In this document: positions 1-64,000 of the stretch, piece by piece | Layout: the number at the start of each line of letters is the position of its first letter | How positions within the stretch are numbered: position 1 is the first letter of the stretch | Assembly (NCBI GenBank): GCA_047946875.1 | Contig: CP181398.1 | Location: 574,514 to 638,513 of the forward strand | Reading direction: 5' to 3' | DNA: 64,000 nt | DNA from: Candidatus Kerfeldbacteria bacterium | GTDB lineage: Bacteria; Patescibacteriota; Patescibacteriia; UBA10025; JAHIVO01 | Program-made: the position numbers and the translations under genes | The notes under the pieces: model-generated | What the model was told of the DNA's origin: nothing | What the model saw: only the letters and a program-made list of their open reading frames with translations | The model's database searches: none

Positions 1-411
1 TGTACTAAAAAAATACCTCCACCATCGTTGAGGATTAGATATTTTTTCATTATTATTATTTAATGCTAATTTATTTGTACTATTAATATTTAATTCATCC
101 AAATCAACCGAATCACCTAATACCGCTACTACAGACTCACCAGGCTTTTGTAAACCAAGTTTTAATCTTGCCTGCTCCTCTTTAAATGTATCACTATCAA
201 AATATTCAACCAAACTACTTAATTCAATATTTTGTTGTTCCAACTCAGTTAATTCTTGTTGCAATTGATTCACTTCCTTCTCAACAGAGTATTTTCTCAC
301 TATTTCTTTAACTAAAGCCGTTGTAAAAAAAACTAAGACCAAAATCTCTGCTACAATTAGCACTTTTGATCTCAATAATCTCTTAATAAATGGTATTTGT
401 ATTTTCGGCAT
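1..411 (-). CDS. FtsB/DivIC-like septum formation initiator (partial; C-terminus runs off the window)
   Basis: ATG at 409-411 on the minus strand, then an open frame down to position 1. It is absent from the ORF track because it has no stop inside the window. Translation MPKIQIPFIKRLLRSKVLIVAEILVLVFFTTALVKEIVRKYSVEKEVNQLQQELTELEQQNIELSSLVEYFDSDTFKEEQARLKLGLQKPGESVV... This shows an N-terminal TM helix, a coiled coil and the LGLxKPGE motif typical of FtsB/DivIC. Confidence 0.5.
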   Translation of the reverse strand, partial: MPKIQIPFIKRLLRSKVLIVAEILVLVFFTTALVKEIVRKYSVEKEVNQLQQELTELEQQNIELSSLVEYFDSDTFKEEQARLKLGLQKPGESVVAVLGDSVDLDELNINSTNKLALNNNNEKISNPQRWWRYFFST

Positions 412-543
412 TTTTACCTTAAAAAACGTGTTACTAATTTTTTAGTAAATATAAAGTAACACAATTTATTAAATAAGTCAATTTTTATATAAATAAAAAC
501 CTTGCCTTTAATTAAAAAGACAAGGTTTACTAAAATAGCTATT

Positions 544-3500
544 TTACTCCTTATTTTCAATGCACCATCTGTAGGCATTTTGAAAAGGCAATAACCATGG
601 ACTAGCATCAAAATCACTAAATTCTTCAGGCATCCAAGGCCACTGCCAAGGTAAAAATACTCTTTCTGGATGAGGCATCATAGCTAAATGACGACCATCT
701 GGAGAACATAATGCAGCTATTCCCATCGGACTACCGTTAGGATTGTCAGGATAAATCTCAGTAATATTGCTATCATTATCAATAAACCTAATCGGAGCAA
801 GTTTATTATCCAAAATATAATTGGTAATACTATCACTCTTACAATGATAACGACCTTCACCATGCGCTACCCAGACTCCAAGTTTTGAACCAGACATTCC
901 TTTTAACATAATCGAAGGACTATCTTCAATAATGATTGTAGAAAATCTTGATTCAAATCTCTCAGAAATATTTCTGATAAACCTAGGCTGGTTATCAAGA
1001 TCAATATTCTGATGTGGAATCCATCCAAGTAATGCCATTAACTGACATCCATTGCAGATACCGAACGAGAATGTATCGGGGCGTTTATAAAATCTATCAA
1101 ACTGATCCATGAGATGATCATTAAATTTTATTACACCAGCCCAACCTTTCCCGGCATCCATTACATCAGCAAAAGAAAAACCTCCAACAAATGCAATTCC
1201 CTGAAAAACATCAAGAGTTATCTTGTTGTTAAGCAGATCATGCATTGTGACATCCCAAACTTCAAAACCAGCCATAAAAAATGCAGAAGCCATTTCCTTA
1301 TCACCATTACTACCTCGCTCTCGCAAAATAGCAACTTTTGGTTTTTCATTTGACTCAATGATATATTGAGAAGTTTTCTCCGGAGTAAAGGTTACTGAAT
1401 ATGGTGGCGGAGCAATCCTAGTTAGATTGAGATCAAACTCAGATTGAACACAGGCAGGATTTGTTTGTAATTTATCCAACTCCATACTTGTTGTTTCCCA
1501 AATTGCTCTTAACTCTACCATTGGTTTACTCAGCACTGAGCCACCGTCATGGTTAATGTTGACTTGGCCACCTCGTTTACCAACATGGCCAATCAAGAGA
1601 TAAGGAATATCATACTCTCTCAATATTTTCACAACTTTATTATAATCAGAACACTCGATTAATATTCCAGCTTCTTCATTGAATAAAGTTTGAATTATAT
1701 TATTAGACAGCAGATTAACATCTACACCAACATTCCCAGCGAAAGCCATCTCAAGTAAAGAGACTATCAAACCACCATCACTCTTATCGTGTAATGAGAA
1801 TATTAGTTTTTTCTCAACTAACTCTTGTATTACATTAAATGAAAGCTTTAGTAATTCGACATCATCTATGTCAGGAGATTCATCACCTATCTGTTGGAAT
1901 ACTTGCGCTAAAGCAGATCCACCAAGCCTATCTTTGCCACCGGACAAATCAATAAATATAATTTCACTGCCAGGTTTCTTGAAATCTGGTGTGACTTTAC
2001 AAGTTATATCATCTACTGTGGCATAGCCAGTAATCACTAATTCAGGAGGAGCTTTGACAATATGAGTATTACCATCAGGACCTTTTGTTTTAGCTGCCAT
2101 AGATAGACTATCTTTACCGCCATCTATAGCTATACCTAGCTTGATCATGATATCACGAACGGCACAGGCTGCCTTATACAACCAAGCACCTTCACCAGGT
2201 TCTTTAGCAGCTAACATCCAATTACCAGAACATTTGATATCTTCTAACTGAGTTATCTTAGTTCCTGATATGTTTAATAACATCTCGGAAACTGACAAAC
2301 GAGCTGCTGCTTCCGGGGAGATCAAACCTTTGTTTGGTTGTTCTCCAATACTTGAAGCGATACCCGAGATATCAAAATGACTTTGTGCTACAACTGCGCA
2401 GTCAGCCAAAGTAATATGATTCGGACCAACACATTGTTGTTGGGCAATCAAACCAGTCACGCTTCTATCAACTTTTGTTGTTAAAAAGCGTTTTGATCCA
2501 ACCGAAACTAAACGCAGTACTAAATCTAATGCACTGGCTACCGTTAAATCTTGTGGTAGTTCCAATGGTTTTAAGGTTGGTAAGATTGTTTCAAGTTTGA
2601 AAGTCTTACGAGGCAATTTACCCAGCACTTTATCAAGTGGTAAATTCACTGGTGTGGTCCCATCATTCTTATCAAAAAGAATAAATAAACCATCTCCTGT
2701 CACCTGACCAATCAAAGCACATGGCGCATCTTCTCTATCACATATTTCCTTCACTTGATCAAAACGATCAGAACGAATTAAAAAAACTATCCTTTCTTGG
2801 CTTTCATTACAATGAATTTCATAATCAGATAAAGTTGCATCGCCTACTGGTATAGATCTCAAATCGATAACCGCACCAGCTGGATTAACAAGTTCGGGAA
2901 CAGCATTACAATCACCGCCCGCACCTAAATCAACCACTAACTCAACAGGATTATCATCACCTAGATTCACAAAAGTTTGAATGACTCTTGCAAGTCTATT
3001 TTCCATTTGAGCATTGCCGCGTTGGACAGAAGCAAAATCAAGCTCTGCTTCATTTTCACCAGAAATCATTGAGCTTGCAGCACCGCCACCAACACCAATA
3101 CGATAAGCTGGACCACCCACTTGGACGACCAACATATCTTTCTTTGGTTTACCCACTTTACTATGTGCATCATCATATTGTCCAATACCACCAGCCAGCA
3201 TAAGAGGCTTAAACCAACTGCGATACCCATCCGGCAAATCAATTCCAAAAGTTCGAGCATACCCATAAATTACAGGCACACCATAACAATTGCCATAGTC
3301 TGAAGCACCATTACTGGCTTGGATCATTATATCCAAAGGTGAAGCAAGATTTGGTGGATATTCCCAACCGTCGTTTTCCCAAGGCAAATCATATCCTAGA
3401 ATATGTAAATTACCAGTGCAGTAACCGGCGTTTGCAGCAATAACCAAACCACCAAGTCTCATTGCTAAGATATCTCTGAGCCAACCACCTATACCAGTTG

Positions 3501-4449
3501 CCGCACCTTGATAAGGTTCAACACCAGTAGGATGATTATGAGTTTCCACCGATAATATTGGATGGTAGGTTCTGATAACTTGAATAAAGTTAGAAACCAA
3601 TCCTGGCGTACTAGGTAAAATAGTTCTTACTATTTTACCATTGATTGCCGAACTGTCATCGCCAAATGCCACATTAGAATTGCCTGGATTAACCTTCCAA
3701 GGTTTTTTTATAATGTACATAAGACTATGAGGCATTTTCTTACCATCAATATAGAATCGACCAGTAAAAAAACCATGGCGCGAGTGTTCCGAATTAGAAT
3801 TACCCAGCTGACCCATTTCAACATTATTAGTATCTCTCTGAAGAAAACTTACAAATAAATCTAGATATATTTGTAAATCTTGCAAATCCATACTCAGTCC
3901 TAACTGCTTGTTGATAGCAGTCAAGGCAGCTTCGCCCTGACCCATAACTGGAACAATTTGAACCGGCTCTATAATAGCACCAGATTCAAAGTTTTCTAAT
4001 GGTTTAGAATATTCTGTCTCCGTCATTCGATCACAGTACTTAGATAAAAAATCACTTTGCTCATTTTGGTTTAATTCAACACTAAAACCAAAACGACGAG
4101 ATTTTTCCAGTCTCACAACTTTGTCTAAGCCACAAGAATGACAAATTGAAACAGCAGAAGAAGACCAAGCAGTTTCGAAATTAAGACGAGGCCCAATTTC
4201 TAAAACTGTTTTACAATCATCCAAATTACTTGTTTGACTAAAGTAATCCTCTTCAAAAGTTTCACTTAACAACCATTTCAATTTTTCTAGCTCTGTAAAA
4301 GTTAACTTTGAACCGTTTTTAATTTCAACATAAAAACACCACTCAGTTATTAACTTTAAATCACGAATAAAATCAATTCTAAAATTATTTATAATCTTAG
4401 AGATCATTGATTCGCTTAAAGCGGGTTTCCGATAAAATCGAATTATCAT
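544..4449 (-). CDS. purL: phosphoribosylformylglycinamidine synthase, single-chain large form (FGAM synthase)
   Basis: 1301 aa ORF with N-terminal PurL/AIR-synthase-related domains and a C-terminal class I glutamine amidotransferase (FGICNGCQLMALLGWIP with the catalytic Cys). GGAG sits 8 nt upstream of the ATG. Confidence 0.95.
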   Translation of the reverse strand: MIIRFYRKPALSESMISKIINNFRIDFIRDLKLITEWCFYVEIKNGSKLTFTELEKLKWLLSETFEEDYFSQTSNLDDCKTVLEIGPRLNFETAWSSSAVSICHSCGLDKVVRLEKSRRFGFSVELNQNEQSDFLSKYCDRMTETEYSKPLENFESGAIIEPVQIVPVMGQGEAALTAINKQLGLSMDLQDLQIYLDLFVSFLQRDTNNVEMGQLGNSNSEHSRHGFFTGRFYIDGKKMPHSLMYIIKKPWKVNPGNSNVAFGDDSSAINGKIVRTILPSTPGLVSNFIQVIRTYHPILSVETHNHPTGVEPYQGAATGIGGWLRDILAMRLGGLVIAANAGYCTGNLHILGYDLPWENDGWEYPPNLASPLDIMIQASNGASDYGNCYGVPVIYGYARTFGIDLPDGYRSWFKPLMLAGGIGQYDDAHSKVGKPKKDMLVVQVGGPAYRIGVGGGAASSMISGENEAELDFASVQRGNAQMENRLARVIQTFVNLGDDNPVELVVDLGAGGDCNAVPELVNPAGAVIDLRSIPVGDATLSDYEIHCNESQERIVFLIRSDRFDQVKEICDREDAPCALIGQVTGDGLFILFDKNDGTTPVNLPLDKVLGKLPRKTFKLETILPTLKPLELPQDLTVASALDLVLRLVSVGSKRFLTTKVDRSVTGLIAQQQCVGPNHITLADCAVVAQSHFDISGIASSIGEQPNKGLISPEAAARLSVSEMLLNISGTKITQLEDIKCSGNWMLAAKEPGEGAWLYKAACAVRDIMIKLGIAIDGGKDSLSMAAKTKGPDGNTHIVKAPPELVITGYATVDDITCKVTPDFKKPGSEIIFIDLSGGKDRLGGSALAQVFQQIGDESPDIDDVELLKLSFNVIQELVEKKLIFSLHDKSDGGLIVSLLEMAFAGNVGVDVNLLSNNIIQTLFNEEAGILIECSDYNKVVKILREYDIPYLLIGHVGKRGGQVNINHDGGSVLSKPMVELRAIWETTSMELDKLQTNPACVQSEFDLNLTRIAPPPYSVTFTPEKTSQYIIESNEKPKVAILRERGSNGDKEMASAFFMAGFEVWDVTMHDLLNNKITLDVFQGIAFVGGFSFADVMDAGKGWAGVIKFNDHLMDQFDRFYKRPDTFSFGICNGCQLMALLGWIPHQNIDLDNQPRFIRNISERFESRFSTIIIEDSPSIMLKGMSGSKLGVWVAHGEGRYHCKSDSITNYILDNKLAPIRFIDNDSNITEIYPDNPNGSPMGIAALCSPDGRHLAMMPHPERVFLPWQWPWMPEEFSDFDASPWLLPFQNAYRWCIENKE

Positions 4450-4652
4450 GACATTTCTCCATATATTTAGTTTTCAAATTACAATTTTTGTATTTTATTT
4501 AGTCGTTAAAATTACCATTTATAATGATAAATAGTCAAATTCGATAAGATGTATATTCTATGAATTATATTGTGTCCACAATACCAAGATGTTATATCAA
4601 AAAACACCTCCTATTTATTGAAAGGTGTTTTTGGTTATTTCTTTATACCCTT

Positions 4653-5831
4653 TTAATCAATAGGGTTATTTCCGCTATCAATCTCAATTTTATCATCATA
4701 ACCGTCACCGTCTGTATCAGACTTATTATCGTTAGTTTGATAAACCAATTCTAAATAGTATGGGAGCCCATCATTATCATTATCTAAATCAATATCATCT
4801 TTTGCTACACTTTCCATATTTATAATATCAATTTCTCCTTTTTCTAATCCATCTTGGAAAACTAATTCTCTTATCATAAAAAAATAATACATTCTAAAAA
4901 ACGGAAACCTTACAATAATTGCGTCATCTTTTGTAAATCCTGGGGGGTAATCTATTTTCTCTGGACCAAAAACCATTCCAAAATAATAATACTGTCCATC
5001 ATCAATTACTGGAGTTAATACAAAGGGATTATTTTCCATCTCTAATATTCTATTTTTTATATCTTCGTTAATATCCAAATCCTTTATTAACTCCTCGTTA
5101 GAATTAAGCAAAAAATCACCATCGGCAAATTGAAATTGCTCGTCAGGTCGCACGTTAAAATCTATACGCATAAAATCAAGGTCATCTTGAGAAGAATAAT
5201 TAATTCGATTTTGAAATGCACTATATACTTCCTTAACTCTATCACCTACTAAAGAATGAAAAGCTGGCTGAAATTGTTCATTAGTTGATCCCCTTAATTC
5301 TTCAAGTCTATTGCCCCACGCTAGTAACTTAACATAATCATCCCAATATATTTCACTAATCCCAACATTTTCTAGTACTAATTTTTTATTATCACCAGTG
5401 TACTTTCCATTTATTAAATTTATATACTCTGTAATGGGTTTAAGTTCAATCCCCATTCTTATAATTGCTTCCTCAACTACATATCTATTTATAAATAAAT
5501 TTAAAGCAATAATTTCTTTTGGAGTTTTATTTAAATCTACTGGCATAATAAACTGCTGTTCCATACCTATAATAAATCCAGCCAGAGAATAGTTTGTTTC
5601 CATTTCACCTAACATTTCAACAATTCTTTCAAATTCAGTCTTATTAATATTATTATTAAAAACGGTTGCTATAGTATTGGCATCAACACTATTAATATTT
5701 ATATTTTCTATAACGGAATTATTGACATCAGATATATCTGACACTTCATTATTATTGACAGATAAATAATAAAATACGCCTCCTCCTATCAATACAACAA
5801 TGATAATAATTAAAATTAATATTTTATTCAT
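4653..5831 (-). CDS. hypothetical exported or membrane-anchored protein with a C-terminal Ca-binding-like DxDxDG acidic tail
   Basis: 392 aa with an N-terminal hydrophobic helix (ILILIIIIVVLIGGGVFYYL) and a C-terminus ...DTDGDGYDDKIEIDSGNNPID. AAAGGAG lies upstream of the ATG. I recognise no family. Confidence 0.55.
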   Translation of the reverse strand: MNKILILIIIIVVLIGGGVFYYLSVNNNEVSDISDVNNSVIENININSVDANTIATVFNNNINKTEFERIVEMLGEMETNYSLAGFIIGMEQQFIMPVDLNKTPKEIIALNLFINRYVVEEAIIRMGIELKPITEYINLINGKYTGDNKKLVLENVGISEIYWDDYVKLLAWGNRLEELRGSTNEQFQPAFHSLVGDRVKEVYSAFQNRINYSSQDDLDFMRIDFNVRPDEQFQFADGDFLLNSNEELIKDLDINEDIKNRILEMENNPFVLTPVIDDGQYYYFGMVFGPEKIDYPPGFTKDDAIIVRFPFFRMYYFFMIRELVFQDGLEKGEIDIINMESVAKDDIDLDNDNDGLPYYLELVYQTNDNKSDTDGDGYDDKIEIDSGNNPID

Positions 5832-6035
5832 ATTTTTATACTCCTTTGTTAATAATATATATAAACCCCCATAATATAGTTATACATTGGCACCTCACCC
5901 TCATGTGGTACACCCCCTAATCGCTATATATTATCTCTTAGCTTTATTATATGACTTATGGATAGTTTTGGCTATCCTAAAGGGAATATGTGTTGTATTG
6001 CGTCCACAATACCAGGATGTTATAGATTATAAATT

Positions 6036-7265
6036 TTATGCATGACTCCCTGCCACATATCCAGTTGTCCAACACAATTGCAATGAATACCCACCAGATG
6101 GCCTACTTATATGCAATAAATCACCTGTTACATAAAGATTGTCATACAAACGTGAACGCATAGTTTTACCATCCACTTCTTTGATAGAAACCCCCCCATC
6201 TGTTATTACAGCTCGATTAGCCCCCATCAATCCAGTGATTGTAGCAGGCATTGCTTTGAGTAAATTTACTATCTCTTTTCGTTGCTCTTTGGTAACACTA
6301 TGAACCTTAATATCTGGATCAAAAGTTAGCATTGAAAGTAAAGCATCAGTTATACCATCAGGAGTAATTTCTGAAAAAATATTTATTAGAATTTTATTTT
6401 TATTTGCATTAAATACTTTTGTGATTCTTTTATCAAGAGTACCGAGATCTGTGTCAGGATAAGCGTCAATCTCCATGGTAACTTCTCCTTCATGTAATAG
6501 CTTGTAAACTTTTGCTGCCAAGTTTAATATCATTGGTCCAGAAAATCCAAAGTGTGTAAATAAAATTTTTCCCTTCTTCTTGATTACGCTCTTGCCATCT
6601 ACAAAAAAAGTAACCTTAATAGCTGATAGAGAAACTCCTGATAATTTTTTTACCCAAGATTCCTTTACAGCCAACGGGACTATGGTAGGTGTTGAGTCTT
6701 CAACAGTATGCCCTAATTTTTTTAACCATGTAAAACCATCTCCCGTTGAGCCAGTCTCAGGATGAGATTTACCTCCAGTAGCAAGAATAAAAGAAGTTGC
6801 CGTTATTTTTTTACCATTTACGATAATATGAGACACTTTCTTATTACTGCCTACTATTTCATCTACATTTACACCCTTTCTTACTTCCACTCCACCTTCT
6901 TTCATATATCGTTCCATAGTTTTGGAAACATCATTTGCTTTTTCCGATTCTGGGAAAGCTCTCTTTCTTGCTTGGACTACTAGGGGTAAATTTTGTTTGG
7001 CAAAAAAATCAAATGTATCTTCCATACCAAATTGATTAAATGAAGAATATAAAAAATTCTTTGCGTTTCCATAATTTGATAACAAGATTGTTTCTGATTC
7101 TTCTGCGTTGGTGATATTACATCTTCCGCCACCAGAGATATCTAACTTAACTCCAAGTTCTTTATTTTTTTCCAACAACAAAACACTCTTACCACGACTA
7201 GCGGCAGTACCTGCAGCCATCATCCCTGATGGACCTCCTCCGATTACAATTATATCGTATTTCAT
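6036..7265 (-). CDS. FAD-dependent flavoprotein of the HI0933/YhiN family (NAD(P)/FAD-dependent oxidoreductase)
   Basis: 409 aa. The N-terminal DIIVIGGGPSGMMAAGTAASRGKSVLLLEKN Rossmann motif followed by GGGRCNITN is the signature of the HI0933/YhiN family. Confidence 0.8.
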   Translation of the reverse strand: MKYDIIVIGGGPSGMMAAGTAASRGKSVLLLEKNKELGVKLDISGGGRCNITNAEESETILLSNYGNAKNFLYSSFNQFGMEDTFDFFAKQNLPLVVQARKRAFPESEKANDVSKTMERYMKEGGVEVRKGVNVDEIVGSNKKVSHIIVNGKKITATSFILATGGKSHPETGSTGDGFTWLKKLGHTVEDSTPTIVPLAVKESWVKKLSGVSLSAIKVTFFVDGKSVIKKKGKILFTHFGFSGPMILNLAAKVYKLLHEGEVTMEIDAYPDTDLGTLDKRITKVFNANKNKILINIFSEITPDGITDALLSMLTFDPDIKVHSVTKEQRKEIVNLLKAMPATITGLMGANRAVITDGGVSIKEVDGKTMRSRLYDNLYVTGDLLHISRPSGGYSLQLCWTTGYVAGSHA

Positions 7266-7288
7266 ATATAACAGTATACCAAGAAATT

Positions 7289-8620
7289 CTATCTACCGAA
7301 AGAAAAATCCTCCATAACAATATTATCTTTTTTTAATCCTTGCTCAATTAATTTTTTCTGATAATCATTCATCATCTGATGCGGACCACATAAAAATACT
7401 ACCGTATTATCAATCTTTCTCACTCTCTTCATAACAGTATCAACGGACAATCTCCCTTGATTATCAGAACATTGATTTATATAGAAAGAATCAGGGATCT
7501 TACCCAAGACACCAGTTAACTCAATGTCTAGACAAGCATCGTTCTTGGTCTTGGTACAATAATATAAGCTTACCCACTGACCATTATTCTTTTTGGCAGC
7601 ATCTTTTACCATGCTAACAAATGGCGCCACTCCAACCCCGCCTCCAATAAATATTAAATCTTTGTCATCTGATAATTTATCTGAGAATCTACCATAAGGG
7701 CCATAAATTTCAGCCTGATCTCCTATTTTTAAATTATCCAAACTAGAAGTGTAATCTCCCAATATTTTAATAGCAAATGATAATTCATTTTCATCCACAT
7801 GAGAAGTAATTGAGAATGGATGCATTTCTTTTTTAACTTCACTATCAAAATAAGTAATGTATGCAAATTGCCCTGGATTATATTTCATTTTATTACCCTC
7901 TGGTTCGAAGCTAACTAAATACGTATCACTTTTCTTTACTATCTTACTTACCTTATATTTATACTTAGCCGCTAATGATTTATAAAAAAATTGAATATAA
8001 ATATAAGCTGCTAACCCTGTTCCCCCTACTGCCATCATCCAATATCCTAACAATGGATAAATAGATGTATCACTAGGAGTACCTAGCATATGGAAATATC
8101 CAAATAACAGAGCTAAACCATAGAATTTATGAGTAAATCTCCATCGTTCGTAAGTTAATTTAATATACAGGGTTATTACTGTTAAAATTATAAATAACCA
8201 AAAACCAATAATACCAACATCTAAAGGAAGTTGTCCATTGGTTGGTAGAAAAAACTTAAGATTAAATATTTTATCTGGGAAATTCATCAGAGCTAACGTA
8301 ATAGGATGCACAATCAATAAAACTATTCCATAAATACTTACTTTTTTATGAATGGCATATACCTTATCAAGGCCACCAAACATATATTCCACAAAATGAA
8401 GTCGACTACTAAGTAGCATACTCCAACTTAATAACGTCATTCCAAATAAAGAAGCTATCTGAGAAATCAATAGCATTGGATAAGAAGTTATTTCTAGCCA
8501 AAAATCAGTTTTTGCTAAAAACCACAAAATCATTGTAGTATGAAGAGTAATAACAATCAATAAATTACCTACTCTATAAATTGGCTTACTTTTTTTTATT
8601 TTAATTTTTTCTTCTGCCAT
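7289..8620 (-). CDS. ferric reductase / NADPH-oxidase (NOX/FRE) family protein: bis-heme transmembrane domain plus FAD- and NAD-binding domains
   Basis: 443 aa. The N-terminal TM domain has His pairs spaced 13-14 residues apart in two helices (IHKK...VHPIT and FTHKF...YFHML). It is followed by HPFSITS (FAD-binding, FNR-type), GGGVGVAPFVSMV (NAD-binding) and a C-terminal FLCGP motif. Confidence 0.7.
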   Translation of the reverse strand: MAEEKIKIKKSKPIYRVGNLLIVITLHTTMILWFLAKTDFWLEITSYPMLLISQIASLFGMTLLSWSMLLSSRLHFVEYMFGGLDKVYAIHKKVSIYGIVLLIVHPITLALMNFPDKIFNLKFFLPTNGQLPLDVGIIGFWLFIILTVITLYIKLTYERWRFTHKFYGLALLFGYFHMLGTPSDTSIYPLLGYWMMAVGGTGLAAYIYIQFFYKSLAAKYKYKVSKIVKKSDTYLVSFEPEGNKMKYNPGQFAYITYFDSEVKKEMHPFSITSHVDENELSFAIKILGDYTSSLDNLKIGDQAEIYGPYGRFSDKLSDDKDLIFIGGGVGVAPFVSMVKDAAKKNNGQWVSLYYCTKTKNDACLDIELTGVLGKIPDSFYINQCSDNQGRLSVDTVMKRVRKIDNTVVFLCGPHQMMNDYQKKLIEQGLKKDNIVMEDFSFGR

Positions 8621-9099
8621 ATTACATATCCTAAGATTGCTATTAAGGGTAAAAATATTGCAATCAAACCTTTTATTAATTTACTTTTATCTTTATCCTC
8701 TTCTACAGAAGTTGCAACAACTTCCGCTATCTTATTGTCGTCAGTATTACTAACCGTATTTATATTTGTATTAACTGAATCAGTAGAAATGCTACTATTA
8801 GTATTAGAGATTGTATTAGTATTTACTGAAGTATCATCCACTACATCCTCTGTAGGCTCAACAGCTGTAACTTCTTCTACAATCTCTGCAGTTGCATCAA
8901 CCCTATCTTCTGGAGCTAACTGAGAATGATCGCAAAGACCATCATTATCTGTATCTACATATCTAGGACATTCTCCTGGATAAGGATCATCAACTAAACC
9001 AAATGGACAGTCATCCCAAGCTAAAACTTCTGTTACTCCAGAGAATATTGAAAATAATATTACTAGCGAAACAACAGAAACTTTTATATACTTGGTCAT
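8596..9099 (-). CDS. small exported Cys/Asp-rich protein with a C-terminal membrane anchor
   Basis: 167 aa with a signal peptide (...TEVLA|WDD). The mature domain reads CPFGLVDDPYPGECPRYVDTDNDGLCDHS: four Cys plus a DxDxDG Ca-binding-like loop. A Thr/Ser/Asn-rich linker and a C-terminal TM helix plus KKKLK follow. Its stop overlaps the start of the ferric-reductase gene by 25 nt. Confidence 0.55.
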   Translation of the reverse strand: MTKYIKVSVVSLVILFSIFSGVTEVLAWDDCPFGLVDDPYPGECPRYVDTDNDGLCDHSQLAPEDRVDATAEIVEEVTAVEPTEDVVDDTSVNTNTISNTNSSISTDSVNTNINTVSNTDDNKIAEVVATSVEEDKDKSKLIKGLIAIFLPLIAILGYVIWQKKKLK

Positions 9100-9107
9100 A
9101 GTTTTAA

Positions 9108-9752
9108 TTAATTACATTTATCAAAAGCTGGTAAATGTTTATCATCTGAAGCATTCATTAAACTAGTAAATATTGTGGTGATATCTTCATAGTCAGTAAC
9201 CGCTGGCAATAACTCATCAGAATATAATGCAGCATTGGCAATCTCGGCCTCTACACCTAACTGACATGAATCAGTAATAGTTACAGGTACTGTCAAAGCG
9301 CTTACATCATAAGGATCGGCAGGAATAGTAGCACCATATTTATCATAAATAGCTTTCAATGAAGAAATATGCTGCTCCTCTGCTCGAATAATCATTGAGA
9401 AAGGTCGGACAGATCCATATTCAGCAATCACTGCTTCATAAGTAGCTCGAGCTTTATATTCATCATCGATAGCTTTATCTAGTGCAGTCAAGACTTCACT
9501 CTCCAACTCTGATACCGGGTAATCAAGATTATCAACCTTTAGACAATCATCAGCGACACAGTTTGATTTAGTAACAATTTCATCGACTACTATATCATTG
9601 TTATATGTAGTATTTATATTAGTATCACTAGCAACAGTGTTTATAACTGCTGTTTCGGTTGTCGTAGAATCATCTGTAATTGTACAACCTGATAAAAATA
9701 TTGCTCCGATGGCTAGCACACCGACTAGTGCAAACAACTTTAAATGTTTCAT
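9108..9752 (-). CDS. lipoprotein with a ferritin-like DUF2202 domain
   Basis: 214 aa with a lipobox (LSGC). DEYKARATYEAVIAEYGSVRPFSMIIRAEEQHISSLKAIYDKYG matches the DUF2202 ferritin/rubrerythrin-like signature. Confidence 0.7.
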   Translation of the reverse strand: MKHLKLFALVGVLAIGAIFLSGCTITDDSTTTETAVINTVASDTNINTTYNNDIVVDEIVTKSNCVADDCLKVDNLDYPVSELESEVLTALDKAIDDEYKARATYEAVIAEYGSVRPFSMIIRAEEQHISSLKAIYDKYGATIPADPYDVSALTVPVTITDSCQLGVEAEIANAALYSDELLPAVTDYEDITTIFTSLMNASDDKHLPAFDKCN

Positions 9753-9805
9753 ATTATATTATTTATTATTAATTTGATATTGATATTATTACACAATTTG
9801 TTAAA

Positions 9806-9840
9806 TTTATCTATATTAGTATAATGCCTCTTTCATTAAC
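9806..9840 (-). terminator. terminator after the GC-rich secreted-protein gene
   Basis: 11-bp stem GCCTCTTTCAT...ATGAAAGAGGC, followed on the minus strand by an A/T-rich tract. Confidence 0.4.
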
Positions 9841-9889
9841 ACTTGTCATATGAAAGAGGCACAAACTAGGGATAAAGGGGTGTATTTAT

Positions 9890-10330
9890 TTAATTGTCTA
9901 AATCACAATTCCCGTCTCCGGCACCACCTTGTCCTTGACCTCCGCCGGTACCGCTACCGCCTCTTTGGCCAAAACCCATTTCACCTGAATGTGGTCCGTC
10001 GCCTGAAGCTATCATAGCATCACGTGCTGCTACTCGCTCGGAAATTTCTTCCTCACTTAAGCCGCGTTCTGCCCATCTGTCCATAGCTTTAGCACTCATC
10101 TGAGCATGCATTTCATCTATATCAACTCCCTGTTGTAGGGCGATTTCTTCGAAATCCATTGTCTCGTGAGCAACTGTTAATTCATCTACTGTCATTCCGA
10201 ATACTTCGGCTTTTGTCTCCATCATGCGATCAGAACCGGATCCGTTGTCACTAGCAGCTAGAGCAACGGCTCCGCCCACGAGGGTAAATGCAGTAAGACC
10301 AAGAACAGCGCTAAAGATATATTTTTTCAT
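9890..10330 (-). CDS. hypothetical secreted protein encoded by a GC-rich (about 50%) gene
   Basis: 146 aa with a signal peptide (AVALAAS) and a Gly-rich C-terminus (GGSGTGGGQGQGGAGDG). Codon usage and GC content differ sharply from the neighbouring genes. Confidence 0.6.
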   Translation of the reverse strand: MKKYIFSAVLGLTAFTLVGGAVALAASDNGSGSDRMMETKAEVFGMTVDELTVAHETMDFEEIALQQGVDIDEMHAQMSAKAMDRWAERGLSEEEISERVAARDAMIASGDGPHSGEMGFGQRGGSGTGGGQGQGGAGDGNCDLDN

Positions 10331-10529
10331 ATTTGGTTTACTTCTTTTAGTTAGTTAATTATTAATTATCGACCTTGCACTAATTATTACGCAGTAGAAA
10401 CGGTTTTATTTCAATAAAAAAAACACTCCTTACTTATGAGGTATTTCAAGTATTATTTAAATTCTTTTAACTACTATCTAATCCATACTTCAGATTCTGA
10501 CTCAGGAAAAGAAACAGGACAATTCCCCT

Positions 10530-10568
10530 TTTCAAAAAAATAGCCTCTTAATTAACTGGGGCTATTTT
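10530..10568. terminator. bidirectional terminator at the end of the MFS transporter gene
   Basis: TAGCCTCttaattaactGGGGCTA flanked by an A8 and a T8 run. Confidence 0.45.
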
Positions 10569-11739
10569 TTTTATTATATTTCCAAAGTAAATAAGCACCA
10601 GTAAAAAAAGCTGGAATAGTTATCAACATAGCAATTCTTGGGCTATCTGTTAAGACAACCAAGGTGCCAAATAAAACAGGTCCTATCCCAGCTGACGACC
10701 TTGAAGCTAAGGCATAAATTCCAAAATCAAGCCCAGCATGTTTCGCTTCAGAAACCTGAGTATAATAAGCTCGCAATAGAGATTGGGTAGAACCGATAAC
10801 TAAGGCACCAAGCACACCCACAACAACTAGCTGTATTTTAGTTTGAACGACAAAAATACCTAATACTATAATTATCCAAATAGCTACTGAAACTAAAAGT
10901 GGTTTAATTACACCAAATTTTTTTCCCATTCTCCCAAATATCCAAGTGGCTGGAAAAGCAATAAACTGAATACCGATCAAAAAAATACCTAATTCTTTAA
11001 TACTTACACCTAACGTCTCTCTGGCATAAAGACTACCAAAAAAAGTAATAATATATATTCCCCCACTAATAAACCAGACTACAATTAATAGTGTTAAAAC
11101 GTTATTTATTTTTGCTTCTTGCCAAGCTTCTTTCAGTGAGGTAATGGCTTGTTCACTTACAATTTGTGAGGGCAAAAGTTTTAATGACACAATAGAAAAA
11201 ATAACAAAAAATCCTGCCGTTACATATATTCCAACTACAGACGGATCCGTCGATCCACCCTGTGCTACGATCACAAGTGCTAAACATACTAATCCACCTA
11301 AATATCCAAAACCCCAAGCAAAAGATGAAACAATACTGGCATTTTCTTTGGGAGCAATCTGAGGCAGGAATGAATCATAAATAATCTGCGATAAAACAAA
11401 AAAGATATTAGTAAACAATAATACAATAAAATAAACTTGCACCGAAATCTCAGTTAACAAACCAAGTAAAATAACTCCGACAACTGCCAAAGCTATAAAA
11501 TAAGAAAAGATCTTCTTTCTATTGCCAATATCACTCCTATGACCAAAAAAAGGTCCGAGTAATATAGCAATAGTAACACTTAAAGAAATTCCTAATCCCC
11601 ACCAAAAATCAGAACTCCTCGCCCCCTCCATGATTGTTTCCTTAAAAAACAATGGAAACAAAAAAGAAAGCATAATCAGCACATAGCCAGTATTAGCAAA
11701 ATCGTAAAACGCAAAACCCCAAAAATGTTTTTTATTCAT
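10552..11739 (-). CDS. MFS transporter
   Basis: 395 aa with about 12 predicted TM helices and the GHRSDIGNRKK loop after TM2, which is typical of the major facilitator superfamily. Confidence 0.8.
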   Translation of the reverse strand: MNKKHFWGFAFYDFANTGYVLIMLSFLFPLFFKETIMEGARSSDFWWGLGISLSVTIAILLGPFFGHRSDIGNRKKIFSYFIALAVVGVILLGLLTEISVQVYFIVLLFTNIFFVLSQIIYDSFLPQIAPKENASIVSSFAWGFGYLGGLVCLALVIVAQGGSTDPSVVGIYVTAGFFVIFSIVSLKLLPSQIVSEQAITSLKEAWQEAKINNVLTLLIVVWFISGGIYIITFFGSLYARETLGVSIKELGIFLIGIQFIAFPATWIFGRMGKKFGVIKPLLVSVAIWIIIVLGIFVVQTKIQLVVVGVLGALVIGSTQSLLRAYYTQVSEAKHAGLDFGIYALASRSSAGIGPVLFGTLVVLTDSPRIAMLITIPAFFTGAYLLWKYNKKNSPS

Positions 11740-11951
11740 GTGATAAGTATACCAAGAAAAACCATTCCAATAAAGAAATTTTTCAAAATAAAAAAGGGAC
11801 CGACAATGTCAAACCTTAAATACTTTTTTTAAGTATAGCTAAAACTTGAATTTACCTTCATGCCACATAATAGAAAATACTAGCAATAACGTTTGATAAG
11901 CTTTTTGATTTTAGCAACGATAATTTAAAATTTATTTCATCTGCCGTTTTT

Positions 11952-13022
11952 TTATTTACTTTTTACTGGCAGACTATTACTTTGAAAATACTTCAAATAC
12001 ATTTCGATGGTAGTAACTAATAATATCATGATCACAGGGCCATAGATGAACCCTAAAATTCCAAAAACCTGCAAACCTCCAATCACTCCTAATATAATTA
12101 AAGCTGGATGAAGTTCGGCTTTTTTTGATACAAGTTTTGGTCGTAAAAAATTATCAATATTCCCGATAATCAGAACACTCACCACAAGTAACATTATCCC
12201 CTGCCATATACCGCCAGTTAAAAATAAAATTGCAATAATTGGTACCATTACAAAACCATAACCAACCATCGGGATAACTCCTAAAAAAACCATTATTAAA
12301 GTTAAAAATAAAACATACGGAACTCCAGCTATTGCTAAAAATATTCCTGATACAACACCCTGAACAAGAGAAATAGCGAAAGTTCCCTTGATCATCGATT
12401 TAGACATTTCAATAACTCTAGTGAAATAAACCGTATCTATTCTATCATCTAATGGACTGAGTTTCTCAAAAAACTTAAATAACTTTTTGTATAATGGAAA
12501 GAAAGAATACAAAAGAATTATATACATAATTACCCAAGTAAATGTATTGAATGCTCCACTGCCAATATTAGGTAATCTTTCTAAGAAATAATTCCCTACC
12601 GCCTCAGCTCCATTATTAATATGAACCTTGGCTTCCATAACCGTCAAAGTACTCATATCTCCCGGCATGATGGATGCTAAATCATTAAATCTTGTTACGA
12701 AGTTTTCTATATTAACTATCCCCCCCGATCCAGTAAAGTCTTCACTTAATTGTATTATCTGATTTACAGTCAATGCTCCAACCAAAACTATGGGAATTAA
12801 AACTACAAAAAATACTATTACAACCGTCATTAAAGCTGCAACTTTTTGTTTTTTAATGAAATGTCTATGAAACCACTCGTATACTGGTTTAAAAAATGCA
12901 GCCGTTAGAAAAGCTAAAATTATTGCTGAAAAGAATGGTTTCAAAACCATAAAAGAAAGAACCAATATTATTAGTGCAATAAGATAAAAAAATGATTGTC
13001 TTTGTAATAAATTAATTTTCAT
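11952..13022 (-). CDS. AI-2E family transporter (PerM/YdiK-like, UPF0118)
   Basis: 356 aa polytopic membrane protein with the characteristic AI-2E layout, including the long N-terminal TM pair and a C-terminal cluster of TM helices. Confidence 0.75.
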   Translation of the reverse strand: MKINLLQRQSFFYLIALIILVLSFMVLKPFFSAIILAFLTAAFFKPVYEWFHRHFIKKQKVAALMTVVIVFFVVLIPIVLVGALTVNQIIQLSEDFTGSGGIVNIENFVTRFNDLASIMPGDMSTLTVMEAKVHINNGAEAVGNYFLERLPNIGSGAFNTFTWVIMYIILLYSFFPLYKKLFKFFEKLSPLDDRIDTVYFTRVIEMSKSMIKGTFAISLVQGVVSGIFLAIAGVPYVLFLTLIMVFLGVIPMVGYGFVMVPIIAILFLTGGIWQGIMLLVVSVLIIGNIDNFLRPKLVSKKAELHPALIILGVIGGLQVFGILGFIYGPVIMILLVTTIEMYLKYFQSNSLPVKSK

Positions 13023-13223
13023 ATTATCTAGTATAATTATATCAAAAATTACTAAAACAGACGAGGTAATTATGACCCTGCAAATGGAGTCCCAAATATT
13101 CCAACGCTAAGTTCCGCCCAAATAAGAAGAAGTGCTATCCCAATTACTATAGATAATATTCTATATTTCCAACTAATCATTTTTATTACTTAGTAGTAAT
13201 ATGTGTTCTCGTATTTTTAATTC

Positions 13224-14270
13224 CTACCTTGCTGGCAATTCTTTTTTACACACTCCGCTATCACATGTCAAAATAGCCTTGCTCTGCTCTTCGCAATAAT
13301 AATCATCCCATAATGGACATTTAGCAAAATTACATCCATATTCCGCCTGTAATTCTGAATATTTCGTACTAAAATCTTCTAGATTCACTCCTACCCATTG
13401 TTCTTCGTCATAATCAGGGCAATCTTGTTGTGGACAACATACACTAAAATCCTCTGTAGTGTCAGCGAACATACAATCAGATGCTTGTTCGCAAGACGTT
13501 GATACACCTAAATTTAATAACTTTTGTGAATTATTCCCGCATATAGTTTCACATTCACCTATATCAACAAACGGAATAGTATCACCCATTGAGCTACATC
13601 CGGATATATATTTGCATAACGAACCGTCGTAGTATACACCGAGTACCATTTCACACGTACCATAACTTTGAGAGGGACGCCAATTGCAAATCTCATTTGT
13701 CCCTTGCATGGCTGTACAATCAAGGTCAATACATCCCATGAATCGAGAATTACTACACATACATTCTTCAGTTGCTTCATTTGTACATTTTCCATACCAC
13801 TCTGAAGACGTATTACACTCGCATGTTTCTACAGAAAGACAATCCTCTCGTTTGTTACAACGAGTATTGTCAGAAATGTCACCACATGAAACACTCCCGC
13901 TTGATGGACAATAACAACTCCCTGCACCGCCACAATCAGCCGTACAAATATCTCCACTACAGCCACTTGAAACACATCTTTGTTCACAGTTGGTAGGGCA
14001 GTCACCATATGTAAACTGACTGCAATAATCATTCGTACATGTAGAAGTAGTGTTTACGTTTATGCTATTTGTATTAGCATTATTTAATATTGCAGTATTT
14101 ATATTTATATTATTACTATTCAAACTAGGACTTTTACCTATTGAAAACACAAATAACATAATTGCTACTCCAACTACTAATGAAATTCCAACAATACTTA
14201 CTCCAATCCAAAGAATTACTTTATTACCTTTAATTTTATTTTCGGAAGAGTCGTCTTGTTGAATTGACAT
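13224..14270 (-). CDS. Cys-rich exported protein with an N-terminal TM anchor and an Asn-rich linker
   Basis: 348 aa. An N-terminal TM helix is followed by an Asn-rich low-complexity segment, then about 48 Cys arranged in repeated CxxC, CxC and CC patterns. GC content is higher than the flanking genes. The internal ORFs in the track are spurious. Confidence 0.6.
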   Translation of the reverse strand: MSIQQDDSSENKIKGNKVILWIGVSIVGISLVVGVAIMLFVFSIGKSPSLNSNNININTAILNNANTNSINVNTTSTCTNDYCSQFTYGDCPTNCEQRCVSSGCSGDICTADCGGAGSCYCPSSGSVSCGDISDNTRCNKREDCLSVETCECNTSSEWYGKCTNEATEECMCSNSRFMGCIDLDCTAMQGTNEICNWRPSQSYGTCEMVLGVYYDGSLCKYISGCSSMGDTIPFVDIGECETICGNNSQKLLNLGVSTSCEQASDCMFADTTEDFSVCCPQQDCPDYDEEQWVGVNLEDFSTKYSELQAEYGCNFAKCPLWDDYYCEEQSKAILTCDSGVCKKELPAR

Positions 14271-14424
14271 ATTTATTAATTTAACTTTCTCCCATGTAAA
14301 GATTACTTATATATTATACCAAAAAACACCTCCGTTAACCACTAAAGGATTCACGGCCTTGTATATAGGGAGATTGCTTCTGTCGGGGGTTAGTGGACAA
14401 AGTAAGAACTGAGATTCGATATAA

Positions 14425-14871
14425 TCAACTACTAGAAAAATCTCCAAATAATAATCCCACTATAAATATTATATAAAATAATGACATAAAAATTATTAAA
14501 GATATTTTTCGGATATGAGTAGCTTTAGAAATATTATCTAATTGCCATTGAAATATTTTTTTTGAATACGAATAAGCACTTAGAGATAAAAGACTACCAA
14601 GCACAATTAAAGCAATTGCAAATAAATATATTATTAATTGATGATCCCCTGATAAAATACTCCCAATTATTAAATAACAACTAAAACATAAAAAAAATAA
14701 CCCAAAAAATACACCAGACCTAAATCCATTTAGTCTTTTAATATTATCGGTGGACTGAAACTTCTTAACCCACTTAGTATTGTTAACTTTTGTAAATGCT
14801 TTAATACTTAAATAAATCATTGAGACCGTAAATACTATTATTGGAATTATTGTGCCTTGATTAACAGACAT
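14425..14871 (-). CDS. hypothetical small membrane protein (4 TM)
   Basis: 148 aa, mostly hydrophobic helices. Confidence 0.45.
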   Translation of the reverse strand: MSVNQGTIIPIIVFTVSMIYLSIKAFTKVNNTKWVKKFQSTDNIKRLNGFRSGVFFGLFFLCFSCYLIIGSILSGDHQLIIYLFAIALIVLGSLLSLSAYSYSKKIFQWQLDNISKATHIRKISLIIFMSLFYIIFIVGLLFGDFSSS

Positions 14872-14904
14872 AAAATCATACTAATTTATTTTTATTATAA
14901 TTCA

Positions 14905-14978
14905 AGTATACCAAAAAACACCTCAACCTGCGAGGTGAGCTCTGGCAGGGGCTCGTACCTGCCTGCCGGCAGGCAGGG
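14905..14978 (-). terminator. terminator + extended -10 promoter cassette: two hairpins, T6, then TGGTATACT
   Basis: Minus strand CCCTGCCTGCCGGCAGGCAGGG ... CACCTCgcaggttGAGGTG-TTTTTT-GGTATACT. It terminates the 14997..15734 gene and provides an extended -10 (TGnTATAcT) about 34 nt before the 14425..14871 start. Confidence 0.55.
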
Positions 14979-14996
14979 AAAATGTTAGAACTGCAA

Positions 14997-15734
14997 TTAT
15001 TTGTTATTCCCATTCGTCTGCATAGTTGACCCAGATTCAATCTCGGGAATCTTAAATCCTTTTACTATTAACCAAATAGCCAACACTAGCTCCTGTATTG
15101 CTAATGGCGCAAATAACATAGTTGATAATGTGGAATTTGGATCTTCATTGATTAACAGAGGCAATAACCCTGAAATTAGCATAAGTGGAGCTCCAATAAT
15201 CCCCCAGACTGATAACCATCTTGGGATAAGTTTCGATTTGTAGAATAAGCAATATAAAATTATTGCACCAACACTAAAAACCGTATATCCAAGCATCCAA
15301 GTATAATCGGATACTGATAAAATTATATTTTTTAAGGTTTCAAAATAAGCTATATCTACAGATCCTGCTAGCGTAAATTCCCGGCTTAAGGCTAATATTG
15401 ATAGAAAACCAAGTATACCAACTAAGAAAATTCCACCCTCCATCACTCTACTGCCAAGATACCAATTTGCTAAACCTTCTTTTATTCCTGAATCTTTTTT
15501 TAATACTGGATAAATCATAAATGCGATAGCCGCTACTGCTATTGCCATTACCAACGCAAACATAGCTGCTAATATTACATTTGTTTCATTATTCGAAACA
15601 TTCAGCAACACGTCTCCATCGGTAAATAATGACCCCAAAGAAGCAGCTGATAATACTCCGGCAACGGTTGCAACGAGATATAATATACCGGCCCACAATG
15701 CCGCTTTTCTACTTGAAGTCATTTTCTCTTTCAT
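14997..15734 (-). CDS. DUF4386-like membrane protein
   Basis: 245 aa with six hydrophobic helices. The N-terminus (SRKAALWAGILYLVATVAGVLS) resembles the DUF4386 family. Confidence 0.5.
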   Translation of the reverse strand: MKEKMTSSRKAALWAGILYLVATVAGVLSAASLGSLFTDGDVLLNVSNNETNVILAAMFALVMAIAVAAIAFMIYPVLKKDSGIKEGLANWYLGSRVMEGGIFLVGILGFLSILALSREFTLAGSVDIAYFETLKNIILSVSDYTWMLGYTVFSVGAIILYCLFYKSKLIPRWLSVWGIIGAPLMLISGLLPLLINEDPNSTLSTMLFAPLAIQELVLAIWLIVKGFKIPEIESGSTMQTNGNNK

Positions 15735-15822
15735 AATTTTATAATTAAATAATTAACTTATTTAAGTATACCAAAAAATACCTAAATCATCGAGGTGACT
15801 TTTGATAACTTTGTAATCATAG

Positions 15823-16638
15823 TTATTGTTGTTTTATAAAATTATTTACAAATTCATTAAATTTATTTGGATTATCCATATTTGCACAATGTCCTGCATT
15901 TTCAATCATAAAATATTTGCTATTATTAATTTCGGTAGGCAATTCTTTTGCTATTTTCTTTGACAATTCTATATTAAACTCTCCTACTAGTATCAAAGTT
16001 TGGTATTGTAGTTTAATGTTCTCTCTGTCTTTAATAATATTTTGAAGTCCTGACATTACCATAAATGATTTTCTTTTATAATGGCTAGTAGTTTCATAAA
16101 ATAAGGCCTGTGCTTTTTCTGATTTACAAATATTCTTCGCAGTCATTTTTCTAAATGATTTCATAGAAAACATTGCTCTAAATATCAAACTCAAATTATA
16201 AGACCTTTGAGCTTTAGCAACTTCTTTATCTACTTTATTTATATTATACCCGCCCAATATTGTTAGAGATTTAGTTTTTTCTGGATTTTTTAAGGCAAAA
16301 TATTGGGCAATTAATGAACCCATTGAAATTCCTACAAGATGAGTACTCTCAAATCCCTCAATTTTCATTATTTCATCAATATGTTTTTCTGAGATATCAA
16401 TTTTATCTTTTGATTTATTGGCTTTTGATAATCCATGTCCTATTAAATCTATTGTAATAATTCTAAAATCTTTAGAGAAAAAATCAATTTGTTGATCGAA
16501 TGCTCGATGATCTGAGAAAGCAGGATGTAAAAATACTATTAAATCCTTATCTTTTTTCCCAGAAATATAATAATGAATTTCATAGTCAACTTGTTTTAGA
16601 GTTTTATGCTCAATGTGTTCAGTAATATTTACAGTCAT
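15823..16638 (-). CDS. alpha/beta-fold hydrolase
   Basis: 271 aa with an HPAFSDH region and the nucleophile elbow GISMGS (GxSxG). AAAGGAAACAACC lies upstream of the ATG. Confidence 0.8.
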   Translation of the reverse strand: MTVNITEHIEHKTLKQVDYEIHYYISGKKDKDLIVFLHPAFSDHRAFDQQIDFFSKDFRIITIDLIGHGLSKANKSKDKIDISEKHIDEIMKIEGFESTHLVGISMGSLIAQYFALKNPEKTKSLTILGGYNINKVDKEVAKAQRSYNLSLIFRAMFSMKSFRKMTAKNICKSEKAQALFYETTSHYKRKSFMVMSGLQNIIKDRENIKLQYQTLILVGEFNIELSKKIAKELPTEINNSKYFMIENAGHCANMDNPNKFNEFVNNFIKQQ

Positions 16639-16906
16639 ATGGTTGTTTCCTTTTATTTATTTAATTTTACCAAATCCTAATTGAAATAAGAATAGTTTAT
16701 CATTTGCCAATCAAGGCAATTCTGTGTACCAGGAATGACGCTTACGGATCCGGTCCAGCCAGTATTATCCCCTGTTTCATAGTCAGGATTAACCAGTAAA
16801 TTGATGGCTGCCAGGGCAGTTTGACATTAAAAAGGCTAACGACAGATACTAACCCTGCGCATAAAACAAAAAACGATATCAAAAATAATAGAATTATTAT
16901 ATATTA

Positions 16907-17623
16907 TTATTTTTTAAGAACTTTCTTCAATATCTCTTCCTTATCAATTTTTTTACTACAAAAAAACCAATCCTGGCATTCTAACTCTTCTTTACCGTCC
17001 ATCCTGTCTTTTGCAACACCACATGAACCGGCAGGTCCCATAATTACATCATCTCCCGGTCTCCAATCAGCGGGGGTAGCAATCTCAAAAGCATCAGCTG
17101 CTTGCATAGCAACTAAAGCTCGATAAATTTCATCAAAATTACGTCCCAGACTCAATGGATAATAAATAATAGCTCTTATTATTCCCTTTGGATCTATAAA
17201 AAACACAGCACGTACGGCTTTAGTAGAATCTTCCCCAGGCTGTATCATTCCATACTTTTTAGCTACTTCCATTGTGATATCCTCAATCAATGGGAAATTT
17301 ACCTCCACATTTTTCATCCCCTTGTATTCAATCTTTTCCTTAATAGTTCTCAGCCAGGCAATATGGCTATATAATCCATCAATCGACAATCCAACTAATT
17401 TGCAATTTGCTTCCAAAAACTTCTTTTCCATAGATGCAAAAGTGATAAACTCCGAAGTACAAACTGGGGTAAAATCAGCTGGGTGGCTGAAAAGAATTAC
17501 CCAATCACCAGAATAATCTTCAGGAAAATTAATTTCGCCCTGCGTCGTAACTGCCTTAAATTTAGGTGCTTGATCACCAATTCGTGGCATAGCGGGTATT
17601 TGATTTTCATTTTCTTTTTCCAT
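16907..17623 (-). CDS. peroxiredoxin (1-Cys/Prx6-like) with a C-terminal CxxxxC extension
   Basis: 238 aa. The active-site motif DFTPVCTSEF and the WVILFSHPADFTPVCT context match 1-Cys peroxiredoxins. A C-terminal CQDWFFC extension follows. Confidence 0.9.
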   Translation of the reverse strand: MEKENENQIPAMPRIGDQAPKFKAVTTQGEINFPEDYSGDWVILFSHPADFTPVCTSEFITFASMEKKFLEANCKLVGLSIDGLYSHIAWLRTIKEKIEYKGMKNVEVNFPLIEDITMEVAKKYGMIQPGEDSTKAVRAVFFIDPKGIIRAIIYYPLSLGRNFDEIYRALVAMQAADAFEIATPADWRPGDDVIMGPAGSCGVAKDRMDGKEELECQDWFFCSKKIDKEEILKKVLKK

Positions 17624-17653
17624 ATTTATTAATTAATAATTAATTCATAATTA

Positions 17654-17728
17654 AGTATAACAAAAATCACCTCAACCTACGAGGTGGGCTCTGGCGGGTA
17701 TTAATAAATGACGTTAAAACTTATATTA
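17654..17728 (-). terminator. terminator + promoter cassette, family member
   Basis: Minus strand ...AACGTCATTTATTAATACCCGCCAGAGCCCACCTCgtaggttGAGGTG-ATTTTTG-TTATACT, upstream of the peroxiredoxin gene. Confidence 0.5.
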
Positions 17729-18748
17729 TTAAATATACTTTTCAAAAATACCAAAAGTTCTTCCTTTTTTAGCACCAAAAATTTTAGCCAAAAACTGCGG
17801 AGGAACATTTTTCTTCAATATCCAAGAGGCCTCTGCTTCTTTATAATCTTTATCTATTAATGTTTTCATTAATAAATTACCCATTTGTTTGCCAATGCCT
17901 TGCCTTAAATAATCAGAATGCACTCCGATCGAAACAATTCTTGCTTTATCAATCTTACCTTCAAAAATTTTTTGATTATAATCCGGTAGACAAACAAGTG
18001 AACCGATAATTTTTTTATTGTCGTCCTCAGCAATTATTATTAAATCCTTATCCATAAATGGTATTAATCTATTTATTAGCTTACCTTCTTCCTCTAAAGT
18101 TCTAGGAATGTATCCTTCATGTGATATAAAAACATCAATTTGAAATTTATGAAATAATTTTATTTCATTTTCTATATCCTTATCATTAAATGTTCGGAGT
18201 TTTACATTGTCTTTAGATTTTACGTACTTCGCAATTTTTTTATTAAAATAAAAAGTAACCAATTTTTGAGATAATTTATAGTTTGCCTTTTTAATTATTT
18301 TTTTATAATATTTTGGGTTGTAAGATGTAAATATTGATGGCGGAATATTAAATTTAGAAATTTGTAAACCAGCTTGCATATTATCAATCTTTGGAAAAAT
18401 TACCTTCTTTACCTTATTTACTAATAATTTATCCTCTAATGCTCGAAACAATTCATTCATCTCTTTTTTATATTTCTCCAAACCCTCAAAATACCCAATC
18501 CAACCAACTCCTTTACTTTCAGGAGGTAGTATTGCGACACCACGAGCAATAGGCATATCATTATCTTCAAGAATCATCGGCCAACATTGATACCTAGGCC
18601 CACCAAGTAACTCAAATATTTGCTCTTTTAATTGTTTACGGTCTTCTATTATCCAATTTTTATCCCCTTTATATACTTCGACAGGAATATCAAAAAACTT
18701 ATTCCATAGATCATTATCACTTTTTTTTGATAATTCAATTATTTTCAT
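17729..18748 (-). CDS. two-domain GNAT-fold acyl/aminoacyl-transferase-like protein
   Basis: 339 aa. The C-terminal motif VSIGVHSDYLRQGIGKQMGNLLMK is an acetyl-CoA-binding-like Q/RxxGxG motif A. The N-terminal half looks like a second GNAT-like domain. Confidence 0.45.
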   Translation of the reverse strand: MKIIELSKKSDNDLWNKFFDIPVEVYKGDKNWIIEDRKQLKEQIFELLGGPRYQCWPMILEDNDMPIARGVAILPPESKGVGWIGYFEGLEKYKKEMNELFRALEDKLLVNKVKKVIFPKIDNMQAGLQISKFNIPPSIFTSYNPKYYKKIIKKANYKLSQKLVTFYFNKKIAKYVKSKDNVKLRTFNDKDIENEIKLFHKFQIDVFISHEGYIPRTLEEEGKLINRLIPFMDKDLIIIAEDDNKKIIGSLVCLPDYNQKIFEGKIDKARIVSIGVHSDYLRQGIGKQMGNLLMKTLIDKDYKEAEASWILKKNVPPQFLAKIFGAKKGRTFGIFEKYI

Positions 18749-20051
18749 TTTCTCTCATTACTCTAATTAATTTATTTGAATTTTTATTTCTTATAGGACC
18801 TTCATAAATATAATTTATTTCAGGTGTTATAGCTTTTATTTTATTTACCCAAAAATTTATATTTTCTATAATTTTATTTTCAATATCCCTGCTTACTTGA
18901 TTATTAACAGTGACTAATCTTATTGTTATTGACCCATTAATATGCTGTATTGCCTGAAATTCTAAAATATATTCCGAAGCCTGATTAATTGATCTTCTGA
19001 CATAATCAGGAAACAAATATCTCTCCTTACCATCATTAGATTTCAAAATAAAAATATCGTCTTCACGACCATGTATTTTTTTTATTATTTGAAAATTTGA
19101 ACCACACTTACATTTTTTATCATCTAATTCCATTACGTCATGAAGAGAATATCTTACAAATGGAGCACATGTTCTATACAAATCAGTTACCAAAACTCTT
19201 TTTAAATTTTCATTTTCCTTATCAATATTTTCAAACTCAAAAAAAGTAGTATCCTCATTCAAATGAAGACTACCCTCTTTACAAGTAGCAGCAAGAAAAC
19301 CCTCAGCCCCCTGATAAATTTCAATTAATTTAGAACCAAAACTATCTACTAACGTATTTTTGACTTTTTCAGACAAAACCTCTGCATATGAAATTAATAA
19401 TTTTGGCTTAACAACTATCTCATCTATTTTTTTGCTAATCATATATAACAAAGAAGGTGGTCCAGCAATAACATTTATTTTTTTATCATTAATTTCATAA
19501 ATCAGCTTGTCGACATTTACGGTATAATCTGCATATGATATATATATACCAAATTTTTTTACTTCCATGAATGCAGCATTATTTCTTCTCAACAAAAACA
19601 AAACTCTTGGTTTTTTTACATATGATATTATATTACTTCTTGCCAACAATAATGTTGGGTACAATTCTCTTTCAGATTTTGACAAAACAGTTAAAGTTAC
19701 ATTTCCCGATGTACCTGAAGACAAACCTATTGAATAATTTTCATTAAACAAACCAATTGAATTTGAACGCTGCTGCTTGATACTAAAATCTAACAGAATA
19801 TCTTTTTTTAATCCTGCAGTATTAATATTATCAAAGTTGTCCATAAAAACCTTTTTATCAATAACAGGTAATTTTTCAAAATTGTCATTATCCTTCAAGA
19901 TATCTCGATAATATATTGATTTTCTTTTCAATAATGCTATTAATTTATTAAGTCTTTTTTCTTGATGTCTTTTAATTCTTTGTTTTGACCAATTATAAAA
20001 TCTAATTTTTAATATAATTATATAAAAAAGTGATTTTAAAGCATTTTTCAT
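18735..20051 (-). CDS. adenylate-forming enzyme (PaaK / coenzyme F390 synthetase / LuxE acyl-protein synthetase-like)
   Basis: 438 aa with the GLSSGTSGNVT phosphate-binding motif that characterises the PaaK/F390-synthetase/LuxE branch. It overlaps the downstream GNAT gene by 14 nt, so the two form an operon. Confidence 0.5.
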   Translation of the reverse strand: MKNALKSLFYIIILKIRFYNWSKQRIKRHQEKRLNKLIALLKRKSIYYRDILKDNDNFEKLPVIDKKVFMDNFDNINTAGLKKDILLDFSIKQQRSNSIGLFNENYSIGLSSGTSGNVTLTVLSKSERELYPTLLLARSNIISYVKKPRVLFLLRRNNAAFMEVKKFGIYISYADYTVNVDKLIYEINDKKINVIAGPPSLLYMISKKIDEIVVKPKLLISYAEVLSEKVKNTLVDSFGSKLIEIYQGAEGFLAATCKEGSLHLNEDTTFFEFENIDKENENLKRVLVTDLYRTCAPFVRYSLHDVMELDDKKCKCGSNFQIIKKIHGREDDIFILKSNDGKERYLFPDYVRRSINQASEYILEFQAIQHINGSITIRLVTVNNQVSRDIENKIIENINFWVNKIKAITPEINYIYEGPIRNKNSNKLIRVMRENENN

Positions 20052-20055
20052 TAAT

Positions 20056-21390
20056 TTATTTTAATGTTTTTACAGTTTGACTAAATTCATTATACTTGTC
20101 ACGAGAAATAGTATAGCGTTGTAGTACAATGGCAGATAAAACTATAAATACAGCTGGAACCACCCCAAAAACTATACGAATTCCCATTAAAGCACTTGAT
20201 GGTTGTATTGCTAAATCGCCAACATAACCAGTAACACTAAGAATAACACCAATAAACAGACCCGATAAAGCAATTCCTAATTGGTGTGAAGTCATCCAAT
20301 ATCCGAAAAATGTAGACTCATGTCTTTCATTAAACTTAACATTATAATATTCAACTAAGTCAGGAACTAATGAATAAGGGATTAAAAGCCAACCGGCCAT
20401 TGAAAATCCTAATAATAAACAACCAACATAGAATGGTATTGTAACAGATTCGCTAACGCCAAATGCTATAGCTAATAATATAATTGCTGAAACTATATTT
20501 GATATTAATAATAAACGACGTTTATCGTGTTTCTTTGTCATCTTATTCCATATTGGAATACCTATTGCAGTAGCAACAACATATATTGCCAACGCATAAG
20601 TACTACTACTCGTACTTCCAACAATATTTTCTGTAAAGTAAACCATACTTACAGTAAGAGCTCCTGTTCCTATAGCTCCTAAAACTTTTACAATCATTAA
20701 AATCAAAACATTTCTTTTTGCTAATAATTTAAAATAGCTTTTAAACTTTAAAGGACTTATTGGTATATTATTTTCTGGAGTATCTATTTTTTTTACACTC
20801 CAAGCGGCAATAAGCGTTGTAAATATTGTAATAACCCCCAAAATAACTGTCATCATTCTTAAGGTAACTACTGCATCAGTACCATCGGAGATTAATAACG
20901 CAAGTCCACCACCAAGAATTGATCCAAAAGTAGATAGAACTGCCCTGATGCTGGTAATTTGAGTTCTTTCATCATAATCTTTTGACATTACCGGCACTAG
21001 TGCCATATAAGGCACTGTTACAACAGAATATGCTGTTGCATATAGTAAGATTAACAATGTAGCAATTACAAATTGTAATCCTTCATTTGCTAAACTAGGT
21101 ATAAACCAAAGTAATGCAAAGCTTAACCCAAAAGGTACTGCACCAAATAAAAGGAAAACTCTTTTTCTACCAAATTTTGATTTTATTCTATCAGACCACA
21201 CTCCAATTATTGGATCATTTATACTATCCCATAATTTCCCAATAAAAAATGCTATACCAGCGAGATAAGCACTCATACCAATAATATCAGTCAAATAATA
21301 AATAAAGAAAAATCCAACTGCAAAATACGATATTGATATCCCAAAGTCTCCCATACCATAAGCAATTTTTTTAGAATATTTTAGTCCCAT
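20056..21390 (-). CDS. GPH family (MelB-like) glycoside-pentoside-hexuronide:cation symporter
   Basis: 444 aa. YGMGDFG and DSINDPIIGVWSDR are the GPH-family signatures. Confidence 0.8.
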   Translation of the reverse strand: MGLKYSKKIAYGMGDFGISISYFAVGFFFIYYLTDIIGMSAYLAGIAFFIGKLWDSINDPIIGVWSDRIKSKFGRKRVFLLFGAVPFGLSFALLWFIPSLANEGLQFVIATLLILLYATAYSVVTVPYMALVPVMSKDYDERTQITSIRAVLSTFGSILGGGLALLISDGTDAVVTLRMMTVILGVITIFTTLIAAWSVKKIDTPENNIPISPLKFKSYFKLLAKRNVLILMIVKVLGAIGTGALTVSMVYFTENIVGSTSSSTYALAIYVVATAIGIPIWNKMTKKHDKRRLLLISNIVSAIILLAIAFGVSESVTIPFYVGCLLLGFSMAGWLLIPYSLVPDLVEYYNVKFNERHESTFFGYWMTSHQLGIALSGLFIGVILSVTGYVGDLAIQPSSALMGIRIVFGVVPAVFIVLSAIVLQRYTISRDKYNEFSQTVKTLK

Positions 21391-21426
21391 AGTTTTTTAA
21401 TATTATTAATTTTTAATATGTTATAC

Positions 21427-21510
21427 AGTATACCAAAAAATACCTCAACCTGCGAGGTGGGTTCTGGCGGGTATTAGTGAACGACGTTCGAACTAAGATT
21501 CTTAATACGC
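21427..21510 (-). terminator. terminator + promoter cassette, family member
   Basis: Minus strand ...CGTCGTTCACTAATACCCGCCAGAACCCACCTCgcaggttGAGGTA-TTTTTTGGTATACT, between the FG-GAP gene and the GPH transporter gene. Confidence 0.5.
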
Positions 21511-23979
21511 AGGAAAAATATTTACACCTCCACGAAATCCTGTATGATGTGTAAAAAATTGGGATTTAACAGTACCCCACATATCAAAAATTCTAACTTG
21601 TGGACCCATTCCAGCTCCAGGAGCAGTCACGATTTCATTTACCCCATCAGCATCAACATCAGCAATAAAAGAAGAAAAATTTCCTCGTAGATGATTACTA
21701 TAAGCAAAGAATTGTGACAATACTTCCCCTCTTGTATTAAATACCCTGACATGTGGACCTGCATTAGATTCAGGCGTAGCAATAATTTCATTTACCCCAT
21801 CAGCATTTACATCACCAATAGAGATATTTAAACCTCCACGGAAAGTCTCAGCATAAGCGAAAAATCTTCCTATAAGCGTACCGTCACCTTTAAACATTGC
21901 TACTTGAGGGCCTAAACCTGACTTTGGAGTTATTATAATATCAGAAACGTCATCAGCATTTACATCACCAACTGATAAATTATATCCTCCACGAATAGTT
22001 GGAGCATATGCCCAAAACTGAGAAACCAGCGTTCCATCTTTTTCAAAAACTCTCACCTGTGGTCCAGCGCTAGATTCTGGCATGGTGATGATTTCAAACA
22101 TTCCATCATTGTCTACATCAGCTAATGCAATACTAACACCTCCACGGAATGTCTCAGCATATGCATAAAACTGAGACTCTAAATTACCATAGCTATCTAA
22201 AATTCTTATATGAGGCGCTGCACCTTGTTTAGGTACTGCAACTATCTCAACTCTCCCATCGTCGTCTATATCTCCAGCCGCCATATTAATACCGGCTCTC
22301 ATATTTGAGGTATAAAACATAAACTCTGCTATTTGATAACCCGCTGAGTTAAATAATCTTACTAATGGCTCGGCACCCACTCCTGGAGCAATTATAAATT
22401 CAGATATACCATCAGTACCCAAATCAATAGAAGTAGCCGTCATACCAAATCTTAAAGAAGAATCATATGCAAAAAAATTAGTAAGTGTTTCTCCCAAATA
22501 ATTTTTAATTATTACTTGTGGGCCACCAGCACTTATTGGAGTAGCTAATATATTTACAGGAGTTGCAACTTCTATTGGCTTTATTCTTTGAGTAAAAATA
22601 TCATGATTGTATCCAGGATTAGTATAATGATTCCTTTCATCCTCCCATACTACTATAATACCCCTATTTCCGTCATTTGCTACGGAATATCTATACCGAT
22701 TGCCGTCACCTGTTGACACTAAATACCCTTCGTTACCCCATAAAAGTCTGCCGTTTACATCAACTTTTTGCATATACAAATCGGACCACATTTGTGGTGT
22801 ATCGGTTGAAGCGTATGTTGTGAAAAAAACATTTCCCCTCCCATCCGCAAGTAGCTCGGGCGCATAATGAGAAAGAGATATGTCAATAATTCCTATTCCG
22901 TCACTTCCCCATTTGAGATTTCCTTCTTGATCAATCCTCTGACCATACATCTTAGTAATTGTGTCATTCCAGCTCACCCAACCGACTACCAGACCACCAA
23001 CACCATCCGAAATTATCATTTCATGCATATTACTGACCATATCTGAAATTAATACTCCATCATTTTCCCATTGCATATCTCCATCAAGATTAATTTTTTG
23101 CACACGTAAATCTCCATAATTACCTATTCCTTCCTTGAATAAAACATAAATATTCGACCCACTTATCACTACGTTTTGATTGCCATACCAAAATTTGACA
23201 GATGATGCAACGACGACATCTGAATTCCAGATACGTTCTCCATCACTTGTAATTCTCTGGCCATAAATTACATTATCATCCTGCCAAAAAACTACCGATC
23301 CTCCATCTTCTGTTAAAGCAAGACTAATTTTGCTAATCTCTAATCCTGAAAAATCGTAAGTTGTTTCTGAAATCGCCTTACCTTCAGTGCCCCACAGTAA
23401 AGTTCCAGCAGTATTTATCCTATTTGCATAAACTACATTATTTTTAATCCAGACAATTATTGCGCCACCATTGCTATCTGAAATGACTTGCACTCCGCCC
23501 TCATTTGTCTGATCATGAGACACCTGCACGCCATTATTTGTCCACTGCACCTCACCACTTACATTAATTCGCTGAGTATATATATCAGTGTTATATTCCT
23601 CATCTCGATTATCCTGCCATACAACAATGGCACCATGCTGGGAATCGCTAACGACGTGGGCAGCTCCGCTTCCACCGCTCTGCGCTACAATCGCTTTTAC
23701 CTGCCCGCTCCATTGAGCAACTCCATCACTATCAATCCGTTTTGCATAAATACCGGAAGCAGATCCTTGGTCAGACATCTTATAAAAAAATAATCCTCCC
23801 CCATACCCATCACCAACCACTTTCGGAGTCGGACCATTACTATCTGATAATACAACAAATTCACCATTCTCAGTCCATTTTACTTCATCATTTTCCATGG
23901 ATGCATATACTTGAGCAGGTATTAAAATAAACATTCCTGTAACCAACAAGGTAATTAATACTTTTTTCATAGTTTTCAA
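21502..23979 (-). CDS. large secreted repeat protein with an N-terminal 8x repeat and a C-terminal 7x FG-GAP-like beta-propeller
   Basis: 825 aa with a signal peptide. The N-terminal half carries about 8 repeats of the type D-[IL]-Y-x-Q-R-I-x-x-x-G-x-x-x-W. The C-terminal half carries about 7 repeats of the type FFAY...RGG.N..IGDV[DN]ADGVxEII..P..GAGP[HQ]VR[IV]F, which is FG-GAP-like with DxDxDG loops. Confidence 0.7.
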   Translation of the reverse strand: MKTMKKVLITLLVTGMFILIPAQVYASMENDEVKWTENGEFVVLSDSNGPTPKVVGDGYGGGLFFYKMSDQGSASGIYAKRIDSDGVAQWSGQVKAIVAQSGGSGAAHVVSDSQHGAIVVWQDNRDEEYNTDIYTQRINVSGEVQWTNNGVQVSHDQTNEGGVQVISDSNGGAIIVWIKNNVVYANRINTAGTLLWGTEGKAISETTYDFSGLEISKISLALTEDGGSVVFWQDDNVIYGQRITSDGERIWNSDVVVASSVKFWYGNQNVVISGSNIYVLFKEGIGNYGDLRVQKINLDGDMQWENDGVLISDMVSNMHEMIISDGVGGLVVGWVSWNDTITKMYGQRIDQEGNLKWGSDGIGIIDISLSHYAPELLADGRGNVFFTTYASTDTPQMWSDLYMQKVDVNGRLLWGNEGYLVSTGDGNRYRYSVANDGNRGIIVVWEDERNHYTNPGYNHDIFTQRIKPIEVATPVNILATPISAGGPQVIIKNYLGETLTNFFAYDSSLRFGMTATSIDLGTDGISEFIIAPGVGAEPLVRLFNSAGYQIAEFMFYTSNMRAGINMAAGDIDDDGRVEIVAVPKQGAAPHIRILDSYGNLESQFYAYAETFRGGVSIALADVDNDGMFEIITMPESSAGPQVRVFEKDGTLVSQFWAYAPTIRGGYNLSVGDVNADDVSDIIITPKSGLGPQVAMFKGDGTLIGRFFAYAETFRGGLNISIGDVNADGVNEIIATPESNAGPHVRVFNTRGEVLSQFFAYSNHLRGNFSSFIADVDADGVNEIVTAPGAGMGPQVRIFDMWGTVKSQFFTHHTGFRGGVNIFPAY

Positions 23980-24002
23980 ATTTAATAATTATAATGATTT
24001 TA

Positions 24003-24039
24003 GTATACCAAAAAACACCTCATTCAGCGAGGCGCCTTA
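24003..24039 (-). terminator. terminator + promoter cassette directly after tRNA-Trp, with compensatory stem changes
   Basis: Minus strand CGCCTCgctgaatGAGGTG-TTTTTTGGTATACT. The stem sequence differs from the other copies but its pairing is maintained. Confidence 0.5.
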
Positions 24040-24114
24040 TGGCGGGAGCACTAGGACTCGAACCTAGAATAAGGGTTTTGGAGACCCTTGTGATAGCCAT
24101 TTCACTATGCTCCC
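24040..24114 (-). tRNA. tRNA-Trp (anticodon CCA), CCA end encoded
   Basis: Read by eye on the minus strand: GGGAGCATAGTGAAATGGCTATCACAAGGGTCTCCAAAACCCTTATTCTAGGTTCGAGTCCTAGTGCTCCCGCCA. It has a 7-bp acceptor stem, a TTCGAGT T-loop and anticodon loop CTCCAAA. Confidence 0.85.
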
Positions 24115-24133
24115 ACATAAAAACGAAATGTAA

Positions 24134-24289
24134 TTATTTCGTTTCTTTATGCTGTGTATGTTTTTTACACCATTTACAGAATTTCTTTAACTCTAATCTA
24201 TCCTTAAGAAGTTTTTTATTTTTCTTAGAATAATGTGTAATTTGATGACATTCACTGCATTCAAATTTTATCAGATTGTCTTGTGACAT
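24134..24289 (-). CDS. rpmG: 50S ribosomal protein L33
   Basis: 51 aa ORF absent from the track because it is under 60 aa. MSQDNLIKFECSECHQITHYSKKNKKLLKDRLELKKFCKWCKKHTQHKETK carries the CxxC...CxxC zinc ribbon and the RLELKK-C-C-KHT-HKETK signature of L33. Confidence 0.85.
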   Translation of the reverse strand: MSQDNLIKFECSECHQITHYSKKNKKLLKDRLELKKFCKWCKKHTQHKETK

Positions 24290-24327
24290 ATATTTTTTAT
24301 TATTTAACTATTTTAATAACTAATTAT

Positions 24328-24420
24328 CCGTGGCAAAACGGTATTACATCTATCCTTGCCTAAGCCACCCGTCCCGCGATGCGGGACGACCTCCCACTTA
24401 TTAGCGTAACTGGCCAAACA
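24328..24420 (-). pseudogene. tRNA-derived fragment: a tRNA-Thr(TGT)-like 3' half whose T-arm is replaced by a GTCCCGC-ATC-GCGGGAC hairpin
   Basis: The minus strand reads ...GGGAGGTCGTCCCGCATCGCGGGACGGGTGGCTTAGG. It shares the AGGTCGTC...GACGGGTGGCT segment with the 3' part of the adjacent tRNA-Thr(TGT). It has no canonical D-arm or T-loop. Confidence 0.3.
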
Positions 24421-24443
24421 AATGTATTCATTTATCCAACCAC

Positions 24444-24517
24444 AGCCACCCGTCGGGTTCGAACCGACGACCTACTGTTTACAAAACAGTTGCTCTAGCC
24501 AACTGAGCTAGGGTGGC
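24444..24517 (-). tRNA. tRNA-Thr (anticodon TGT), no encoded CCA
   Basis: Minus strand: GCCACCCTAGCTCAGTTGGCTAGAGCAACTGTTTTGTAAACAGTAGGTCGTCGGTTCGAACCCGACGGGTGGCT. It is a cloverleaf with a TTCGAAC T-loop and anticodon loop TTTGTAA. Confidence 0.85.
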
Positions 24518-24582
24518 TGCGATAGGACAAATTATGCTTTTTAAAAAACTTTTGCAAATTAATTACTACTAATAACTGCAAA

Positions 24583-24669
24583 TGGGCAGGGAGGGATTCG
24601 AACCCCCGAAGGCCGAAGCCAGCAGATTTACAGTCTGCCCCGTTTGACCACTTCGGTACCTACCCGCCC
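24583..24669 (-). tRNA. tRNA-Tyr (anticodon GTA), long variable arm, no encoded CCA
   Basis: Minus strand: GGGCGGGTAGGTACCGAAGTGGTCAAACGGGGCAGACTGTAAATCTGCTGGCTTCGGCCTTCGGGGGTTCGAATCCCTCCCTGCCCA. It is a type II tRNA with anticodon loop CTGTAAA, the TTCGAAT T-loop, and one G-U pair in each of the acceptor and T stems. Confidence 0.85.
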
Positions 24670-24915
24670 ATTTATAGTTATTATATTTTTAATTAACCTT
24701 TTAAACGCCTCTCCACCCTTATATGACTTTATTTGTTTCTCTCTTTTTACAGCTTCAATTTTATTATTAAATTTTTCAATATATATTAATTCCCAAGGCA
24801 TATATCGCTTAGTATATCTTACTTTACCAGAATTATGTTGCCCTAATCTAATTTCAATGTTTTCAGTAAAACCAATATAATACTTATTAATTATTTCACT
24901 TTTTATAATATATAC
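24628..24915 (-). CDS. GIY-YIG nuclease family protein (YhbQ/UPF0213-like), probably with a disrupted or non-ATG start; its 3' end overlaps tRNA-Tyr
   Basis: The minus-strand frame is open from 24920 to the TAA at 24628-24630, which lies in the tRNA-Tyr anticodon loop. Translation ...NVYIIKSEIINKYYIGFTENIEIRLGQHNSGKVRYTKRYMPWELIYIEKFNNKIEAVKREKQIKSYKGGEAFKRLIKNIITINGR... carries the GIY...YIG spacing, the Arg and the PWELxY-E catalytic core. An in-frame TGA sits immediately upstream at 24921-24923. The only nearby ATG (24913-24915) is +1 out of frame; deleting one T would give MYNVYIIKS. The ORF is missing from the track. Confidence 0.55.
   Translation of the reverse strand, partial: VYIIKSEIINKYYIGFTENIEIRLGQHNSGKVRYTKRYMPWELIYIEKFNNKIEAVKREKQIKSYKGGEAFKRLIKNIITINGRVGTEVVKRGRL
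24657..24684. repeat. 28-bp direct repeat, copy 1: tRNA-Tyr 5' end (first 13 nt) plus its -10 region
   Basis: tacctacccgcccatttatagttattat is identical to the copy at 25000-25027. It spans the first 13 nt of tRNA-Tyr and the upstream TATAAAT box. Confidence 0.8.
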
Positions 24916-24999
24916 ATTAATACATATTTTTCAGATTTATGCCGCCAATGGCGGTACACGCACTCTGCCTATTTTAGTTAAACGTAGGCCAGTCCCGCT

Positions 25000-25027
25000 A
25001 TCAGCGGGATACCTACCCGCCCATTTA
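25000..25027. repeat. 28-bp direct repeat, copy 2, upstream of the GIY-YIG gene
   Basis: Perfect copy of 24657-24684. It is followed by the hairpin TCCCGCTGATAGCGGGA and a GC-rich leader rather than by a tRNA body. Confidence 0.8.
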
Positions 25028-25198
25028 TAGTTATTATTTATTTTCAATTTACTTTTTTATATACAATCCAACCATAATAATTAAGTAGGGGTCCCCGATC
25101 CCGCTCAGCGGGATTGTGGGAAGCCAGCTTATTACTGAAAGTGCAGTGTATTAAACTTGTTTCGATACACGAAACTCATAACAATAGAGAGGGCGTGG

Positions 25199-25295
25199 AG
25201 CCGTTGTGCGGATTCTCCGCCTTAGGCGGATGCGCCTTTGGCGCAGAACCATATAATGCAGGTCTAACTCCTTACTCCGCCAGAGACAGACAGGC
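25199..25295 (-). pseudogene. degenerate tRNA-Thr(GGT)-like pseudogene with insertions
   Basis: The minus strand GCCTGTCTGTCTCTGGCGGAGTAAGGAGTTAGACCTGCATTATATGGTTCTGCG[CCAAAGGCGCATCCGCCTAAGGCG]GAGAATCCGCACAACGGCTCC aligns to the neighbouring tRNA-Thr(GGT): GTAAGGAGT-AGGTCTGCGG...GAATCCGCACATCGGCTC. A roughly 25-nt insertion replaces the T-loop and the D-arm is degenerate. Confidence 0.4.
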
Positions 25296-25323
25296 ATGGA
25301 ATTGATCTACTTCACCCCGCCAG

Positions 25324-25396
25324 AGCCGATGTGCGGATTCGAACCGCAGACCTACTCCTTACCATGGAGTTGCTCTACCAACTGAGCTACATCGGC
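25324..25396 (-). tRNA. tRNA-Thr (anticodon GGT), no encoded CCA
   Basis: Minus strand: GCCGATGTAGCTCAGTTGGTAGAGCAACTCCATGGTAAGGAGTAGGTCTGCGGTTCGAATCCGCACATCGGCT, with anticodon loop ATGGTAA. Confidence 0.85.
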
Positions 25397-25439
25397 TCAA
25401 GCGGGGCAAGCCGAGTCTACTGACAGACATGATATTAAT

Positions 25440-26354
25440 TTACTTCTTTTCCTCTTTTAAAGAATCAATTTCCTCTTTTATTTCATCTAATTTTTCATTA
25501 TCAGGATTTGCTTCTCTCAATTGATCATAATACTTATTAGCCATTACAAAATCCTTTAATTTTACTGCTACACTTATTGCCGCATTTAGATTTCTAGGAT
25601 TCTTTGGTTCTAATTTTACTGCCTCTTCATAACATTCTAATGCTTTTTTATATTCACTTGTAGCCATATATACATCACCCAAATCTACATGATAACTAGC
25701 CACTTCATTATTCAATGAGATTGATTTAAGATAATCTTCTGTTGCTTCTTCAGTTTTTCCTTCTTCTACTGCAATCTTACCTAGATGTTCCAGAGCTACA
25801 TCATCTTGAGAATTAATCTTTAATAAATACTGATAAATTTCTTTAGCGTGTTCATAATCTTTCATCTCAAAATATACATCTCCCAAACCTTCATATGCCT
25901 CATTACTTTTTTCATCCAGACTAATAATCTCAATATATTTTTCTTCCGCGAATTTAAATTCTTCTTTATCGACTAAATCTTCTGCTTCTTGCAATAAAAT
26001 AGTAATACTTTTTTCCTGCTCAACTTTATCCATTGGTGTTTCCACTCGAATTTTTTCTGAATATTTCTTTTCTAGGTTTTTCATCTGACTATAAAATCTT
26101 TTCAACATAGGTTCGCGTTTCTCATCTGATTTTTCTTCATCCACATTATCCTTGAATAGTTTTTTTACATTCATTGATTTAAATTTTCTAACGAGCCTTC
26201 CTTCGATTAAACCTTTCTTTATTTGGTCTTGCTTATGTTTTGTTAAAGCTTCAATGTTTATTGCAGCTAATACAGAAAACTTCTTTGCTACTACATAAAA
26301 TATTGTGGCTACACAGATAACTATTATTATTATGGCTATAATATCTATTATCAT
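25440..26354 (-). CDS. TPR-repeat protein with an N-terminal TM anchor
   Basis: 304 aa. An N-terminal hydrophobic helix is followed by several 34-aa TPR-like units: AYEGLGDVYFEMKDYEHAKEIYQYLLKIN, ALECYEEAVKLEPKNPRNL and others. Confidence 0.7.
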   Translation of the reverse strand: MIIDIIAIIIIVICVATIFYVVAKKFSVLAAINIEALTKHKQDQIKKGLIEGRLVRKFKSMNVKKLFKDNVDEEKSDEKREPMLKRFYSQMKNLEKKYSEKIRVETPMDKVEQEKSITILLQEAEDLVDKEEFKFAEEKYIEIISLDEKSNEAYEGLGDVYFEMKDYEHAKEIYQYLLKINSQDDVALEHLGKIAVEEGKTEEATEDYLKSISLNNEVASYHVDLGDVYMATSEYKKALECYEEAVKLEPKNPRNLNAAISVAVKLKDFVMANKYYDQLREANPDNEKLDEIKEEIDSLKEEKK

Positions 26355-27148
26355 AATTTTTTATAATCTTCTAGGGTTACTTCAGTAATATTTTTATCAA
26401 TTAAAACATTAATAGTACCTTTTATAACATTGAAAGATAGCACTTTACCCTCACCTTGTCTAGTCTTTACCTTGGTACCCGCTTTTGGATATTTCTTAGA
26501 TTCTTTTTCATAAAATTCGACCTCATATGACAAACAGCACATCAACCTACCACATGAACCAGAGATTCGGTCACTCCCACGACTATGAATATTCTGTATT
26601 CTAGCAGAATCAGTAGAAACTGTTTTTGGATTTCCTAAGAACTTTTTACAACACAATTCCCTACCACAACCACCAATACCACCCAGTTTTTTTGCCTCAT
26701 CTCTTATACCTATCTGTTGCAATCGAATTGATTTTTGAAAATTTCGAGCTAATTCCTTAACCAAATCCCTAAAATCTACTCTACCTTCTGCTGTAAAAAC
26801 TATTGTAATTTTACCACCATCATATGAGAAAAAACAATCAACTATTTTCATGTCAAGTTTCATATTATCTACTAGCCTACGTGCTTTTGATAATATTTTT
26901 GATCTATCCTTTGACAAAACTTCTATTTTTTTTTCATCATCTTTACTAGCTTTCCTGACAATATTCTTTAAAGAAATTTCCAAAGTTTCTTCATCTATTT
27001 TCGAAACGTTGATTACATTACCTAATTCCAATGCTGAATCAGTTTTTGCAATTACCTTATCTCCAACAATTAATTTAATTTCCTGGGGATCAAAATGATA
27101 AACCTGGTCCCATGGATTAAATTGTACGCCTACAACGTACTTCATCAT
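26351..27148 (-). CDS. PSP1 C-terminal domain protein (YaaT/RicT family)
   Basis: 265 aa. The conserved N-terminus (GVQFNPWDQVYHFD) plus the Cys motifs GGCGRELCCKKF and SCGRLMCC are typical of YaaT/RicT. Confidence 0.8.
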   Translation of the reverse strand: MMKYVVGVQFNPWDQVYHFDPQEIKLIVGDKVIAKTDSALELGNVINVSKIDEETLEISLKNIVRKASKDDEKKIEVLSKDRSKILSKARRLVDNMKLDMKIVDCFFSYDGGKITIVFTAEGRVDFRDLVKELARNFQKSIRLQQIGIRDEAKKLGGIGGCGRELCCKKFLGNPKTVSTDSARIQNIHSRGSDRISGSCGRLMCCLSYEVEFYEKESKKYPKAGTKVKTRQGEGKVLSFNVIKGTINVLIDKNITEVTLEDYKKL

Positions 27149-27732
27149 AATGATATTACTTTAAACTCTTTAACTTGGATATTTTCTCCTAATTTAAGAA
27201 TCTTCTTTTGAATCAATTGTTCGATAGTAACTTTGTCATCTTTTAAATAAACCTGTTTGATAAAACAAACTTCTGAATAATATTTCTCAAGTTTTCCAGT
27301 AATAATATTATCCCATATCTTTTCTGGTTTTTTTTCTGCTTTCAAAAGTTCTTGAAAAACTTCTTTTTCTTTTGCAATAACCTTAGCAGGAATCTCGTCT
27401 GGTGTAATATATTTAGGATTTGTAGCTACTACTTGCATAGCAAGATCATGAGCCAACTCCTTAAATTCATCTGTATTAGCCACAAAATCACTTTCACAAG
27501 CTAAGGCAACCATAGCAGCTATTTTATTATTTGAATGCATATATGCCCCCACAACACCTTCCTTAGTAACACGATCTTGTTTTTTTGATGCAACTTTTTG
27601 ACCCTGTTTTTTCATTAGATCAATCGCCTTTTCAATATCTCCTTGAGTTTCTTCTAAAGCTTTTTTTGCTGCCATGATACCGGCACCAGTTTCTTCTCTC
27701 AATTGTTGTATTAACTTTGTATCAATTTTCAT
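27145..27732 (-). CDS. tsf: translation elongation factor Ts (short form)
   Basis: 195 aa. LREETGAGIMAAKKALEETQGDIEKAIDLMKKQG and the MVALACESDFVANTDEF block match EF-Ts. Its start overlaps the YaaT gene stop by 4 nt. Confidence 0.9.
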   Translation of the reverse strand: MKIDTKLIQQLREETGAGIMAAKKALEETQGDIEKAIDLMKKQGQKVASKKQDRVTKEGVVGAYMHSNNKIAAMVALACESDFVANTDEFKELAHDLAMQVVATNPKYITPDEIPAKVIAKEKEVFQELLKAEKKPEKIWDNIITGKLEKYYSEVCFIKQVYLKDDKVTIEQLIQKKILKLGENIQVKEFKVISL

Positions 27733-27750
27733 ATAATAATCATTTATAAT

Positions 27751-28479
27751 TTATTTACTTGGTTTTTCATCTTTTTTAGAAGCTTCTTTTTCTTTTTTCA
27801 TACTAGCCCCTTCAATAATTGCATCTTTGATAACACTTACAATCAATTTGATTGATTTTGTAGCATCATCATTCGCCGGTATCGGATAATCAACTAGCTC
27901 TGGATTTACATTTGTATCTACCATAGCGATGATTGGAATTTTTTGATTCGTTGCTTCGCGGATTGCCGTTTTTTCTTTCTTGATATCTATGACAAACAAA
28001 GCTTGAGGTTTTTTATCCATATCTTCTATTCCTCCAACCAATACTGTTAATTCCTCAATCTCTTCAGTAAATTTTAATTTTTCCCTTTTTGTATATTTAT
28101 CAAGTTCACCAGCATCTACTTGTTTTCGTAGATATTTTAGTCTCAATGATAATTTTTTGATAATGTCAAAATTGGTTAATATTCCTCCAATCCAACGTTC
28201 TGTGATAAAAGGCATTTTAACTTCTTGGGCTGCCTCTTTTATTATTGATTGAGCTTGTCTCTTAGTAGAAACAAATAAAATCTTGCCATTTTCTGAAGCA
28301 ATTTTCTTAACAAATGCAGTTGCTTCCTTTAATTTTTGATCTGTTTTTTCTAAGTCAATAATATAAAGACCCGCCCTATTTGTATGAATATAGGGTTTCA
28401 TTTTCGGATGCCAATATCTCTGTTGATGACCAAAGTGGACGCCACTCTTAAGCATCTCTAATAAGGTGATTTCTTTCAT
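27751..28479 (-). CDS. rpsB: 30S ribosomal protein S2
   Basis: LLEMLKSGVHFGHQQRYWHPKMKPYIHTNRAGLYIIDLEKT is the S2 signature. The track ORF begins at 28548. The internal ATG at 28477-28479 (MKEITLLEM...) is preceded by AGGATAAAAAGGA 10 nt upstream and is the more likely start. Confidence 0.85.
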   Translation of the reverse strand: MKEITLLEMLKSGVHFGHQQRYWHPKMKPYIHTNRAGLYIIDLEKTDQKLKEATAFVKKIASENGKILFVSTKRQAQSIIKEAAQEVKMPFITERWIGGILTNFDIIKKLSLRLKYLRKQVDAGELDKYTKREKLKFTEEIEELTVLVGGIEDMDKKPQALFVIDIKKEKTAIREATNQKIPIIAMVDTNVNPELVDYPIPANDDATKSIKLIVSVIKDAIIEGASMKKEKEASKKDEKPSK

Positions 28480-28694
28480 ATTGTTTTTCCTTTTTATCCT
28501 CTTGCTTTCTTCTACCTGATTATTAGACCTAATATTATAATTAGGCAAGGAAATCAGTCAAAAAGCATGGGTGATTAGTTATTAAAAAATCAAACTTACA
28601 TAAGTAAATTTGTGCTTATTATTCTACCATAAGTTGAAAAAAATGCAAGTCATATCAAATACCACAAAAATAGCATCTTTTCACTTAATAATCC

Positions 28695-28723
28695 TTGCTA
28701 TTATTAGATATCTCTGATATAAT
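28695..28723 (+). promoter_or_regulatory. sigma-70-like promoter for rpmE (TTGCTA - 17 nt - TATAAT)
   Basis: ttgcta at 28695-28700, a 17-nt spacer, tataat at 28718-28723, about 30 nt upstream of the rpmE ATG. Confidence 0.4.
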
Positions 28724-28755
28724 ATTTTTACATTTTTATATAATATAAATTTAAT

Positions 28756-29016
28756 ATGAAAAAAGAAATTCATCCAAAATATCATTCAAAAGCTAAGGTA
28801 GTATGTGCCTGTGGTAATAGCTTTACAACTGGTTCTACAGTAGAAGAAATTAGCGTAGAAATATGTTCTATGTGCCACCCTTTTTATACTGGTAAACAGA
28901 AAATTCTTGACGATCGAGGTCGTGTTGATAGATTCAAAAAATTAGTTGAAAGAAAAGCTGCCCATAAATCAAAAAAGGCCAAAAGAAAAGTCAAAGACAG
29001 TAAAAAAGCAAAATAA
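28756..29016 (+). CDS. rpmE: 50S ribosomal protein L31
   Basis: 86 aa. [10 protein letters not shown]...CACGNSF...[13 protein letters not shown] is the L31 zinc-ribbon signature. Confidence 0.9.
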
Positions 29017-29024
29017 CAAAATTT

Positions 29025-29060
29025 CCCCGATAAATACTATTTTTATTTTGGGGATTTTTT
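29025..29060 (+). terminator. putative intrinsic terminator after rpmE
   Basis: CCCC...GGGG hairpin (29025-29053) followed by ATTTTTT. Confidence 0.4.
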
Positions 29061-29068
29061 AATGCCTT

Positions 29069-30112
29069 ATGGATAATAAAATAAAAAAAATCAAAGAAGA
29101 GCATGCTCAAATAGAAAAGGATTTACAAAGTCCTGATATTTTAGGTGATGCCAATAAACTATCCAAACTTTCCAAGAAATATAATGAACTTAATGAATTC
29201 TTAGTAAGTTACACAAAATTAGAAACTGCCAAACAAAATATCACTGAGCTGAAAAAAAGTTTAGATACTGAAAAAGATAAAGAAATGATAGAACTTACCG
29301 AAGAAGAGATATCAAATCTTAGTAAATCAATTACAAAACTTGAAGATGAAGTAAATGAATATATTAACCCAGCCGACCCATTGGATAAAAAAAATATTAT
29401 TTTAGAGATTAGAGCGGGCACAGGTGGTGATGAAGCAGCGCTTTTCGCAGCTAATCTTTATAGGATGTACACCCGCTATGCAGAAGAAAGAGGTTGGAAA
29501 ATTCAAGCAATTAGTTCTAATAGGATAGGTATCGGTGGATTTAAAGAAATAATTGTCAATATTTTAGGTGACAACGTTTATAGTAAACTAAAATACGAAA
29601 GTGGCACTCACCGAGTACAACGAGTACCAGATACAGAAAAAAGTGGACGTGTACATACTTCAGCTGCCACTGTTGCAATCCTTCCTGAAGCAGAAGAAGT
29701 AGATGTTGAATTAAAACCAGAAGAACTAGATATACAAGCAACTAACTCGTCTGGCGCTGGTGGCCAATCTGTTAACACTGCCTATTCCGCTATCCGTATC
29801 GTTCATCTACCGACTAACACAGTAGTGGTCTGTCAGGATGAAAGATCACAAAAACAAAACAAAGAAAAAGCAATGCAAGTTTTACGATCTCGTATCTTAC
29901 AAGTCAGACAAGAAAAAGCTCAAAAAGAAAGATCTAATGCACGAAAAATTCAAGTTGGTACTGGCGATCGTTCAGAAAAAATAAGAACATATAACTTCCC
30001 TCAAGATAGAGTTACCGACCATAGAATAAAAAGTAATTACTCAAATATAGAGTCTATTATGGATGGTAATCTTGATCCAATAATTGATGATCTGAAAGAA
30101 GCTGATAAATAA
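29069..30112 (+). CDS. prfA: peptide chain release factor 1
   Basis: 347 aa with the GGQ motif ([10 protein letters not shown]), [17 protein letters not shown] (RF1-type tripeptide region) and [19 protein letters not shown]. Confidence 0.9.
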
Positions 30113-30183
30113 TAAATAAATGTAATCATTGGTTAATATATTAATGATTTTTTTATTTATGAAAAAAATTGTATAATTAATTA

Positions 30184-31329
30184 ATGATTAACCAATTAAA
30201 TATAAAAAATAAATCGAAAATAATTTTAAAATTTATTATAATTTTATTTTTTTTATGGTTTATTACATTACAGATTGTGGCATTTGTATCAATCAACTTC
30301 ACAGATTTGGAACAACCACACTCATGGCCCAAAAAACCTTTAGAAACTTATCTTTATTGGGCTAGATGGGATTCAAAATGGTATTCCTCAATATCAACAG
30401 ATGGTTATTATCTACAGAACGGTAATTCAAATGTTACGTTTTTCCCACTCTACCCATCATTAATGAAAATTTCAAACATAATTTTTAATGTTGATTTAAT
30501 GTGGGCTGGATTTTTAATTTCTATAATTTCTATAATTTTATCCTTATATTATCTTTATAGATTAATATTAATCGATTTTGATAAATCCCATGCAAAAAAA
30601 AGCTTAGTATATTTACTCTTTTTACCCGCTGCATTTTTTTTAATTTCTACATATGCAGAATCACTATTTTTACTAGAAATTATACTTAGTTTTTATTTTG
30701 CCAGAAATAAAAAATGGTTAATAGCATCAATTTTTGCATTGTTGGCAGGTATTACAAGAATACCTGGGACCCTCTTATTCCCAGTTTTAATAATTGAATA
30801 TTTGTCACAGAATCAATATAAACTAAAAAACATTCGTATAAATTTTATTTATCTTTTTTCAATTCCTCTAGGATTAGCATCTCTGATGTTTTACTATTGG
30901 TACAAATTCAATGACGCTTTAATATTTCTCCATAACCAAACCACCTATTTACGCCACTTCACTTGGCCACACAATGTTATTAAAGGTTATTTAAACACTA
31001 TCTTCATTAACCCAAATAACGTCGCTAGTGATCTTTATTTGATATTACTTATCGATTTAACGATACTTATATTGTATTTTATTATTTTGATTATCTCATT
31101 TAAGAAACTCAGATTATCATATTCAATCTTTCTATTATTAAATTTGTTAATCCTAATATTTACGGGTACATTTTCTGGCATGAGTAGATACATACTCCCC
31201 TTATTCCCAGCTGTGATAGTTCTTGGTTTCATAAATAATAAATTTATTAGGTCATCAATACTAATTGTCCTTGGAATTACCCAAATATATTTGATTGCTA
31301 GATTTGTCAACTGGTATTGGGTTGGATAA
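30184..31329 (+). CDS. polytopic membrane protein, possibly a glycosyltransferase of the DUF2029/PIG-V-like mannosyltransferase type
   Basis: 381 aa with about 10 TM helices. The WARWDSKWYSSISTDGYY and FFPLYP motifs are reminiscent of lipid-linked mannosyltransferase families. Confidence 0.4.
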   Translation: MINQLNIKNKSKIILKFIIILFFLWFITLQIVAFVSINFTDLEQPHSWPKKPLETYLYWARWDSKWYSSISTDGYYLQNGNSNVTFFPLYPSLMKISNIIFNVDLMWAGFLISIISIILSLYYLYRLILIDFDKSHAKKSLVYLLFLPAAFFLISTYAESLFLLEIILSFYFARNKKWLIASIFALLAGITRIPGTLLFPVLIIEYLSQNQYKLKNIRINFIYLFSIPLGLASLMFYYWYKFNDALIFLHNQTTYLRHFTWPHNVIKGYLNTIFINPNNVASDLYLILLIDLTILILYFIILIISFKKLRLSYSIFLLLNLLILIFTGTFSGMSRYILPLFPAVIVLGFINNKFIRSSILIVLGITQIYLIARFVNWYWVG

Positions 31330-31346
31330 TAGAATATAATAAACAT

Positions 31347-32195
31347 ATGAATATTCAACAAGCCTTGCTAAGTGCCACAAAAAAAATAAATCGAAAACAA
31401 CCTACTTCAGCGCACCTTGATGCTGAAATACTTTTATCCTTTGTAACCAATAAACCAAAAACATACCTTCATAGCCACTTAGAAAAAAACATTACGAATG
31501 CACAAAAAAATAAATATAATAATTTAGTAAATAAACGTAAAAATGGTTCTCCTATAGCTTACCTTATAAATAATCGAGATTTTTATAGTCTAAGTTTCTA
31601 TATAAATAAAAATGTACTTATACCTAGACCAGAAACAGAAACATTAGTAGAAGAAGTAATTAAACAAGCTCGTCATTTAAAACAATCTATTGGTAAAAAC
31701 GATACTATTACTATTGTAGATATTGGCACAGGATCTGGTTGCATCTCTGTCACACTGGCTAAATATTTACCTTATGCCAAAATTATAGCTACAGATATTT
31801 CACAAAAAGCTTTGGATGTTGCCAAAAGGAATGCCAAACTTCACAAAGTACTAAACAGAATAACTTTCAAAAAAGGAAACTTACTTAAAGCGGTTACCAA
31901 ACAAACGCCACCTGATATTATAGTTTCAAATCTCCCCTACCTTACTAAGAAAGAATTATCTAATGTTCCTAAAGAACCTAAACTAGCTTTATACGGTGGC
32001 AAACTTGGATTAGAAATAATTGACGAATTATTCATTCAAATTTCTGAACTTGAAAAACAACCGATTATATTGTTAGAAATAGCCCCACATCAATTTAAAG
32101 CAATTGATTATTTTGCAGAACAAAAACTAAATAAAAAAATATCACATCCAGTCAAAGATCTAGCTGGACGCGATCGAATAGCAATCATTAAATAA
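31347..32195 (+). CDS. prmC: release factor glutamine N5-methyltransferase PrmC/HemK
   Basis: VDIGTGSGCISVTLAKYLP is the SAM motif I and IVSNLPYL is the NPPY motif. It lies directly downstream of prfA. The track ORF starts at a TTG at 31317; the ATG at 31347 is the more likely start. Confidence 0.85.
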   Translation: MNIQQALLSATKKINRKQPTSAHLDAEILLSFVTNKPKTYLHSHLEKNITNAQKNKYNNLVNKRKNGSPIAYLINNRDFYSLSFYINKNVLIPRPETETLVEEVIKQARHLKQSIGKNDTITIVDIGTGSGCISVTLAKYLPYAKIIATDISQKALDVAKRNAKLHKVLNRITFKKGNLLKAVTKQTPPDIIVSNLPYLTKKELSNVPKEPKLALYGGKLGLEIIDELFIQISELEKQPIILLEIAPHQFKAIDYFAEQKLNKKISHPVKDLAGRDRIAIIK

Positions 32196-32196
32196 A

Positions 32197-32240
32197 AAGA
32201 AGGGAACAGATATCAATCATGTCCCCTTCGAATATTTTTT
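32197..32240. terminator. bidirectional terminator between convergent prmC and the beta-barrel gene
   Basis: gaagggaacagatatcaatcatgtccccttc hairpin with T-runs on both sides. Confidence 0.45.
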
Positions 32241-32253
32241 GTACTTTCTATTT

Positions 32254-33072
32254 CTAGAATGTACAGGTCAACTCCACAAAATATTTGCTTCGTTGACCCT
32301 CAGCCAGATCCACGTATGCTTTGACAAATGAATTTGTCGCATACTTATAAGTAAATCCAACAGTAAGCTGCTCATTTCTACCAAATTCGTACATTTGGTT
32401 AAAAGAAAGAGCGTCGGTCAGGTAAGAATAGTTCCGAACAGAATACTGCTCAGTGCTATCTTTGGGTTTTGAAACGGTAAAAACCGTTTTCAATAATGGA
32501 ATCCGAAATGGCGATTCTACTACAAACCCATAGGCGGTTTTTTCTTGCCACATAGCAGAGATAAACCCGTAAGTAACCGCAACCTGAGAAAGATCACTAT
32601 GCAAAACCCGAAGAGTAAAATCAGATTTTTCAAAAAATGCGTTTACTCCGAAAGCCTTGATTATATAATTGTCATATGCCATGGCCCATCTACCAAACAA
32701 AATCTTATTTGGACCGGTCATGATATCTCCAACCGTGGAGAGAACATAACCAGCGGAGGTATTTAATTCCCCACCTAACAATGAGAAAGTCTTTTTCACA
32801 TATCCATATGACATGCTTTCACTGGCAAAGTCATATTCTATGGTGACTTGCAACTGATTCACTTGAGCCACATAAGCATCCGTACGCAATCTCATCCAAC
32901 GAAGTTTGTACTTATCAGATGTACCGTGCATATTTGCATCAACAGCTATATAGCCAGAAACATTGATGCTATCAACCTGAGTTGATTGACCACTAATTAT
33001 TCCTGCCTGTGAATTCATTGGTACTACCAACATGACGATTGCAATTACCATTAGGATAGTTGCTGTTTTCAT
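32254..33072 (-). CDS. putative outer-membrane-type beta-barrel protein
   Basis: 272 aa with a signal peptide (...NSQA). Amphipathic beta-strand-like segments are frequent, such as QLQVTIEYDF and TLRVLHSDLSQVAVTYGFISAMW. The C-terminus ...YFVELTCTF ends in Phe with alternating hydrophobics. GC content is elevated relative to the genome. Confidence 0.45.
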   Translation of the reverse strand: MKTATILMVIAIVMLVVPMNSQAGIISGQSTQVDSINVSGYIAVDANMHGTSDKYKLRWMRLRTDAYVAQVNQLQVTIEYDFASESMSYGYVKKTFSLLGGELNTSAGYVLSTVGDIMTGPNKILFGRWAMAYDNYIIKAFGVNAFFEKSDFTLRVLHSDLSQVAVTYGFISAMWQEKTAYGFVVESPFRIPLLKTVFTVSKPKDSTEQYSVRNYSYLTDALSFNQMYEFGRNEQLTVGFTYKYATNSFVKAYVDLAEGQRSKYFVELTCTF

Positions 33073-33149
33073 TAAAAACTCCTTGCCCTTTTTAGAGCTT
33101 TGTTATATTAACGATTCTTATTTTCTTATCAAAGTGCAAATAACTATTC

Positions 33150-33248
33150 AGCATACTCCCTTATGTTCAATTTGTCAAGACCTAAGGCAAGACTATTAAA
33201 ATGGCTATTTTTGAGTAAAAAAATAAGGCACAGTATTGCTACTATGCC
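33150..33248 (-). terminator. terminator + promoter module, copy 1: GNRA-loop hairpin plus U-run, then TTGACA - 17 nt - TATGCT
   Basis: Minus strand: GGCATAGTAGCAATACTGTGCC-TTATTTTTTT, then TTGACA (plus 33173-33178), a 17-nt spacer and TATGCT (plus 33150-33155). About 92% identical to the copy at 35272-35370. Confidence 0.55.
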
Positions 33249-33267
33249 TTAATATGTAATATATATA

Positions 33268-34143
33268 CTACTTTTTACCGAAAAGCGCTCTTAGATGAAG
33301 TTCATCTCCATTAAATACCCAATTAAGATTTTCTGAATCTTCAGCATAAGCCTCTTCCAGAATTTCCAAGCTACGTAATAGTCTAAAGAATTCTGGATCA
33401 GACCCATAGGCAGCGTTATAAATAGCTGTTGCCTTAGCCTCTGCTTGACCTCTAATTTGACGAGATTCTTTTTCTGCAGAAGCCATAATTTCTTTAGCCA
33501 TTCTATCAGTCTCGGAAGTAATTGTAAGTGAATCCTGATAACCTTCAGCACGATATTTCTTCGCTTTACGGCTACGTTCTTCCATCATACGACCAAAAAC
33601 TGACTTCTTGTTTTCTTCAGGCAAATCAACTCGATTCATTCTAACGATAGCGATCTCTAAACCGAATTTCTTATCCTTGACCAGCATATCACTTCTTTGT
33701 GTTATGCTGTCCATAATTAGCTGTCTATCGGTTACAACGATTTGTTCAAAATTATTACGACCAAGACGGTTTCGCATTTCTGAATATATTACTTCATCCA
33801 TGCGAGTTTGAGCATTGGCCATAGTCTGAGTATTTTTCAGATATTCAATTCCGTTTGTAATACGAAACAAACCGAACGAATCCGTCAGCAGGGTTTTCTT
33901 ATCTTTAGTGATAATTTCCCTAGGATCAGAATCGTACATTTGCCAACGCTTATCAAGTTTATGAACATCTTGGAAAGGCCAAGGAAGCTTAAAGTGTGGG
34001 CCACCCGCTTCAGTAATTTCTGTAACTGGCTTACCAAATTGCAAAACTACTGCAATTTCTTTCTCATCAACCGTAAATAAGCAAGTGCTTATCAATATCA
34101 ATGAAAGTAAAAATGATACTATTTCGAATATTAATCGTTTCAT
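33268..34143 (-). CDS. hflC: HflC (SPFH/band-7 family protease modulator)
   Basis: 291 aa with an N-terminal TM helix and an SPFH domain (AVVLQFGKPV...PHFKLPWPFQDVHKLDKRWQ). Confidence 0.8.
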   Translation of the reverse strand: MKRLIFEIVSFLLSLILISTCLFTVDEKEIAVVLQFGKPVTEITEAGGPHFKLPWPFQDVHKLDKRWQMYDSDPREIITKDKKTLLTDSFGLFRITNGIEYLKNTQTMANAQTRMDEVIYSEMRNRLGRNNFEQIVVTDRQLIMDSITQRSDMLVKDKKFGLEIAIVRMNRVDLPEENKKSVFGRMMEERSRKAKKYRAEGYQDSLTITSETDRMAKEIMASAEKESRQIRGQAEAKATAIYNAAYGSDPEFFRLLRSLEILEEAYAEDSENLNWVFNGDELHLRALFGKK

Positions 34144-34148
34144 CCTAA

Positions 34149-35150
34149 TTATCTCCCATCTGTCTTACGGTTTGTGATATCAAGAAATTCAAGTGGGCCA
34201 TTACCATTGAGAATGATCCACTGCTTACTGCCAGGTAGAATTTTTCCGAAAACTTCAAGTCTCATTCTATCCTTTGTAACCCCTGGTAACTTCTTGTACT
34301 CCTTTAACATATCCACGAACTTCGATGAATCACCTTGAGCGATGGCTATACGTTCAGCTTGAAAACCTAACGCATCCTCTACCATCTTCTTTGCCTTACC
34401 TCTAGTTTGAGGTAAAATTTCGTTTTGATATCCTTCAGCCGATCGGACTTTTTTCTGCTTATCTTCTTTGGCATTAGTGACATCTTTGAAAGCGTGCATA
34501 ACTTCCTCAGGCGGATGCGCGTCTTGCAACTGAACACCAGCAATCGATACTCCGAAATCTAAATCTGACACAAGACCAGAAGTTAGATCATGAACATTGT
34601 CCTGGATAGTAACACGACCGCTAGTAGCAACGGAATCAAATGACCCCCTACCTACCTCATACCGCATGCTAGATTGTGAAAGCATGCTAAGCGCATGTAA
34701 TGGATCTTCAAGTACAAACATCCATTTTGCAGCATCAGAAGACCTAAACTGAACAATGAAATCTAAGTCAACAATATTTGCATCTCCAGTAAGCATTAAC
34801 GCTTCTTCGTCGATATCTTGATATTCAGCCGGTGGCCCAACATCAAGAGTCCTAAAACCGATTTCTATATTCTTTACCTTAGTGACCGAAACCTCAGTAG
34901 CTTCTTCAAATGGCCACGGTAATTTGACGTGGATACCAGGCTCTTCTGTCCTGACATGTTTACCAAAACGTTGAACCACAGAATTTTCATCTTTGTCGAC
35001 TGTATACCAAAAAGTGAATAATGAAATCACAAAATACAACGCAAATGCACAATTCCATATTTTTGGTAACAGTTTTCTTTCGTTGTCGACCATACCTTCA
35101 TAAACAAATAGGTCAACAAACGACCATTTCTTTTCAGAAATTTCCGACAT
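34149..35150 (-). CDS. hflK: HflK (SPFH/band-7 family protease modulator)
   Basis: 333 aa with a TM helix, then VVQRFGKHVRTEEPGIHVKLPWPFEEATEVSV. It is paired with hflC 5 nt downstream. GC content is about 45-50%. Confidence 0.8.
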   Translation of the reverse strand: MSEISEKKWSFVDLFVYEGMVDNERKLLPKIWNCAFALYFVISLFTFWYTVDKDENSVVQRFGKHVRTEEPGIHVKLPWPFEEATEVSVTKVKNIEIGFRTLDVGPPAEYQDIDEEALMLTGDANIVDLDFIVQFRSSDAAKWMFVLEDPLHALSMLSQSSMRYEVGRGSFDSVATSGRVTIQDNVHDLTSGLVSDLDFGVSIAGVQLQDAHPPEEVMHAFKDVTNAKEDKQKKVRSAEGYQNEILPQTRGKAKKMVEDALGFQAERIAIAQGDSSKFVDMLKEYKKLPGVTKDRMRLEVFGKILPGSKQWIILNGNGPLEFLDITNRKTDGR

Positions 35151-35271
35151 ACTTACTCCAATCGTTGTTTAAATTTACGTATTTATTTCTTCAATTTTTC
35201 TCTACTTCCTCCATTAGTAGTATTATATATTTTCAATGAACATAATTATTGTTATTTTTTTATAACTAGAA

Positions 35272-35370
35272 ATATTAACATATTATTTAGTATTTGTCAA
35301 GACCTAGGACAAGGCCATTAAAATAGCTATTTTTGAGTAAAAAAATAAAGCACAGTATTGCTACTATGCT
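35272..35370 (-). terminator. terminator + promoter module, copy 2, upstream of hflK-hflC
   Basis: Hairpin agcacagtattgctactatgct plus a U-run, then TTGACA (plus 35295-35300), a 17-nt spacer and TAATAT (plus 35272-35277). Confidence 0.55.
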
Positions 35371-35411
35371 TTAATATGTATGATAGACAGCCTATTTTAG
35401 ATTAAAATATT

Positions 35412-36620
35412 TTATTCGTATAATACTTCTTGTGTTTCAGGTAAAATATGAACCCAAGTATTACCTCTATTAAACTCTAATTCATTACCATCAATATAAT
35501 AAAAATATGTCCTGTCAGTTCTTGATTCTTTTTTCCAAGTACCTTCTATAATCTCACCATCTCTTAATATCCAGGCCGGTCCAGGACCGCCAACTTGTAT
35601 TTCCAGCCTACCCTTACCACCATTCAATACAGGCTCTGGTACTATCTGAACTATGACATTCTTTATTTTAATTTGTTCACCTGTATTACTATCTAAATGT
35701 GGCTGATTAGCATTGGACCTATAATACAAATTTTCATCTTGATTGTATTGCATATCCACAAGATAAGTAGTTCCATAAGAAAAATTAAAACTTAATGTTT
35801 TGCCATCTTCTCCCCTATCTTCTAATACAGAATCTTCTTTGTATTTCCAAGATTGATAAGATGTTTCTGTATCAGCTAATTCTAAATCCCTTAAAGCAAA
35901 ATTCATTTTTTCTGAAGAGGTTACTAAATTATGTGGAGCATACTTAGAAGTATCTCGCCAAAAATATTTATTACCTCTTCCAAGCGCTTCCAAATCAATC
36001 AAATCTTTATTTTCTCCAATGATAGTTAAAGCTTGTGGGCTACCTCCTGCATGAGCATAAAGTGCTTCATATTCTGACGACCATTCCAGATAATATGGAC
36101 GAGCTGACCTTACTGGCATTATCTCAGGGATTACTTCATATGGATCGAAAATTGCCACAAACCTTGTAGCGCCACCTTCAACCAATGATTCATAAACTAC
36201 TGATGCTTGTGATAGACCACTTTGTGGACGAACAGATAATAAATTTTCTATCATTACTGCATATGGTACTAGTTTTTGATCGTCTTCATCTACGATAACT
36301 CCATCTATACTACGGCTGATTAAATAAGTTTCTACTTCTATCGTAGAAGCAGCCGATGTGTCTGTAGATATAGAAGTCTCATTATGATCAGTAAAAAATG
36401 ATAAATTTATATACATAGCTGATCCCAAGAAAGTTCCAACTGCCCACCATGCAAAAATCATGGTCAATACAAAAAATATCGTTATGTAAATAATCCAATT
36501 ACGATTTTTTGATACTTGTTGCCAAGTAGCAGTTGTATTCTTACTGCTTGTTGATGTATCTTTATTACTTTTTGTTAACTTAACCGATTTTTTATTTTTC
36601 ATTTTTAATTTTTTAGACAA
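35412..36620 (-). CDS. DUF3048 domain protein (YerB-like), paralog 1
   Basis: 402 aa with an N-terminal TM helix. VMIENLLSVRPQSGLSQASVVYESLVEGGATRFVAIF matches the DUF3048 N-terminal signature. Confidence 0.6.
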   Translation of the reverse strand: MSKKLKMKNKKSVKLTKSNKDTSTSSKNTTATWQQVSKNRNWIIYITIFFVLTMIFAWWAVGTFLGSAMYINLSFFTDHNETSISTDTSAASTIEVETYLISRSIDGVIVDEDDQKLVPYAVMIENLLSVRPQSGLSQASVVYESLVEGGATRFVAIFDPYEVIPEIMPVRSARPYYLEWSSEYEALYAHAGGSPQALTIIGENKDLIDLEALGRGNKYFWRDTSKYAPHNLVTSSEKMNFALRDLELADTETSYQSWKYKEDSVLEDRGEDGKTLSFNFSYGTTYLVDMQYNQDENLYYRSNANQPHLDSNTGEQIKIKNVIVQIVPEPVLNGGKGRLEIQVGGPGPAWILRDGEIIEGTWKKESRTDRTYFYYIDGNELEFNRGNTWVHILPETQEVLYE

Positions 36621-36629
36621 AACTCCCCT

Positions 36630-37715
36630 CTAGTTATAATCTATTTCTCGATCAGTTGGCACTATCTCTACCCAAATAGGTCCTGCATTAAATTCAATCT
36701 CACTACCACTTTCATCATAAAATAATGTTCTTTCGGCTATACCTTCCTTTTCCCAAGTACCTACAGTACCCTCGCCATCAACAAATATTATTGCCTCTCC
36801 TTTGCCTATAGTATCCATTCCAAGTCTCTGATCATCAACTAAATATGTCTTTACTTTTTGAACAATTATATTTTTTGCTCTAACCTCAGAGTCATCTCTA
36901 TCTATATGTGCCTCACCGGCCTGATATCTTAAATAATCATTTGTATCACGATTATATTTATACTCAACCTTATAATTAAAAGAAGAGAAATCTATAGTAA
37001 TATATTTATCTTCTACCGTTCTATCTGTAATTTTCAAATCTTCTTTAAATTTCCATAAATCAAAATCGCCATTTTTATCAATTTCCTTATCCCTTAATGC
37101 AAATACGATTTTTTCTCCCGAACTATATAAAGTATGTTCTGATGCTACATTTCTTGATGTATCACGCCAGTAGTATTGTGAATTATAAAATTGATCAAGA
37201 TCAACCATCCCTTCTCTTTTTATTTGAGCTAATGCTTCTGGGCTACCACCAGCATGCATATATAATGCATTGTATTCACTAGCCCAATCTAAAAAATATG
37301 GTCTAGCTGATCTTATCGGTCCAATTTCAGAAATTACCATATTGCTAGCATAAACAGCCATAAATCTAGTTATACCACCCTCAGCCAATGCTTCATATAC
37401 AACGTTTGCCTGCGATAAGCCAGACTGTGGTCTTGAAACTGTTAGATTTTCAATCATCACCGCTACTGGATAATGATTAGATTCTTCAAATGATACATAT
37501 TCACCATCAATAGCTCTTCGTACTAATGAACCACTATCTACATTAGTATTTTTATTTGAGTTAGAATCACTATCTTGATCTGGATTAAAACCAAAAATTA
37601 TATAACCCAAAGCTGCAGCCACAACCACCACCACAGATATTATGATAATCAGCCATTTTTTACTTTTTTTCTTACCCCAAATATATTCTTTAGAATTACC
37701 CATTTTTTTTGCCAT
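36630..37715 (-). CDS. DUF3048 domain protein (YerB-like), paralog 2
   Basis: 361 aa. VMIENLTVSRPQSGLSQANVVYEALAEGGITRFMAVY. It is a tandem paralog of the preceding gene. Confidence 0.6.
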   Translation of the reverse strand: MAKKMGNSKEYIWGKKKSKKWLIIIISVVVVVAAALGYIIFGFNPDQDSDSNSNKNTNVDSGSLVRRAIDGEYVSFEESNHYPVAVMIENLTVSRPQSGLSQANVVYEALAEGGITRFMAVYASNMVISEIGPIRSARPYFLDWASEYNALYMHAGGSPEALAQIKREGMVDLDQFYNSQYYWRDTSRNVASEHTLYSSGEKIVFALRDKEIDKNGDFDLWKFKEDLKITDRTVEDKYITIDFSSFNYKVEYKYNRDTNDYLRYQAGEAHIDRDDSEVRAKNIIVQKVKTYLVDDQRLGMDTIGKGEAIIFVDGEGTVGTWEKEGIAERTLFYDESGSEIEFNAGPIWVEIVPTDREIDYN

Positions 37716-37754
37716 GATAAATAACTATTAAATTATTATAAAGCTTCTAAAAGT

Positions 37755-38489
37755 TTATTTGTCTTTTCCGCCAGCGGCAGGTTTTTCTTCAGCATCTTCA
37801 GTTTTTTTGTCACCTTCTTTTTTATCATCATCACCATCAGCAACTTCTTCTTCTCCTTCTTTACCATCAACTTTTTCAACATCATCTACCTTGTCAGTAA
37901 TATCATCCTCCAATGACTTAAGTTCTTCTTCGGTTCTAGGTGTTTGAACATTAGCAACCATAATTTGTCCTTTTTCTATAACTTCGACACCTTCTGGTAA
38001 TTTTAAGTCTTTTACTGTAATTCTATTTTCAAATGTTTCTAAGGCACTAATATCAACCTTAATTTCATGAACTAAATTTTCTGGTAAACATTCTATCTTA
38101 ACCTTATCTAAACTTTTATATAAAACTCCACCATTTTCTTTTACTGCTTTTGACTCCCCTACGAATTCCAAAATAACTTCTGCAGTTAATTTCTTTTTCA
38201 TATCAACTTGTTGAAAATCAACATGAATATATTCATCAGTAACAACATTTTTTTGAAAATCATGTATTAAAACTTTAGTTGGTTTTTGATCACCAACCTG
38301 TAAATCAATTAAACTACTTGAGCCTGCAACCTTAAAAATTGTAATAAATGATTTAAGGTCTAATGTTAAATTTATATTTTTTGATCCATGACCATATAGA
38401 ACGGCAGGAATTTTACCTTCTTTTCTAAGATGATCAACTTTTTTGCCAAGCACCTCCCGTGCTTCAGCCGTTAACGTCATTGTTTTCAT
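37755..38489 (-). CDS. rplY: 50S ribosomal protein L25 / general stress protein Ctc (long form)
   Basis: 244 aa. The N-terminus LTAEAREVLGKKVDHLRKEGKIPAVLYGHG matches L25, with an acidic or Lys-rich C-terminal tail. Confidence 0.85.
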   Translation of the reverse strand: MKTMTLTAEAREVLGKKVDHLRKEGKIPAVLYGHGSKNINLTLDLKSFITIFKVAGSSSLIDLQVGDQKPTKVLIHDFQKNVVTDEYIHVDFQQVDMKKKLTAEVILEFVGESKAVKENGGVLYKSLDKVKIECLPENLVHEIKVDISALETFENRITVKDLKLPEGVEVIEKGQIMVANVQTPRTEEELKSLEDDITDKVDDVEKVDGKEGEEEVADGDDDKKEGDKKTEDAEEKPAAGGKDK

Positions 38490-38521
38490 AGTATTTCTTC
38501 TTTACTTTAAGTAATTAATTT

Positions 38522-38887
38522 TTAAACAAACGAAATAAAATCCATTTTATTTATATATAGAGCTTGATACAAATCGATCAAATTATCACTATTAATTATT
38601 TCGCTTTTCTTATATCTTACTATATCTTTTTTAGTCAAATCTGTCACTAGTCCAAATGAACTAATGCCAATTTCACTTACTAATACCATCAACACTATCG
38701 AACTAGAGCATTGAGCACAATTAGTATGTAATAACCAGCTTTCTTGCGATTCTTCAATTACTGTAGCTTTTTCTGGTAAAAATGAAGTATTGCATAATGG
38801 GCAATATGATTCAAGATTCTGCTGATTCTTATTTTTTGGTAATTTTTGGTTATTATCTTGATTTTGATTTTTGTTATCTATTTCCAT
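38522..38887 (-). CDS. hypothetical protein with CxxC...CxxC
   Basis: 121 aa with two Cys pairs (CPLCN and CAQCS) and a Gln/Asn-rich N-terminus. Confidence 0.45.
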   Translation of the reverse strand: MEIDNKNQNQDNNQKLPKNKNQQNLESYCPLCNTSFLPEKATVIEESQESWLLHTNCAQCSSSIVLMVLVSEIGISSFGLVTDLTKKDIVRYKKSEIINSDNLIDLYQALYINKMDFISFV

Positions 38888-39001
38888 ATAAAAAATATTG
38901 TAAACTATTTTTTAAATTTAATCAAATTATTTGATTGTCTTAATTATATCACAAAAACACCACTTTAGTCAAGTATTAATAGATAAAAATATTTAAATTA
39001 T

Positions 39002-40117
39002 TTAACCTTGGGCAGTTATTCCCCTTCTTATAAATACACTATGAGCGATTCCTAACATAATAAAACTAGCTATCATTGAGGTACCGCCATAACTTACGAA
39101 CGGTAATGGGACTCCAGCAATAGGCAATACACCTATATTCATACCAATATTCAACAAACTCTGAGAAAATAGATAAATTATGATTCCACTCACCAAAAAT
39201 AATCCAAAATCATCACGTGCTAAGCGACATACTCGAAACAACCTATATATTAAAAAGATAATAAGTCCAATCAGAAATAGTGAACCCATAAATCCTAATT
39301 CTTCAGCTATAACAGCAAAAATAAAATCAGTTTCTTGTGCGGGCAAGAAATTTAATCTACTTTGTGGTCCAAGCGATAAACCGCGACCAAAAAATTGACC
39401 CGAACCAACAGATATTATGGATTGTTTAATATTATAACCACTCCCCCAAGGATCTCGATCAGGATCAAGAAATGTTAACACTCTGTCGTGTTGATAATCT
39501 TGTAAAATAAAAGCCCAACTAAAAATTGAAACAATCGCTACTAACACAACAATCCAAATAATATAAGATTTTTTAACTTTAGTTAATAATAACATTCCGA
39601 AGAATATTGCTAATAAAATAAATGCTGAACCAAAATCCGGTTGTAAAAAAATTAATAAAATTAAAACACCTGCGATACCAAAAATTTGAAATAAATTTTT
39701 TAAAGATTTTACCTCAGATCTCCATTTTGAAAAAAATTTAGAAATTATTATTATCATAATAATTTTTATAATCTCCACTGGCTGAAATACTTGATCACCA
39801 AACAAAACTATCCACCCTTTAGTACCACTAACAATAGTACCAAAAAACAAAACAAATAATAATAATAATATACCAAGTCCATAAAATACAAATCCGTATG
39901 TGTTTAAATATCTATAATCTAACAAACTAAAAAATATCATTAGAAAAATACCAATTCCAAAAAATACTATCTGTTTTTTATAATTCAAAAGATCAGAATC
40001 CGCTGCAGTTACTTCAGAACTATATATCCCCATCAAACCAAATGCTACTAAAAAAAATGCTACCAATGATAGCAACCAATCAGATTTTTTTAAATAAAAT
40101 AAATATTTTCTAAACAT
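39002..40117 (-). CDS. SEDS-family peptidoglycan glycosyltransferase (FtsW/RodA/SpoVE)
   Basis: 371 aa with 10 TM helices. GSGQFFGRGLSLGPQSRLNFLPAQETDFIFAVIAEELGF and PFVSYGGTSM are SEDS signatures. Confidence 0.9.
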   Translation of the reverse strand: MFRKYLFYLKKSDWLLSLVAFFLVAFGLMGIYSSEVTAADSDLLNYKKQIVFFGIGIFLMIFFSLLDYRYLNTYGFVFYGLGILLLLFVLFFGTIVSGTKGWIVLFGDQVFQPVEIIKIIMIIIISKFFSKWRSEVKSLKNLFQIFGIAGVLILLIFLQPDFGSAFILLAIFFGMLLLTKVKKSYIIWIVVLVAIVSIFSWAFILQDYQHDRVLTFLDPDRDPWGSGYNIKQSIISVGSGQFFGRGLSLGPQSRLNFLPAQETDFIFAVIAEELGFMGSLFLIGLIIFLIYRLFRVCRLARDDFGLFLVSGIIIYLFSQSLLNIGMNIGVLPIAGVPLPFVSYGGTSMIASFIMLGIAHSVFIRRGITAQG

Positions 40118-40133
40118 CTTGCATCACTAATAA

Positions 40134-41030
40134 TTAATTCATCAAATTTTCTAAATCCAGTAAATTCATATCTGGCAGAATAACAGTACTAGTAATAGGA
40201 TAAGATACATTGTCCCATCGAGAATTTAACAATGTTGCTTCACCAGTTTCAAATTTATCAAAATATGCATAATCCAGACCCGCAATAATATCATTACTAT
40301 ATAAGACTACTACAAACTTTGTAGACCAAAAACTTCTAAATGAATTATTTTTTATATCTGCTTTCACCGAACTAACTATAGATCCATTAGATGCCAATAA
40401 ACTAGAATACTCTATATTTTCTACAGAAAAATTAATTGGCAATAAATCTTCATCATTAACTACCCTCTTCCAGTTTAATTTTACGATATCTAAAGCTAAA
40501 GATACTTGATTTCCTTCACCAGAAACCTCCACTCCCGAAATTGTTAAATACTTATCACTTTGAGGCATAATATAATCAGTAAAAACTTCTGTTTCTTGTC
40601 CATTAATTACAAATTTATACTCAATAGATTCTACTGCCCAATTAGTGTTACTATTCATTAAATGAGCAACTACATCAAATTTACCATTAGCAGCAGATAA
40701 TATGGTCGTATCGACACTTTTTATCGGAATTGGTATATTCCTTTCTTTAATAAGATTATAATCTATTGTATCTTTCGACATTGAAAATATCAAATTGTTA
40801 TGTTTTTGCGTTCCCACTGCATATAATATTCCGTTAGTAAACGTAAAAACGACAACAAAAACAGTAGCAGCAATAAGTAATATCATCCACCATTTTTTAA
40901 AATCATTTCTATTTGCCAGTACAAAATAGTTGATTTTTAGCCAAAAAGTATTCGCATCAAACATAATTAAATTAATAGTAAATATATTGAATAAATAGAT
41001 TTTACCACAATTTACTGTTTTTGAGAACAA
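40134..41030 (-). CDS. hypothetical membrane-anchored protein
   Basis: 298 aa with one N-terminal TM helix. I recognise no family. Confidence 0.45.
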   Translation of the reverse strand: MFSKTVNCGKIYLFNIFTINLIMFDANTFWLKINYFVLANRNDFKKWWMILLIAATVFVVVFTFTNGILYAVGTQKHNNLIFSMSKDTIDYNLIKERNIPIPIKSVDTTILSAANGKFDVVAHLMNSNTNWAVESIEYKFVINGQETEVFTDYIMPQSDKYLTISGVEVSGEGNQVSLALDIVKLNWKRVVNDEDLLPINFSVENIEYSSLLASNGSIVSSVKADIKNNSFRSFWSTKFVVVLYSNDIIAGLDYAYFDKFETGEATLLNSRWDNVSYPITSTVILPDMNLLDLENLMN

Positions 41031-41099
41031 ACATTGAAGATAGTAATATTTGTGCTATAATATAGTAAAATTAAGATCTAAAAATTTAAAAATAATTAT

Positions 41100-41405
41100 A
41101 TGTTGGAAACAAGTAAAGATCTATTAAACATCTTGATTGGGGTATCAGTAGCCTCTTTTGCTTTTTTTATTTGTTGGGCGATTTTTTATCTCATTATGAT
41201 TCTGAAATCAGGATATCAAGCAACAAAAGAAATTACTGATTTCGTATCAAGTCTCAAACAAAAATTAGATAAATTTGAAAATCTACTCACTACAATCGAA
41301 GAAAAGATTAAAAGCTCTACCTCATATATACCATTGATCATGAAAGGTGTTTCTGAATTAATAGATTATATTAAAAATAAAAAAGAATCAAAGAAAAAAA
41401 AGTAA
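41100..41405 (+). CDS. small membrane protein (DUF948-like)
   Basis: 101 aa with an N-terminal TM helix plus coiled coil. TGcTATAAT (extended -10) lies upstream. Confidence 0.45.
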   Translation: MLETSKDLLNILIGVSVASFAFFICWAIFYLIMILKSGYQATKEITDFVSSLKQKLDKFENLLTTIEEKIKSSTSYIPLIMKGVSELIDYIKNKKESKKKK

Positions 41406-41461
41406 AAAATTCAGATCATCGTTAAATAAAAAGTACCCATTTCTAAAATAATAAATTTTAT

Positions 41462-44400
41462 ATGTCGGACTTCGTACATCTCCATGTCCACAGTCATTAT
41501 AGTCTCTTAGATGGACTTGCAAAAATAGACGATTTGGTTGAAAAAACCAAAGAACTTAAGATGCCTGCAGTAGCATTGACTGACCATGGTGTAATGCATG
41601 GAGTTGTTGAGTTTTATCAAAAAGCTAAAAAAGCTGGAATCAAACCAATTATTGGAGTTGAAGCATATGTTGCTCGTAATGGAATGCATAACAAGAGAGC
41701 AAAGATTGATGAGCGACCCTATCATCTAGTTTTATTAGCACGCAACAACGAAGGGTATAAAAATTTAGTAAAACTTACTACCAAAGCACATTTGGAGGGT
41801 TTTTATTATAAACCGAGGATTGATATTGAATTACTAAAAAAACATTCCGAAGGTCTAATTGGTTTGAGTGCTTGCTTACAAGGCATGATATCTAGACCTT
41901 TTATTAATGATGATGATGACTTAGCAAAAGAGAATGCCTTAACTCTCAAAGAAATATTTGGTAAAGATAATTTTTATTTAGAAGTACAGCACAATCCTTC
42001 TATCGACCATCAAGCAAAAGTAAATGAAAAAATATTTACTTTAGGAAAAGAATTAGACATACCTATTGTTGCTACTAATGATGTACATTATTTAAATAAG
42101 GAAGATGATGAAATTCATGATATCTTAATTTGTCTACAAACAAAAAGAAAGCAAAAAGACACGGACCGTATGTCATACATGGGTGAAGATTTTTCACTCA
42201 AATCAGCTGATAATATGAAATTAGCTTTCCCAAATCACCCAGAAGTTATTTCAAATACTCTTAAAGTCATGGAACGCTGTAATGTAGAATTAGAACTAGG
42301 TAAAACACACCTACCATACTACGAGGTACCAAAAGGCCAAACCGCTGATGAATTTCTAAAAAAACTATGTTATGAGGGTATAAGTAGTCGATTTCCAGGT
42401 CAAGAAAAAGACAAAATTATATTAGAAAGACTTGAATATGAACTTTCTATTATTGTTAAAACTGGCTATGCAACATATTTTTTGATTGTTCAAGATTTTG
42501 TTAATTGGGCAAAAAAAGAAGGTATTGTCGTAGGTCCAGGGCGTGGTTCAGCAGCCGGTAGCATAGTCTCCTACTTATTGAATATTACTAATATAGATCC
42601 AATTAAATATAATTTGATTTTTGAAAGATTTTTAAACCCAGAACGTGTATCCATGCCTGATATTGATCTTGATTTTGCAGATGCTAGGCGTGATGAAGTT
42701 ATTGGGTATGTAGAAAAAAAATACGGAAAAGATCACGTTGCGCAAATTATTACATTCGGAACGATGGCCGCAAGAGCAGCTGTCCGTGACGCAGGCCGTG
42801 TTTTGGATATCCCCTATTCTTATTGTGATAAAGTAGCAAAATTAATTCCAATGTTTACTACTATCAATAAAGCTTTGGAAACGGTTACAGAATTAAAAGA
42901 AATTTACGATAGTGATCCTGATGGACAAAAATTAATCTATTCTGCCCAAAAATTAGAAGGTGTAGCTAGGCATGCTTCTACACATGCTTGTGGTGTTGTA
43001 ATCACTAAAGAACCTCTGGATCATTATGTGCCAAGTCAATTTGCTGCACGAGGAGGTACAGATGAAACCGTAGTAACTCAATACGATCTTCATGCTGTTG
43101 AAGATCTAGGATTATTAAAAATGGACTTCCTAGGATTAAAAAATCTTAGTATTTTAGAAAATACTATTGATATCATCAAAAAAACCAGGAACATCACAAT
43201 CGATGTAGATAACTTACCATTAGATGATCCAAAAGCTTATGACTTATTAAAAAAAGGAATTACGACCGGTATTTTCCAACTTGAATCAGCTGGCATGAGA
43301 AGGTATCTAAAACAACTAAAACCAACAGAGATTGAAGACATTATAGCTATGGTCGCATTATATCGTCCAGGTCCAATGGAATACATCCCAGATTTTATTG
43401 CTGGTAAACATGGTAAGAAAAAAATTACTTACCTTCACCCTAAGTTAAAACCAATTCTTCAAAATACATACGGCGTGGCTGTTTATCAAGAACAACTAAT
43501 GAGAATTGCTAGAGATCTTGCTGGATTTTCACTTTCAGAAGCAGATATTCTACGTAAAGCAGTCGGTAAAAAAATTAAAAAATTACTCGTTGAACAAAAA
43601 AATAAACTAATCAGTGGAATGATAGTTAACAATATCGATAAATCTACCGCTTTAAAAATATGGAAATTAGTAGAACCATTTGCTGATTATGGATTTGTAA
43701 GAGCTCATGCTGCTTGTTATGCTATGATTGCCTATCAAACAGCATATTTCAAAGCAAATTATCCTGATGAATTTATGGCCTCATTACTGACATCTGATTA
43801 TGGTGATATTGATCGTATCGCTATTGAAGTTGAGGAATGTGAAGCATTAGGTATAAAAGTCTTACCTCCAGATATTAATGAAAGCTACTCAACATTTACA
43901 GCTGTCTTTAATCATGAAACAAAATTACCAGATAAAAAAATTAGATTTGGATTATTAGCTATAAAAAATGTAGGCTTCAATATTGCTAAAACAATAATTA
44001 GAGAACGCAAAGATAATGGACCATACAAAAACTTAGAAGACCTACTAACTCGCGTACGAACCAAAGACCTAAATAAAAAATCATTAGAGAGTTTGATTAA
44101 AGCTGGTGCCTTGGATAAATTTAATGAAAGGAATCAACTATTACAAAATATTGATACACTATTAGCTCTAGCCAAATCAGCGGAAAAAGAAGCAACAAAC
44201 AATCAAATCAATCTATTTGGATCTTTGCCAACCAGCAATACACCACAACTACGACTAAAACAAACTGAACCAGCAACTAAAAAAGAAACCCTAGCTTGGG
44301 AAAAGGAATTCATGGGATTATATATTTCTGACCATCCTCTAAAAGCATACAAAGATTATCTTAAAAATATCGCTACTCCTATCAATGAAATTACGATGGA

Positions 44401-44911
44401 AAAAAGAAACCAAGAAATAACCGTAGGTGGAATTATTACAAATATAAAAAAAATTATCACTCGTAAAGGCCAGCCTATGCTTTTTGTAAAAATTGAAGAT
44501 CATACAGGACACCTAGAATTATTAGTTTTCCCTACTGTCTTAGAAAAATATCCAAATCTTTGGGTAGAAGAAAAAATAATTATTGCTAAAGGAAAACTTT
44601 CCGACAAAGATGGTGATATCAAGCTACTTTGCGACCAAGTTAAAGAACTAAACGAAGATATAAGCGATCAACCTCCTTCAGAAAATAGTGGTAAAGAAAA
44701 TATTCATTTAAATATTCCAAAAGCATTATCTGCAATAAAATTTAACCAATTAAAAGATTTATTAAAATCTTCTCATGGCAATTTTAGAGTTCATCTTAAA
44801 TTTAATACTTCTGACAAAATTAAAACTTTAACTACAAAACTATTTGTCAAAGAAGATTGCTTTGATTTAGTTCGAACACTGATTGGACAGGATAATGTAA
44901 AAATATCATAA
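41462..44911 (+). CDS. dnaE: DNA polymerase III alpha subunit
   Basis: 1149 aa with an N-terminal PHP domain (HLHVHSHYSLLDG) and the polymerase core (GPGRGSAAGSIVSYLLNITNIDP). Confidence 0.95.
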   Translation: MSDFVHLHVHSHYSLLDGLAKIDDLVEKTKELKMPAVALTDHGVMHGVVEFYQKAKKAGIKPIIGVEAYVARNGMHNKRAKIDERPYHLVLLARNNEGYKNLVKLTTKAHLEGFYYKPRIDIELLKKHSEGLIGLSACLQGMISRPFINDDDDLAKENALTLKEIFGKDNFYLEVQHNPSIDHQAKVNEKIFTLGKELDIPIVATNDVHYLNKEDDEIHDILICLQTKRKQKDTDRMSYMGEDFSLKSADNMKLAFPNHPEVISNTLKVMERCNVELELGKTHLPYYEVPKGQTADEFLKKLCYEGISSRFPGQEKDKIILERLEYELSIIVKTGYATYFLIVQDFVNWAKKEGIVVGPGRGSAAGSIVSYLLNITNIDPIKYNLIFERFLNPERVSMPDIDLDFADARRDEVIGYVEKKYGKDHVAQIITFGTMAARAAVRDAGRVLDIPYSYCDKVAKLIPMFTTINKALETVTELKEIYDSDPDGQKLIYSAQKLEGVARHASTHACGVVITKEPLDHYVPSQFAARGGTDETVVTQYDLHAVEDLGLLKMDFLGLKNLSILENTIDIIKKTRNITIDVDNLPLDDPKAYDLLKKGITTGIFQLESAGMRRYLKQLKPTEIEDIIAMVALYRPGPMEYIPDFIAGKHGKKKITYLHPKLKPILQNTYGVAVYQEQLMRIARDLAGFSLSEADILRKAVGKKIKKLLVEQKNKLISGMIVNNIDKSTALKIWKLVEPFADYGFVRAHAACYAMIAYQTAYFKANYPDEFMASLLTSDYGDIDRIAIEVEECEALGIKVLPPDINESYSTFTAVFNHETKLPDKKIRFGLLAIKNVGFNIAKTIIRERKDNGPYKNLEDLLTRVRTKDLNKKSLESLIKAGALDKFNERNQLLQNIDTLLALAKSAEKEATNNQINLFGSLPTSNTPQLRLKQTEPATKKETLAWEKEFMGLYISDHPLKAYKDYLKNIATPINEITMEKRNQEITVGGIITNIKKIITRKGQPMLFVKIEDHTGHLELLVFPTVLEKYPNLWVEEKIIIAKGKLSDKDGDIKLLCDQVKELNEDISDQPPSENSGKENIHLNIPKALSAIKFNQLKDLLKSSHGNFRVHLKFNTSDKIKTLTTKLFVKEDCFDLVRTLIGQDNVKIS

Positions 44912-44918
44912 TATATAT

Positions 44919-46079
44919 ATGGGAAATTTATCAACATTACAAACAACGAAAATATATAAGAAAATTATAATTATCTTCTCTATTGTTGTCTTTGCAACAT
45001 TGGGAATAATAATTTATTATTCTTTTTCAAAGACAGTGCTCACTATCACTCTTGTTCCACAAGATACTGAAACTAACTTTAATATAGATATAAAAGAAGA
45101 ACTCAGCGAAGAAGACCTAGACTCTAATCATAAAATGACTGGAACTTTTTTATCAACAATAGTTACAAATACAAAAACATATACAAATACAAACCAAGGA
45201 GAGAAAGTTGATGCCCTCGCAAGCGGTACAGTAACCATATATAATAACTGGTCAGATCTTCAACCTTTAGCCGCAACAACCAGACTACTATCACTAGACG
45301 GGGTTCTATTCCATACCAAAGATAGAGTTGACGTGCCAGCGGGTGGAAAACTAGAAAACGTTGAAGTCTATGCTGATAAAGAAGGTATCTCAGGAAATAT
45401 CGAGAAAACTACTTTTACTATCCCAGGCCTTTGGGAAGGATTACAAGAACAGATATACGCTGAAAGTTTCACCCCAATGACTGGTGGTCAACAAGATGCT
45501 AAAATCATTACGCAAAAATTAATTGATGAGGCAACTACAAATTTAAGAGAAGAACTTCTAGATGAAGCTAAATCAATTTTTGCTCAATCCGATGAAGTAT
45601 TAAATAAAAAATATGAAAAACTTGGCCAAGCCCTATCAACTATCACTTTAGAAAAAATCACAACCCCCGAAGCAGGTATTATAGCTCCCTCTTTTGATCT
45701 CACTCTAAAACTAAATGTCTTAGGTATTATTTTTGATGAAAACGAACTAATAACGATTGCTGAAAATAATGTCATCTTAAATCTAGCAGATGACGAAAAA
45801 TTATATTCTTTGTCCGACAAATTAATATCATATTCTCCTAGTACTCCTAATTTTGATGAAAAAAACGCAACTCTAAATATTGATTTTGCAACTCAAAAAA
45901 TTCTTCGTTCTACTAGTTCAATTTTTGATAAAGATAATCTTGTTAATAAAGATGAAAATGAAATCAAGGCTTACTTCTCAAATTTCAATGGTATTGGTAC
46001 AATTTCTACAAAGTTCTCACCATTTTGGGTATCAAAAACACCAACACTTAAAGATCATATTGAACTAGAGATTCAATAA
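44919..46079 (+). CDS. hypothetical membrane-anchored protein
   Basis: 386 aa with an N-terminal TM helix. It starts 8 nt after dnaE. Confidence 0.5.
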   Translation: MGNLSTLQTTKIYKKIIIIFSIVVFATLGIIIYYSFSKTVLTITLVPQDTETNFNIDIKEELSEEDLDSNHKMTGTFLSTIVTNTKTYTNTNQGEKVDALASGTVTIYNNWSDLQPLAATTRLLSLDGVLFHTKDRVDVPAGGKLENVEVYADKEGISGNIEKTTFTIPGLWEGLQEQIYAESFTPMTGGQQDAKIITQKLIDEATTNLREELLDEAKSIFAQSDEVLNKKYEKLGQALSTITLEKITTPEAGIIAPSFDLTLKLNVLGIIFDENELITIAENNVILNLADDEKLYSLSDKLISYSPSTPNFDEKNATLNIDFATQKILRSTSSIFDKDNLVNKDENEIKAYFSNFNGIGTISTKFSPFWVSKTPTLKDHIELEIQ

Positions 46080-46088
46080 TTCATATTT

Positions 46089-46313
46089 GACAAATAATCC
46101 GGATAATCGTAAGCTATAAAAGCCTTGTCGTGATTGAAACGTTTACCAAACGTTTTGGCAAATAATGCCAGTTAAAAATAACCCAAGCGATAGGTCAATT
46201 TAAATAAAGAGTTTTCGCATTTATTGTGAAAGAATATGGGTGGAACCGCCCGAAATTTATCAGGGTCCCAAAGTAATAATTACTTTGGGTATTTTTAATT
46301 TAACAGATAATAT
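46089..46313 (+). promoter_or_regulatory. thrS leader: promoter, about 200-nt leader with a T-box-like GGGTGGAACCGCC, and terminator hairpin
   Basis: TTGACA at 46089-46094. GGGTGGAACCGCC at 46238-46250 compares to the T-box consensus GGGTGGNACCGCG. The hairpin CCCAAAGTA-ataat-TACTTTGGG plus TATTTTT at 46267-46296 sits 17 nt before the thrS ATG. Confidence 0.35.
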
Positions 46314-48032
46314 ATGAACAATAATATTGAAAAAATAAGACATTCTCTCTCACATCTAATGGCCATGGCCGTACTTGAAATTTTTCCTCAAGCCAAACTT
46401 GCAATTGGCCCAGTTATTGACGATGGTTTTTACTATGATTTTGACATCCCTCGCACTTTCACTCCACAAGATTTGCAAAAAATTGAACAAAGGATGAGAA
46501 AGTTGATCAAACAAAATATTAAGTTTGAAAAAATTAAAGTAACATCTAAAAAAGCTAAAGAACTTTCCAAAGATCAAATATATAAGTTAGAATTAATTGA
46601 TGAACTAATAAAAGAAAACAGTCCCATAACATACTATCAATCAAATAAATTTCTTGATCTTTGTAGTGGACCTCACGTTGAATCAACAAAAGAAATTAAT
46701 AAAGAAGCATTTAAATTAACTAAAAGTGCTGGTGCTTATTGGCGTGGTGATGAAAAAAATAAAATGCTCCAAAGAATTTATGGAGTTGCTTTTGATAATA
46801 AAAAAGAATTAGATAATTATTTAGCATTACAAAAAGAAATAAAAAAACGTGATCATCGAAAACTTGGTAAAGAGTTAGATTTATTTTCATTTCATGATGT
46901 AGCGCCTGGAGCTCCATTTTGGCATCCAAATGGAATGATTATCATAAAAGAGTTAGAAACATTATGGAGAAATATTCATGATAAAAATGGATATCAAGAA
47001 ACTTCGACTCCTATCATGAATAAAAGAGAACTATGGGAAAAATCAGGTCATTGGGAACATTATTCAGAAGATATGTTTAGACTAAAGGTTAATGAGCAAG
47101 AATTCGCTTTAAAACCAATGAACTGTCCTAATTCAACTTATATATATAATTCGCATCTTAGAAGTTACAAAGATTTACCAATACGTCTTTCAGAGATTGG
47201 ACGTTTGCATAGGAATGAACTAACTGGTGCGCTAGGCGGTTTATTTAGAGTTAGACAAATCACTATGGATGATGCACATATCTTTTGTCGACCAGATCAA
47301 ATAGAAAAAGAAATAACTGGAGTCATAAAATTAATTAAACAATTTTACAAAATTTTTAATTTCAAACCTGAGATGGTTTTATCAACCATGCCAAAAAATC
47401 ATCTTGGTGACAAAAAAACTTGGAATTTTGCAGAAGATGCATTAACTCAAGCTTTGAAAAAAAATAAGATTGATTATAAAATCAACCCTGGAGATGGAGC
47501 TTTCTATGGTCCAAAAATTGATATTGTAATTAATGATAATCTTAGTAGAGAATGGCAAATGGCCACTATCCAGCTAGACTTTAACATCCCTCAAAGATTT
47601 AATCTCACTTATACAGATAATAAAGGGAAAAAACAAACTCCAGTAATAATCCATCGCGCAATATTTGGTTCGTTTGAAAGATTTATGGGTATATTAATTG
47701 AGCATTATGCTGGTAACTTCCCTGTTTGGCTTTCCCCTTCTCAAATCACAATCTTAACAGTTGCTAAGAGTCATAAAAAATTTGCCAGTAAACTTAATGA
47801 CAAATTTAAAGAACAAGGATTTAGATCAATTCTTGATGATAATGATGATACTTTAGGATATAAAATTCGAAATGCCGAAAAACAAAAAATACCATACATT
47901 TTGGTAATTGGTGATAAGGAAATGAAAAGTAAAAACTTACATATACGACAGCATGGTTCAAAAAAAATACTTGAAATAACTACTGATAAATTTATAGCAA
48001 GGATAACCAAAGAAATTGCTGACAAAATGTAA
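46314..48032 (+). CDS. thrS: threonyl-tRNA synthetase (lacks the N-terminal TGS domain)
   Basis: 572 aa with RDHRKLGKELDLFSFHDVAPGAPFWHPNG and class II aaRS motifs, but no N1/TGS domain. Confidence 0.95.
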   Translation: MNNNIEKIRHSLSHLMAMAVLEIFPQAKLAIGPVIDDGFYYDFDIPRTFTPQDLQKIEQRMRKLIKQNIKFEKIKVTSKKAKELSKDQIYKLELIDELIKENSPITYYQSNKFLDLCSGPHVESTKEINKEAFKLTKSAGAYWRGDEKNKMLQRIYGVAFDNKKELDNYLALQKEIKKRDHRKLGKELDLFSFHDVAPGAPFWHPNGMIIIKELETLWRNIHDKNGYQETSTPIMNKRELWEKSGHWEHYSEDMFRLKVNEQEFALKPMNCPNSTYIYNSHLRSYKDLPIRLSEIGRLHRNELTGALGGLFRVRQITMDDAHIFCRPDQIEKEITGVIKLIKQFYKIFNFKPEMVLSTMPKNHLGDKKTWNFAEDALTQALKKNKIDYKINPGDGAFYGPKIDIVINDNLSREWQMATIQLDFNIPQRFNLTYTDNKGKKQTPVIIHRAIFGSFERFMGILIEHYAGNFPVWLSPSQITILTVAKSHKKFASKLNDKFKEQGFRSILDDNDDTLGYKIRNAEKQKIPYILVIGDKEMKSKNLHIRQHGSKKILEITTDKFIARITKEIADKM

Positions 48033-48048
48033 TAAAATAATATTTAAA

Positions 48049-48082
48049 CAGGTGTAATTTATTAAATTGTACCTGTTTTTAT
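48049..48082 (+). terminator. intrinsic terminator of thrS
   Basis: ACAGGTgtaatttattaaattgtACCTGT followed by TTTTT. Confidence 0.6.
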
Positions 48083-48141
48083 AAATATATAAAAAAAGAA
48101 GGACTAAATCGTTAGAAGTAGTCCTTATAAATTTCCACCGC

Positions 48142-48382
48142 GGTGGGAACAGAGAGCTGTAGCGTAAGACCGCTACGAGAATGGGGCAACAGATGCTGAT
48201 TGTGGATACAAGATGATGTCAGTATCAACATGAAGTAGCAAGTGCCCTGCCCGGCTATGGTCGACATACATTGTCGCCGTCGCTAAATTAATAGCGTTAT
48301 GGTGCCGGATTGTATAGTAATGTACGATATTACGTACTGGTGTAGGTGCTTAGTTGAAGAACCAAGCTCTCTGTTCCTCACC
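48142..48382. other. 241-bp GC-rich structured intergenic element bounded by 17-18-bp inverted repeats (GGTGGGAACAGAGAGCT ... AGCTCTCTGTTCCTCACC): candidate ncRNA or MITE-like insertion
   Basis: Its GC content is far above that of the surrounding intergenic DNA. The terminal inverted repeats are perfect for 13 bp, which I counted by eye. Internal hairpins include CCACCGCGGTGG, GTAGCG-taagac-CGCTAC and GTACGatattACGTAC. All six frames have stop codons. Confidence 0.35.
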
Positions 48383-48500
48383 AAGTTACCTCCAATAAAT
48401 AATAGTACATATTAGCATACCTATTATTATTGTCAAGGGGTATTTTGTGGATATTAAAAAACACCCATATTTTACAATGTCTTTATATAATAATTAATTT

Positions 48501-48650
48501 CTAACTCATCATTAATGCAATAAATATCCCAGCTGCAATAGAACCTAAAATAGCTACCGTTAACACAACTTTTACTCCAAGACCAACTTTTTCCTCAGTC
48601 TCAACTGCAACAATCTTATTTTTATCATTGTCTAAATCTTCAAAAGCCAT
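48501..48650 (-). CDS. small tail-anchored membrane peptide (49 aa), hypothetical
   Basis: MAFEDLDNDKNKIVAVETEEKVGLGVKVVLTVAILGSIAAGIFIALMMS. It is preceded on the minus strand by TGATATACT (extended -10-like). It is absent from the track because it is under 60 aa. Confidence 0.35.
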   Translation of the reverse strand: MAFEDLDNDKNKIVAVETEEKVGLGVKVVLTVAILGSIAAGIFIALMMS

Positions 48651-48736
48651 ATTATTTATTCAACTGATTATGTAATAAGTATATCATATCAATCCCCTTG
48701 ATTGCAAAGCAATAATAAACTACAATACACACTACT

Positions 48737-50107
48737 ATGAAATATTATATCTTAGTTATTGGTTGTCAGATGAACTATTCTGATGCCGAGAGAATATCAC
48801 AAACACTAAATCAATACGATGGTCAGCAGGTAAATAAAGAAAAAGACGCTGATGTAATTTTTGTTGTGTCTTGTTCTGTAAGACAAAAAGCGATGGATAA
48901 AATATATGGTCGTATCAAAAAATGGCAAGCTAAAAGAAAAGATCATAACGTAAAAATCATATTAACTGGATGCGTTTTACCGGCTGACAGGAAAAAACTC
49001 AAAGAAAACTTTGATATTTTTATTGAAATTAAAGATTTAAATAAACTTCCTACTTTATTAAAACTATCTCGTAGTATTAATAAAAACTCCTTAACAAATG
49101 CAGACTACCTAGCATTTAAACCCAACTATAGTTCAAAATTTCAAGCATATATCCCAATCATGACAGGATGTAATAACTACTGTACTTTTTGTGCTGTCCC
49201 CTACACCAGAGGTCAAGAAGCCTCAAGACCTTCATCTGAAATTATTAAGGAGATAGAATTGTTATTAAAAAAAGGTTATAAAGAGATTACTCTACTAGGT
49301 CAAAATGTTAATGCGTACCTTGATCCAGATATGAAGCATGCAAAAGAAATTGTAAAATCACGTTCCAAACAATATTGGGAATTCAATTATGACCAACCAA
49401 TACAAAAAAGAATGGCTAGTACTAACGTAGCTAAAGATTTTGCTACACTTTTAAAAAAAATTAATAATCTTCCTGGAGATTTTTGGATACGTTTTCTCTC
49501 TTCAAACCCTCAAGATATTTCTAATGAGTTAATCAAAGTACTAGCGGAATGTAAAAAAATAGCTCCTTACTTTCATTTTGCGCTTCAATCAGGAGATGAC
49601 GAAATATTAAGAAAAATGAATAGACGCCATACTTCTAATGACTATACTCAACTTGTAAAAAAAATACGGAAAGCTAAGCCGGGTATCGCTATCTCTACAG
49701 ATATAATTGTAGGTTTTTCTGGTGAAACAAAAAAGCAATTTACAAACACCGTCAAAATTATGAAAAAAATTAAATTTGATATGGCCTATCTTGCAGAATA
49801 TTCAACCCGTCCAGGCACTACCGCTGAAAAATTTTTTAAGGACAATATATCTAATAAAGAAAAAAGATTACGAAAAGATAAATTAAACGATATATTAGAA
49901 GATAGTGCAAAAAATATTAATAAAAAAATTATTGGTGAGACTGTCCCCGTCTTAGTTGAAAAATACAATACCAAGAAAAAATTAAATATTGGCAAAACCA
50001 ATACTTATAAAACAATATATTTTACAGGAGAAAATTTGATCGGAAATTTTATAAACGTACAAGTAACCAAAGCAGATGCCTGGGGTCTACATGGCAAGTT
50101 AAAATAA
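48737..50107 (+). CDS. miaB: MiaB-family tRNA methylthiotransferase (radical SAM)
   Basis: 456 aa with an MTTase N-domain (YILVIGCQMNYSDAE), the radical-SAM motif CNNYCTFCAVPYTRG and a TRAM-like C-terminus. Confidence 0.85.
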   Translation: MKYYILVIGCQMNYSDAERISQTLNQYDGQQVNKEKDADVIFVVSCSVRQKAMDKIYGRIKKWQAKRKDHNVKIILTGCVLPADRKKLKENFDIFIEIKDLNKLPTLLKLSRSINKNSLTNADYLAFKPNYSSKFQAYIPIMTGCNNYCTFCAVPYTRGQEASRPSSEIIKEIELLLKKGYKEITLLGQNVNAYLDPDMKHAKEIVKSRSKQYWEFNYDQPIQKRMASTNVAKDFATLLKKINNLPGDFWIRFLSSNPQDISNELIKVLAECKKIAPYFHFALQSGDDEILRKMNRRHTSNDYTQLVKKIRKAKPGIAISTDIIVGFSGETKKQFTNTVKIMKKIKFDMAYLAEYSTRPGTTAEKFFKDNISNKEKRLRKDKLNDILEDSAKNINKKIIGETVPVLVEKYNTKKKLNIGKTNTYKTIYFTGENLIGNFINVQVTKADAWGLHGKLK

Positions 50108-50111
50108 AAAA

Positions 50112-50143
50112 ACAGGTTATTAATAAAAATATCCTGTTTTAGA
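50112..50143. terminator. bidirectional terminator between convergent miaB and the 50139 gene
   Basis: AACAGGttattaataaaaatatCCTGTT plus TTT. Confidence 0.45.
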
Positions 50144-50801
50144 ATAAAGAGCTAAATCCATAAATTGAACCAAGTATTGCCAAATGTCGAATTATCATAC
50201 CGAGAATAAGTACAATCCATCCAATATAAGCATATTGATTATATTTTAGGATAAAAATACCTATACCTACTCCACCGGGTAAAGGAGGAAATCTTGGCAT
50301 TAGACCAAGACAAAAGATTGTAAACAAGCCAGCTTTGGTCGGCTTTTTTTTCAAATCATTTAGGTGATCTTTCATCCTATTAATTTGATTCATACCATTA
50401 GAATCACCAAAGAGTTTACTTACTTCACTACGGAATGTTTTAAGCCCAACTACTACCGCATGAATAACACTGGTAAACAAGCGCCATTTTAGTAATCCAT
50501 TTATCAACAAAATATCAAATGTAATAGTAATAGCATCAACTACTAAGAAACAAACTACGATATGCCAAAATTGATAACTTTGCGAATAAAGTCTATAAGC
50601 CAGTGCCTCGGAAGATAATAATGCAGTAATAAAGTTCAAAACATAATGACCCCAAACAAATTGGTCTAAGGTTAAATATAGAGCTATTACCAACATAATA
50701 AATGATACTACCGATGTGATAGGATATCTTCTGACACTATTTCTAATAAACATTATGAAATTTACTTTAAGCCATCGAACAAAATATTCCATTGCATCCA
50801 T
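50139..50801 (-). CDS. hypothetical polytopic membrane protein
   Basis: 220 aa with 5-6 TM helices, containing LGLMPRFPPLPGGVGIGIFI. Confidence 0.45.
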   Translation of the reverse strand: MDAMEYFVRWLKVNFIMFIRNSVRRYPITSVVSFIMLVIALYLTLDQFVWGHYVLNFITALLSSEALAYRLYSQSYQFWHIVVCFLVVDAITITFDILLINGLLKWRLFTSVIHAVVVGLKTFRSEVSKLFGDSNGMNQINRMKDHLNDLKKKPTKAGLFTIFCLGLMPRFPPLPGGVGIGIFILKYNQYAYIGWIVLILGMIIRHLAILGSIYGFSSLF

Positions 50802-50924
50802 TCAAGCCCCTCTCGTTGTCCATATTTTTGTTAATGTTCTTATTGACTAATTCAAATATCTTACTCTGATATTTCTAAATTGTCAATAAAAAAATCGCCT
50901 TGTCACACAACAACAAAACGATTT

Positions 50925-51506
50925 TTACAAACTCAATAGCTTAAAGAACAAATCAGATTCTAATAACAAGGAGACTAAATAATCCTGTACCCAGCTAATA
51001 ATATCTGATCCGATATAAACTAGCAAATAAGCTCGGAGGGTCGTGCCTAAGATAAGACAAATGTAAGAAAAATAATTATTTCTCAAAACACATAGCCCTA
51101 TTCCAAACTTAACAAAAAATGGCAAGCACCCCAGAACAAATAATGTTATAAAGTATAAACATTTCCAAGAGAAATGCCACCTTTTCTGATATGCCCTCAT
51201 CCGCGCCCATTCAATAGAGCTTACAAACATTGAACCTATACGTCCAATTTTGTATTTGGTAATATGTAAGTTTCTCAATACCTTTCTATCAGCAATCCAT
51301 AACACTCTTAATGAGTTGGTCAAAAAGACAACATACACTAAGAAATAAATTGATAAAATAGAAAATATGAATAACTTTTGTTGCCATATTACTGCAATGG
51401 TTGGGATTATTAATTCTAATGGAACAATACCTAAAGTTGCAAAAAACAAAGCCAACCATCTTGCTTGGACAAGTTTTTTTATTGGTACATTTTTAGTCAA
51501 AATCAC
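50925..51506 (-). CDS. hypothetical polytopic membrane protein (possibly small multidrug export family, PF06695-like)
   Basis: 193 aa. GIVPLELIIPTIAV resembles the PxxELxxxxP motif of that family. Weak call. Confidence 0.4.
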   Translation of the reverse strand: MILTKNVPIKKLVQARWLALFFATLGIVPLELIIPTIAVIWQQKLFIFSILSIYFLVYVVFLTNSLRVLWIADRKVLRNLHITKYKIGRIGSMFVSSIEWARMRAYQKRWHFSWKCLYFITLFVLGCLPFFVKFGIGLCVLRNNYFSYICLILGTTLRAYLLVYIGSDIISWVQDYLVSLLLESDLFFKLLSL

Positions 51507-51566
51507 CTCCTTTTGATTATCAAAGATCTATATATTAATAGATAAATATATGTTATTTTAATCATT

Positions 51567-52529
51567 TTGTCAATACTACTCCTCAAAAAATCATATTTAA
51601 TGTACAATAAGAATATGAAAATAAATAATAAACCTTTACTAATAGTAATTGTTGGTCCAAATGCCTCAGGTAAAACATCCTTATCTATTAAACTTGCAAA
51701 AAAATTTAATGGTGAAATAATTTCTGCTGATTCAAGACAAGTTTATAAAAATATGGATATTGGCACCGGTAAAGTTACAAAACAAGAACAACAGACTATA
51801 CAACACTATCTGATTGATGTAGCTTCTCCAAACAAAGAATACAATGTATCACATTTTAAAAAAGATACTTTGAAGGCACTAAAAAAAATATATATCCAAA
51901 ATAAACTCCCCTTCTTAGTTGGAGGGACAGGTTTTTGGATACAAGCCATAATAGATGATATAAATCTACCGGCAGTAAAACCAAATAAAAAACTGAGAAA
52001 ACAACTTGGGAATAAAAATTCTGTACAACTTTTTAACATTCTAAAAAAACTCGATCCAAGTAGAGCTAAAAATATAGATGCTAAAAATCCTTTCCGATTA
52101 ATTAGAGCTATAGAAATAGTCAAAGCTACAAAAAAACCAATTGCAAAAATTAAGAAAAAAGATATTTATAATTTATTGGTTTTAGGTATTAAGCACCCCA
52201 AGAATATAATTCAAAACAGAATCAATAAACGTTTAACTATTAGATTAAAACAGGGCATGATCTCAGAAGTAAAAAAACTTCACAAGCAAGGAGTAAGCTG
52301 GAAAAGAATGGAAACTATTGGTTTAGAATATAAATTTATATCCAGCTATCTACGTAATAATATAACAAAACAAGAAATGAAGGATAAAATTAAAACATCA
52401 TCTTACAAATATGCGAAACGTCAGTTAACATGGTTCAATAAAGATGATAGAATAAACTGGATAACTAGTCAAAAGGAAGCAATAAAATTAACTAACAAAT
52501 TTATTAAACAATATGCCAACAATAATTAG
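51567..52529 (+). CDS. miaA: tRNA dimethylallyltransferase
   Basis: LIVIVGPNASGKTSLSIKLAKKFNGEIISADSRQVYKNMDIGTGK is the MiaA P-loop signature. Confidence 0.9.
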   Translation: MSILLLKKSYLMYNKNMKINNKPLLIVIVGPNASGKTSLSIKLAKKFNGEIISADSRQVYKNMDIGTGKVTKQEQQTIQHYLIDVASPNKEYNVSHFKKDTLKALKKIYIQNKLPFLVGGTGFWIQAIIDDINLPAVKPNKKLRKQLGNKNSVQLFNILKKLDPSRAKNIDAKNPFRLIRAIEIVKATKKPIAKIKKKDIYNLLVLGIKHPKNIIQNRINKRLTIRLKQGMISEVKKLHKQGVSWKRMETIGLEYKFISSYLRNNITKQEMKDKIKTSSYKYAKRQLTWFNKDDRINWITSQKEAIKLTNKFIKQYANNN

Positions 52530-52848
52530 CGGTAAACATTTAAAGCTCAATAGTCCACTCAAAATATATATTTTACAGAAACTACGAAAGATTAAGAAAC
52601 TTTCACCACACATATTGGAATTTAAGGCTGAACTAGACAAAGAGAATAACAAAAGCCAAGGAGATGTCTTTCGTGCAGAAATTTCATTAAAACTTGCTGG
52701 TAAAATTATAAAAGCTGGCCAAAAATCCAAACATATGCGTGAAGCAATAGATCTATGTATCCCAAAAATTACACGACAAATAAATAAATACAAAACGATC
52801 ACAAGAAAAAGTAAACAACCAGGCAATAAAACTATCAGAAAACAATAA
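52513..52848 (+). CDS. hpf: ribosome hibernation promoting factor (HPF/RaiA family)
   Basis: 111 aa. ISGKHLKLNSPLKIYILQKLRKI...FRAEISLKLAGKIIKAGQKSKHMREAIDL has the S30AE/HPF fold signature. It overlaps miaA by 17 nt. Confidence 0.85.
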   Translation: MPTIISGKHLKLNSPLKIYILQKLRKIKKLSPHILEFKAELDKENNKSQGDVFRAEISLKLAGKIIKAGQKSKHMREAIDLCIPKITRQINKYKTITRKSKQPGNKTIRKQ

Positions 52849-52857
52849 TATTAAAAA

Positions 52858-52888
52858 AAAGCGCAGTTCTTAGAATTGCGCTTTTATA
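52858..52888. terminator. bidirectional terminator between hpf and the 52894 gene
   Basis: AAGCGCAgttcttagaaTTGCGCTT plus TTAT. Confidence 0.5.
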
Positions 52889-52893
52889 GAAAA

Positions 52894-53427
52894 TTAAACC
52901 TTACCTAAAGGCTCAAGTCCGATCAATATCTCTTTGAATTTTGATCCGGAAGTATCATCAGGTAAATATGCCAGCACGGAAGAAAGATGAGTCATCACTA
53001 GGAACCCACGACCACAGTCGTCAGTAGTAAATGTTTCACTAACTTCCAGGTTGATATTCTTGATATCAATCTTGCCAGCATCATCAGTAATACCTACAAA
53101 AAGCATTACTTTCGGTATATGCATCACATTGATGCCGACTTTATGCTTACCACAATTAGATCCATGTCTAATAGCATTAGACACAGCTTCTGATACTGCT
53201 ATTGCTAGATCAGCAAGGCGTGATGACTTGAATGGGAAACCCTTTACGATTTCCTCAAGTTTTGTATCAACGACCTCAATCTGAGTTTCAATAGCCTCTA
53301 CTTCGAAATGTTCCATTATAATATCTTCAGGAACGATATTCGTTGGTAACCACAGTGGATTCTCATGTTCCTTCTCTGCACCAAAAAACAAGATACTCCC
53401 ATCATTCATAGTATATGGTCGAATCAT
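52894..53427 (-). CDS. HATPase_c-type anti-sigma regulatory factor / Ser-Thr protein kinase (RsbW/SpoIIAB-like)
   Basis: 177 aa. AVSEAVSNAIRHG (N-box-like) and GRGFLVM (G2 box). GGAGG sits 8 nt upstream of the ATG. Confidence 0.55.
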   Translation of the reverse strand: MIRPYTMNDGSILFFGAEKEHENPLWLPTNIVPEDIIMEHFEVEAIETQIEVVDTKLEEIVKGFPFKSSRLADLAIAVSEAVSNAIRHGSNCGKHKVGINVMHIPKVMLFVGITDDAGKIDIKNINLEVSETFTTDDCGRGFLVMTHLSSVLAYLPDDTSGSKFKEILIGLEPLGKV

Positions 53428-53551
53428 TTTACACTCCTCCTTCCATGTGCTATTGACAATGAACTTTTCATATCAACTTATCAAAATAACTTACTTTTGT
53501 CAATAATAGAAGGAGAGAAAATAAATTCTCCCCTTAATTATATATAATTTG

Positions 53552-54592
53552 TTAATATATTCTAGAACGATTAGATGGAAATGTCACAGCCTTAGTTATA
53601 TCAGTCTGACCTAATAGATATTGGAATATCCTAGATAAACCAAATCCACATCCAGAATGAGGTACAGATGGATATTCTTTTAGCATTTGTAGATACCAAG
53701 CAAAACCATCTTCAGCCTTATCATCCTTAGCTTTAAGAGCTTTGAACATTTCTGAGTTATATAATCTACTCTTAAACTCTTCATATTCCCAGACTCTAGC
53801 CGCTGAACCTACACACTCACCACCAAATGGCACAATACAGTCAGCACTTTGCACTAAGTCAGAATTCTTTTGATCAGGCACCATGTTAAAAAACTTAATG
53901 GCTAAGTTATCCTTTTTAGCAGCAAATAACTTTTGCATTCTTTCGCTTTCTGGGTTTGGAAAACGAACGATAAGTATCGGTCCACCGCCATGATTCTTAA
54001 TTAGCTCTTTTTCTTGGGTTGATGATATATCGTCTCCCCATTCTAGACCTAATTCCTCAATCGCATCCTCATACTGAATTCTTGGAAATGGACTATTATG
54101 ATCTACTAAATGTTTTAAATCTTTTGGTAAGCCATATGATTCTCTTTCTTTTGCTGGTATAGCTTTAATCGTATCTACCAAATGAGTAATAAATGATTCG
54201 ATTTCTATCAGCAACTGTTCAAAATCACCGCGAAATTCTATCTCAACCATCTCAAACTCGGTAAGATGTCTAGTATCTGCTTTTGGCTCTGCACGTCCTG
54301 ATGGACCAATACAATAAACTTTTTCGAGACCCCCTCTCCCCAAAAGGGACTCGAGATATAATTGTCCAGTTTGAGCAAAATATGCTCTTTTCTGGCCTTG
54401 GTTAAACCAGTGAACATCTTTATCAACACCTATTTCAAATAAGGTATCGATATTTTCACATGCACCACTAGCTGGTACAATACGTGGCACAGTAATTCTT
54501 TGAAAGCCCTTTTTTCTTAAATAGCTTTCTCCAGCATCTACCATCTTGTCGATAAACTTAATGGTTTTAAAATTTGGATCATGAAACTCCAT
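53552..54592 (-). CDS. class II aaRS catalytic-core paralog: aspartate-ammonia ligase (AsnA)-like or AsnRS-like, without an anticodon-binding domain
   Basis: 346 aa. Motif 2-like SGRAEPKADTRHLTEFEMVEIE and motif 3-like GCGFGLSRIFQYLLG. There is no N-terminal OB fold. Confidence 0.6.
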   Translation of the reverse strand: MEFHDPNFKTIKFIDKMVDAGESYLRKKGFQRITVPRIVPASGACENIDTLFEIGVDKDVHWFNQGQKRAYFAQTGQLYLESLLGRGGLEKVYCIGPSGRAEPKADTRHLTEFEMVEIEFRGDFEQLLIEIESFITHLVDTIKAIPAKERESYGLPKDLKHLVDHNSPFPRIQYEDAIEELGLEWGDDISSTQEKELIKNHGGGPILIVRFPNPESERMQKLFAAKKDNLAIKFFNMVPDQKNSDLVQSADCIVPFGGECVGSAARVWEYEEFKSRLYNSEMFKALKAKDDKAEDGFAWYLQMLKEYPSVPHSGCGFGLSRIFQYLLGQTDITKAVTFPSNRSRIY

Positions 54593-54642
54593 ATAATTTC
54601 CTTTCTAAAGGAAATCATTAGAATTTACAGATTTCCTTTTTG

Positions 54643-55524
54643 TTAATTGTTTATTTTGTTAATACGATATTCTCGCACCAATTTTGTTGATATCCATGGT
54701 CGCATGATATGAGCAGAACCTATACTAACAGCTGTTGCGCCACATTCTAAAAAATCTCCAACATCATAGATGTTATTAATACCACCTCCACCAATTATTG
54801 GTAATTTGCAATTTTGTGCAAACCAACCAACTTGCTCAAGGGCGTGTTCTTTGATGATGCTACCAGATATTCCTCCACCTAATAATAATGGTGATTTTTT
54901 ATCTGGATAAAGATTATTGAATGGGATAGTATTGATCATATCCACTGCATCAATCTCAGCATACTCAAGAATTTTTTTGAATTCCTTACGAGTTACTTCA
55001 TCTTGATACCCAATCTTTACAATGATTGGATGTTTTGAAATAACCTTCGCAGATAACAAGGTCATTCTTGTTAGATCAAAATCCTCCTGCCATTTAATCC
55101 AGTCAGGCGTATTTGGACATGAAAGATTAATTTCTATTCCCAAAATATCCAATTTATTTATTTTTTTAACTATGGCAACAATGTTTTCTGGCTTTTCTCC
55201 ACTTATAGAGACAACCAAATTAACACCCTTAACCTTTGGATATTCTTTTTGGATAAACCAATCAATACCTCGATTAGTTAAACCAAATGCATTTACCCAA
55301 CCGCCTTTGATTGGTGATAATACCTGCCATGGATTACGTCCAGTAAAATTACCAATACGTGGGTTTAATGTTAGTGTTTTGGTAATGATCATACCAATTT
55401 CATTTAATCTAAGTATTCCTATGTAGCTTAGTGGTCGCTCCCACCCATATGCACGGCCAAAGGCCAATGCCCCAGATGAGGCAACAATAGGATTTCTAAT
55501 CTGCATACTTCCAAGATTCAACAT
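54643..55524 (-). CDS. dihydroorotate dehydrogenase family protein (class 1 PyrD/PreA-like)
   Basis: 293 aa. FGLTNRG, NLSCPNT (the N-x-S-C-P-N signature) and GGGISGS...GATAVSIGSA. Confidence 0.7.
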   Translation of the reverse strand: MLNLGSMQIRNPIVASSGALAFGRAYGWERPLSYIGILRLNEIGMIITKTLTLNPRIGNFTGRNPWQVLSPIKGGWVNAFGLTNRGIDWFIQKEYPKVKGVNLVVSISGEKPENIVAIVKKINKLDILGIEINLSCPNTPDWIKWQEDFDLTRMTLLSAKVISKHPIIVKIGYQDEVTRKEFKKILEYAEIDAVDMINTIPFNNLYPDKKSPLLLGGGISGSIIKEHALEQVGWFAQNCKLPIIGGGGINNIYDVGDFLECGATAVSIGSAHIMRPWISTKLVREYRINKINN

Positions 55525-55533
55525 TTTTGGACT

Positions 55534-55600
55534 CCTTTATTTAGTTGTCAAAGTACGGTCAAAAAAAATAACCCCTTAATTGGGGTTAATTTCAATAGAT
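55534..55600 (-). terminator. intrinsic terminator of gatB
   Basis: Minus strand AACCCCAATTAAGGGGTT followed by ATTTTTTTT. Confidence 0.55.
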
Positions 55601-55788
55601 TGTTGAGAATAAATCCGGTAATCTCCCGGTCCACTCTCGTTACCGAGTAATTTTTTGCGTTTAATTTGTTTGCAAAATATTTTCATACTCTGCTCCTAAA
55701 GATACTCCTAGATTTAATCCTTGTCAAATTAGCTAATCTAAGCCAAAAATTATATACTTATCCACAATATCTATAGTAATGTCCATTT

Positions 55789-57339
55789 TTATTTTAATTT
55801 TTTTATTAAAATATCCAAAACTTTATTTGCATCGGCTCTTCCCTTAGTATCTTTCATAATCTGCCCAACAAGAAATTTAATTGCATTATCTTTACCAGAT
55901 TTATAATCCTCTACAACTTTCTTATTATTATTTATTGCTTGGTTTATTACATCGTCAAGACTATCGTCACTTGTCAGTTTACCAAGATCTTCATTTTCCA
56001 TTATATCAGAAGGGTCCCCACCTTCATTGAACATTTTATTCAAAACCAATACTCCTGTGTGATTATTCAAACGTTTGTCAAAAACTAATTTTAATAGCTC
56101 TGCAAAATTTTCATGAGATATTTTTATATCTTTGATTTTAGTATTTTTACTATTGACTAAATTTAATAATCTAGAAATTATCCAATTAGCAGCTGACTTA
56201 ACTAGTTTCTTCTTATTTTTATCCCATACTTCATCATTAGTACCTTCAACTTGATCAGCAGTGATTATCCACCCTCTTAGTTCTGAAATAACTCCTTCAA
56301 AATAATTTGCAAGATCTTTATCAGCGACTAAAATATTCGAATCATATTCATTTAACTCAAATTCTTTTTGGAATCTTTGCCTTTTAGGATAAGGCATCTC
56401 AGACAATGTAACCTTGATATCATCAATGTATTTTTTACTAAAATTGAATGGTGGAATATCTGGCTCGGGAAAATATCGATAATCATGTTGCTCCTCTTTA
56501 ACTCTTTGTAAAACAGTTTCATTTTTTTTCTCATCCCATCCGCGAGTAGACTGTAAGGTCGGGGCTTCTCCCTTTTCCCATAATTCAGTTTGTCTTTTTA
56601 TTTCATACTCTAACGCTTTTTCCACAGACTTAAAAGAATTAAGATTTTTAATTTCAGTTTTTGGATACAATTTTTCTGCTTCAAGACCTATAGAATCATC
56701 TGTTACTTTTTCTGAAATATATTCTGGATTGGGTCTTAATGAAATATTTGCATCACAACGTAGCTGTCCTTTCTCCATGTTTGCATCAGAAATATCTAAG
56801 TATCTCATTATCAATCTTATCTCCTGTAAAAATTCTTTTGAGCCTTGTGGCGATTTTAAATCAGGTCTAGTCACAACTTCTAACAATGGTGTACCAGCTC
56901 GATTATAATCAACATAACTAGCACTTTTATCTTCTTCGTGCATTAACTTGCCAGTATCTTCCTCGAGGTGAGCTCGTTCAATTCTTACTCTTCTCTTACC
57001 AGCACTACTTTTTATTATCAAATGTCCATCATGCCCAAATGGTTCATCAAACTGAGATATCTGATAACCTTTTGGCAAATCAGGATAATAATAGCTCTTG
57101 CGATCAAAATGAGAATGCATATTGATTCCACAATTTAATGCTAATGACGCCATAATTGCCCATTTAACTGCTTGCTCATTTGTAGTAGGTAATATACCAG
57201 GGTGCCCCAAACATATTGAACATACTGTCGTATTAGCTGATTTATCCTCACCAGTATTATCACACGTACAAAACATCTTACTTTTAGTCTTAAGCTGGAC
57301 ATGTATTTCTAATCCTATTACTGTTTCATATTTATTCAT
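55789..57339 (-). CDS. gatB: aspartyl/glutamyl-tRNA(Asn/Gln) amidotransferase subunit B
   Basis: 516 aa. The N-terminus YETVIGLEIHVQLKTKSKMFC and the GatB/YqeY C-terminal domain. Confidence 0.95.
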   Translation of the reverse strand: MNKYETVIGLEIHVQLKTKSKMFCTCDNTGEDKSANTTVCSICLGHPGILPTTNEQAVKWAIMASLALNCGINMHSHFDRKSYYYPDLPKGYQISQFDEPFGHDGHLIIKSSAGKRRVRIERAHLEEDTGKLMHEEDKSASYVDYNRAGTPLLEVVTRPDLKSPQGSKEFLQEIRLIMRYLDISDANMEKGQLRCDANISLRPNPEYISEKVTDDSIGLEAEKLYPKTEIKNLNSFKSVEKALEYEIKRQTELWEKGEAPTLQSTRGWDEKKNETVLQRVKEEQHDYRYFPEPDIPPFNFSKKYIDDIKVTLSEMPYPKRQRFQKEFELNEYDSNILVADKDLANYFEGVISELRGWIITADQVEGTNDEVWDKNKKKLVKSAANWIISRLLNLVNSKNTKIKDIKISHENFAELLKLVFDKRLNNHTGVLVLNKMFNEGGDPSDIMENEDLGKLTSDDSLDDVINQAINNNKKVVEDYKSGKDNAIKFLVGQIMKDTKGRADANKVLDILIKKLK

Positions 57340-57409
57340 AGGATAATTGTACCAAAAAAACCTATTTTTTGGAAATATAAAAAAAACGCCTCATACAATA
57401 GCAATTATA

Positions 57410-58270
57410 TTAGGCGTCTATATCAAAGAAATAATCTCTAAGAATTCGCGATCTGCTCGCATGTCGCAATCTTCTTATAGCTTTTTTCTTGATTTGTCTT
57501 ATTCTTTCTCTTGTAAGACTTTTTATTTCCCCAATTTCCTCCAAAGTCATTGACTTCTGTCCGCTGAATCCAAAGTATAAATATATAACCTCGGCTTCTT
57601 TAGATGTCAATGAACAAAGCACTTTATCTATTTCAACACGCAATGAGTCTCTGAATAATTCATCATCAGGACTTGACTGATTACTGTCTTCAAGAACATC
57701 AACCAAAGATCCATCATTATCATTAATCGGAGAATCCAAGGACAAATGGCTATCACCAATTGTTAAAGTTTCAGCTACTTCTTTTTCAGTCAAACCAAGT
57801 TCAAATGCTATTTCCTGTTCAGAAGGATCACGTCCAAGTATCTGTTGAAGGTTTTTTGATGCTTTACCAGTCTTATTCAAAACACCAACTCTGTTCAAAG
57901 GCAGCCTTACTATCCTGCTTTGTTCCGCCAAAGCCTGCAAAATAGATTGTCTGATCCACCAAACAGCATAGCTTATCAATCTGAATCCACGAGTTTCATC
58001 AAATCTTTCTACAGCTTTTATAAGGCCGATATTTCCATCGTTTATCAAATCCTGGAGGCTTATTCCTTGATTTTGATATTGTTTGGCAATAGAAACTACA
58101 AATCGTAAATTTGGCTTAACAAGTGCATTTCGCACACTCTTATCCCCTGATTTATACTTTCTTGCTAATCTTGTCTCTTCCTTATGGCTTAGAATTGCTG
58201 TTTCACCAATCTGTTTTAAATATAGATCTAGCGATTTATCATCTACATCAGATTTTTTTTTCAAAATCAA
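57410..58270 (-). CDS. RNA polymerase sigma-70 family factor (short, RpoD-like; regions 1.2-4)
   Basis: 286 aa. Region 2 (LISYAVWWIRQSI), region 3 and region 4 (LTLEEIGEIKSLTRERIRQIKKKAIRRLR). Confidence 0.9.
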   Translation of the reverse strand: MILKKKSDVDDKSLDLYLKQIGETAILSHKEETRLARKYKSGDKSVRNALVKPNLRFVVSIAKQYQNQGISLQDLINDGNIGLIKAVERFDETRGFRLISYAVWWIRQSILQALAEQSRIVRLPLNRVGVLNKTGKASKNLQQILGRDPSEQEIAFELGLTEKEVAETLTIGDSHLSLDSPINDNDGSLVDVLEDSNQSSPDDELFRDSLRVEIDKVLCSLTSKEAEVIYLYFGFSGQKSMTLEEIGEIKSLTRERIRQIKKKAIRRLRHASRSRILRDYFFDIDA

Positions 58271-58386
58271 TTACCTCCTTTCGAGAAATATATTAAGAAT
58301 ATTTTTTAATGAACAATTACCAGTTTTAAACCTTATCACAACAAAAAAATCTAGTCAATCCAGACATGCTTCATAGTATTAAATTT

Positions 58387-59013
58387 TTATAAAATTTCTT
58401 GTACTTTATCTTGTATTTTTTTGGCAATGTCAGACACCTCTCCTATTGCGGAAATAATAAACATTTTATCATTTTTTTCTGCTTGTTTTAGATACCCCTG
58501 ACGGACAGTTGAATGAAATTCTGTTGTTTCTTGATCTAATCTATCATGCTTTTCATCTCTCCTTCTAGCATCTGCTTCCTCTGGGGTAATATCTAAATAT
58601 ATAATTAAGTCAGGTTCTAAACCATATTTCGCCCAATCATTCATTTGTTTTATTTTATCCAAGTCAATCTTTCTGGCTACCCCCTGATAAGCAAATGTCG
58701 AAGTATCAAACCTATCACAAATAACAATTTTTCCTTTATCTAAGGCCGGCCTAACAACTTCAGCTACATGCTGAGCTCGTGATGCTAAATATAATAAAAG
58801 TTCAGCACGATTATCCATTTCTGAATGATTCTTATCTAATATTATTTCTCTAATTTTTTCTGCAATCACCGAATCTTTACCACCCGGTTCTCTAGTAATA
58901 ATATAATTAATATTTTTTTCTATTAAATATTCTTTCAATAATTCTATCTGGGTACTCTTACCCGATTTATCACCACCCTCCAAAACAATAAATTTTCCAT
59001 TTTTATCATTCAT
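58387..59013 (-). CDS. tmk: thymidylate kinase
   Basis: FIVLEGGDKSGKSTQ P-loop, the DRF motif region and the lid. Confidence 0.9.
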   Translation of the reverse strand: MNDKNGKFIVLEGGDKSGKSTQIELLKEYLIEKNINYIITREPGGKDSVIAEKIREIILDKNHSEMDNRAELLLYLASRAQHVAEVVRPALDKGKIVICDRFDTSTFAYQGVARKIDLDKIKQMNDWAKYGLEPDLIIYLDITPEEADARRRDEKHDRLDQETTEFHSTVRQGYLKQAEKNDKMFIISAIGEVSDIAKKIQDKVQEIL

Positions 59014-59014
59014 A

Positions 59015-59536
59015 TTATTTTTCTAAAACTAAAAATTTATATTTATATTTTTCATCACTACTTTCTCTTTCACTAACAACTTTTGTAAACTGAGAATATT
59101 CTGGAAAAAAAGTATCTGCTTCATACTCCCCTTCAACTTCCGTAACATATAAACGATCTATCAAATCAATAGTTTGTTTATAGATAGAAGCACCACCAAT
59201 TACAAAAATTTCCTCTTGATCATTTTCCTTAGCGATTTTAATACCTTCCTCAATAGAACTTGCTATTGTCACTCCATCAGCTTTATAATTCTTATCTAAC
59301 GAAAGTACTATATTCAATCTTTTTGGTAATGGCATTCCTATTGATTCAAAAGTAAGCTGTCCCATAATGACTGGGTGACCAGCTGTTATCTTACGAAAAT
59401 ATTGCATATCCTCTGGGATCTCCCACAATAATTTATTTTTGGATCCAATAGCCCTATCTTGTTTTGCTACCGCTACAATACTACTTACAATTGGTTGTCT
59501 CATATTATTTATCCTTATAATATTTTGGTAAAGCAA
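59015..59536 (-). CDS. folA: dihydrofolate reductase
   Basis: VAKQDRAIGSKNKLLWEIPEDMQYFRKITAGHPVIMGQLTFESIG matches DHFR. Confidence 0.9.
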   Translation of the reverse strand: MLYQNIIRINNMRQPIVSSIVAVAKQDRAIGSKNKLLWEIPEDMQYFRKITAGHPVIMGQLTFESIGMPLPKRLNIVLSLDKNYKADGVTIASSIEEGIKIAKENDQEEIFVIGGASIYKQTIDLIDRLYVTEVEGEYEADTFFPEYSQFTKVVSERESSDEKYKYKFLVLEK

Positions 59537-60038
59537 TCGGGGTTAACGCTGCTAAGACCATATTAATATATCCTTGTTCTCGTGTTACATGATTATCCGT
59601 AGCTAAGCCGAACCAACCCTCTTTTTGTTTGGTGTTTGTCTCTCCAACCAAATCATCATGAGCATCACCTAATTCCATGCCCTGATTTTTTATCTTGTTC
59701 ATTATTACTTTTGGTAATGGCACACCAAAAGAATGACCATAGTAAATTTTACCCTTTCTGTCTACAATTGCACACCAGGCATTAACAAAAGCAAAGTCAT
59801 CTCTAGTCTCTATCCCTCCTTCTATACCAACGCCATATTCAGCCTGTTCTGCAGCTTCTAAGGCCATTTTAGCGCGATTTAATGCACCGTGACGTGTTTC
59901 ATCGTTATATGGTTGATCAGCGATTCCTGAGGGAACTTTATGATAACAAAAATAAGACTTCTCTTTAAAACGCATTTTAAAAGCTTTTTCTACGGCCGAT
60001 ATTTTTACTGGGTTTACCGATCCAATTGATACTTTCAT
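59505..60038 (-). CDS. inosine/xanthosine triphosphatase-like non-canonical NTP pyrophosphatase (YjjX/NTPase I-T family)
   Basis: 177 aa. SVNPVKISAVEKAF, SGIADQPYNDETRHGALNRA, VGIEGGI and GLATDNHVTREQGYINMVLAALTP align to the YjjX family pattern. Confidence 0.7.
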   Translation of the reverse strand: MKVSIGSVNPVKISAVEKAFKMRFKEKSYFCYHKVPSGIADQPYNDETRHGALNRAKMALEAAEQAEYGVGIEGGIETRDDFAFVNAWCAIVDRKGKIYYGHSFGVPLPKVIMNKIKNQGMELGDAHDDLVGETNTKQKEGWFGLATDNHVTREQGYINMVLAALTPIALPKYYKDK

Positions 60039-60040
60039 AG

Positions 60041-60970
60041 TTATACTGCTATAGGAGCCTTGATCCTAGGATGTGGATCATACCCTTCTAATTCAAAATC
60101 TTCAAATTTAAAATCGAATATATCTTTTATATCAGGATTGATTTTCATAATTGGCAATTCTTTTGGTTCACGGGATAATTGTAATTTAACCTGATCAAAA
60201 TGATTATTATAAATATGAACGTCGCCAAATGTATGAACAAAATCTCCCAATTTTAATCCTGAAACTTGTGCCATCATCATGGCTAATAAAGCATAAGATG
60301 CAATATTAAATGGAACTCCCAAAAATACATCTGCACTACGTTGATAAAGTTGGCAAGACAATTTACCATCCAAGACATGAAATTGATAAATAGTATGACA
60401 AGGAGGTGGCGCTGCTATTTTACTTTTAATATTTTGTTGCAAGTCCCCTACATTCCACCCACTAACAATAATTCTACGAGAGTTAGGATTATTCCTTAAC
60501 AAATCCTGTACTTCAGCAATCTGATTAAACTTTGTGCCATCCGATGATTCCCAAGCTATCCATTGCTTACCATAAACTGGGCCAAGATCGCCATATTCTT
60601 TTGCAAAATCTTCATCGGACTTTATTTTCTCAATAAACTCTTTTTTCTTTTCAATCCACTCATCCGTATACATTGGATATTTTTCTTCTAATTTATTTTT
60701 AACCAAATATCCCTGATATGGCCATTCATCCCAAATATGAACCTTGTTATCAGCTAAATATTTAATATTAGTACTTCCACTAAGAAACCAAAGTAATTCA
60801 TGAATGATTGATCTCATGAAAACTTTCTTGGTAGTTACTAAAGGAAAGCCTTCACTTAAATTATATCTCATTTGATAACCAAAAAGACTCCGAGTACCTA
60901 CTCCCGTCCTGTCAGAGCGATCAACTCCTTTGTCTAATATTGTTTGTAATAAGTCTAGATATTTCTTCAT
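60041..60970 (-). CDS. thyA: thymidylate synthase
   Basis: 309 aa. [20 protein letters not shown] plus the catalytic Cys region. The promoter aTGACA - 17 nt - TGTATAAT lies at 60980-61010 on the minus strand. Confidence 0.95.
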
Positions 60971-61046
60971 AGTTTAATAATTATACATTATTTCAAATAA
61001 TTTGTCATAATAAAAAAATCCGTTCATTATAGTATTAATGAACGGA
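60954..61046. repeat. 93-bp direct repeat, copy 1: terminator hairpin + thyA promoter + first thyA codons
   Basis: tctagatatt...tccgttcattatagtattaatgaacgga. It is about 93% identical to 61904-61996, 950 bp away. Confidence 0.8.
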
Positions 61047-61055
61047 ATTATATGT

Positions 61056-61787
61056 CTAAATATCTCCAATGGATTTTGCCGGGCTTGAAGACACAACATT
61101 GAAAATATCCACTCCTGCTCTAAATTTAACTCCGAATCTACCCTTGAATAAAACATTATCAGGCACACTTCTGGGCAATAATTCACCCAAATAGCATAGT
61201 TGCTGATACCTAGGAGATCCTTCGCAATCAAGAGTAGAACTACGTATTAGTTTTTGAATAGATTTTTCGGTCTGGTCATGAAACACCTGATAATATTCTC
61301 CAAATTTCCGATGAAATTCGTAGATATCACCTTTGTAGGTGTACCCTACCCAAATACTATCAATAGTCACCACTCCGTCCATTGTGTAGGTAAACGCTTC
61401 TTCCTGAAATGGATTGAAATAACTCATTCCATCTACGACTCTCATTTCGGACCTAACAGATAAATCTTCTGGCAAGATGATTGTTTGACGAATCTCATTC
61501 TGACTGAGAAAAAACATCGAAGCGACGCATATCAAGAAGAATAAGGGTCTCAACGCAAGATTGTTGATCTTAATACCCAACAACCTTTTGTGATTTGGCA
61601 TCTTTAAATAAATAAATACTGCTGGGGCCAAGGTAAAAATTGCTCCCAACATAATCCATATACCCATAATATCCTCAGGATATTTCGGACTCAAAAACCT
61701 TGATACCATCAAAACTATCGATGCCAGCAGAAAAAATTTACCCAGATTGGCCAACTTTTTTGCTGTTTTAATTTCATGATCTTCCAT
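61056..61787 (-). CDS. hypothetical 3-TM membrane protein with an extracytoplasmic domain, tandem paralog A
   Basis: 243 aa. It is a paralog of 62008..62718; compare YEFHRKFGEYYQVFHDQTEKSIQKL with IQYHKQYHDQKDQFKLVAESL. Confidence 0.55.
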   Translation of the reverse strand: MEDHEIKTAKKLANLGKFFLLASIVLMVSRFLSPKYPEDIMGIWIMLGAIFTLAPAVFIYLKMPNHKRLLGIKINNLALRPLFFLICVASMFFLSQNEIRQTIILPEDLSVRSEMRVVDGMSYFNPFQEEAFTYTMDGVVTIDSIWVGYTYKGDIYEFHRKFGEYYQVFHDQTEKSIQKLIRSSTLDCEGSPRYQQLCYLGELLPRSVPDNVLFKGRFGVKFRAGVDIFNVVSSSPAKSIGDI

Positions 61788-61903
61788 TATCAGTTCTCCT
61801 CTGTAAAATTTAAAAGGACGTTTAGCATTTTAAAAAACTTTAACATACCAAAAAAGGCATGTCAATGCAATAATTAACTTAATCAAATATCTTTTATAAT
61901 AAA

Positions 61904-61996
61904 TCTAGATATTGTTTAATAGTTTAATAACTATACATTATTTTAAATAATTTGTCATAATAAAAAAATCCGTTCATTATAGTATTAATGAACGGA
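61904..61996. repeat. 93-bp direct repeat, copy 2 (degenerate thyA promoter/5' end with the ATG lost)
   Basis: Same hairpin tccgttcattatagtattaatgaacgga and -10 region. The thyA-like start is mutated: copy 2 has attaaacaatatctagat where copy 1 has attaaactATGaagaaatatctagac. Confidence 0.8.
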
Positions 61997-62007
61997 AATT
62001 TAACTTA

Positions 62008-62718
62008 TTACTTACCGACAATTTCTGAAATAAAGGTACGACTTGAAAGTGATAACTTTCCCGAAAACTTTATATGATCAGGTAAATCTGAGCCGGACAG
62101 TACTCCCGTTAAATAGCAAATTTGATCAGTTCTATACTGTCCACTATATAATATTGTCGATTCCCTTATTATATTAGTAAACAAAGATTCAGCAACCAAC
62201 TTAAATTGATCTTTCTGATCATGATACTGCTTATGATATTGAATAGCATTTCCATCGTAATAATATTCTATTAGGAACCCGTCCATAATAGGAGTATTTC
62301 GAACTAGCCAATACCTAGTCGCTGAGTAGTTAATATAATCAAAAGATGTTAATCCTTCAACAACTTGAGCTTTTTCCGGGTTATCATTCTCAAACATTAC
62401 TACTGTAGTATAACTATTCAACGATGGACTCACAAAAATCATTGAACCTATTGCCAAGAGGCATAACAATGGACATAAAATTCCACCAATAGTGATCGAG
62501 TATGATAATGGTTTTTTTGAAAACCATCCTAGCACTACTCCAAAGACAGCTACTATAGCTACCAAAAAAAATGCAACAAACATACAAACCATTATATTAT
62601 CAGCTGGATAACGATCAAGAAAGTTACGGATATAAATAAATATTCCCGCTAGACCATATGTCGACCATCCTATAACTGTTAACAATTTATTATTCTTTTT
62701 CTGCTTTGTCTCTGACAT
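62008..62718 (-). CDS. hypothetical 3-TM membrane protein with an extracytoplasmic domain, tandem paralog B
   Basis: 236 aa. Same architecture as 61056..61787. Confidence 0.55.
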   Translation of the reverse strand: MSETKQKKNNKLLTVIGWSTYGLAGIFIYIRNFLDRYPADNIMVCMFVAFFLVAIVAVFGVVLGWFSKKPLSYSITIGGILCPLLCLLAIGSMIFVSPSLNSYTTVVMFENDNPEKAQVVEGLTSFDYINYSATRYWLVRNTPIMDGFLIEYYYDGNAIQYHKQYHDQKDQFKLVAESLFTNIIRESTILYSGQYRTDQICYLTGVLSGSDLPDHIKFSGKLSLSSRTFISEIVGK

Positions 62719-62850
62719 TTCTGCCTCCTCGTTTTATAAATAAAAGTTAATGTACAATTCAAATATTATAAAAACTTAACATAAATATACTAACTATGTC
62801 AATATTTAGCTAATGTATTAACATTATAATTTAATTATGCCAATAAGTAT

Positions 62851-63360
62851 TTACTTTAGTAATAAATCACTATAAGAAGTCTGTATTTTCTTGAATTTAT
62901 TTAATTCCAAATGATTAATTACCTCTTTATGCTCTATCTTAGCTTTGGATAAATTTAATTTCTCAGTTAAGGTTTCTAGTTCTAAAAAAATACCCAATTT
63001 ACTAACAGTATCTAGATGCACCCTAGTTTGCCTATACATCCAAAGTTCTCGCCTCTTCTTAACAACCACCTTATTCCCATAAGCATTACTTAGTATTTTT
63101 GTAGTTTGGGCACTTTGTTTCTTATCCAAATTCAATATATAGTATTCAGACACTTTGGACTTAGCACTATCTGGTCTTCGGTAATATATTAATTCAAATT
63201 TTTTATTAATAATTTCTCGTAATTTAAGTCGTCCACTTGGACAATTAAAATAAGTATCTACTTGGTTAAGAATAGCTATTTTTTTCGCTTTTATTTTTTT
63301 TAATTGTAAAACTATATCTTTGTGGTTATCTATCTTAACTTTTAGTTCTACATTTTTCAT
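62851..63360 (-). CDS. CYTH-domain protein (class IV adenylyl cyclase / triphosphate tunnel metalloenzyme family)
   Basis: 169 aa. The N-terminal ELKVKI (ExExK motif), the RLKLREI and ELIYYRR pattern and the C-terminal ELETL acidic motifs are typical of CYTH. Confidence 0.65.
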   Translation of the reverse strand: MKNVELKVKIDNHKDIVLQLKKIKAKKIAILNQVDTYFNCPSGRLKLREIINKKFELIYYRRPDSAKSKVSEYYILNLDKKQSAQTTKILSNAYGNKVVVKKRRELWMYRQTRVHLDTVSKLGIFLELETLTEKLNLSKAKIEHKEVINHLELNKFKKIQTSYSDLLLK

Positions 63361-63363
63361 ATT

Positions 63364-63786
63364 TTATTTTCCGCTAGATAAAAATCCTGCTTCGCCACGC
63401 TCTGTATCTCCTAATTCATCAACAACTTCAAATTCAGTAGCTTCAAATTTTTGAATCAACATCTGAGCAATCTTATCACCTATTTTGAACTCATAGTCTT
63501 TATCCGTAGTGTTTAACAACAATATACCAATTTCACCACGATAATTACTGTCTATTACTCCCGCCATAGAATGTATACCAAACTTTGTAGCCATCCCGCT
63601 ACGATCCCAAATCAAAGCTACCATATCAGATGGTATCTCAATAGCAAAACCTAATTTAAACAAATGTCTTTCACCCGGTTTCAAAACCACGCTCTCTCGA
63701 GAATACAAATCAAGTCCAGCATCACCTAATCTACCATGGGCCGGTACTTTAACATCTTTTGCCAATAATTTGATCTTGGCTTTCAT
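63364..63786 (-). CDS. dut: dUTP diphosphatase
   Basis: 140 aa. GRLGDAGLDLYS, RSGMATKFGI and GVIDSNYRGEIGILLLN are dUTPase motifs 1-5. Confidence 0.9.
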   Translation of the reverse strand: MKAKIKLLAKDVKVPAHGRLGDAGLDLYSRESVVLKPGERHLFKLGFAIEIPSDMVALIWDRSGMATKFGIHSMAGVIDSNYRGEIGILLLNTTDKDYEFKIGDKIAQMLIQKFEATEFEVVDELGDTERGEAGFLSSGK

Positions 63787-63789
63787 ATT

Positions 63790-64000
63790 TTATTCTTTAT
63801 TCCAATCTGATTTATATTGCTTATACTTAACACCTGCTAAATCTAACATCTTGCGTGACGCAATCCAAATATCTTCATCATGATACTTATCACTCTCAAA
63901 AATAACTTCTTTTATACCTTTTTGTATTATTGCTTTACTACATTCGTTACACGGAAAAAGAGTACAATAAAGTTTGCTACCTTTTGTATCAGCATTTGTA
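63790..64000 (-). CDS. dCMP deaminase (ComEB-like), C-terminal part; N-terminus beyond the window
   Basis: Minus-strand frame ...KLYCTLFPCNECSKAIIQKGIKEVIFESDKYHDEDIWIASRKMLDLAGVKYKQYKSDWNKE* carries the zinc-binding PCxxC motif of CMP/dCMP deaminases. The stop is at 63790-63792. Confidence 0.7.
   Translation of the reverse strand, partial: TNADTKGSKLYCTLFPCNECSKAIIQKGIKEVIFESDKYHDEDIWIASRKMLDLAGVKYKQYKSDWNKE

What the first reader, a model, noticed from the sequence alone, without database searches (positions are those of the whole stretch)
6036..9752. Putative extracytoplasmic redox/iron module: NOX/ferric-reductase + overlapping Cys/Ca-motif surface protein + ferritin-like DUF2202 lipoprotein + YhiN flavoprotein
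Four consecutive co-directional genes read as follows. First is a DUF2202 ferritin-like lipoprotein. Second is a small signal-peptide protein with a CPFG...C...C...DTDNDGLCD metal- or Ca-binding-looking domain and a C-terminal TM anchor. Third is a bis-heme ferric-reductase/NOX protein with FAD- and NAD-binding domains. Fourth is a YhiN-family flavoprotein. The small protein's stop overlaps the NOX start by 25 nt, which implies translational coupling and possibly a physical partnership. NOX/FRE-type enzymes move electrons from cytoplasmic NAD(P)H to an extracellular acceptor. Pairing one with an extracellular ferritin-like protein and a Cys-motif protein suggests a surface iron-reduction and storage system, or a peroxide or superoxide handling system. 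A peroxiredoxin and several Cys-rich exported proteins lie nearby. I know of no characterized system with this composition.
Basis: inference. Interest (0 to 1): 0.55.

Follow-up and report, generated by a model that had tools for sequence, protein, structure and literature searches.

The report
NOX enzyme with tethered Cys-domain partner
A tiny-genome (CPR) bacterium encodes a membrane enzyme that moves electrons from NAD(P)H to the cell exterior, always next to a small tethered cysteine-motif protein and often next to a ferritin-like lipoprotein, which points to a candidate natural protein acceptor for bacterial NOX enzymes.

Summary
All four ORFs and the 25-nt overlap are real. The window is from a Candidatus Kerfeldbacteria (CPR) MAG.

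- **Gene 3** is a SpNOX-type flavocytochrome b with every cofactor motif present.
- **Gene 2** carries Pfam PF27309 (MJ0753_N), a roughly 40-aa extracytoplasmic domain with three invariant Cys and an EF-hand-like loop. I found no paper on it.
- **Gene 1** is a divergent DUF2202 four-helix bundle. Its only solved sequence relative is MJ0754.
- **Gene 4** is a YhiN/RdsA-family flavoprotein.

Synteny splits the module. The MJ0753_N gene abuts or overlaps the NOX gene in seven lineages (NOX 42-60% identical). The DUF2202-like gene joins in three of them, on either side of the pair. YhiN is not conserved.

Elsewhere MJ0753_N is fused to DUF4405-like cytochrome-b membrane domains. As four-repeat Tat-exported proteins it abuts NapH-like Fe-S membrane proteins. 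In other CPR lineages cytochrome-b5 proteins occupy its slot beside NOX, an operon already published.

Best reading: an NAD(P)H-driven electron-export module whose acceptor is the tethered MJ0753_N domain, probably serving iron redox at the ferritin-like lipoprotein. The cofactor and end-use are inferred. It is a new variant of a known kind, of moderately high interest.

The parts
7289..8620 (-). NOX/ferric-reductase-family flavocytochrome b (443 aa): bis-heme TM domain plus a cytoplasmic FAD/NAD(P)H dehydrogenase domain
   Evidence: Pfam Ferric_reduct 42 bits, FAD_binding_8 41.6 bits, NAD_binding_1 47.8 bits. Best PDB hit is SpNOX 8qt6/8qq7, E=6e-31 over residues 59-441. Motifs present: H91-x13-H105, H164-x12-H177, HPF267, GGGVGVAP326, CGP411.
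8596..9099 (-). Small tethered extracytoplasmic protein (167 aa): signal peptide, MJ0753_N domain, about 75-aa acidic linker, C-terminal TM anchor
   Evidence: Precomputed Pfam PF27309 = MJ0753_N. Custom domain HMM E=1e-27. Topology.
8899..9018 (-). MJ0753_N domain proper (aa 28-67): WDDCPFGLVDDPYPGECPRYVDTDNDGLCDHSQLAPEDRV
   Evidence: Across 170 domain instances C31, C44 and C56 are 99-100% conserved. The column of D38 is D 64% / C 25% / E 8%. The loop D-T-[DN]-x-[DN]-G-I-C-D-x-S-[QE] resembles an EF-hand.
8620..8676 (-). C-terminal TM anchor of the small protein (aa 142-160), followed by the cytoplasmic tail WQKKKLK
   Evidence: Hydropathy and charge analysis.
8596..8620 (-). 25-nt overlap between the end of the small gene and the NOX start codon (possible translational coupling)
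   Evidence: Homologous pairs overlap by 22 nt (L033), 8 nt (L001) and 4 nt (L007), or are separated by 2 nt (L004, L034) or 14 nt (L108).
9108..9752 (-). Divergent DUF2202-type ferritin-like four-helix-bundle lipoprotein (214 aa) with a T/N-rich tether
   Evidence: AF2 model has pLDDT about 97 over residues 85-213. Foldseek finds ferritins, bacterioferritins and MJ0754. The family profile hits only MJ0754 in the PDB, E=6.6e-5. MJ0754 is bona fide DUF2202, 193.7 bits. Invariant residues: E98, E125, H128, E170, H206 and four Cys.
9890..10330 (-). Small secreted helical protein with a Gly-rich tail ending in a Cys motif ('gr1', 146 aa); a recurrent neighbour, probably on its own transcript
   Evidence: No Pfam hit. 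Homologues sit upstream of the MJ0753_N-NOX pair in L033 and upstream of the DUF2202-like gene in L111. A non-homologous analogue ('gr2') fills the same slot in L001, L004 and L108, and also lies upstream of an MJ0753_N gene on the short contig L077.
9825..9861 (-). Perfect 12-bp hairpin between the gr1 gene and the DUF2202-like gene (terminator or regulatory element)
   Evidence: Fold energy -24.4 kcal/mol, z = -6.3, 0 of 200 shuffles as stable.
6036..7265 (-). YhiN/HI0933-like FAD protein (409 aa); co-directional, 23 nt downstream of NOX; probably a passenger rather than a module member
   Evidence: HI0933_like 252 bits, TIGR00275 413 bits. Absent next to NOX in L001, L007, L033, L034 and L108. 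In L004 it lies 3 kb away on the opposite strand. E. coli YhiN is the rRNA dihydrouridine synthase RdsA (PMC11317573).

Best explanation
The functional unit is a translationally coupled pair: the small tethered MJ0753_N protein plus a SpNOX-type flavocytochrome b. The DUF2202-type ferritin-like lipoprotein is a recurrent third member.

Proposed mechanism: cytoplasmic NAD(P)H reduces FAD in the dehydrogenase domain. Electrons cross the membrane through the two b hemes. The exposed outer heme then reduces a metal centre held by the three invariant Cys plus an Asp/Cys/Glu position of the MJ0753_N domain. That domain hangs on a flexible linker of about 75 residues from its own membrane anchor, like a tethered carrier. 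From there electrons most likely serve iron redox chemistry at the ferritin-like di-iron lipoprotein. This would be Fe(III) reduction or mobilisation, a NAD(P)H-powered, quinone-independent counterpart of the MJ0753/MJ0754 and DUF4405/DUF2202 pairings.

Shown here: gene identities, cofactor motifs, topology, conserved coupling, domain fusions and displacement by cytochrome b5.

Inferred: that MJ0753_N binds a redox-active metal, the direction and end-point of electron flow, and the iron end-use.
For: 1. The MJ0753_N gene directly precedes or overlaps NOX in 7 lineages. NOX identity to the window was measured in 6 of them, at 42-60% (window, L033, L108, L001, L004, L007). L034 is placed by its NOX HMM score only.
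2. Family-wide, the domain is mostly fused to a C-terminal His-bearing TM domain that weakly matches DUF4405. DUF4405 and FezC bind heme b (PMC11334425).
3. Four-repeat forms abut NapH-like Fer4_5 membrane Fe-S proteins in 4 of 4 loci. Of the nine four-repeat proteins sampled, 8 carry twin-arginine signals.
4. In other CPR lineages the same slot beside NOX holds membrane-anchored Cyt-b5 heme proteins. This is a published CPR operon.
5. There are three invariant Cys plus one column that alternates D/C/E, the pattern expected of a metal ligand.
6. The DUF2202-like gene sits upstream of the pair in the window but downstream in L001 and L034. A DUF2202 gene lies 2 kb from a fused form in L038. MJ0753 and MJ0754 have consecutive locus tags. 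Ferrosome (fez) clusters contain both DUF4405 and DUF2202 proteins.
7. Fur, Zip, ABC-3 and ArsR genes lie near related loci.
8. The SpNOX authors state that O2 may not be the physiological acceptor and that a protein acceptor may exist.
Against: - No cofactor is demonstrated. AF2 could not fold the domain (pLDDT about 55).
- Single-domain forms, including this one, use Sec-type signals, so any cofactor must be acquired outside the cell.
- The loop could simply bind Ca2+, and the Cys could form a disulfide.
- The DUF2202-like gene is adjacent in only 3 of 7 NOX-type lineages and 1 of 19 well-flanked fused-form loci. Its closest homologue (L111) has no NOX nearby, and its family (at least 1412 hits) is far larger than the set of NOX-linked genes.
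- No iron-uptake or Fur gene lies in this window.
- CPR bacteria are not known to make heme; that point rests on my own knowledge.
Confidence: 0.5

Rival explanations
1. Extracytoplasmic oxygen/peroxide defence. The electron path is the same, but the DUF2202-type di-iron protein acts like a rubrerythrin and the MJ0753_N domain like its rubredoxin. NAD(P)H would then reduce H2O2 or O2 at the cell surface of an anaerobe that has no respiratory chain.
For: - Weak Rubrerythrin Pfam hits on DUF2202-like homologues and on MJ0754. One source names a homologue rubrerythrin.
- A Cys3+Asp/Cys site resembles a rubredoxin-type centre.
- ECF sigma factors of one subfamily accompany MJ0753_N genes, consistent with envelope-stress control.
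- Peroxiredoxin genes lie near NOX in L110 and 7 kb away in the window.
Against: - The Rubrerythrin hits are below the gathering score.
- The fourth-helix ExxH motif is not conserved; only H206 is.
- The DUF2202 link is partial.
- The metal-homeostasis neighbours (Fur, Zip, ABC-3, ArsR) and the ferrosome precedent favour iron handling.
Confidence: 0.2
2. The small protein is a non-redox accessory subunit. It would be a membrane-anchored stabilising or regulatory partner of NOX, in the manner of p22phox or DUOXA, or an external Ca2+ sensor acting through its EF-hand-like loop. NOX itself would reduce O2 or Fe(III) chelates directly.
For: - A single TM helix and tight coupling to NOX.
- A good EF-hand-like loop, with EF-hand Pfam hits on P0003.
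- AF2 sees no fold without ligands.
- SpNOX works alone in vitro.
Against: - It does not explain the Tat-exported four-repeat forms coupled to NapH-like Fe-S proteins.
- It does not explain the replacement of the slot by cytochrome-b5 heme proteins.
- It does not explain the D/C/E ligand-like column.
- The long linker places the domain far from its own anchor.
Confidence: 0.2
3. One reading: DUF2202, the small protein, NOX and YhiN work together, with YhiN as a second flavoprotein component.
For: YhiN is co-directional and 23 nt downstream of NOX. A YhiN homologue lies 3 kb from NOX in L004.
Against: - There is no YhiN next to NOX in 5 of 6 other lineages, and in L004 it is on the opposite strand.
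- The protein is soluble with no signal peptide or TM helix.
- The E. coli family member is a 23S rRNA dihydrouridine synthase (PMC11317573).
Confidence: 0.07

Closest known systems
SpNOX (Streptococcus pneumoniae NOX; PDB 8qt6, 8qq7) and the NOX/FRD superfamily
   Same: Same single-chain architecture: a six-TM bis-heme domain plus an FAD/NAD(P)H domain. It is the best PDB hit (E=6e-31), and the His spacing, HPF, GxGxxP, CGP and C-terminal aromatic residues are conserved.
   Different: SpNOX has no described partner gene, and its physiological acceptor is unknown. Here a dedicated small extracytoplasmic protein is translationally coupled to the enzyme.
CPR-specific pFre + cytochrome b5MY / cyt-b5-like operon (bioRxiv 10.1101/2021.11.17.468889)
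   Same: The same NOX-type enzyme family in CPR bacteria, flanked by small membrane-anchored extracytoplasmic proteins. I saw this arrangement in L008, L009, L109 and L110.
   Different: In the window lineage the cytochrome-b5 proteins and the two-component system are absent. The slot holds an MJ0753_N Cys-domain protein, and a DUF2202-like lipoprotein joins the cluster.
MJ0753/MJ0754 of Methanocaldococcus jannaschii; DUF4405 and FezC cytochromes with DUF2202 proteins in ferrosome (fez) clusters
   Same: An MJ0753_N domain (in FezC, an HMA domain) attached to a small b-type cytochrome membrane domain, encoded near a DUF2202 ferritin-like protein.
   Different: Here the half-cytochrome b is replaced by a self-sufficient NAD(P)H-oxidising NOX, and the domain sits on a separate tethered polypeptide. 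No FezB-type P1B-ATPase is nearby. The MJ0753/MJ0754 adjacency is inferred from locus-tag numbering and was not verified here.
MsrQ-MsrP
   Same: An FRD-superfamily heme-b membrane protein that hands electrons to a dedicated periplasmic protein partner. The SpNOX authors use this analogy.
   Different: MsrQ takes electrons from quinol or Fre and has no dehydrogenase domain. Its partner is a molybdoenzyme, which is absent here.
NapG-NapH
   Same: The Tat-exported four-repeat MJ0753_N proteins abut NapH-like Fer4_5 membrane proteins. This is positionally analogous to the four-cluster periplasmic ferredoxin NapG paired with NapH. The NapGH facts are from my own knowledge.
   Different: This applies to relatives, not to the window. 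MJ0753_N repeats have 3 Cys each and no ferredoxin CxxCxxCxxxCP motif.

Membership tests
NOX / ferric-reductase-domain (FRD) superfamily, SpNOX-type | Ferric_reduct TM domain with two His pairs (spacing 13 and 12 intervening residues) for two b hemes | tested here: met
   PF01794 at 42.2 bits against a cut-off of 28. H91/H105 and H164/H177 are invariant in the three-sequence alignment with the L001 and L004 NOX homologues.
NOX / ferric-reductase-domain (FRD) superfamily, SpNOX-type | C-terminal FNR-like dehydrogenase domain with the FAD motif HPF[ST] and the NAD(P)H motifs GxGxxP and CGP | tested here: met
   FAD_binding_8 and NAD_binding_1 are above their cut-offs. HPF267, GGGVGVAP326 and CGP411 are present. 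The alignment to SpNOX spans residues 59-441.
NOX / ferric-reductase-domain (FRD) superfamily, SpNOX-type | NAD(P)H-dependent reduction of O2 to superoxide, or of Fe(III) | not testable with these tools
   An enzymatic property. Even for SpNOX the physiological acceptor is questioned.
Pfam PF27309 MJ0753_N | Match to the family model, with the signature W-D-D-C-P-x-G...P-G-x-C...Y-x-D-T-D-x-D-G-x-C-D-H-S directly after a signal peptide | tested here: met
   Precomputed PF27309 on the identical protein P0001. The family name appears. My own HMM gives E=1e-27. The local Pfam copy lacks the model.
Pfam PF09968 DUF2202 (MJ0754-type ferritin-like) | Score above the Pfam gathering threshold | tested here: not met
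   17.6 bits against 22. Close homologues score 19-22 bits. Some cluster members carry a precomputed PF09968 assignment.
Pfam PF09968 DUF2202 (MJ0754-type ferritin-like) | Four-helix ferritin-like bundle homologous to MJ0754, with E / ExxH / E / H ligand positions | tested here: met
   AF2 four-helix bundle at pLDDT about 97. Foldseek finds MJ0754 (3q4n/3q4r) at 20-21% identity. The profile against PDB sequences hits only MJ0754, E=6.6e-5. Jackhmmer seeded from MJ0754 recovers the window protein. I therefore file it as a divergent relative, not a certified member.
HI0933-like / TIGR00275 (YhiN, RdsA family) | Full-length match above the curated cut-offs | tested here: met
   PF03486 at 252 bits against 50, and TIGR00275 at 413 bits against 184. 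The rRNA dihydrouridine synthase activity itself was not tested.
CPR pFre-cytochrome b5 operon (bioRxiv 10.1101/2021.11.17.468889) | Cyt-b5-domain genes adjacent to pFre | tested here: not met
   No Cyt-b5 hit among the window ORFs from 4653 to 14270. My custom b5 HMM finds nothing in the window.
CPR pFre-cytochrome b5 operon (bioRxiv 10.1101/2021.11.17.468889) | Adjacent two-component system | tested here: not met
   No response-regulator or histidine-kinase domain among the Pfam-scanned ORFs at 4653-21390. 544-4449 and several other stretches of the window were not scanned.
Ferrosome (fez) cluster | FezB P1B-6 ATPase together with a FezC/DUF4405 cytochrome | tested here: not met
   No E1-E2 ATPase or DUF4405 hit among the scanned ORFs around the locus. 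Only the DUF2202-like element is shared.

The most novel reading that the evidence does not exclude
MJ0753_N is an unrecognised, widespread class of extracytoplasmic one-electron carrier domain. It comprises about 1,250 clusters at 50% identity across CPR bacteria, DPANN and other archaea, and other anaerobes. The proposed centre is a mononuclear Fe or small Fe-S site on Cys3 plus Asp/Cys. The domain would plug into three unrelated membrane electron conduits: NOX-type flavocytochromes, DUF4405-like cytochromes b and NapH-like Fe-S proteins. In CPR bacteria it would make NOX a NAD(P)H:protein oxidoreductase that feeds a surface di-iron protein. That would be the first defined physiological protein acceptor of a bacterial NOX, and a quinone-free electron-export chain in organisms thought to lack one.
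Probability: 0.25. Interest if true: 0.8.

Novelty: new variant of a known kind. Interest (0 to 1): 0.6.

Why it matters
Bacterial NOX homologues are used as structural models for human NADPH oxidases, yet their natural electron acceptor is an acknowledged open question. This locus and its relatives nominate a concrete, genetically coupled candidate acceptor that can be expressed and tested.

The analysis also gives a first functional context to a Pfam family with no literature that I could find. That family recurs with three kinds of membrane electron conduit.

Finally, it suggests how quinone-less, fermentative CPR bacteria could spend cytoplasmic NAD(P)H on surface iron or oxidant chemistry. 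That bears on their iron acquisition, oxygen tolerance and episymbiotic lifestyle.

Tried and rejected
- **AF2 of the small protein.** With a 27-sequence alignment the Cys domain came out at pLDDT 50-60 with no secondary structure. I ran no fold search on it, and no complex model was possible.
- **Single-sequence PDB search of the DUF2202-like protein.** It gave only noise. The family profile was needed.
- **NOX-centred genome scan.** It returned only four full-length relatives because the back-translated patterns were narrow.
- **Promoter scan.** Hits were no more frequent than in shuffled sequence (25 against 24.1), so it was uninformative. The terminator scan missed the hairpin, which I found by eye and confirmed.
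- **Homology between the two Gly-rich neighbour families.** None detected between gr1 and gr2 (hhalign probability 0.9%).
- **Metal-homeostasis neighbours.** Homologues of the YibE_F, DUF134, Fur, Zip, ABC-3 and ECF sigma genes seen in L001 and L033 are absent from the 64-kb window.
- **YhiN as a module member.** Rejected on synteny and on the literature.
- **Peroxiredoxin as part of the locus.** Rejected on distance.
- **Natural MJ0753_N-NOX fusions.** None among the best 150 family representatives.
- **Literature.** Searches for MJ0753 returned no papers, and MJ0754 returned one irrelevant paper.

Full report
**1. Observation**

The region holds four co-directional minus-strand ORFs at exactly the stated coordinates: 9752..9108, 9099..8596, 8620..7289 and 7265..6036. 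The gaps are 8 nt and 23 nt, and the second and third genes overlap by 25 nt (8596-8620). The three exported or membrane proteins are 100% identical to proteins of a Candidatus Kerfeldbacteria (CPR/Patescibacteria) MAG.

**2. Gene identities**

*NOX (443 aa).* It scores above the Pfam cut-offs for Ferric_reduct, FAD_binding_8 and NAD_binding_1. Its best solved relative is the full-length Streptococcus pneumoniae NOX, 8qt6/8qq7, at E=6e-31 over residues 59-441. The cofactor motifs are all present:
- the two heme-ligand His pairs, H91-x13-H105 and H164-x12-H177;
- HPF267;
- GGGVGVAP326;
- CGP411.

The N-terminus is Lys-rich and there is no signal peptide.

*YhiN.* The downstream gene is a full-length HI0933-like/TIGR00275 flavoprotein. 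The E. coli member of this family, YhiN, is the 23S rRNA dihydrouridine synthase RdsA (PMC11317573).

*Ferritin-like lipoprotein.* The first gene has a lipobox (LSGC) and a T/N-rich tether. Its Pfam DUF2202 match is below threshold (17.6 bits against 22). Other evidence places it as a divergent DUF2202-type protein:
- AF2 with 30 homologues gives a confident four-helix bundle (pLDDT about 97 over residues 85-213).
- Foldseek finds ferritins, bacterioferritins and MJ0754 of M. jannaschii. MJ0754 has the highest sequence identity among the listed matches, 20-21%.
- The family profile hits only MJ0754 among all PDB sequences (E=6.6e-5).
- MJ0754 is a bona fide DUF2202 at 193.7 bits.

Invariant residues are E98, E125-x-x-H128, E170, H206 and four Cys. 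The family is large in Patescibacteria, with at least 1412 hits.

*Small protein (167 aa).* From N- to C-terminus it has a Sec-type signal peptide (…VLA|WDDC), a roughly 40-aa Cys motif, an acidic low-complexity linker of about 75 aa, one TM helix and a KKKLK tail. The collection's precomputed annotation assigns PF27309, named MJ0753_N. The local Pfam copy lacks this model, and no paper in the library mentions MJ0753.

**3. Synteny of the module**

The MJ0753_N gene directly precedes NOX in seven distinct lineages. NOX identity to the window was measured in six of them (42-60%); L034 is placed by HMM score only.

| Locus | Junction between the two genes |
|---|---|
| window | 25-nt overlap |
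| L033 | 22-nt overlap |
| L001/L002/L003 | 8-nt overlap |
| L007 | 4-nt overlap |
| L004/L005/L006 | 2-nt gap |
| L034/L035 | 2-nt gap |
| L108 | 14-nt gap |

The DUF2202-like gene is about 50% identical to the window's in L001, and the L034 copy is P0200, 59% identical. It is adjacent in three of the seven lineages, but on different sides of the pair: upstream in the window, downstream in L001 and L034. Linkage that survives a change of order argues for function rather than inheritance. The link is still partial. The closest homologue (71% identity, L111) has no NOX within 6 kb.

YhiN is co-directional only in the window. In L004 it lies 3 kb away on the other strand. I treat it as a passenger.

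A small secreted helical protein with a Gly-rich tail (window 9890-10330, 'gr1') recurs upstream of the pair in L033 and upstream of the DUF2202-like gene in L111. A non-homologous analogue ('gr2') holds the same slot in L001, L004 and L108 and also precedes an MJ0753_N gene on the short contig L077. In the window, gr1 is separated from the DUF2202-like gene by a very stable hairpin at 9825-9861 (-24.4 kcal/mol, z=-6.3).

**4. What the MJ0753_N domain associates with elsewhere**

A full-library profile search finds 1246 clusters (at 50% identity) with E<=1e-3.

*Fusion to a cytochrome-b-like membrane domain.* This is the dominant architecture. The domain is followed by a C-terminal His-bearing TM domain (WHVE…FHIxWHW) that weakly matches DUF4405 (E=2.6e-4 to 0.03, below the gathering score). 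DUF4405 and FezC have been shown experimentally to bind heme b (PMC11334425). DUF4405 was earlier assigned to the cytochrome b superfamily and found next to ferritin-like genes in Thermococci (PMC5898192).

*Four-repeat soluble forms.* Eight of nine carry canonical twin-arginine signals, for example SRRRFLLLGGG. In all four loci with enough flanking sequence they abut or overlap a NapH-like membrane protein with two Fer4_5 domains and a Fer4 domain (L078, L092, L096, L112).

*Displacement by cytochrome b5.* In CPR lineages whose NOX is 31-36% identical to the window's, membrane-anchored Cyt-b5 heme proteins fill the slot beside NOX (L008, L009, L109, L110). A preprint already describes this as a CPR-specific pFre/cytochrome-b5 operon of unknown function.

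So one small domain is attached or coupled to three unrelated membrane electron conduits, and a heme protein can replace it. This is the main argument that it is an extracytoplasmic electron acceptor or relay.

*Conservation.* In 170 domain instances the three Cys are 99-100% conserved. One further column alternates D 64% / C 25% / E 8%, as a fourth metal ligand would. The C-terminal half is a good EF-hand-like loop, D-T-[DN]-x-[DN]-G-I-C-D-x-S-[QE]. One repeat of P0003 hits the EF-hand Pfam models just below threshold (24.6 bits against 25.4).

*Other neighbours.* ECF sigma factors of one subfamily, together with a conserved membrane protein, accompany both the fused forms and the NOX-type loci L033 and L108. 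ArsR-type regulators accompany three loci whose gene content looks archaeal.

**5. The ferritin link beyond CPR**

- The domain's namesake, MJ0753, and the DUF2202 structure MJ0754 carry consecutive locus tags. Adjacency is inferred from that numbering and could not be fetched here.
- A fused-form locus, L038, has a full DUF2202 gene 2 kb downstream.
[quoted passage not shown] FezC is a metal-binding HMA domain joined to a half-cytochrome b.
- L001 and L033 carry Fur, Zip, ABC-3 and YibE_F genes near the pair.

Against generality, only 1 of 19 well-flanked fused-form loci has a DUF2202 gene within 6 kb. None of the metal-homeostasis genes is present in this window.

**6. Mechanism**

Most likely, cytoplasmic NAD(P)H reduces FAD. 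Electrons then pass through the inner and outer b hemes to a metal centre in the tethered MJ0753_N domain, and on to iron chemistry at the ferritin-like lipoprotein.

A NOX with its own dehydrogenase domain, in place of the quinol-dependent half-cytochrome b, fits the fact that CPR bacteria generally lack quinones. That last point is from my own knowledge. Long flexible tethers on both the small protein and the lipoprotein would let them shuttle near the membrane surface.

| Reading | Probability |
|---|---|
| Gene 2 and NOX are partners | about 0.85 |
| MJ0753_N is a redox or metal acceptor | about 0.55 |
| The iron end-use specifically | about 0.35 |
| Rubrerythrin-like surface peroxide/oxygen defence | about 0.2 |
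| Non-redox accessory subunit or Ca2+ sensor | about 0.2 |
| The four-gene module including YhiN | below 0.1 |

**7. Known versus new**

The enzyme is a member of the SpNOX-type NOX family. The general arrangement, a CPR NOX flanked by small anchored extracytoplasmic proteins, is already published for cytochrome b5. The association of DUF4405 cytochromes with DUF2202 proteins is also known.

I did not find the following described anywhere:
- MJ0753_N as the coupled partner of NOX;
- the wider pattern of MJ0753_N with three classes of electron conduit;
- the three-gene module of NOX, MJ0753_N and the DUF2202-like lipoprotein.

I therefore rate it a new variant of a known kind. The SpNOX cryo-EM authors wrote that O2 may not be the physiological acceptor and that a protein acceptor may exist. 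This locus makes that question directly testable.

Noticed in passing
window 9825-9861 (-): A perfect 12-bp stem with a 13-nt loop lies 29 nt after the stop codon of the 146-aa Gly-rich protein gene. Fold energy is -24.4 kcal/mol, z=-6.3. No clear U-tract follows. It could be a terminator, an attenuator or a processing site separating that gene from the DUF2202-like/MJ0753_N/NOX/YhiN run.
   Followed up: partly
window 9890-10330 (-); L033 5990-6448; L111 5446-5889; L001 5527-5922; L004 5419-5790; L108 3693-4136: Two non-homologous families of small secreted helical proteins with Gly-rich tails occupy the slot upstream of the MJ0753_N-NOX pair or of the DUF2202-like gene. Several end in a shared C-terminal motif of the type G-x-x-D-C-x-L-x-N. 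They have no Pfam hit and no known function.
   Followed up: partly
L078 3880-4755, L092 363-860, L096 727-1188, L112 274-1104 and the gene after each: Soluble proteins made of repeated MJ0753_N domains abut a NapH-like membrane protein (two Fer4_5 domains plus a Fer4 domain) in all four loci. L078 and L112 carry four repeats, and L112 has a Tat signal. On the short contigs L092 and L096 only two repeats were detected, and their signal peptides were not examined. The pair looks like a NapG/NapH-style unit with a different periplasmic carrier.
   Followed up: partly
L040-L049, L054, L055, L062, L064, L065; L033 8533-9081; L108 2260-3572: One ECF sigma factor subfamily, together with a conserved membrane protein of about 240-257 aa (possibly an anti-sigma factor), sits next to MJ0753_N genes. 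This holds for both the fused forms and the NOX-coupled forms. Neither gene is present in the window.
   Followed up: partly
L074, L079, L080, L082, L084 (gene immediately upstream of the MJ0753_N fusion gene): A stand-alone DUF4405-like half-cytochrome gene of about 110 aa directly precedes the MJ0753_N-cytochrome fusion gene, which suggests a heterodimeric cytochrome. An ArsR-type regulator follows in L074, L080 and L084.
   Followed up: no
L109 868-7930: A cytochrome-b5-type NOX cluster lies next to a CsoR-like repressor, a copper P-type ATPase, an HMA-DsbD_2 protein and a TspO/MBR (porphyrin-binding family) protein. This may hint at copper or heme handling in that lineage.
   Followed up: no
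L001 1740-2186: A second, shorter DUF2202-like paralogue (148 aa) lies beside the Zip and Fur genes, 4 kb upstream of the MJ0753_N-NOX-DUF2202 cluster.
   Followed up: no
L108 4303-4986; P0035, P0049, P0062; L041 10210-10794: A helical module of the type '…KTVAEIAEIY…' is inserted between the MJ0753_N domain and the membrane part in some proteins. It also occurs in a separate secreted neighbour protein. Its function is unknown.
   Followed up: no
window 13224-14270 (-) and 4653-5831 (-): The first is a 348-aa membrane-anchored protein very rich in Cys, with no Pfam hit. The second is a 392-aa anchored protein ending in TSP3/EF-like DxDxDG repeats. Both look like surface proteins unrelated to the module by synteny.
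   Followed up: no
window 1-64000: GC skew is negative in nearly every 2-kb bin, and almost all long ORFs in the first 28 kb are on the minus strand, consistent with one replication arm read in reverse.
   Followed up: no

Follow-up and report, generated by a model that had tools for sequence, protein, structure and literature searches.

In a 64-kb stretch of the 1.3-Mb genome of Candidatus Kerfeldbacteria (CPR), hereafter the window, we found three adjacent genes that form a self-contained cassette, which is independent of neighboring genes and occurs in both bacteria and archaea in conserved form. These genes encode a GPH/MFS_2 cation-coupled symporter, a PaaK-fold adenylate-forming enzyme (ligase), and a tandem-GNAT acyltransferase. 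The cassette probably acts in the uptake of a substrate, the activation of an acid, and N-acyl transfer, and we put the probability of this generic mechanism at about 0.75. A version in which the amine is a lipid is tentative, and we give it less than even odds. The first-pass annotation had proposed that a carboxylate is activated and then moved to an amine, and this general logic is supported here. Its statement that no described pathway fits the arrangement also stands: in the literature searched, neither the term "F390 synthetase-related" nor a characterized TIGR02304 member was found.

Layout and distribution of the cassette

The cassette and its flanking elements are located in the window as follows.

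20056..21390, reverse strand: GPH/MFS_2 cation-coupled symporter, 444 aa (ORF list, Pfam, and TIGR00792)
18735..20051, reverse strand: PaaK-fold adenylate-forming enzyme, TIGR02304 "F390 synthetase-related", 438 aa (ORF list, TIGR02304, and AF2/Foldseek)
17729..18748, reverse strand: tandem-GNAT acyltransferase, 339 aa, in which the N-terminal GNAT domain is degenerate and the C-terminal one carries the CoA-binding motif A
21427..21435, reverse strand: TGgTATACT, an extended -10 element resembling a promoter, ~37 nt before the transporter ATG (read from the sequence)
17662..17686, reverse strand: terminator-like hairpin and T-run, 43 nt past the GNAT stop codon (terminator scan and sequence)
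21442..21474, reverse strand: intergenic repeat, upstream copy, which forms the terminator-like hairpin behind the FG-GAP gene that precedes the cassette
17669..17701, reverse strand: intergenic repeat, downstream copy

The ORF coordinates agree with the tight, operon-like packing described in the first-pass annotation. The ligase and GNAT ORFs overlap by 14 nt (18735-18748), as had been stated. The transporter ORF, stop codon included, runs to 20056, and the ligase ATG starts at 20051, such that the spacer is 4 nt (20052-20055) rather than the 5 nt given previously. Because these ORFs encode 339-444 aa in DNA with 27-33% GC and have family-level HMM matches, chance ORFs are excluded. The hairpin at 17662..17686 bounds the transcription unit on its 3' side, and the repeat copy at 21442..21474 bounds the cassette on its 5' side. 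These two boundaries share a 33-nt repeat core (21442..21474 matches 17669..17701), which has only these two full copies in the window and is expected zero times by chance. Each of the three copies of the intergenic element has the pattern TGnTATACT after its terminator-like hairpin, and a promoter role may be proposed for TGgTATACT from its sequence. The sigma-70 scan did not call the extended -10 element at 21427..21435 because a -35 hexamer is absent.

A gene-neighborhood check across genomes had been suggested, and the triad does recur. The transporter, ligase, and GNAT genes were found in identical order at 27/27 genome loci (those with a ligase of at least 41% identity and enough flank) and on four metagenome contigs, while three truncated loci hold those cassette parts that fit. 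The hosts belong to at least 10 phyla in the two domains, bacteria and archaea, including Asgard and Thermoplasmatota archaea, Chloroflexota, Actinomycetota, and Spirochaetes. Beside the cassette, no further gene is conserved, and the 106 neighboring proteins show no enrichment of any Pfam family. Pairwise identity values co-vary among the three proteins (r = 0.74-0.86), and the cassette has evidently moved horizontally as a unit.

Protein families and conserved motifs

The transporter matched Pfam MFS_2 (PF13347; E = 1.4e-76) and TIGR00792 (GPH:cation symporter; 245.8 bits, cut-off 231.35, residues 8-440), which bears out its earlier assignment to the GPH family (presumably TCDB 2.A.2, the family of MelB and MFSD2A). 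Its similarity to MelB (4.5e-33) is no greater than that to the lysolipid symporter MFSD2A (2.2e-32). The cation-site residues in helix II of MelB are kept among the cassette carriers, window protein included (D55 in 27/28, N58 in 22/28, and D59 in 27/28), which argues for symport. For glycoside carriers, we compared six GPH members of E. coli (MelB, UidB, YicJ, YihO, YihP, and YagG). MelB position 124 is Asp or Asn in all six, whereas most cassettes have V or A and the others T or G. Position 377 is Lys in all six E. coli carriers, whereas it is Q in 23/28 and K in 5/28 cassette carriers. The glycoside-carrier marks (i.e., a polar residue 124 and Lys377) are thus lacking in most cassette carriers. 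These carriers have invariant residues of their own (W372 and H376), and P255 is nearly invariant. Mean identity across domains is ~49%, on par with the ligase, and a weak secondary NCBIfam match is to the staphylopine exporter CntE. We counted against the lipid version that the transporter has retained D15 and R148, two residues characteristic of GPH members that carry sugars.

The ligase matched TIGR02304 ("F390 synthetase-related protein") with 284 bits (cut-off 251.9) over residues 14-431, and among solved proteins it is closest in sequence to PaaK-type ligases. Its AF2 model (pLDDT 87.6) aligns over the full length with BT_0428, PaaK1/2, ClxA, NatL2, and HCL. Foldseek comparisons with BT_0428, PaaK1/2, NatL2, AjiA1, and ClxA gave E-values of 1e-24 to 1e-19 over ~430-460 columns, with 9.7e-25 as the best value against PaaK-family ligases. 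Identity to the solved PaaK-like members is 14-21%. The ANL core motifs SSGTSG, YQGAEG, TDLYR, and GRxDD and the lysine of a C-terminal SxK are invariant in 29 ligase homologs; by residue, S111-S112-G113-T114-(S115)-G116, Y246-Q247-(G248)-E250-G251, D290, G328-R329-(D331-D332), and K427 are invariant or nearly so in the 29 sequences. We take the Ser/Thr/Gly-rich loop to be motif A3, the aromatic-Gly-x-x-Glu segment A5, the invariant Asp A7, the hinge GRxDD A8, and the C-terminal catalytic Lys A10. Based on TIGR02304, the ANL motifs, and the PaaK fold, the adenylation core is intact, as expected for the PaaK/F390-synthetase-like adenylating enzyme of the first-pass annotation. The likeness to LuxE did not hold up, since the 438-aa protein has no Pfam match at E <= 0.1.

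The name of TIGR02304 reflects distant homology to coenzyme F390 synthetase only. Coenzyme F390 synthetase (FtsA) is a methanogen enzyme that adenylylates F420, and its model is not among the HMM matches of the ligase. The secondary NCBIfam matches are the aryl-acid ligases FlxY, PaaK, and BagE/FevW. A sister clade of the ligase is found in a lipid-type cluster with KAS III, SDR, MBL-fold hydrolase, PAP2_3, fatty-acid hydroxylase, and desaturase genes. The solved PaaK-type ligases use aryl or small acids, not long-chain fatty acids, and this weighs against the lipid version.

The 339-aa protein has a PF00583 match above the cut-off (33.8 vs. 20.7 bits; residues 234-314) and contains two consecutive GNAT folds, such that the two-domain GNAT architecture proposed previously is confirmed. 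The pyrophosphate-binding motif A (Q/R-x-x-G-x-G/A) is absent from the N-terminal domain and kept in the C-terminal domain, where the segment LRQGIG, for which the family consensus is kkGvG, lines up with QRKGLG in 1wk4. The FemABX and MprF-C (DUF2156) likeness was not recovered, as neither FemAB/DUF2156 HMMs nor structural neighbors gave a FemX/MprF signal.

Judged by sequence, the nearest relatives of the cassette GNAT are acyltransferases of Spt-bCerS-CerR type sphingolipid clusters; we recognized this clade of ~373-aa, spt-adjacent proteins by gene context, not via CC_1154, the experimentally studied enzyme of Caulobacter. The cassette GNAT aligned with these proteins end to end (hhalign, probability 100%, E = 2.6e-58, 345 columns), and 11 residues are invariant in both groups (F18, W32, R69, P145, Y148, G249, D256, R270, E306, S308, and N314). 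Among 80 metagenome loci, the ~373-aa protein adjoins an SPT-like alpha-oxoamine synthase in 55, usually directly downstream, and has a 3beta-HSD-type SDR nearby in 35. It is the only acyltransferase conserved at SPT-like loci, and one representative is an SPT-like domain fused to a tandem GNAT. Consistently, spt, bcerS (acyltransferase), and cerR have been reported to cluster often (PMC11334938, PMC11087976). The solved tandem GNATs that are closest in structure acetylate amino sugars, which was held against the lipid version.

Proposed function and alternatives

The three genes may constitute one self-sufficient module for taking up and N-acylating a substrate. The GPH/MFS_2 carrier would use a Na+ or H+ gradient to bring the substrate to the cytoplasmic membrane face. 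The first candidate for this substrate would be a primary amine that is amphiphilic, e.g., a sphingoid long-chain base or a different lipid of the lyso type. The PaaK-fold ligase would consume ATP to convert a free carboxylic acid, for which a fatty acid is the lead candidate, into an acyl-adenylate and most likely then an acyl-CoA. The C-terminal GNAT domain would bind the acyl thioester and pass the acyl group to the amine, which would sit at the interface with the degenerate N-terminal GNAT domain. The expected product is a neutral N-acyl, ceramide-like compound. In favor of this scheme we count the coupling, conservation, autonomy, and co-inheritance of the genes, the intact motifs of both enzymes, the kinship of the GNAT to ceramide-synthase-type acyltransferases, the kept cation site of the transporter together with its altered positions 124 and 377 and its likeness to MFSD2A, and the lipid-type cluster around the sister clade of the ligase. 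In this scheme, we infer which way transport runs, that CoA carries the acyl group, and what the two substrates are. The GNAT fold typically N-acylates.

It is also possible, if rather unlikely, that the cassette serves as a portable unit for salvage or repair, with an inward MFSD2-like flip, a PaaK-type supply of fatty acyl-CoA, and a ceramide-synthase-related N-acylation of sphingoid bases or lyso-type amino lipids. The ligase would then supply fatty acyl-CoA where hosts are otherwise without an acyl-CoA pool. As for the lipid version itself, no SPT-like ORF was found in the 29 cassette loci (~5-6 kb of flank per side) or in the window, so salvage fits better than de novo synthesis. Assimilation of exogenous sphinganine by bacteria is mentioned as cited work in PMC10191378, and our literature search found no transporter or enzymes for prokaryotic sphingoid-base uptake. 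Two observations on hosts and neighbors were also counted against the lipid version: many cassette hosts are archaeal, and a lipid enzyme (PlsC-like) is beside the cassette in only 1/29 loci. Archaeal membranes are not made from fatty acids.

Among the alternatives, assimilation of amino sugars or amino glycosides is unlikely. Here, the carrier would import an amine-bearing glycoside (GlcN, chitosan oligomers, or similar) that the tandem GNAT N-acylates like GlmA or MshD, with the ligase providing a special acyl-CoA or an acid-sugar ligation as MshC does before MshD. However, the structural matches reflect the general tandem-GNAT fold and come without detectable sequence similarity to those proteins. 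Moreover, the polar residue 124 and Lys377 that all six E. coli GPH carriers have are lost in most cassettes, no conserved glycosidase or sugar kinase adjoins the cassette, and an acetyl-CoA donor would make the strictly co-inherited ligase unnecessary. Conjugation of organic acids, which we likewise consider unlikely, would have the carrier import an aromatic, xenobiotic, or unusual acid, the ligase make its CoA thioester, and the GNAT transfer it to an amino acid or polyamine, similar to the ACSM/GLYAT conjugation of glycine, for trapping, detoxification, or entry into catabolism. Every solved relative of the ligase activates aryl-acetic, aromatic, or small branched acids, and the aryl-acid ligases among its secondary NCBIfam matches point the same way. 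The need for common cellular co-substrates only is consistent with the independence of the cassette from neighbor genes. Nevertheless, aromatic acids are not known as substrates of GPH carriers, neither the GNAT sequence relatives nor the paralogous clade of the ligase indicates aromatic metabolism, and linked downstream catabolic genes are lacking.

Biosynthesis and export is an improbable explanation, in which the ligase and the GNAT would use cellular precursors to produce an N-acyl metabolite, be it a lipoamino acid, a signal, or a surfactant, and the MFS protein would export it or flip it outward. MFS proteins beside small biosynthetic pairs are generally often exporters, the match to CntE fits such a role, and K377, which is important for MelB coupling, is Gln in most cassettes. 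On the other hand, membership in the GPH family and a cation site that keeps Asp55/Asn58/Asp59 speak for substrate:cation symport, i.e., import, and a transporter as conserved as the ligase suggests a specific recognized ligand over generic efflux. A fortuitous adjacency of three unrelated genes is extremely improbable, given that the order recurs at the genome loci and metagenome contigs above with unrelated flanks, that the junctions overlap or nearly abut, and that the divergences of the three proteins co-vary.

The three protein superfamilies are well known, and the logic of a carrier, acid activation, and acyl transfer has precedent in LplT/Aas, but the triad itself is without a described function in the literature searched. 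Its gene-for-gene conservation from CPR to Asgard archaea, evident horizontal transfer as a unit, and lack of any other linked gene make it well suited, as a compact target, to heterologous expression. If the GNAT acts like its ceramide-synthase-type relatives, the cassette would bear on the acquisition or remodeling of membrane lipids by CPR without lipid synthesis, and on the consumers or modifiers of abundant sphingolipids in anoxic waters and sediments. If the salvage version is true, lipid-auxotrophic CPR, and even Asgard and Thermoplasmatota archaea, could make or neutralize ceramide-like lipids without spt by using scavenged components, and a transporter and enzymes for prokaryotic sphingoid-base uptake would be named. 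Conjugation of a sugar amine or an organic acid would still assign a first function to TIGR02304 and to a GPH subfamily of its own.

Comparison with known systems

The ligase shares the short two-domain ANL fold of PaaK, BT_0428, NatL2, AjiA1, ClxA, and HCL and has all core motifs, but it belongs to TIGR02304 and scores far below the cut-offs of the PaaK equivalog models TIGR02155 and NF041878 (31.5 and 36.7 bits vs. 646.3 and 700). The carrier resembles MelB and MFSD2A in its 12-helix MFS_2 fold (Pfam), its family-level HMM score, and its Asp55/Asn58/Asp59, whereas the sugar ligands of MelB (D19, D124, W128, and K377) are replaced in the cassette carriers.

The bCerS enzyme has been described as a cytoplasmic acyltransferase, either soluble or peripheral, with a long-chain amino lipid as the substrate of its N-acylation (PMC11087976). 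The cassette GNAT and the bCerS-like clade have in common the tandem-GNAT architecture, end-to-end homology, the 11 invariant residues, and the C-terminal motif A loop. However, the cassette GNAT is 21-27% identical to this clade, ~30 residues shorter, and without two insertions (~10 and 17 residues); this low identity and the missing insertions were also counted against the lipid version. The gene contexts differ as well: spt or cerR adjoins the cassette GNAT in 0/29 loci, and the PaaK-type ligase and GPH carrier that always accompany it are found in 0/80 bCerS-like loci. The tandem-GNAT amine acetyltransferases MshD, GlmA, and Eis also have two consecutive GNAT folds, but their gene context is different and their sequence similarity to the cassette GNAT is undetectable.

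A system for flipping and re-acylating lysophospholipids, LplT/Aas, provides a likeness in functional logic only (PMC11416262). The parts are not orthologous: LplT is not a GPH member, and Aas combines a long ANL acyl-ACP synthetase domain with a PlsC-type O-acyltransferase, in contrast to the PaaK-type ligase and GNAT of the cassette. The NCBIfam matches of the window proteins include neither an LplT nor an Aas model. What the two systems share is an MFS carrier that delivers, or in the cassette would deliver, a lyso-lipid at the cytoplasmic side, an ANL-type activation of an acid, and an acyltransferase, with components that are encoded together and work on their own.

Gene organization and surroundings of the cassette

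The cassette consists of three adjacent minus-strand genes, and their tight packing, noticed in the first-pass annotation, was confirmed by the ORF list.

Cassette genes in the window (from the ORF list)
20056-21390, minus strand: carrier (GPH/MFS_2 transporter), 444 aa
18735-20051, minus strand: ligase (PaaK-fold adenylating enzyme), 438 aa
17729-18748, minus strand: GNAT (two-domain transferase), 339 aa

The 14-nt overlap between the ligase and GNAT ORFs agrees with that annotation, while the spacer between the carrier and the ligase is 4 nt (taa-atta-atg) rather than the 5 nt that it gave. The proteins have only generic NCBI names in the Kerfeldbacteria genome. Two G+C-rich hairpins, both running into a T-run, are present on the coding strand: one comes after the preceding FG-GAP gene (21458-21442), and the other is located 43 nt past the stop codon of the GNAT gene (17686-17668). 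Both are followed by TGnTATACT, which, as read from the sequence, resembles an extended -10 box. Given these features around the triad, the three genes look like a single predicted transcription unit.

The hairpin, which is terminator-like, the T-run, and TGnTATACT make up an intergenic element of ~65 nt. Near-identical copies at 17669-17701 and 21442-21474 (minus strand) bracket the cassette exactly and are the only full copies within 64 kb (0 expected by chance); a partial copy at 14921-14938 has only the hairpin, T-run, and -10 in common with them. The element may represent an insertion trace or a terminator/promoter module used across the genome. The G+C content of the cassette is 0.25-0.30 (17800-20500), compared to 0.35-0.42 in the flanking genes. 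The low G+C content and the bracketing copies fit acquisition of the cassette by transfer, without proving it.

For Rfam elements and riboswitches, only tRNAs were found in the window and upstream of 11 cassettes. Three tRNAs are located ~2.6 kb upstream of the window cassette (24043-24665), and tRNA genes, which are common integration sites, also occur just downstream of the cassette in Anaerolineales and Dehalogenimonas loci (L018, 7047-7254; L012, 10036-10191). Minus-strand genes for two large, probable surface proteins are located on either side of the cassette region. One protein (21502-23979, 825 aa) has FG-GAP repeats and, at its N terminus, a hydrophobic stretch resembling a signal peptide; the other (13224-14270, 348 aa) is Cys-rich, and its N-terminal hydrophobic stretch resembles a membrane anchor. 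The genes downstream of the cassette (14997-17623, minus strand) encode a peroxiredoxin (PRK13189, 323.6 bits; weak match to the 1-Cys Prx C-terminal domain), an alpha/beta hydrolase, and a DUF4386 membrane protein. All three genes apparently have a promoter or terminator of their own, and none is conserved alongside the cassette in other loci.

Conservation of the three-gene arrangement

A scan for ligase relatives with one genome per species yielded 80 loci. The MFS-ligase-GNAT arrangement was found in identical order and orientation in all 27 loci that have a ligase at least 41% identical to that of the window and enough flanking sequence. Three loci cut by contig ends (L034, L043, and L061) hold the fitting parts, and four metagenome contigs reached through GNAT homologs have the same arrangement. 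The bacterial hosts are Lentisphaeria, Peptococcaceae, Limnochordia, Anaerolineales, Dehalogenimonas, Spirochaetes, several Actinomycetota families, Trueperaceae, Neomarinimicrobiota, and a Deltaproteobacterium; the archaeal hosts are two Heimdallarchaeota and five or six Thermoplasmatota/Thermoplasmatales.

All-against-all clustering of flanking ORFs identified no further conserved neighbor, and in a Pfam scan of 106 immediate neighbor proteins every family was limited to three loci at most. Among 30 cassettes, pairwise identities co-vary between the proteins (r = 0.74 for MFS-ligase, 0.86 for ligase-GNAT, and 0.74 for MFS-GNAT), and the mean identity of the carrier is ~49% even between bacteria and archaea. 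The fixed order, the lack of other conserved neighbors, and the co-varying identities indicate that the three genes have been inherited and transferred as a unit; chance adjacency is excluded by the recurrent order and the co-variation. The pattern also indicates that the cassette needs only common cellular co-substrates. A 184-aa PlsC-type acyltransferase gene (PF01553) adjoins the cassette divergently in L001 (4470-5024, minus strand), next to trehalose-synthase-like and alpha-amylase genes. This neighbor was rejected as a functional clue, being present in one locus (one metagenome bin) only.

Family assignment of the three proteins

The ligase passes the TIGR02304 model "F390 synthetase-related protein" (284 bits; cut-off 251.9) and falls far under the PaaK equivalog cut-offs. 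Neither it nor its homolog P0084 has a match in our local copy of Pfam, which does not include PF27533; many other homologs have PF00501 (AMP-binding) and/or PF27533 in precomputed Pfam annotation. An alignment of 29 homologs shows almost no variation or none in SSGTSG, YQGAEG, TDLYR, GRxDD, and a C-terminal Ser-x-Lys, and we take these motifs to represent the ANL adenylation core. Full-length structural alignments were obtained between the AF2 model of the ligase (pLDDT 87.6) and the PaaK-family ligases BT_0428, PaaK1/2, ClxA, NatL2, AjiA1, and HCL. The motifs and the structural match thus show the core of the adenylating enzyme proposed at first pass to be present, while HMM searches found no signal for the LuxE likeness proposed with it. 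The ligase is therefore a TIGR02304/ANL member outside the PaaK equivalog and LuxE.

A distant ligase clade (29-35% identity) occurs in Saccharibacteria, Elusimicrobia, Leptotrichia, and Proteobacteria, the last including Kosakonia, Escherichia whittamii, Xenorhabdus, and Burkholderia (L035-L085, e.g., L036, 3150-9455). It is never accompanied by the carrier or the GNAT. Its conserved cluster encodes an MBL-fold hydrolase, a 3beta-HSD-type SDR, and KAS III, frequently with an ATP-grasp enzyme, PAP2_3, a fatty-acid hydroxylase, a desaturase or a glycosyltransferase, which is a lipid-like and apparently uncharacterized context. The idea that the SDR of the proteobacterial paralog cluster is a CerR homolog was dropped because 25% identity is the level of generic SDR similarity. 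A Pseudomonadota ligase (L032, 5017-8289) matches the cassette-type profile at 6e-157, yet lacks the carrier and GNAT and comes after a Memo-like gene (PF01875).

The Pfam GNAT match in the 339-aa protein is confined to residues 234-314. Of the two domains, only the C-terminal one has the pyrophosphate-binding loop of GNATs, which aligns with QRKGLG of 1wk4. A sequence search of PDB chains with the single protein gave no match, and a profile search of them gave only generic C-terminal GNAT matches (E >= 0.005). The two-domain GNAT proposed at first pass stands, whereas the suggested likeness to FemABX and MprF-C (DUF2156) does not, as the protein has no FemAB or DUF2156 signal; it belongs to the tandem-GNAT group. 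An exhaustive profile search returned 9,487 cluster representatives at E <= 1e-3. Most non-cassette GNATs among the 150 matches listed have 370-390 aa, compared to ~340-348 aa for the cassette type. An end-to-end alignment of the cassette GNAT with a longer type of ~373 aa (hhalign probability 100%, E 2.6e-58, 24% identity) shows eleven invariant residues in common; two insertions are found only in the longer type.

Among 80 metagenome loci of the ~373-aa type, the GNAT gene adjoins an alpha-oxoamine synthase gene in 55, usually located directly upstream (L094-L173, L088), and a 3beta-HSD-type SDR is also present in 35. The best NCBIfam match of the synthase is serine palmitoyltransferase (SPT), below the cut-off. 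The tandem GNAT is the sole conserved acyltransferase across these loci, none of which has the cassette ligase or GPH carrier. Bacterial ceramide synthase (bCerS), discovered by Stankeviciute et al. in 2022, reportedly uses acyl-CoA. The ~373-aa GNAT loci match the published arrangement of spt, bcerS, and cerR, in which the bcerS acyltransferase N-acylates 3-ketosphinganine (PMC11087976, PMC11334938, PMC11324152). We identify the ~373-aa clade with bCerS on the basis of this gene context. Judged by sequence, the cassette GNAT is a homolog of bCerS-type enzymes that falls outside the gene context of that family, with no spt gene near any cassette.

Other features were observed in this group. 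Among the metagenome loci of the ~373-aa type, 17 have a downstream gene of ~307 aa, which by eye resembles a branched-chain aminotransferase, and 15 have a gene of ~292 aa (DUF4835 in L089). One of three representatives (P0193, P0156, and P0265) is a fusion of an SPT-like synthase and a tandem GNAT (780 aa). These representatives also include a double tandem-GNAT chain (784 aa) and a PilZ and tandem-GNAT fusion (503 aa), the N-terminal domain of which weakly matches Acetyltransf_6.

The carrier passes the GPH:cation symporter model TIGR00792 (245.8 bits; cut-off 231.35), matches Pfam MFS_2 (1.4e-76), and is equally similar to the MFSD2A lysolipid symporter (2.2e-32) and MelB (4.5e-33). We compared cassette carriers with MelB, UidB, YicJ, YihO, YihP, and YagG of E. 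coli. The MelB cation-site residues Asp55, Asn58, and Asp59 are kept, as are D15, Y120, R141, and R148. Position 124 is Asp/Asn in the six E. coli carriers and Val/Ala/Thr/Gly in the cassettes, Lys377 is invariant in the former and replaced by Gln in 23 of 28 cassettes, and invariant Trp372 and His376 are peculiar to the cassette carriers. A wholly hydrophobic sugar site was also considered. Adding five further GPH carriers of E. coli as a control weakened this idea: the cassette carriers keep D15 and R148, and MelB R149 only seems to be lost, owing to a shift of one residue in the alignment register. From the kept cation site and the altered residues, the carrier is probably cation-coupled, with a predicted substrate site that differs from those of the glycoside carriers compared.

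Proposed function and relation to known systems

We propose that the cassette mediates substrate import, acid activation, and acyl transfer to an amine (probability about 0.75). The carrier would import a substrate, the ligase would convert a free acid to an acyl-adenylate and probably then to acyl-CoA, and the C-terminal GNAT domain would move the acyl group onto an amine held at the domain interface. Under this general reading, we tentatively favor, at well below even odds, a fatty acid and an amphiphilic amine acceptor such as a sphingoid base or other lyso-type amino lipid. This version is suggested by the ceramide-synthase-type enzymes, the only sequence relatives of the GNAT among the matches listed, the lipid-like clusters of the ligase paralogs, the altered carrier site with its equal likeness to MFSD2A and MelB, and the absence of spt near every cassette; a dedicated acyl-CoA ligase would also make sense in hosts without an acyl-CoA pool. 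Against it, the insertions of the bCerS-like clade are missing from the cassette GNAT, many hosts are archaea, and no lipid gene is consistently linked. Moreover, the cassette carriers keep D15 and R148, as found in sugar carriers, and solved PaaK-type ligases take aryl or small acids.

Among the rivals, N-acylation of an amino sugar or glycoside, to be set against the differences from glycoside carriers, appears unlikely. Attachment of an imported organic acid to an amine of the cell, to be set against the lipid-like paralog clusters, seems no more probable than the amino-sugar version. Biosynthesis plus export, with the same activation and transfer enzymes and a carrier that is probably cation-coupled, is the least probable of the three, and we consider it quite improbable. 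As for the biological role of the favored lipid version, salvage or detoxification of sphingoid bases or lyso-lipids in CPR bacteria and archaea is a speculative suggestion, slightly less probable than that version itself. Bacteria have been reported to take up and assimilate exogenous sphinganine (cited in PMC10191378).

In the lipid version, the cassette would act in the manner of LplT/Aas, a system in which lysophospholipids are flipped inward and then re-acylated (PMC11416262). The cassette proteins are not members of the LplT/Aas system; they are members of the GPH, TIGR02304/ANL, and tandem-GNAT groups. The literature searched held nothing relevant on the triad or the "F390 synthetase-related" ligase family. 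The interpretation made at first pass is partly supported, and the cassette represents a carrier/acid-activation/acyl-transfer module with a previously unrecognized combination of parts and an unusually wide phylogenetic spread.

What the first reader, a model, noticed from the sequence alone, without database searches (positions are those of the whole stretch)
24600..25030. Small GIY-YIG nuclease cassette inserted into a tRNA operon, bounded by 28-bp direct repeats made of the tRNA-Tyr 5' end and its promoter
A perfect 28-bp direct repeat (tacctacccgcccatttatagttattat, at 24657-24684 and 25000-25027) flanks a roughly 340-bp segment. That segment consists of a GC-rich hairpin leader plus a YhbQ-like GIY-YIG ORF. 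One repeat copy is the genuine start of tRNA-Tyr together with its TATAAAT box. The other copy sits upstream of the nuclease gene, so the nuclease appears to have captured a duplicate of the tRNA promoter. The nuclease reading frame runs 40 nt into the tRNA-Tyr body, and its stop codon lies in the anticodon loop. The nuclease frame lacks an in-frame ATG. The only nearby ATG is one T away from being in frame, which suggests a recent frameshift, a non-canonical start, or a sequencing error. This looks like a minimal mobile or selfish cassette targeting a tRNA gene, with no integrase or transposase.
Basis: partly seen in the sequence, partly recalled or inferred. Interest (0 to 1): 0.6.

Follow-up and report, generated by a model that had tools for sequence, protein, structure and literature searches.

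The report
Small nuclease cassette riding tRNA genes
A tiny, now frameshifted GIY-YIG nuclease gene sits between a hairpin-studded dead copy and the live copy of tRNA-Tyr, and the same layout recurs at tRNA genes in many uncultured bacteria, which points to a selfish element that lives on tRNA genes and that I could not find described.

Summary
The exact 28-bp repeat lies at 24657-24684 and 25010-37, not 25000-27. The ORF is a GIY-YIG domain (Pfam E=3e-16). Its stop codon is U35-A36-A37 of tRNA-Tyr. Its true ATG (24925) is one extra T out of frame.

The repeat is not a simple target duplication or a captured promoter. It is the best-preserved part of a decayed copy of an older unit: the ORF 3' end, the leader and the tRNA-Tyr 5' half. 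GC-rich hairpins interrupt the D-loop and anticodon loop of that copy.

The layout is family-wide:
- In 59 of 76 metagenome loci the ~80-aa nuclease gene abuts a same-strand tRNA (Tyr, Ser, Thr or Pro); 0.5% is expected.
- Most loci carry a cognate pseudo-tRNA copy.
- That copy is split after G34/35 by a conserved double hairpin, which covaries.
- Tandem arrays occur.
- Related Kerfeldbacteria-like genomes have the Thr-Tyr site either occupied or empty.

The protein is closest to the minimal Slx1-like UPF0213 proteins, not to classical homing endonucleases.

Best reading (confidence 0.5): a selfish nuclease/tRNA-duplication cassette, here a dying copy whose tRNA-Tyr now occupies the slot where a relative has only a pseudogene. 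The mechanism is inferred, not shown. I found no description of this architecture in the searchable literature.

The parts
24583..24665 (-). Intact tRNA-Tyr(GTA). It is the only tRNA-Tyr in the window and encodes no CCA. It directly follows, and overlaps, the nuclease ORF.
   Evidence: ARAGORN. Rfam tRNA 58.6 bits. Its trailer matches the trailer of the pseudo-Tyr in L087, not that of the intact Tyr genes of L085/L087.
24657..24684 (-). Repeat copy A: 19 nt of leader plus tRNA-Tyr nt 1-9. It also codes for the non-homologous tail of the ORF.
   Evidence: the repeat finder D2.
24628..24925 (-). GIY-YIG nuclease gene of the Slx1-like/UPF0213 type. The ATG is at 24925-24923. A +1 frameshift (extra T) lies at 24919/24920. 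The conserved domain ends near 24690. The tail reads through the leader and 38 nt of tRNA-Tyr to TAA 24630-24628.
   Evidence: Translation. Pfam PF01541 E=2.9e-16. About 80-aa homologues at 50-67% identity. PDB profile hits to UPF0213 and SLX1. The truncated 57-aa call is shared by all long contigs of this organism.
24932..25018 (-). Pseudo-tRNA-Tyr 5' part forming the leader of the ORF. In order: nt 1-9 (25018-25010); a hairpin TCCCGCTGATAGCGGGA replacing the D-arm (25009-24993); the anticodon-stem 5' strand GGCAGAgTG (24969-24961); a degenerate first hairpin; hairpin TACCGCCATTGGCGGCA (24956-24940) inserted after G34; then TAAATCTG (24939-24932).
   Evidence: Sequence. Hairpin searches. Covariance-model hit at 24928-24998(-), 25.3 bits, E~1e-6. 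Same layout in L002, L088 and many other loci.
25010..25037 (-). Repeat copy B: leader plus tRNA-Tyr nt 1-9 of the pseudo copy.
   Evidence: the repeat finder D2.
25038..25075 (-). Probable degraded remnant of the 3' end of an older GIY-YIG ORF. It resembles 24685-24722, which encodes ..KGGEAFKRLIKN.
   Evidence: Pairwise alignment A5. Weak on its own in AT-rich DNA. Clear equivalents exist in L088, L024, L036, L054 and L019.
25196..25283 (-). Pseudo copy of the 3' half of tRNA-Thr(GGT), running from the anticodon loop to the 3' end. Two GC hairpins (25231-25245 and 25216-25230) are inserted in its T-loop.
   Evidence: the repeat finder D11 and D20. Hairpin list. Weak model hit at 25207-25257. 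Analogous pseudo-Thr fragments in L085, L087 and L088.
25324..25396 (-). Intact tRNA-Thr(GGT), enclosed by a GC-rich leader/trailer helix (25389-25406 pairs with 25315-25332).
   Evidence: inverted repeat I7.
24363..24392 (-). Pseudo 3' fragment of tRNA-Thr(TGT). Its T-loop is replaced by the hairpin CCCGCATCGCGGG. It lies downstream of the intact tRNA-Thr(TGT) at 24443-24518.
   Evidence: Sequence. Hairpin pattern. Comparison with the intact gene.

Best explanation
The window holds a decaying copy of a selfish cassette that lives on tRNA genes.

The unit
- It is an ~80-aa stand-alone GIY-YIG nuclease gene (Slx1-like/UPF0213 clade).
- Its 3' end abuts the 5' end of a tRNA gene.
- It is preceded by a dead copy of the same tRNA's 5' part.
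- Conserved GC-rich hairpins break the loops of that dead copy, above all a double hairpin placed right after G34/G35 of the anticodon loop.

Proposed mechanism (inferred, not shown)
1. The nuclease makes breaks at tRNA genes or at the hairpin/cloverleaf DNA structures there.
2. Homologous repair, primed from the universally conserved tRNA sequence, copies hairpins + ORF + a fresh tRNA 5' part into the broken gene.
3. A working tRNA is regenerated downstream, and the old 5' part is left as a hairpin-marked pseudogene.
4. Repetition gives tandem arrays.
5. Because the ORF-to-tRNA gap is 0-40 nt, the tRNA is most simply co-transcribed with the ORF (not measured). Loss of the cassette would then risk the tRNA.

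This genome
- The nuclease gene is frameshifted and the upstream pseudo-Tyr is eroded.
- The cassette's tRNA-Tyr is the only tRNA-Tyr in the window and sits in the slot where L087 has only a pseudo-Tyr. The resident slot used by the relatives is empty here.

Shown:
- the anatomy;
- the family-wide association with tRNAs;
- conservation and covariation of the hairpins;
- arrays;
- presence/absence among relatives.

Inferred:
- nuclease activity and its target;
- repair-based copying;
- the role of the hairpins.
For: 1. Anatomy in the window.

2. Same synteny and architecture in relatives.
   - L002: exact 40-bp repeat covering 5 nt of leader plus tRNA-Tyr 1-35, double hairpin after G34, ordinary ATG.
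   - L088.

3. Family-wide tRNA adjacency.
   - 59 of 76 testable metagenome loci have a same-strand tRNA starting within -60..+50 nt of the end of the ORF match. The expectation from flank tRNA density is 0.5%.
   - The stop codon lies 1-39 nt before the tRNA in 43 loci and inside it in 18.

4. Upstream pseudo copy.
   - 37 of 58 loci have an exact repeat of at least 14 nt of the downstream tRNA's 5' part, 35-160 nt upstream of the ORF.
   - The repeat typically ends at tRNA position 35-37.

5. Hairpins.
   - Perfect GC-rich hairpins reach 1.76 per locus in the 100 nt before the ORF, against about 0.2 elsewhere.
   - The double hairpin has conserved sequence, is 98% paired, and one pair covaries as CG/GC/UA.
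   - It is oriented like the ORF.
   - Nested hairpins occur in L036, L069 and L075.

6. Arrays and homogenisation.
   - L019 has two units. The tRNA(1-36)+hairpin part is 76/76 identical, while the remaining 253 aligned columns (spacer, ORF and pre-tRNA leader) are 83% identical.
   - L090 (Draconibacterium) has three units.

7. Patchy occupancy among close relatives.
   - L085, L086 and L087 lack the ORF at Thr-Tyr; the window, L088 and L002 have it.

8. Reciprocal retention of two tRNA-Tyr slots.
   - The window's Tyr and its trailer correspond to L087's hairpin-bearing pseudo-Tyr.
   - The slot used by L085, L086 and L087 is vacant in the window.

9. Catalytic residues are invariant across 61 homologues.

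10. Precedent: the T4 SegB GIY-YIG homing endonuclease sits in a tRNA cluster and recognises a tRNA T-loop motif (PMC2330249).
Against: - The protein is only a catalytic domain, with no DNA-binding domain.
- It groups with Slx1-like/UPF0213 proteins (E=8e-14) rather than with I-TevI-type homing endonucleases (E=7e-3). Sequence-specific homing is therefore not expected from the protein alone.
- The regenerated tRNA keeps the presumed target, so self-cleavage would not be prevented.
- No close relatives occur in phages, plasmids or 2.9 M viral contigs, so no vehicle for transfer was seen.
- In the Kerfeldbacteria-like clade the ORF diverges about as much as the host PSP1 protein: ORF 59% and 54% identity against PSP1 64% and 59%. 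That fits old vertical descent with losses as well as it fits mobility.
- A pure homing model does not need the conserved hairpins.
- The metagenome loci were picked through one peptide motif (QIKSYKGG). Some are near-duplicates, and the covariation alignment was fitted to the model.
Confidence: 0.5

Rival explanations
1. Hairpin-centred element. The mobile DNA is the GC-rich (double) hairpin module, a MITE-like or 'double-hairpin' repeat. It inserts into the single-stranded loops of tRNA gene copies or replaces their arms. The Slx1-like GIY-YIG is its structure-specific nuclease and acts mainly in cis. The tRNA duplications are collateral products of the breaks.
For: - The hairpin sequence, including a bulged A, is conserved across hosts of 33-53% GC and across tRNA types, with covariation.
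- Insertions occur in D-, anticodon- and T-loops and inside other hairpins.
- In the Pro-type loci whole D- and T-arms are replaced by CCCCGCC-N4-GGCGGGG hairpins.
- Modules persist next to tRNA-Thr(TGT) without any ORF in L086 and L087.
- Slx1-type nucleases are structure-specific (PMC1564403).
Against: - The modules do not spread through the genome. In the 64-kb window they occur only in the tRNA cluster.
- No target-site duplication or second element end is visible.
- Insertion versus replacement is not distinguished.
- This model is largely compatible with the best explanation rather than exclusive of it.
Confidence: 0.2
2. RNA-level partnership. The hairpin-bearing pseudo-tRNA is a functional RNA transcribed with the nuclease mRNA. 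It could be a tRNA mimic serving as a processing signal (RNase P/Z punctuation), a stabiliser, a regulator, or a decoy/antitoxin for a nuclease that acts on the cognate tRNA or its gene. The locus would then be a conserved gene-RNA module rather than a mobile element.
For: - The pseudo-tRNA and hairpins always lie on the ORF's strand and directly abut it.
- They are kept identical while the ORFs diverge.
- In the Pro-type copies the cloverleaf topology is preserved, with arms swapped for stable hairpins.
- The ORF stop often lies inside the tRNA, so tRNA processing and translation of one transcript would compete.
- Fusion of Slx1-like GIY-YIG domains to a tRNA methyltransferase has been noted (PMC1564403).
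Against: - Characterised GIY-YIG enzymes are DNases (own knowledge).
- The extent of the pseudo copy varies widely: 5' half, 3' half or whole, with hairpins in different loops. There is no single conserved RNA architecture.
- The anticodon stem 3' of the hairpins decays quickly.
- Patchy presence among relatives argues against a housekeeping role.
- G-U pairs are not enriched over mismatches in the hairpins.
Confidence: 0.15
3. Nothing special. An ordinary UPF0213 repair gene happens to sit in a tRNA operon, and the repeat is a local slippage duplication, so the association is a lineage-specific accident.
For: - UPF0213 genes are common.
- The window copy is broken.
- The ORF's divergence tracks the host's in this clade.
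Against: - 59 of 76 loci from many hosts, both CPR and Bacteroidota, show tRNA adjacency against 0.5% expected.
- Cognate pseudo-copies exist for at least four tRNA species.
- The hairpin module is conserved.
- Arrays occur.
Confidence: 0.05

Closest known systems
Phage T4 SegB, a free-standing GIY-YIG homing endonuclease in the T4 tRNA gene cluster (PMC2330249)
   Same: - A GIY-YIG gene lodged between tRNA genes.
- It recognises a conserved tRNA-gene motif (the T-psi-C stem-loop).
- It drives inheritance of itself together with the neighbouring tRNA genes.
- It has no intron, integrase or transposase.
   Different: - SegB belongs to the I-TevI-like homing clade and carries a DNA-binding region. 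The protein here is a bare ~80-aa Slx1-like domain.
- The SegB abstract mentions no pseudo-tRNA duplications or hairpin modules. I did not read the full text for them.
- SegB is a phage gene; this element is chromosomal.
Prokaryotic Slx1-like / UPF0213 (YhbQ, BH0048, EF2693) stand-alone GIY-YIG proteins (PMC1564403; PDB 1ZG2, 1YWL)
   Same: - Best sequence relatives (E=8e-14 and 1e-10).
- Same minimal size.
- No conserved C-terminal Asn.
   Different: - Those proteins are regarded as vertically inherited repair or structure-specific nucleases.
- I found no report of tRNA-gene adjacency for them.
- The subfamily here has its own C-terminal motif REKQIKSYKGGxAFKxLI.
Free-standing GIY-YIG ORFs of fungal mitochondria that insert into a host gene and bring a replacement copy of the displaced gene end, and the GC-rich 'double-hairpin elements' of Allomyces mtDNA (recalled from memory: Paquin, Laforest and Lang, 1994 and 2000; not retrievable here)
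   Same: - A mobile nuclease ORF plus a partial duplication of the invaded gene, which keeps the gene functional and leaves a pseudo-fragment.
- GC-rich double hairpins that insert into loops of structured RNA genes.
   Different: - Protein-coding targets in organelles, against tRNA genes in bacteria.
- A different GIY-YIG clade.
- This link is a recollection, not a test.
tRNA-gene-targeting integrative elements (genomic islands and prophages with tyrosine integrases)
   Same: - They use conserved tRNA genes as landing sites.
- They restore the gene with an element-borne copy.
- They leave a direct repeat of part of the tRNA.
   Different: - They rely on an integrase and duplicate the 3' part of the tRNA (own knowledge).
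- Here there is no integrase, mainly the 5' part is duplicated, and the cargo is only 0.3 kb.
Insertion sequences in CPR rRNA genes that encode GIY-YIG proteins and are neither group I nor group II introns (PMC11270868); group I introns at positions 35/36 of Patescibacteria tRNAs (PMC13011429)
   Same: - The same phylum.
- GIY-YIG ORFs lodged in structured-RNA genes without a recognisable intron.
- The anticodon loop at 34-36 is the favoured site.
   Different: - Those sit inside the functional gene and must be removed from the RNA.
- Here an intact tRNA copy is kept beside the interrupted one, and no intron model matches.

Membership tests
GIY-YIG nuclease superfamily (Pfam PF01541) | Profile match above the curated cut-off | tested here: met
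   60 bits against a cut-off of 22.6, E=2.9e-16.
GIY-YIG nuclease superfamily (Pfam PF01541) | Conserved catalytic residues (Tyr of GIY, Tyr of YIG, Arg, His, Glu) | tested here: met
   Y3, Y14, G16, R24, H28, R59 and E60 are invariant or nearly so in 61 homologues, and all are present in the window ORF.
Prokaryotic Slx1-like / UPF0213 clade | Closest to UPF0213/SLX1 rather than to the UvrC or homing clades. Stand-alone minimal domain. No conserved C-terminal Asn. | tested here: met
   1ZG2 8.4e-14, 1YWL 1.1e-10, SLX1 4e-6, I-TevI 6.8e-3. Homologues are 76-90 aa with a single Pfam domain. No conserved Asn follows REKQIK in A1. The feature definition comes from PMC1564403.
Homing endonuclease gene (free-standing, Seg-like) | Site-specific cleavage of the allele that lacks the gene | not testable with these tools
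   Requires biochemistry or genetic crosses.
Homing endonuclease gene (free-standing, Seg-like) | Catalytic domain joined to a DNA-binding domain that gives site specificity | tested here: not met
   About 80 aa with the GIY-YIG domain only.
Homing endonuclease gene (free-standing, Seg-like) | Presence/absence polymorphism at one conserved site among related genomes | tested here: met
   The window, L088 and L002 are occupied. L085, L086 and L087 lack the ORF at Thr(GGT)-Tyr. Loss and gain cannot be told apart.
Homing endonuclease gene (free-standing, Seg-like) | Insertion destroys the recognition site in the carrier | tested here: inconclusive
   The pseudo copy is interrupted by hairpins at G34/35, but an intact tRNA copy with the same sequence remains.
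Integrase-mediated tRNA-targeting island | Tyrosine or serine recombinase gene next to the att repeat, and duplication of the tRNA 3' part | tested here: not met
   No such gene lies between or beside the repeats. The repeat covers the leader and the 5' part.
Group I (or II) intron in a tRNA anticodon loop | Match to intron covariance models, with an interrupted gene as the only copy | tested here: not met
   Rfam finds nothing but four tRNAs at gathering threshold, and only the four tRNAs and chance-level noise (no intron model) at E<=10. An intact tRNA lies alongside.
IS200/IS605- or REP/RAYT-like hairpin elements | HUH (Y1) transposase, with hairpins at both element ends | tested here: not met
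   The only ORF is a GIY-YIG. Hairpins lie on one side of the ORF in Tyr/Ser-type loci.

The most novel reading that the evidence does not exclude
A class of tRNA-gene-resident selfish elements, spanning Patescibacteria and Bacteroidota, that I could not find described. A minimal Slx1-like GIY-YIG nuclease works together with conserved GC-rich hairpin modules that occupy the loops of tRNA gene copies. The hairpin-marked tRNA mimic, as DNA structure or as RNA, supplies the specificity that the 80-aa protein lacks. The element persists by regenerating, and eventually replacing, the host's essential tRNA gene.
Probability: 0.3. Interest if true: 0.8.

Novelty: new variant of a known kind. Interest (0 to 1): 0.62.

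Why it matters
- The stand-alone UPF0213/Slx1-like nucleases have no agreed function. If this reading is right, one large subfamily would be tied to tRNA genes.
- The pseudo-tRNA fragments and odd hairpin insertions that litter tRNA clusters of CPR genomes, confuse tRNA annotation and may contribute to contigs ending at these loci would have an explanation.
- It would show a route by which a very small selfish gene makes itself hard to lose: it takes over an essential tRNA gene.
- The hairpin module plus an 80-aa nuclease would be a compact system for testing structure-directed DNA cleavage.

Tried and rejected
- **Rfam.** At gathering threshold over the whole window, and at E<=10 over 23900-25500, Rfam found only the four tRNAs and noise. 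There is no intron, tmRNA or known sRNA in the GC-rich stretches.
- **NCBIfam.** No family matched.
- **Promoter scan.** The repeated TATAAAT is not flagged, and no terminator lies between the ORF and the tRNA.
- **Group I intron or archaeal-type intron reading of the hairpins.** Rejected: the inserts are too short, no model hits, and the interrupted copies lack a 3' half.
- **Integrase, transposase or target-site-duplication reading.** Rejected: no such gene exists, the repeat length varies from 10 to 66 nt and up to a full tRNA, and one repeat end is fixed in the anticodon loop.
- **Phage or plasmid vehicle.**
  - Only homologues below 40% identity were found, and these are not next to tRNAs.
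  - The subfamily and the hairpin module are absent from IMG/VR.
- **Assembly error as the cause of the frameshift.** Unlikely, because all long contigs of this organism give the same truncated gene call.
- **Literature.** Six searches found no description of the GIY-YIG / pseudo-tRNA / hairpin architecture. The library is limited to open-access papers and bioRxiv.
- **Not run.** Structure prediction and the large representative-protein search were skipped because the PDB profile hits already placed the protein.
Full report
**1. What is in the window**

All relevant genes are on the minus strand. Read 5' to 3' on that strand, the order is as follows.
- A TPR-protein gene ends at 25440.
- tRNA-Thr(GGT) lies at 25396-25324.
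- A GC-rich stretch (50-57% GC in a ~30% GC genome) spans 25320-25040.
- Repeat copy B lies at 25037-25010.
- A hairpin-rich leader follows.
- The GIY-YIG frame runs 24925-24628.
- Repeat copy A lies at 24684-24657.
- tRNA-Tyr lies at 24665-24583.
- tRNA-Thr(TGT) lies at 24518-24443.
- A short GC-rich stretch follows.
- rpmG (L33) lies at 24289-24134.
- tRNA-Trp lies at 24114-24040.

The organism is an uncultured Candidatus Kerfeldbacteria (Patescibacteria). Its PSP1 protein is 100% identical to a protein named that way in NCBI. The locus is in GCA_008633345.1.

**2. Checking the observation**

The 28-bp exact repeat is real, but its second copy is at 25010-25037.
- Copy A is 19 nt of leader plus the first 9 nt of tRNA-Tyr.
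- The ORF matches Pfam GIY-YIG (E=2.9e-16).
- It aligns over about 78 residues with ~80-aa homologues at 50-67% identity and carries every invariant residue.
- Homology stops at ..KRLIKN.
- The remaining 20 codons read through the leader and 38 nt of the tRNA to a TAA made of anticodon bases U35-A36 plus A37.
- The frame has no ATG, GTG or TTG before Met 24801.
- The ATG at 24925 is followed by TAT, one extra T, then AAT GTA TAT ATT. Without that T the product starts MYNVYIIKSE, which fits the family consensus MYxVYILKS.
- All long contigs of this organism carry the same truncated 57-aa gene call. The frameshift is therefore probably real.

- Neither copy is picked up by the sigma-70 scan.
- The relative L002 has the repeat without a TATAAT.

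**3. The repeat is the tip of a larger, decayed duplication**

After copy B the upstream copy continues in this order:
- the hairpin TCCCGCTGATAGCGGGA, where the D-arm should be;
- GGCAGAgTG, against GGCAGACTG in the tRNA;
- a degenerate stretch;
- the hairpin TACCGCCATTGGCGGCA;
- TAAATCTG, which is the rest of the anticodon loop and the 3' strand of its stem;
- the ATG, 6 nt further on.

So the upstream element is a pseudo-tRNA-Tyr covering roughly positions 1-43. Hairpins interrupt it in the D region and between G34 and U35.

Upstream of copy B, similarity to the ORF's last codons (..KGGEAFKRLIKN) is still detectable. That similarity is weak on its own.

**4. The same architecture in relatives**

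L002 is a Patescibacteria MAG whose PSP1 is 59% identical. It has identical synteny.
- It has an exact 40-bp repeat, made of 5 nt of leader plus tRNA-Tyr 1-35.
- The double hairpin CCACCGCCTTTGGCGGGG TGCCGCCAGAGGCGGCA sits between G34 and U35 of the upstream copy.
- TAAATCT follows, then an ordinary ATG and a GIY-YIG ORF that also runs into the tRNA and stops at the same TAA.

L088 (64% PSP1 identity) is the same. Its upstream copy is preceded by a recognisable remnant of a GIY-YIG 3' end.

Three equally close relatives lack the ORF at this site. In L085, L086 and L087 about 90-130 nt separate Thr(GGT) from Tyr.
- L086 has a different GIY-YIG (39% identity) directly upstream of tRNA-Trp.
- L086 and L087 have a pseudo-tRNA-Thr(TGT) with a hairpin pair after G35, next to the intact gene and with no ORF.

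The window's tRNA-Tyr is not in the slot used by L085, L086 and L087.
- In L085 and L086, Tyr lies between the pseudo-Thr fragment and a conserved ~110-nt structured sequence ('X').
- In the window, X follows the pseudo-Thr fragment directly, and the cassette lies beyond it.
- The window's Tyr 3' end and trailer align with a hairpin-bearing pseudo-Tyr in L087, not with the intact Tyr genes.

The simplest history is two Tyr slots, one resident and one cassette-borne, with reciprocal loss. In the window only the cassette's tRNA remains.

**5. Family-wide test**

A scan of JGI metagenomes with the family alignment found 338 relatives, of which 80 loci were kept.
- In 59 of the 76 loci that have sequence after the ORF, a same-strand tRNA starts within -60..+50 nt of the end of the ORF match.
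- The tRNA density in the flanks predicts 0.5%.
- The tRNAs are Tyr(GTA), four Ser isoacceptors, Thr(TGT) and Pro.
- The stop codon is 1-39 nt before the tRNA in 43 loci and inside it in 18.
- In 37 of 58 testable loci an exact repeat of at least 14 nt of that tRNA's 5' part lies 35-160 nt upstream of the ORF. It most often ends at tRNA position 35-37.
- Local alignments show the same plan as in the window: tRNA 1-34/35, one or two hairpins, WAAA plus a few more tRNA bases, then 5-25 nt, then ATG.
- Perfect GC-rich hairpins reach 1.76 per locus in the 100 nt before the ORF, against about 0.2 elsewhere.

**6. The hairpin module**

The module is conserved in sequence.
- HP1 is CCaCCGCC-loop-GGCGGGG, with a bulged A.
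- HP2 is T-N-CCGCC-loop-GGCGG-N'-A.
- It is 98% paired, and N/N' covaries (CG, GC, UA) in both the seed and the larger alignment.
- The seed was chosen by a pattern and the larger alignment was fitted to the model. The figures therefore lean towards the structure. The N/N' pair, however, was not constrained by the pattern.

A covariance model finds the module on the ORF's strand just upstream of the ORF in about two thirds of loci, by my own reading of the table. In the window it hits 24928-24998 at 25.3 bits.

Modules also occur in other places:
- nested within each other (L036, L069, L075);
- in D-loops;
- in anticodon and T-loops of pseudo 3' copies downstream of the intact tRNA (L015, L078).

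In the window, GC hairpins of this kind occur only in the tRNA cluster. Two of them sit in the T-loop of a pseudo 3' half of tRNA-Thr(GGT), at 25283-25196.

**7. Variants**

*Pro-type loci*
- The order is intact tRNA-Pro, a terminator-like hairpin, the ORF, then a tRNA-Pro copy.
- In that copy the D-arm, and sometimes the T-arm, is replaced by CCCCGCC-N4-GGCGGGG (L081, L023, L080).
- A Draconibacterium genome (Bacteroidota) has at least three such units in tandem.

*Other variants*
- A Shapirobacteria genome has pseudo-5'(hairpins), intact tRNA-Ser, ORF, then pseudo-3'(hairpins).
- L019 has two complete units before the intact tRNA-Ser. The first 76 nt of the two units (tRNA 1-36 plus hairpins) are identical. 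The remaining 253 aligned columns (spacer, ORF and pre-tRNA leader) are 83% identical. The tRNA/hairpin part is therefore homogenised or selected.
- A neighbour-joining tree of the 78-aa domains groups the sequences partly by tRNA type, with some switches. Resolution is low.

**8. What the protein is**

A profile of the family hits the structural-genomics proteins UPF0213 BH0048 and EF2693 (E=8e-14 and 1e-10). Next come eukaryotic SLX1 (4e-6) and, only weakly, I-TevI (7e-3).

In the classification of Dunin-Horkawicz et al. this is the 'non-eukaryotic Slx1' clade. That clade consists of minimal, stand-alone, structure-specific-type nucleases and is distinct from the homing/UvrC lineage.

There are no close relatives in phages, plasmids or IMG/VR, and the hairpin module is absent from IMG/VR.

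**9. Interpretation**

The data fit a selfish cassette tied to tRNA genes. The nuclease gene is always welded to a tRNA copy. Cognate partial duplicates flank it, units are reiterated, occupancy is patchy, and the cassette's tRNA can become the cell's working gene.

I propose three steps.
- Nuclease-induced breaks occur at tRNA genes or at their hairpin structures.
- Repair is primed from the conserved tRNA sequence.
- That repair copies hairpins + ORF + a new tRNA 5' part, regenerating a tRNA and leaving a hairpin-marked pseudogene.

These steps are inferred. The main difficulties are:
- the lack of any specificity domain;
- the survival of the presumed target in the regenerated tRNA;
- the unexplained need for conserved hairpins;
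- the fact that, within the Kerfeldbacteria-like clade, ORF divergence tracks host divergence, so old residence with losses is as good a fit as recent mobility.

Two rivals remain open.
- The hairpins may be the actual mobile or recognised DNA for a structure-specific nuclease. This is largely compatible with the main model.
- The hairpin-bearing tRNA mimic may be a functional RNA partner, acting as a processing signal, regulator or decoy.

A chance association is excluded by the statistics.

**10. Novelty**

Six literature searches found no description of this architecture. The nearest published cases are:
- T4 SegB;
- GIY-YIG-encoding non-intron insertions in CPR rRNA genes;
- group I introns at 35/36 of Patescibacteria tRNAs;
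- mobile-element-linked tRNA fragments in an archaeon.

From memory, fungal mitochondrial GIY-YIG ORFs that carry a replacement gene end, and Allomyces double-hairpin elements, are close analogues. I could not retrieve those papers.

I rate it a new variant of a known kind. The window copy itself is a decaying example.

Noticed in passing
window 25085-25195 (-): A conserved ~110-nt GC-rich structured sequence ('X': CGCCCTCTCTATTG...GGGGACCCC). It is homologous to the sequence that follows tRNA-Tyr in L085 (about 6016-6130) and L086 (about 6036-6140), with apparent compensatory changes (TATTGT/GTAATA against TATTGC/GCAATG). It has no Rfam match and may be an unannotated small RNA of this lineage.
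   Followed up: partly
window 25315-25332 with 25389-25406, and 24430-24451 with 24511-24532: Both tRNA-Thr genes sit inside extended GC-rich leader/trailer helices that prolong the acceptor stem. In relatives these helices, with the tRNA inside, lie within the D-loop of an outer pseudo-tRNA, giving a tRNA nested in a tRNA (L087 about 5780-5965, L088 about 6560-6740, L085 about 5735-5900). In the window, 25407-25440 looks like a degenerate outer 5' piece.
   Followed up: partly
L086 6630-6875: A different small GIY-YIG gene (39% identical to the window's) lies between rpmG and tRNA-Trp, ending 19 nt before the tRNA. A second GIY-YIG lineage therefore shows the same tRNA-abutting habit.
   Followed up: no
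L090 1250-1960 (Draconibacterium sp., Bacteroidota): A tandem array of at least three near-identical units: a GIY-YIG ORF, a tRNA-Pro-like gene whose D-arm is a CCCCGCC-ATCG-GCGGGG hairpin, and a terminator-like hairpin. It lies downstream of a canonical tRNA-Pro(CGG). ARAGORN calls the hairpin-bearing copies tRNA-Pro.
   Followed up: partly
L005, L012, L024, L034, L035, L037, L043, L066 and other loci: Many metagenome contigs end within about 20-300 nt after the GIY-YIG ORF. The reiterated tRNA/hairpin units may be what breaks short-read assemblies there.
   Followed up: no
L086 about 6165-6185 and L087 about 6122-6140: The motif GGGATTCGAACGGGCAG, which reads like the reverse complement of a tRNA T-arm/acceptor 3' end, sits at the start of the hairpin-rich pseudo-tRNA stretches in both relatives. 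I have no explanation for it.
   Followed up: no
window 24583-24585 compared with L085 6010-6015 and L087 6065-6070: The window's tRNA-Tyr does not encode CCA (..CCCATTTG), whereas the intact tRNA-Tyr genes of L085 and L087 do (..CCCACCA). This fits two distinct tRNA-Tyr lineages or slots in the clade.
   Followed up: partly
window 24134-24289 (-): rpmG (L33) lies between tRNA-Thr(TGT) and tRNA-Trp, with no tuf, secE or nusG next to it in the window. The usual Thr-Tyr-(Gly)-Thr-tuf / rpmG-secE-nusG neighbourhood is rearranged in this lineage.
   Followed up: no
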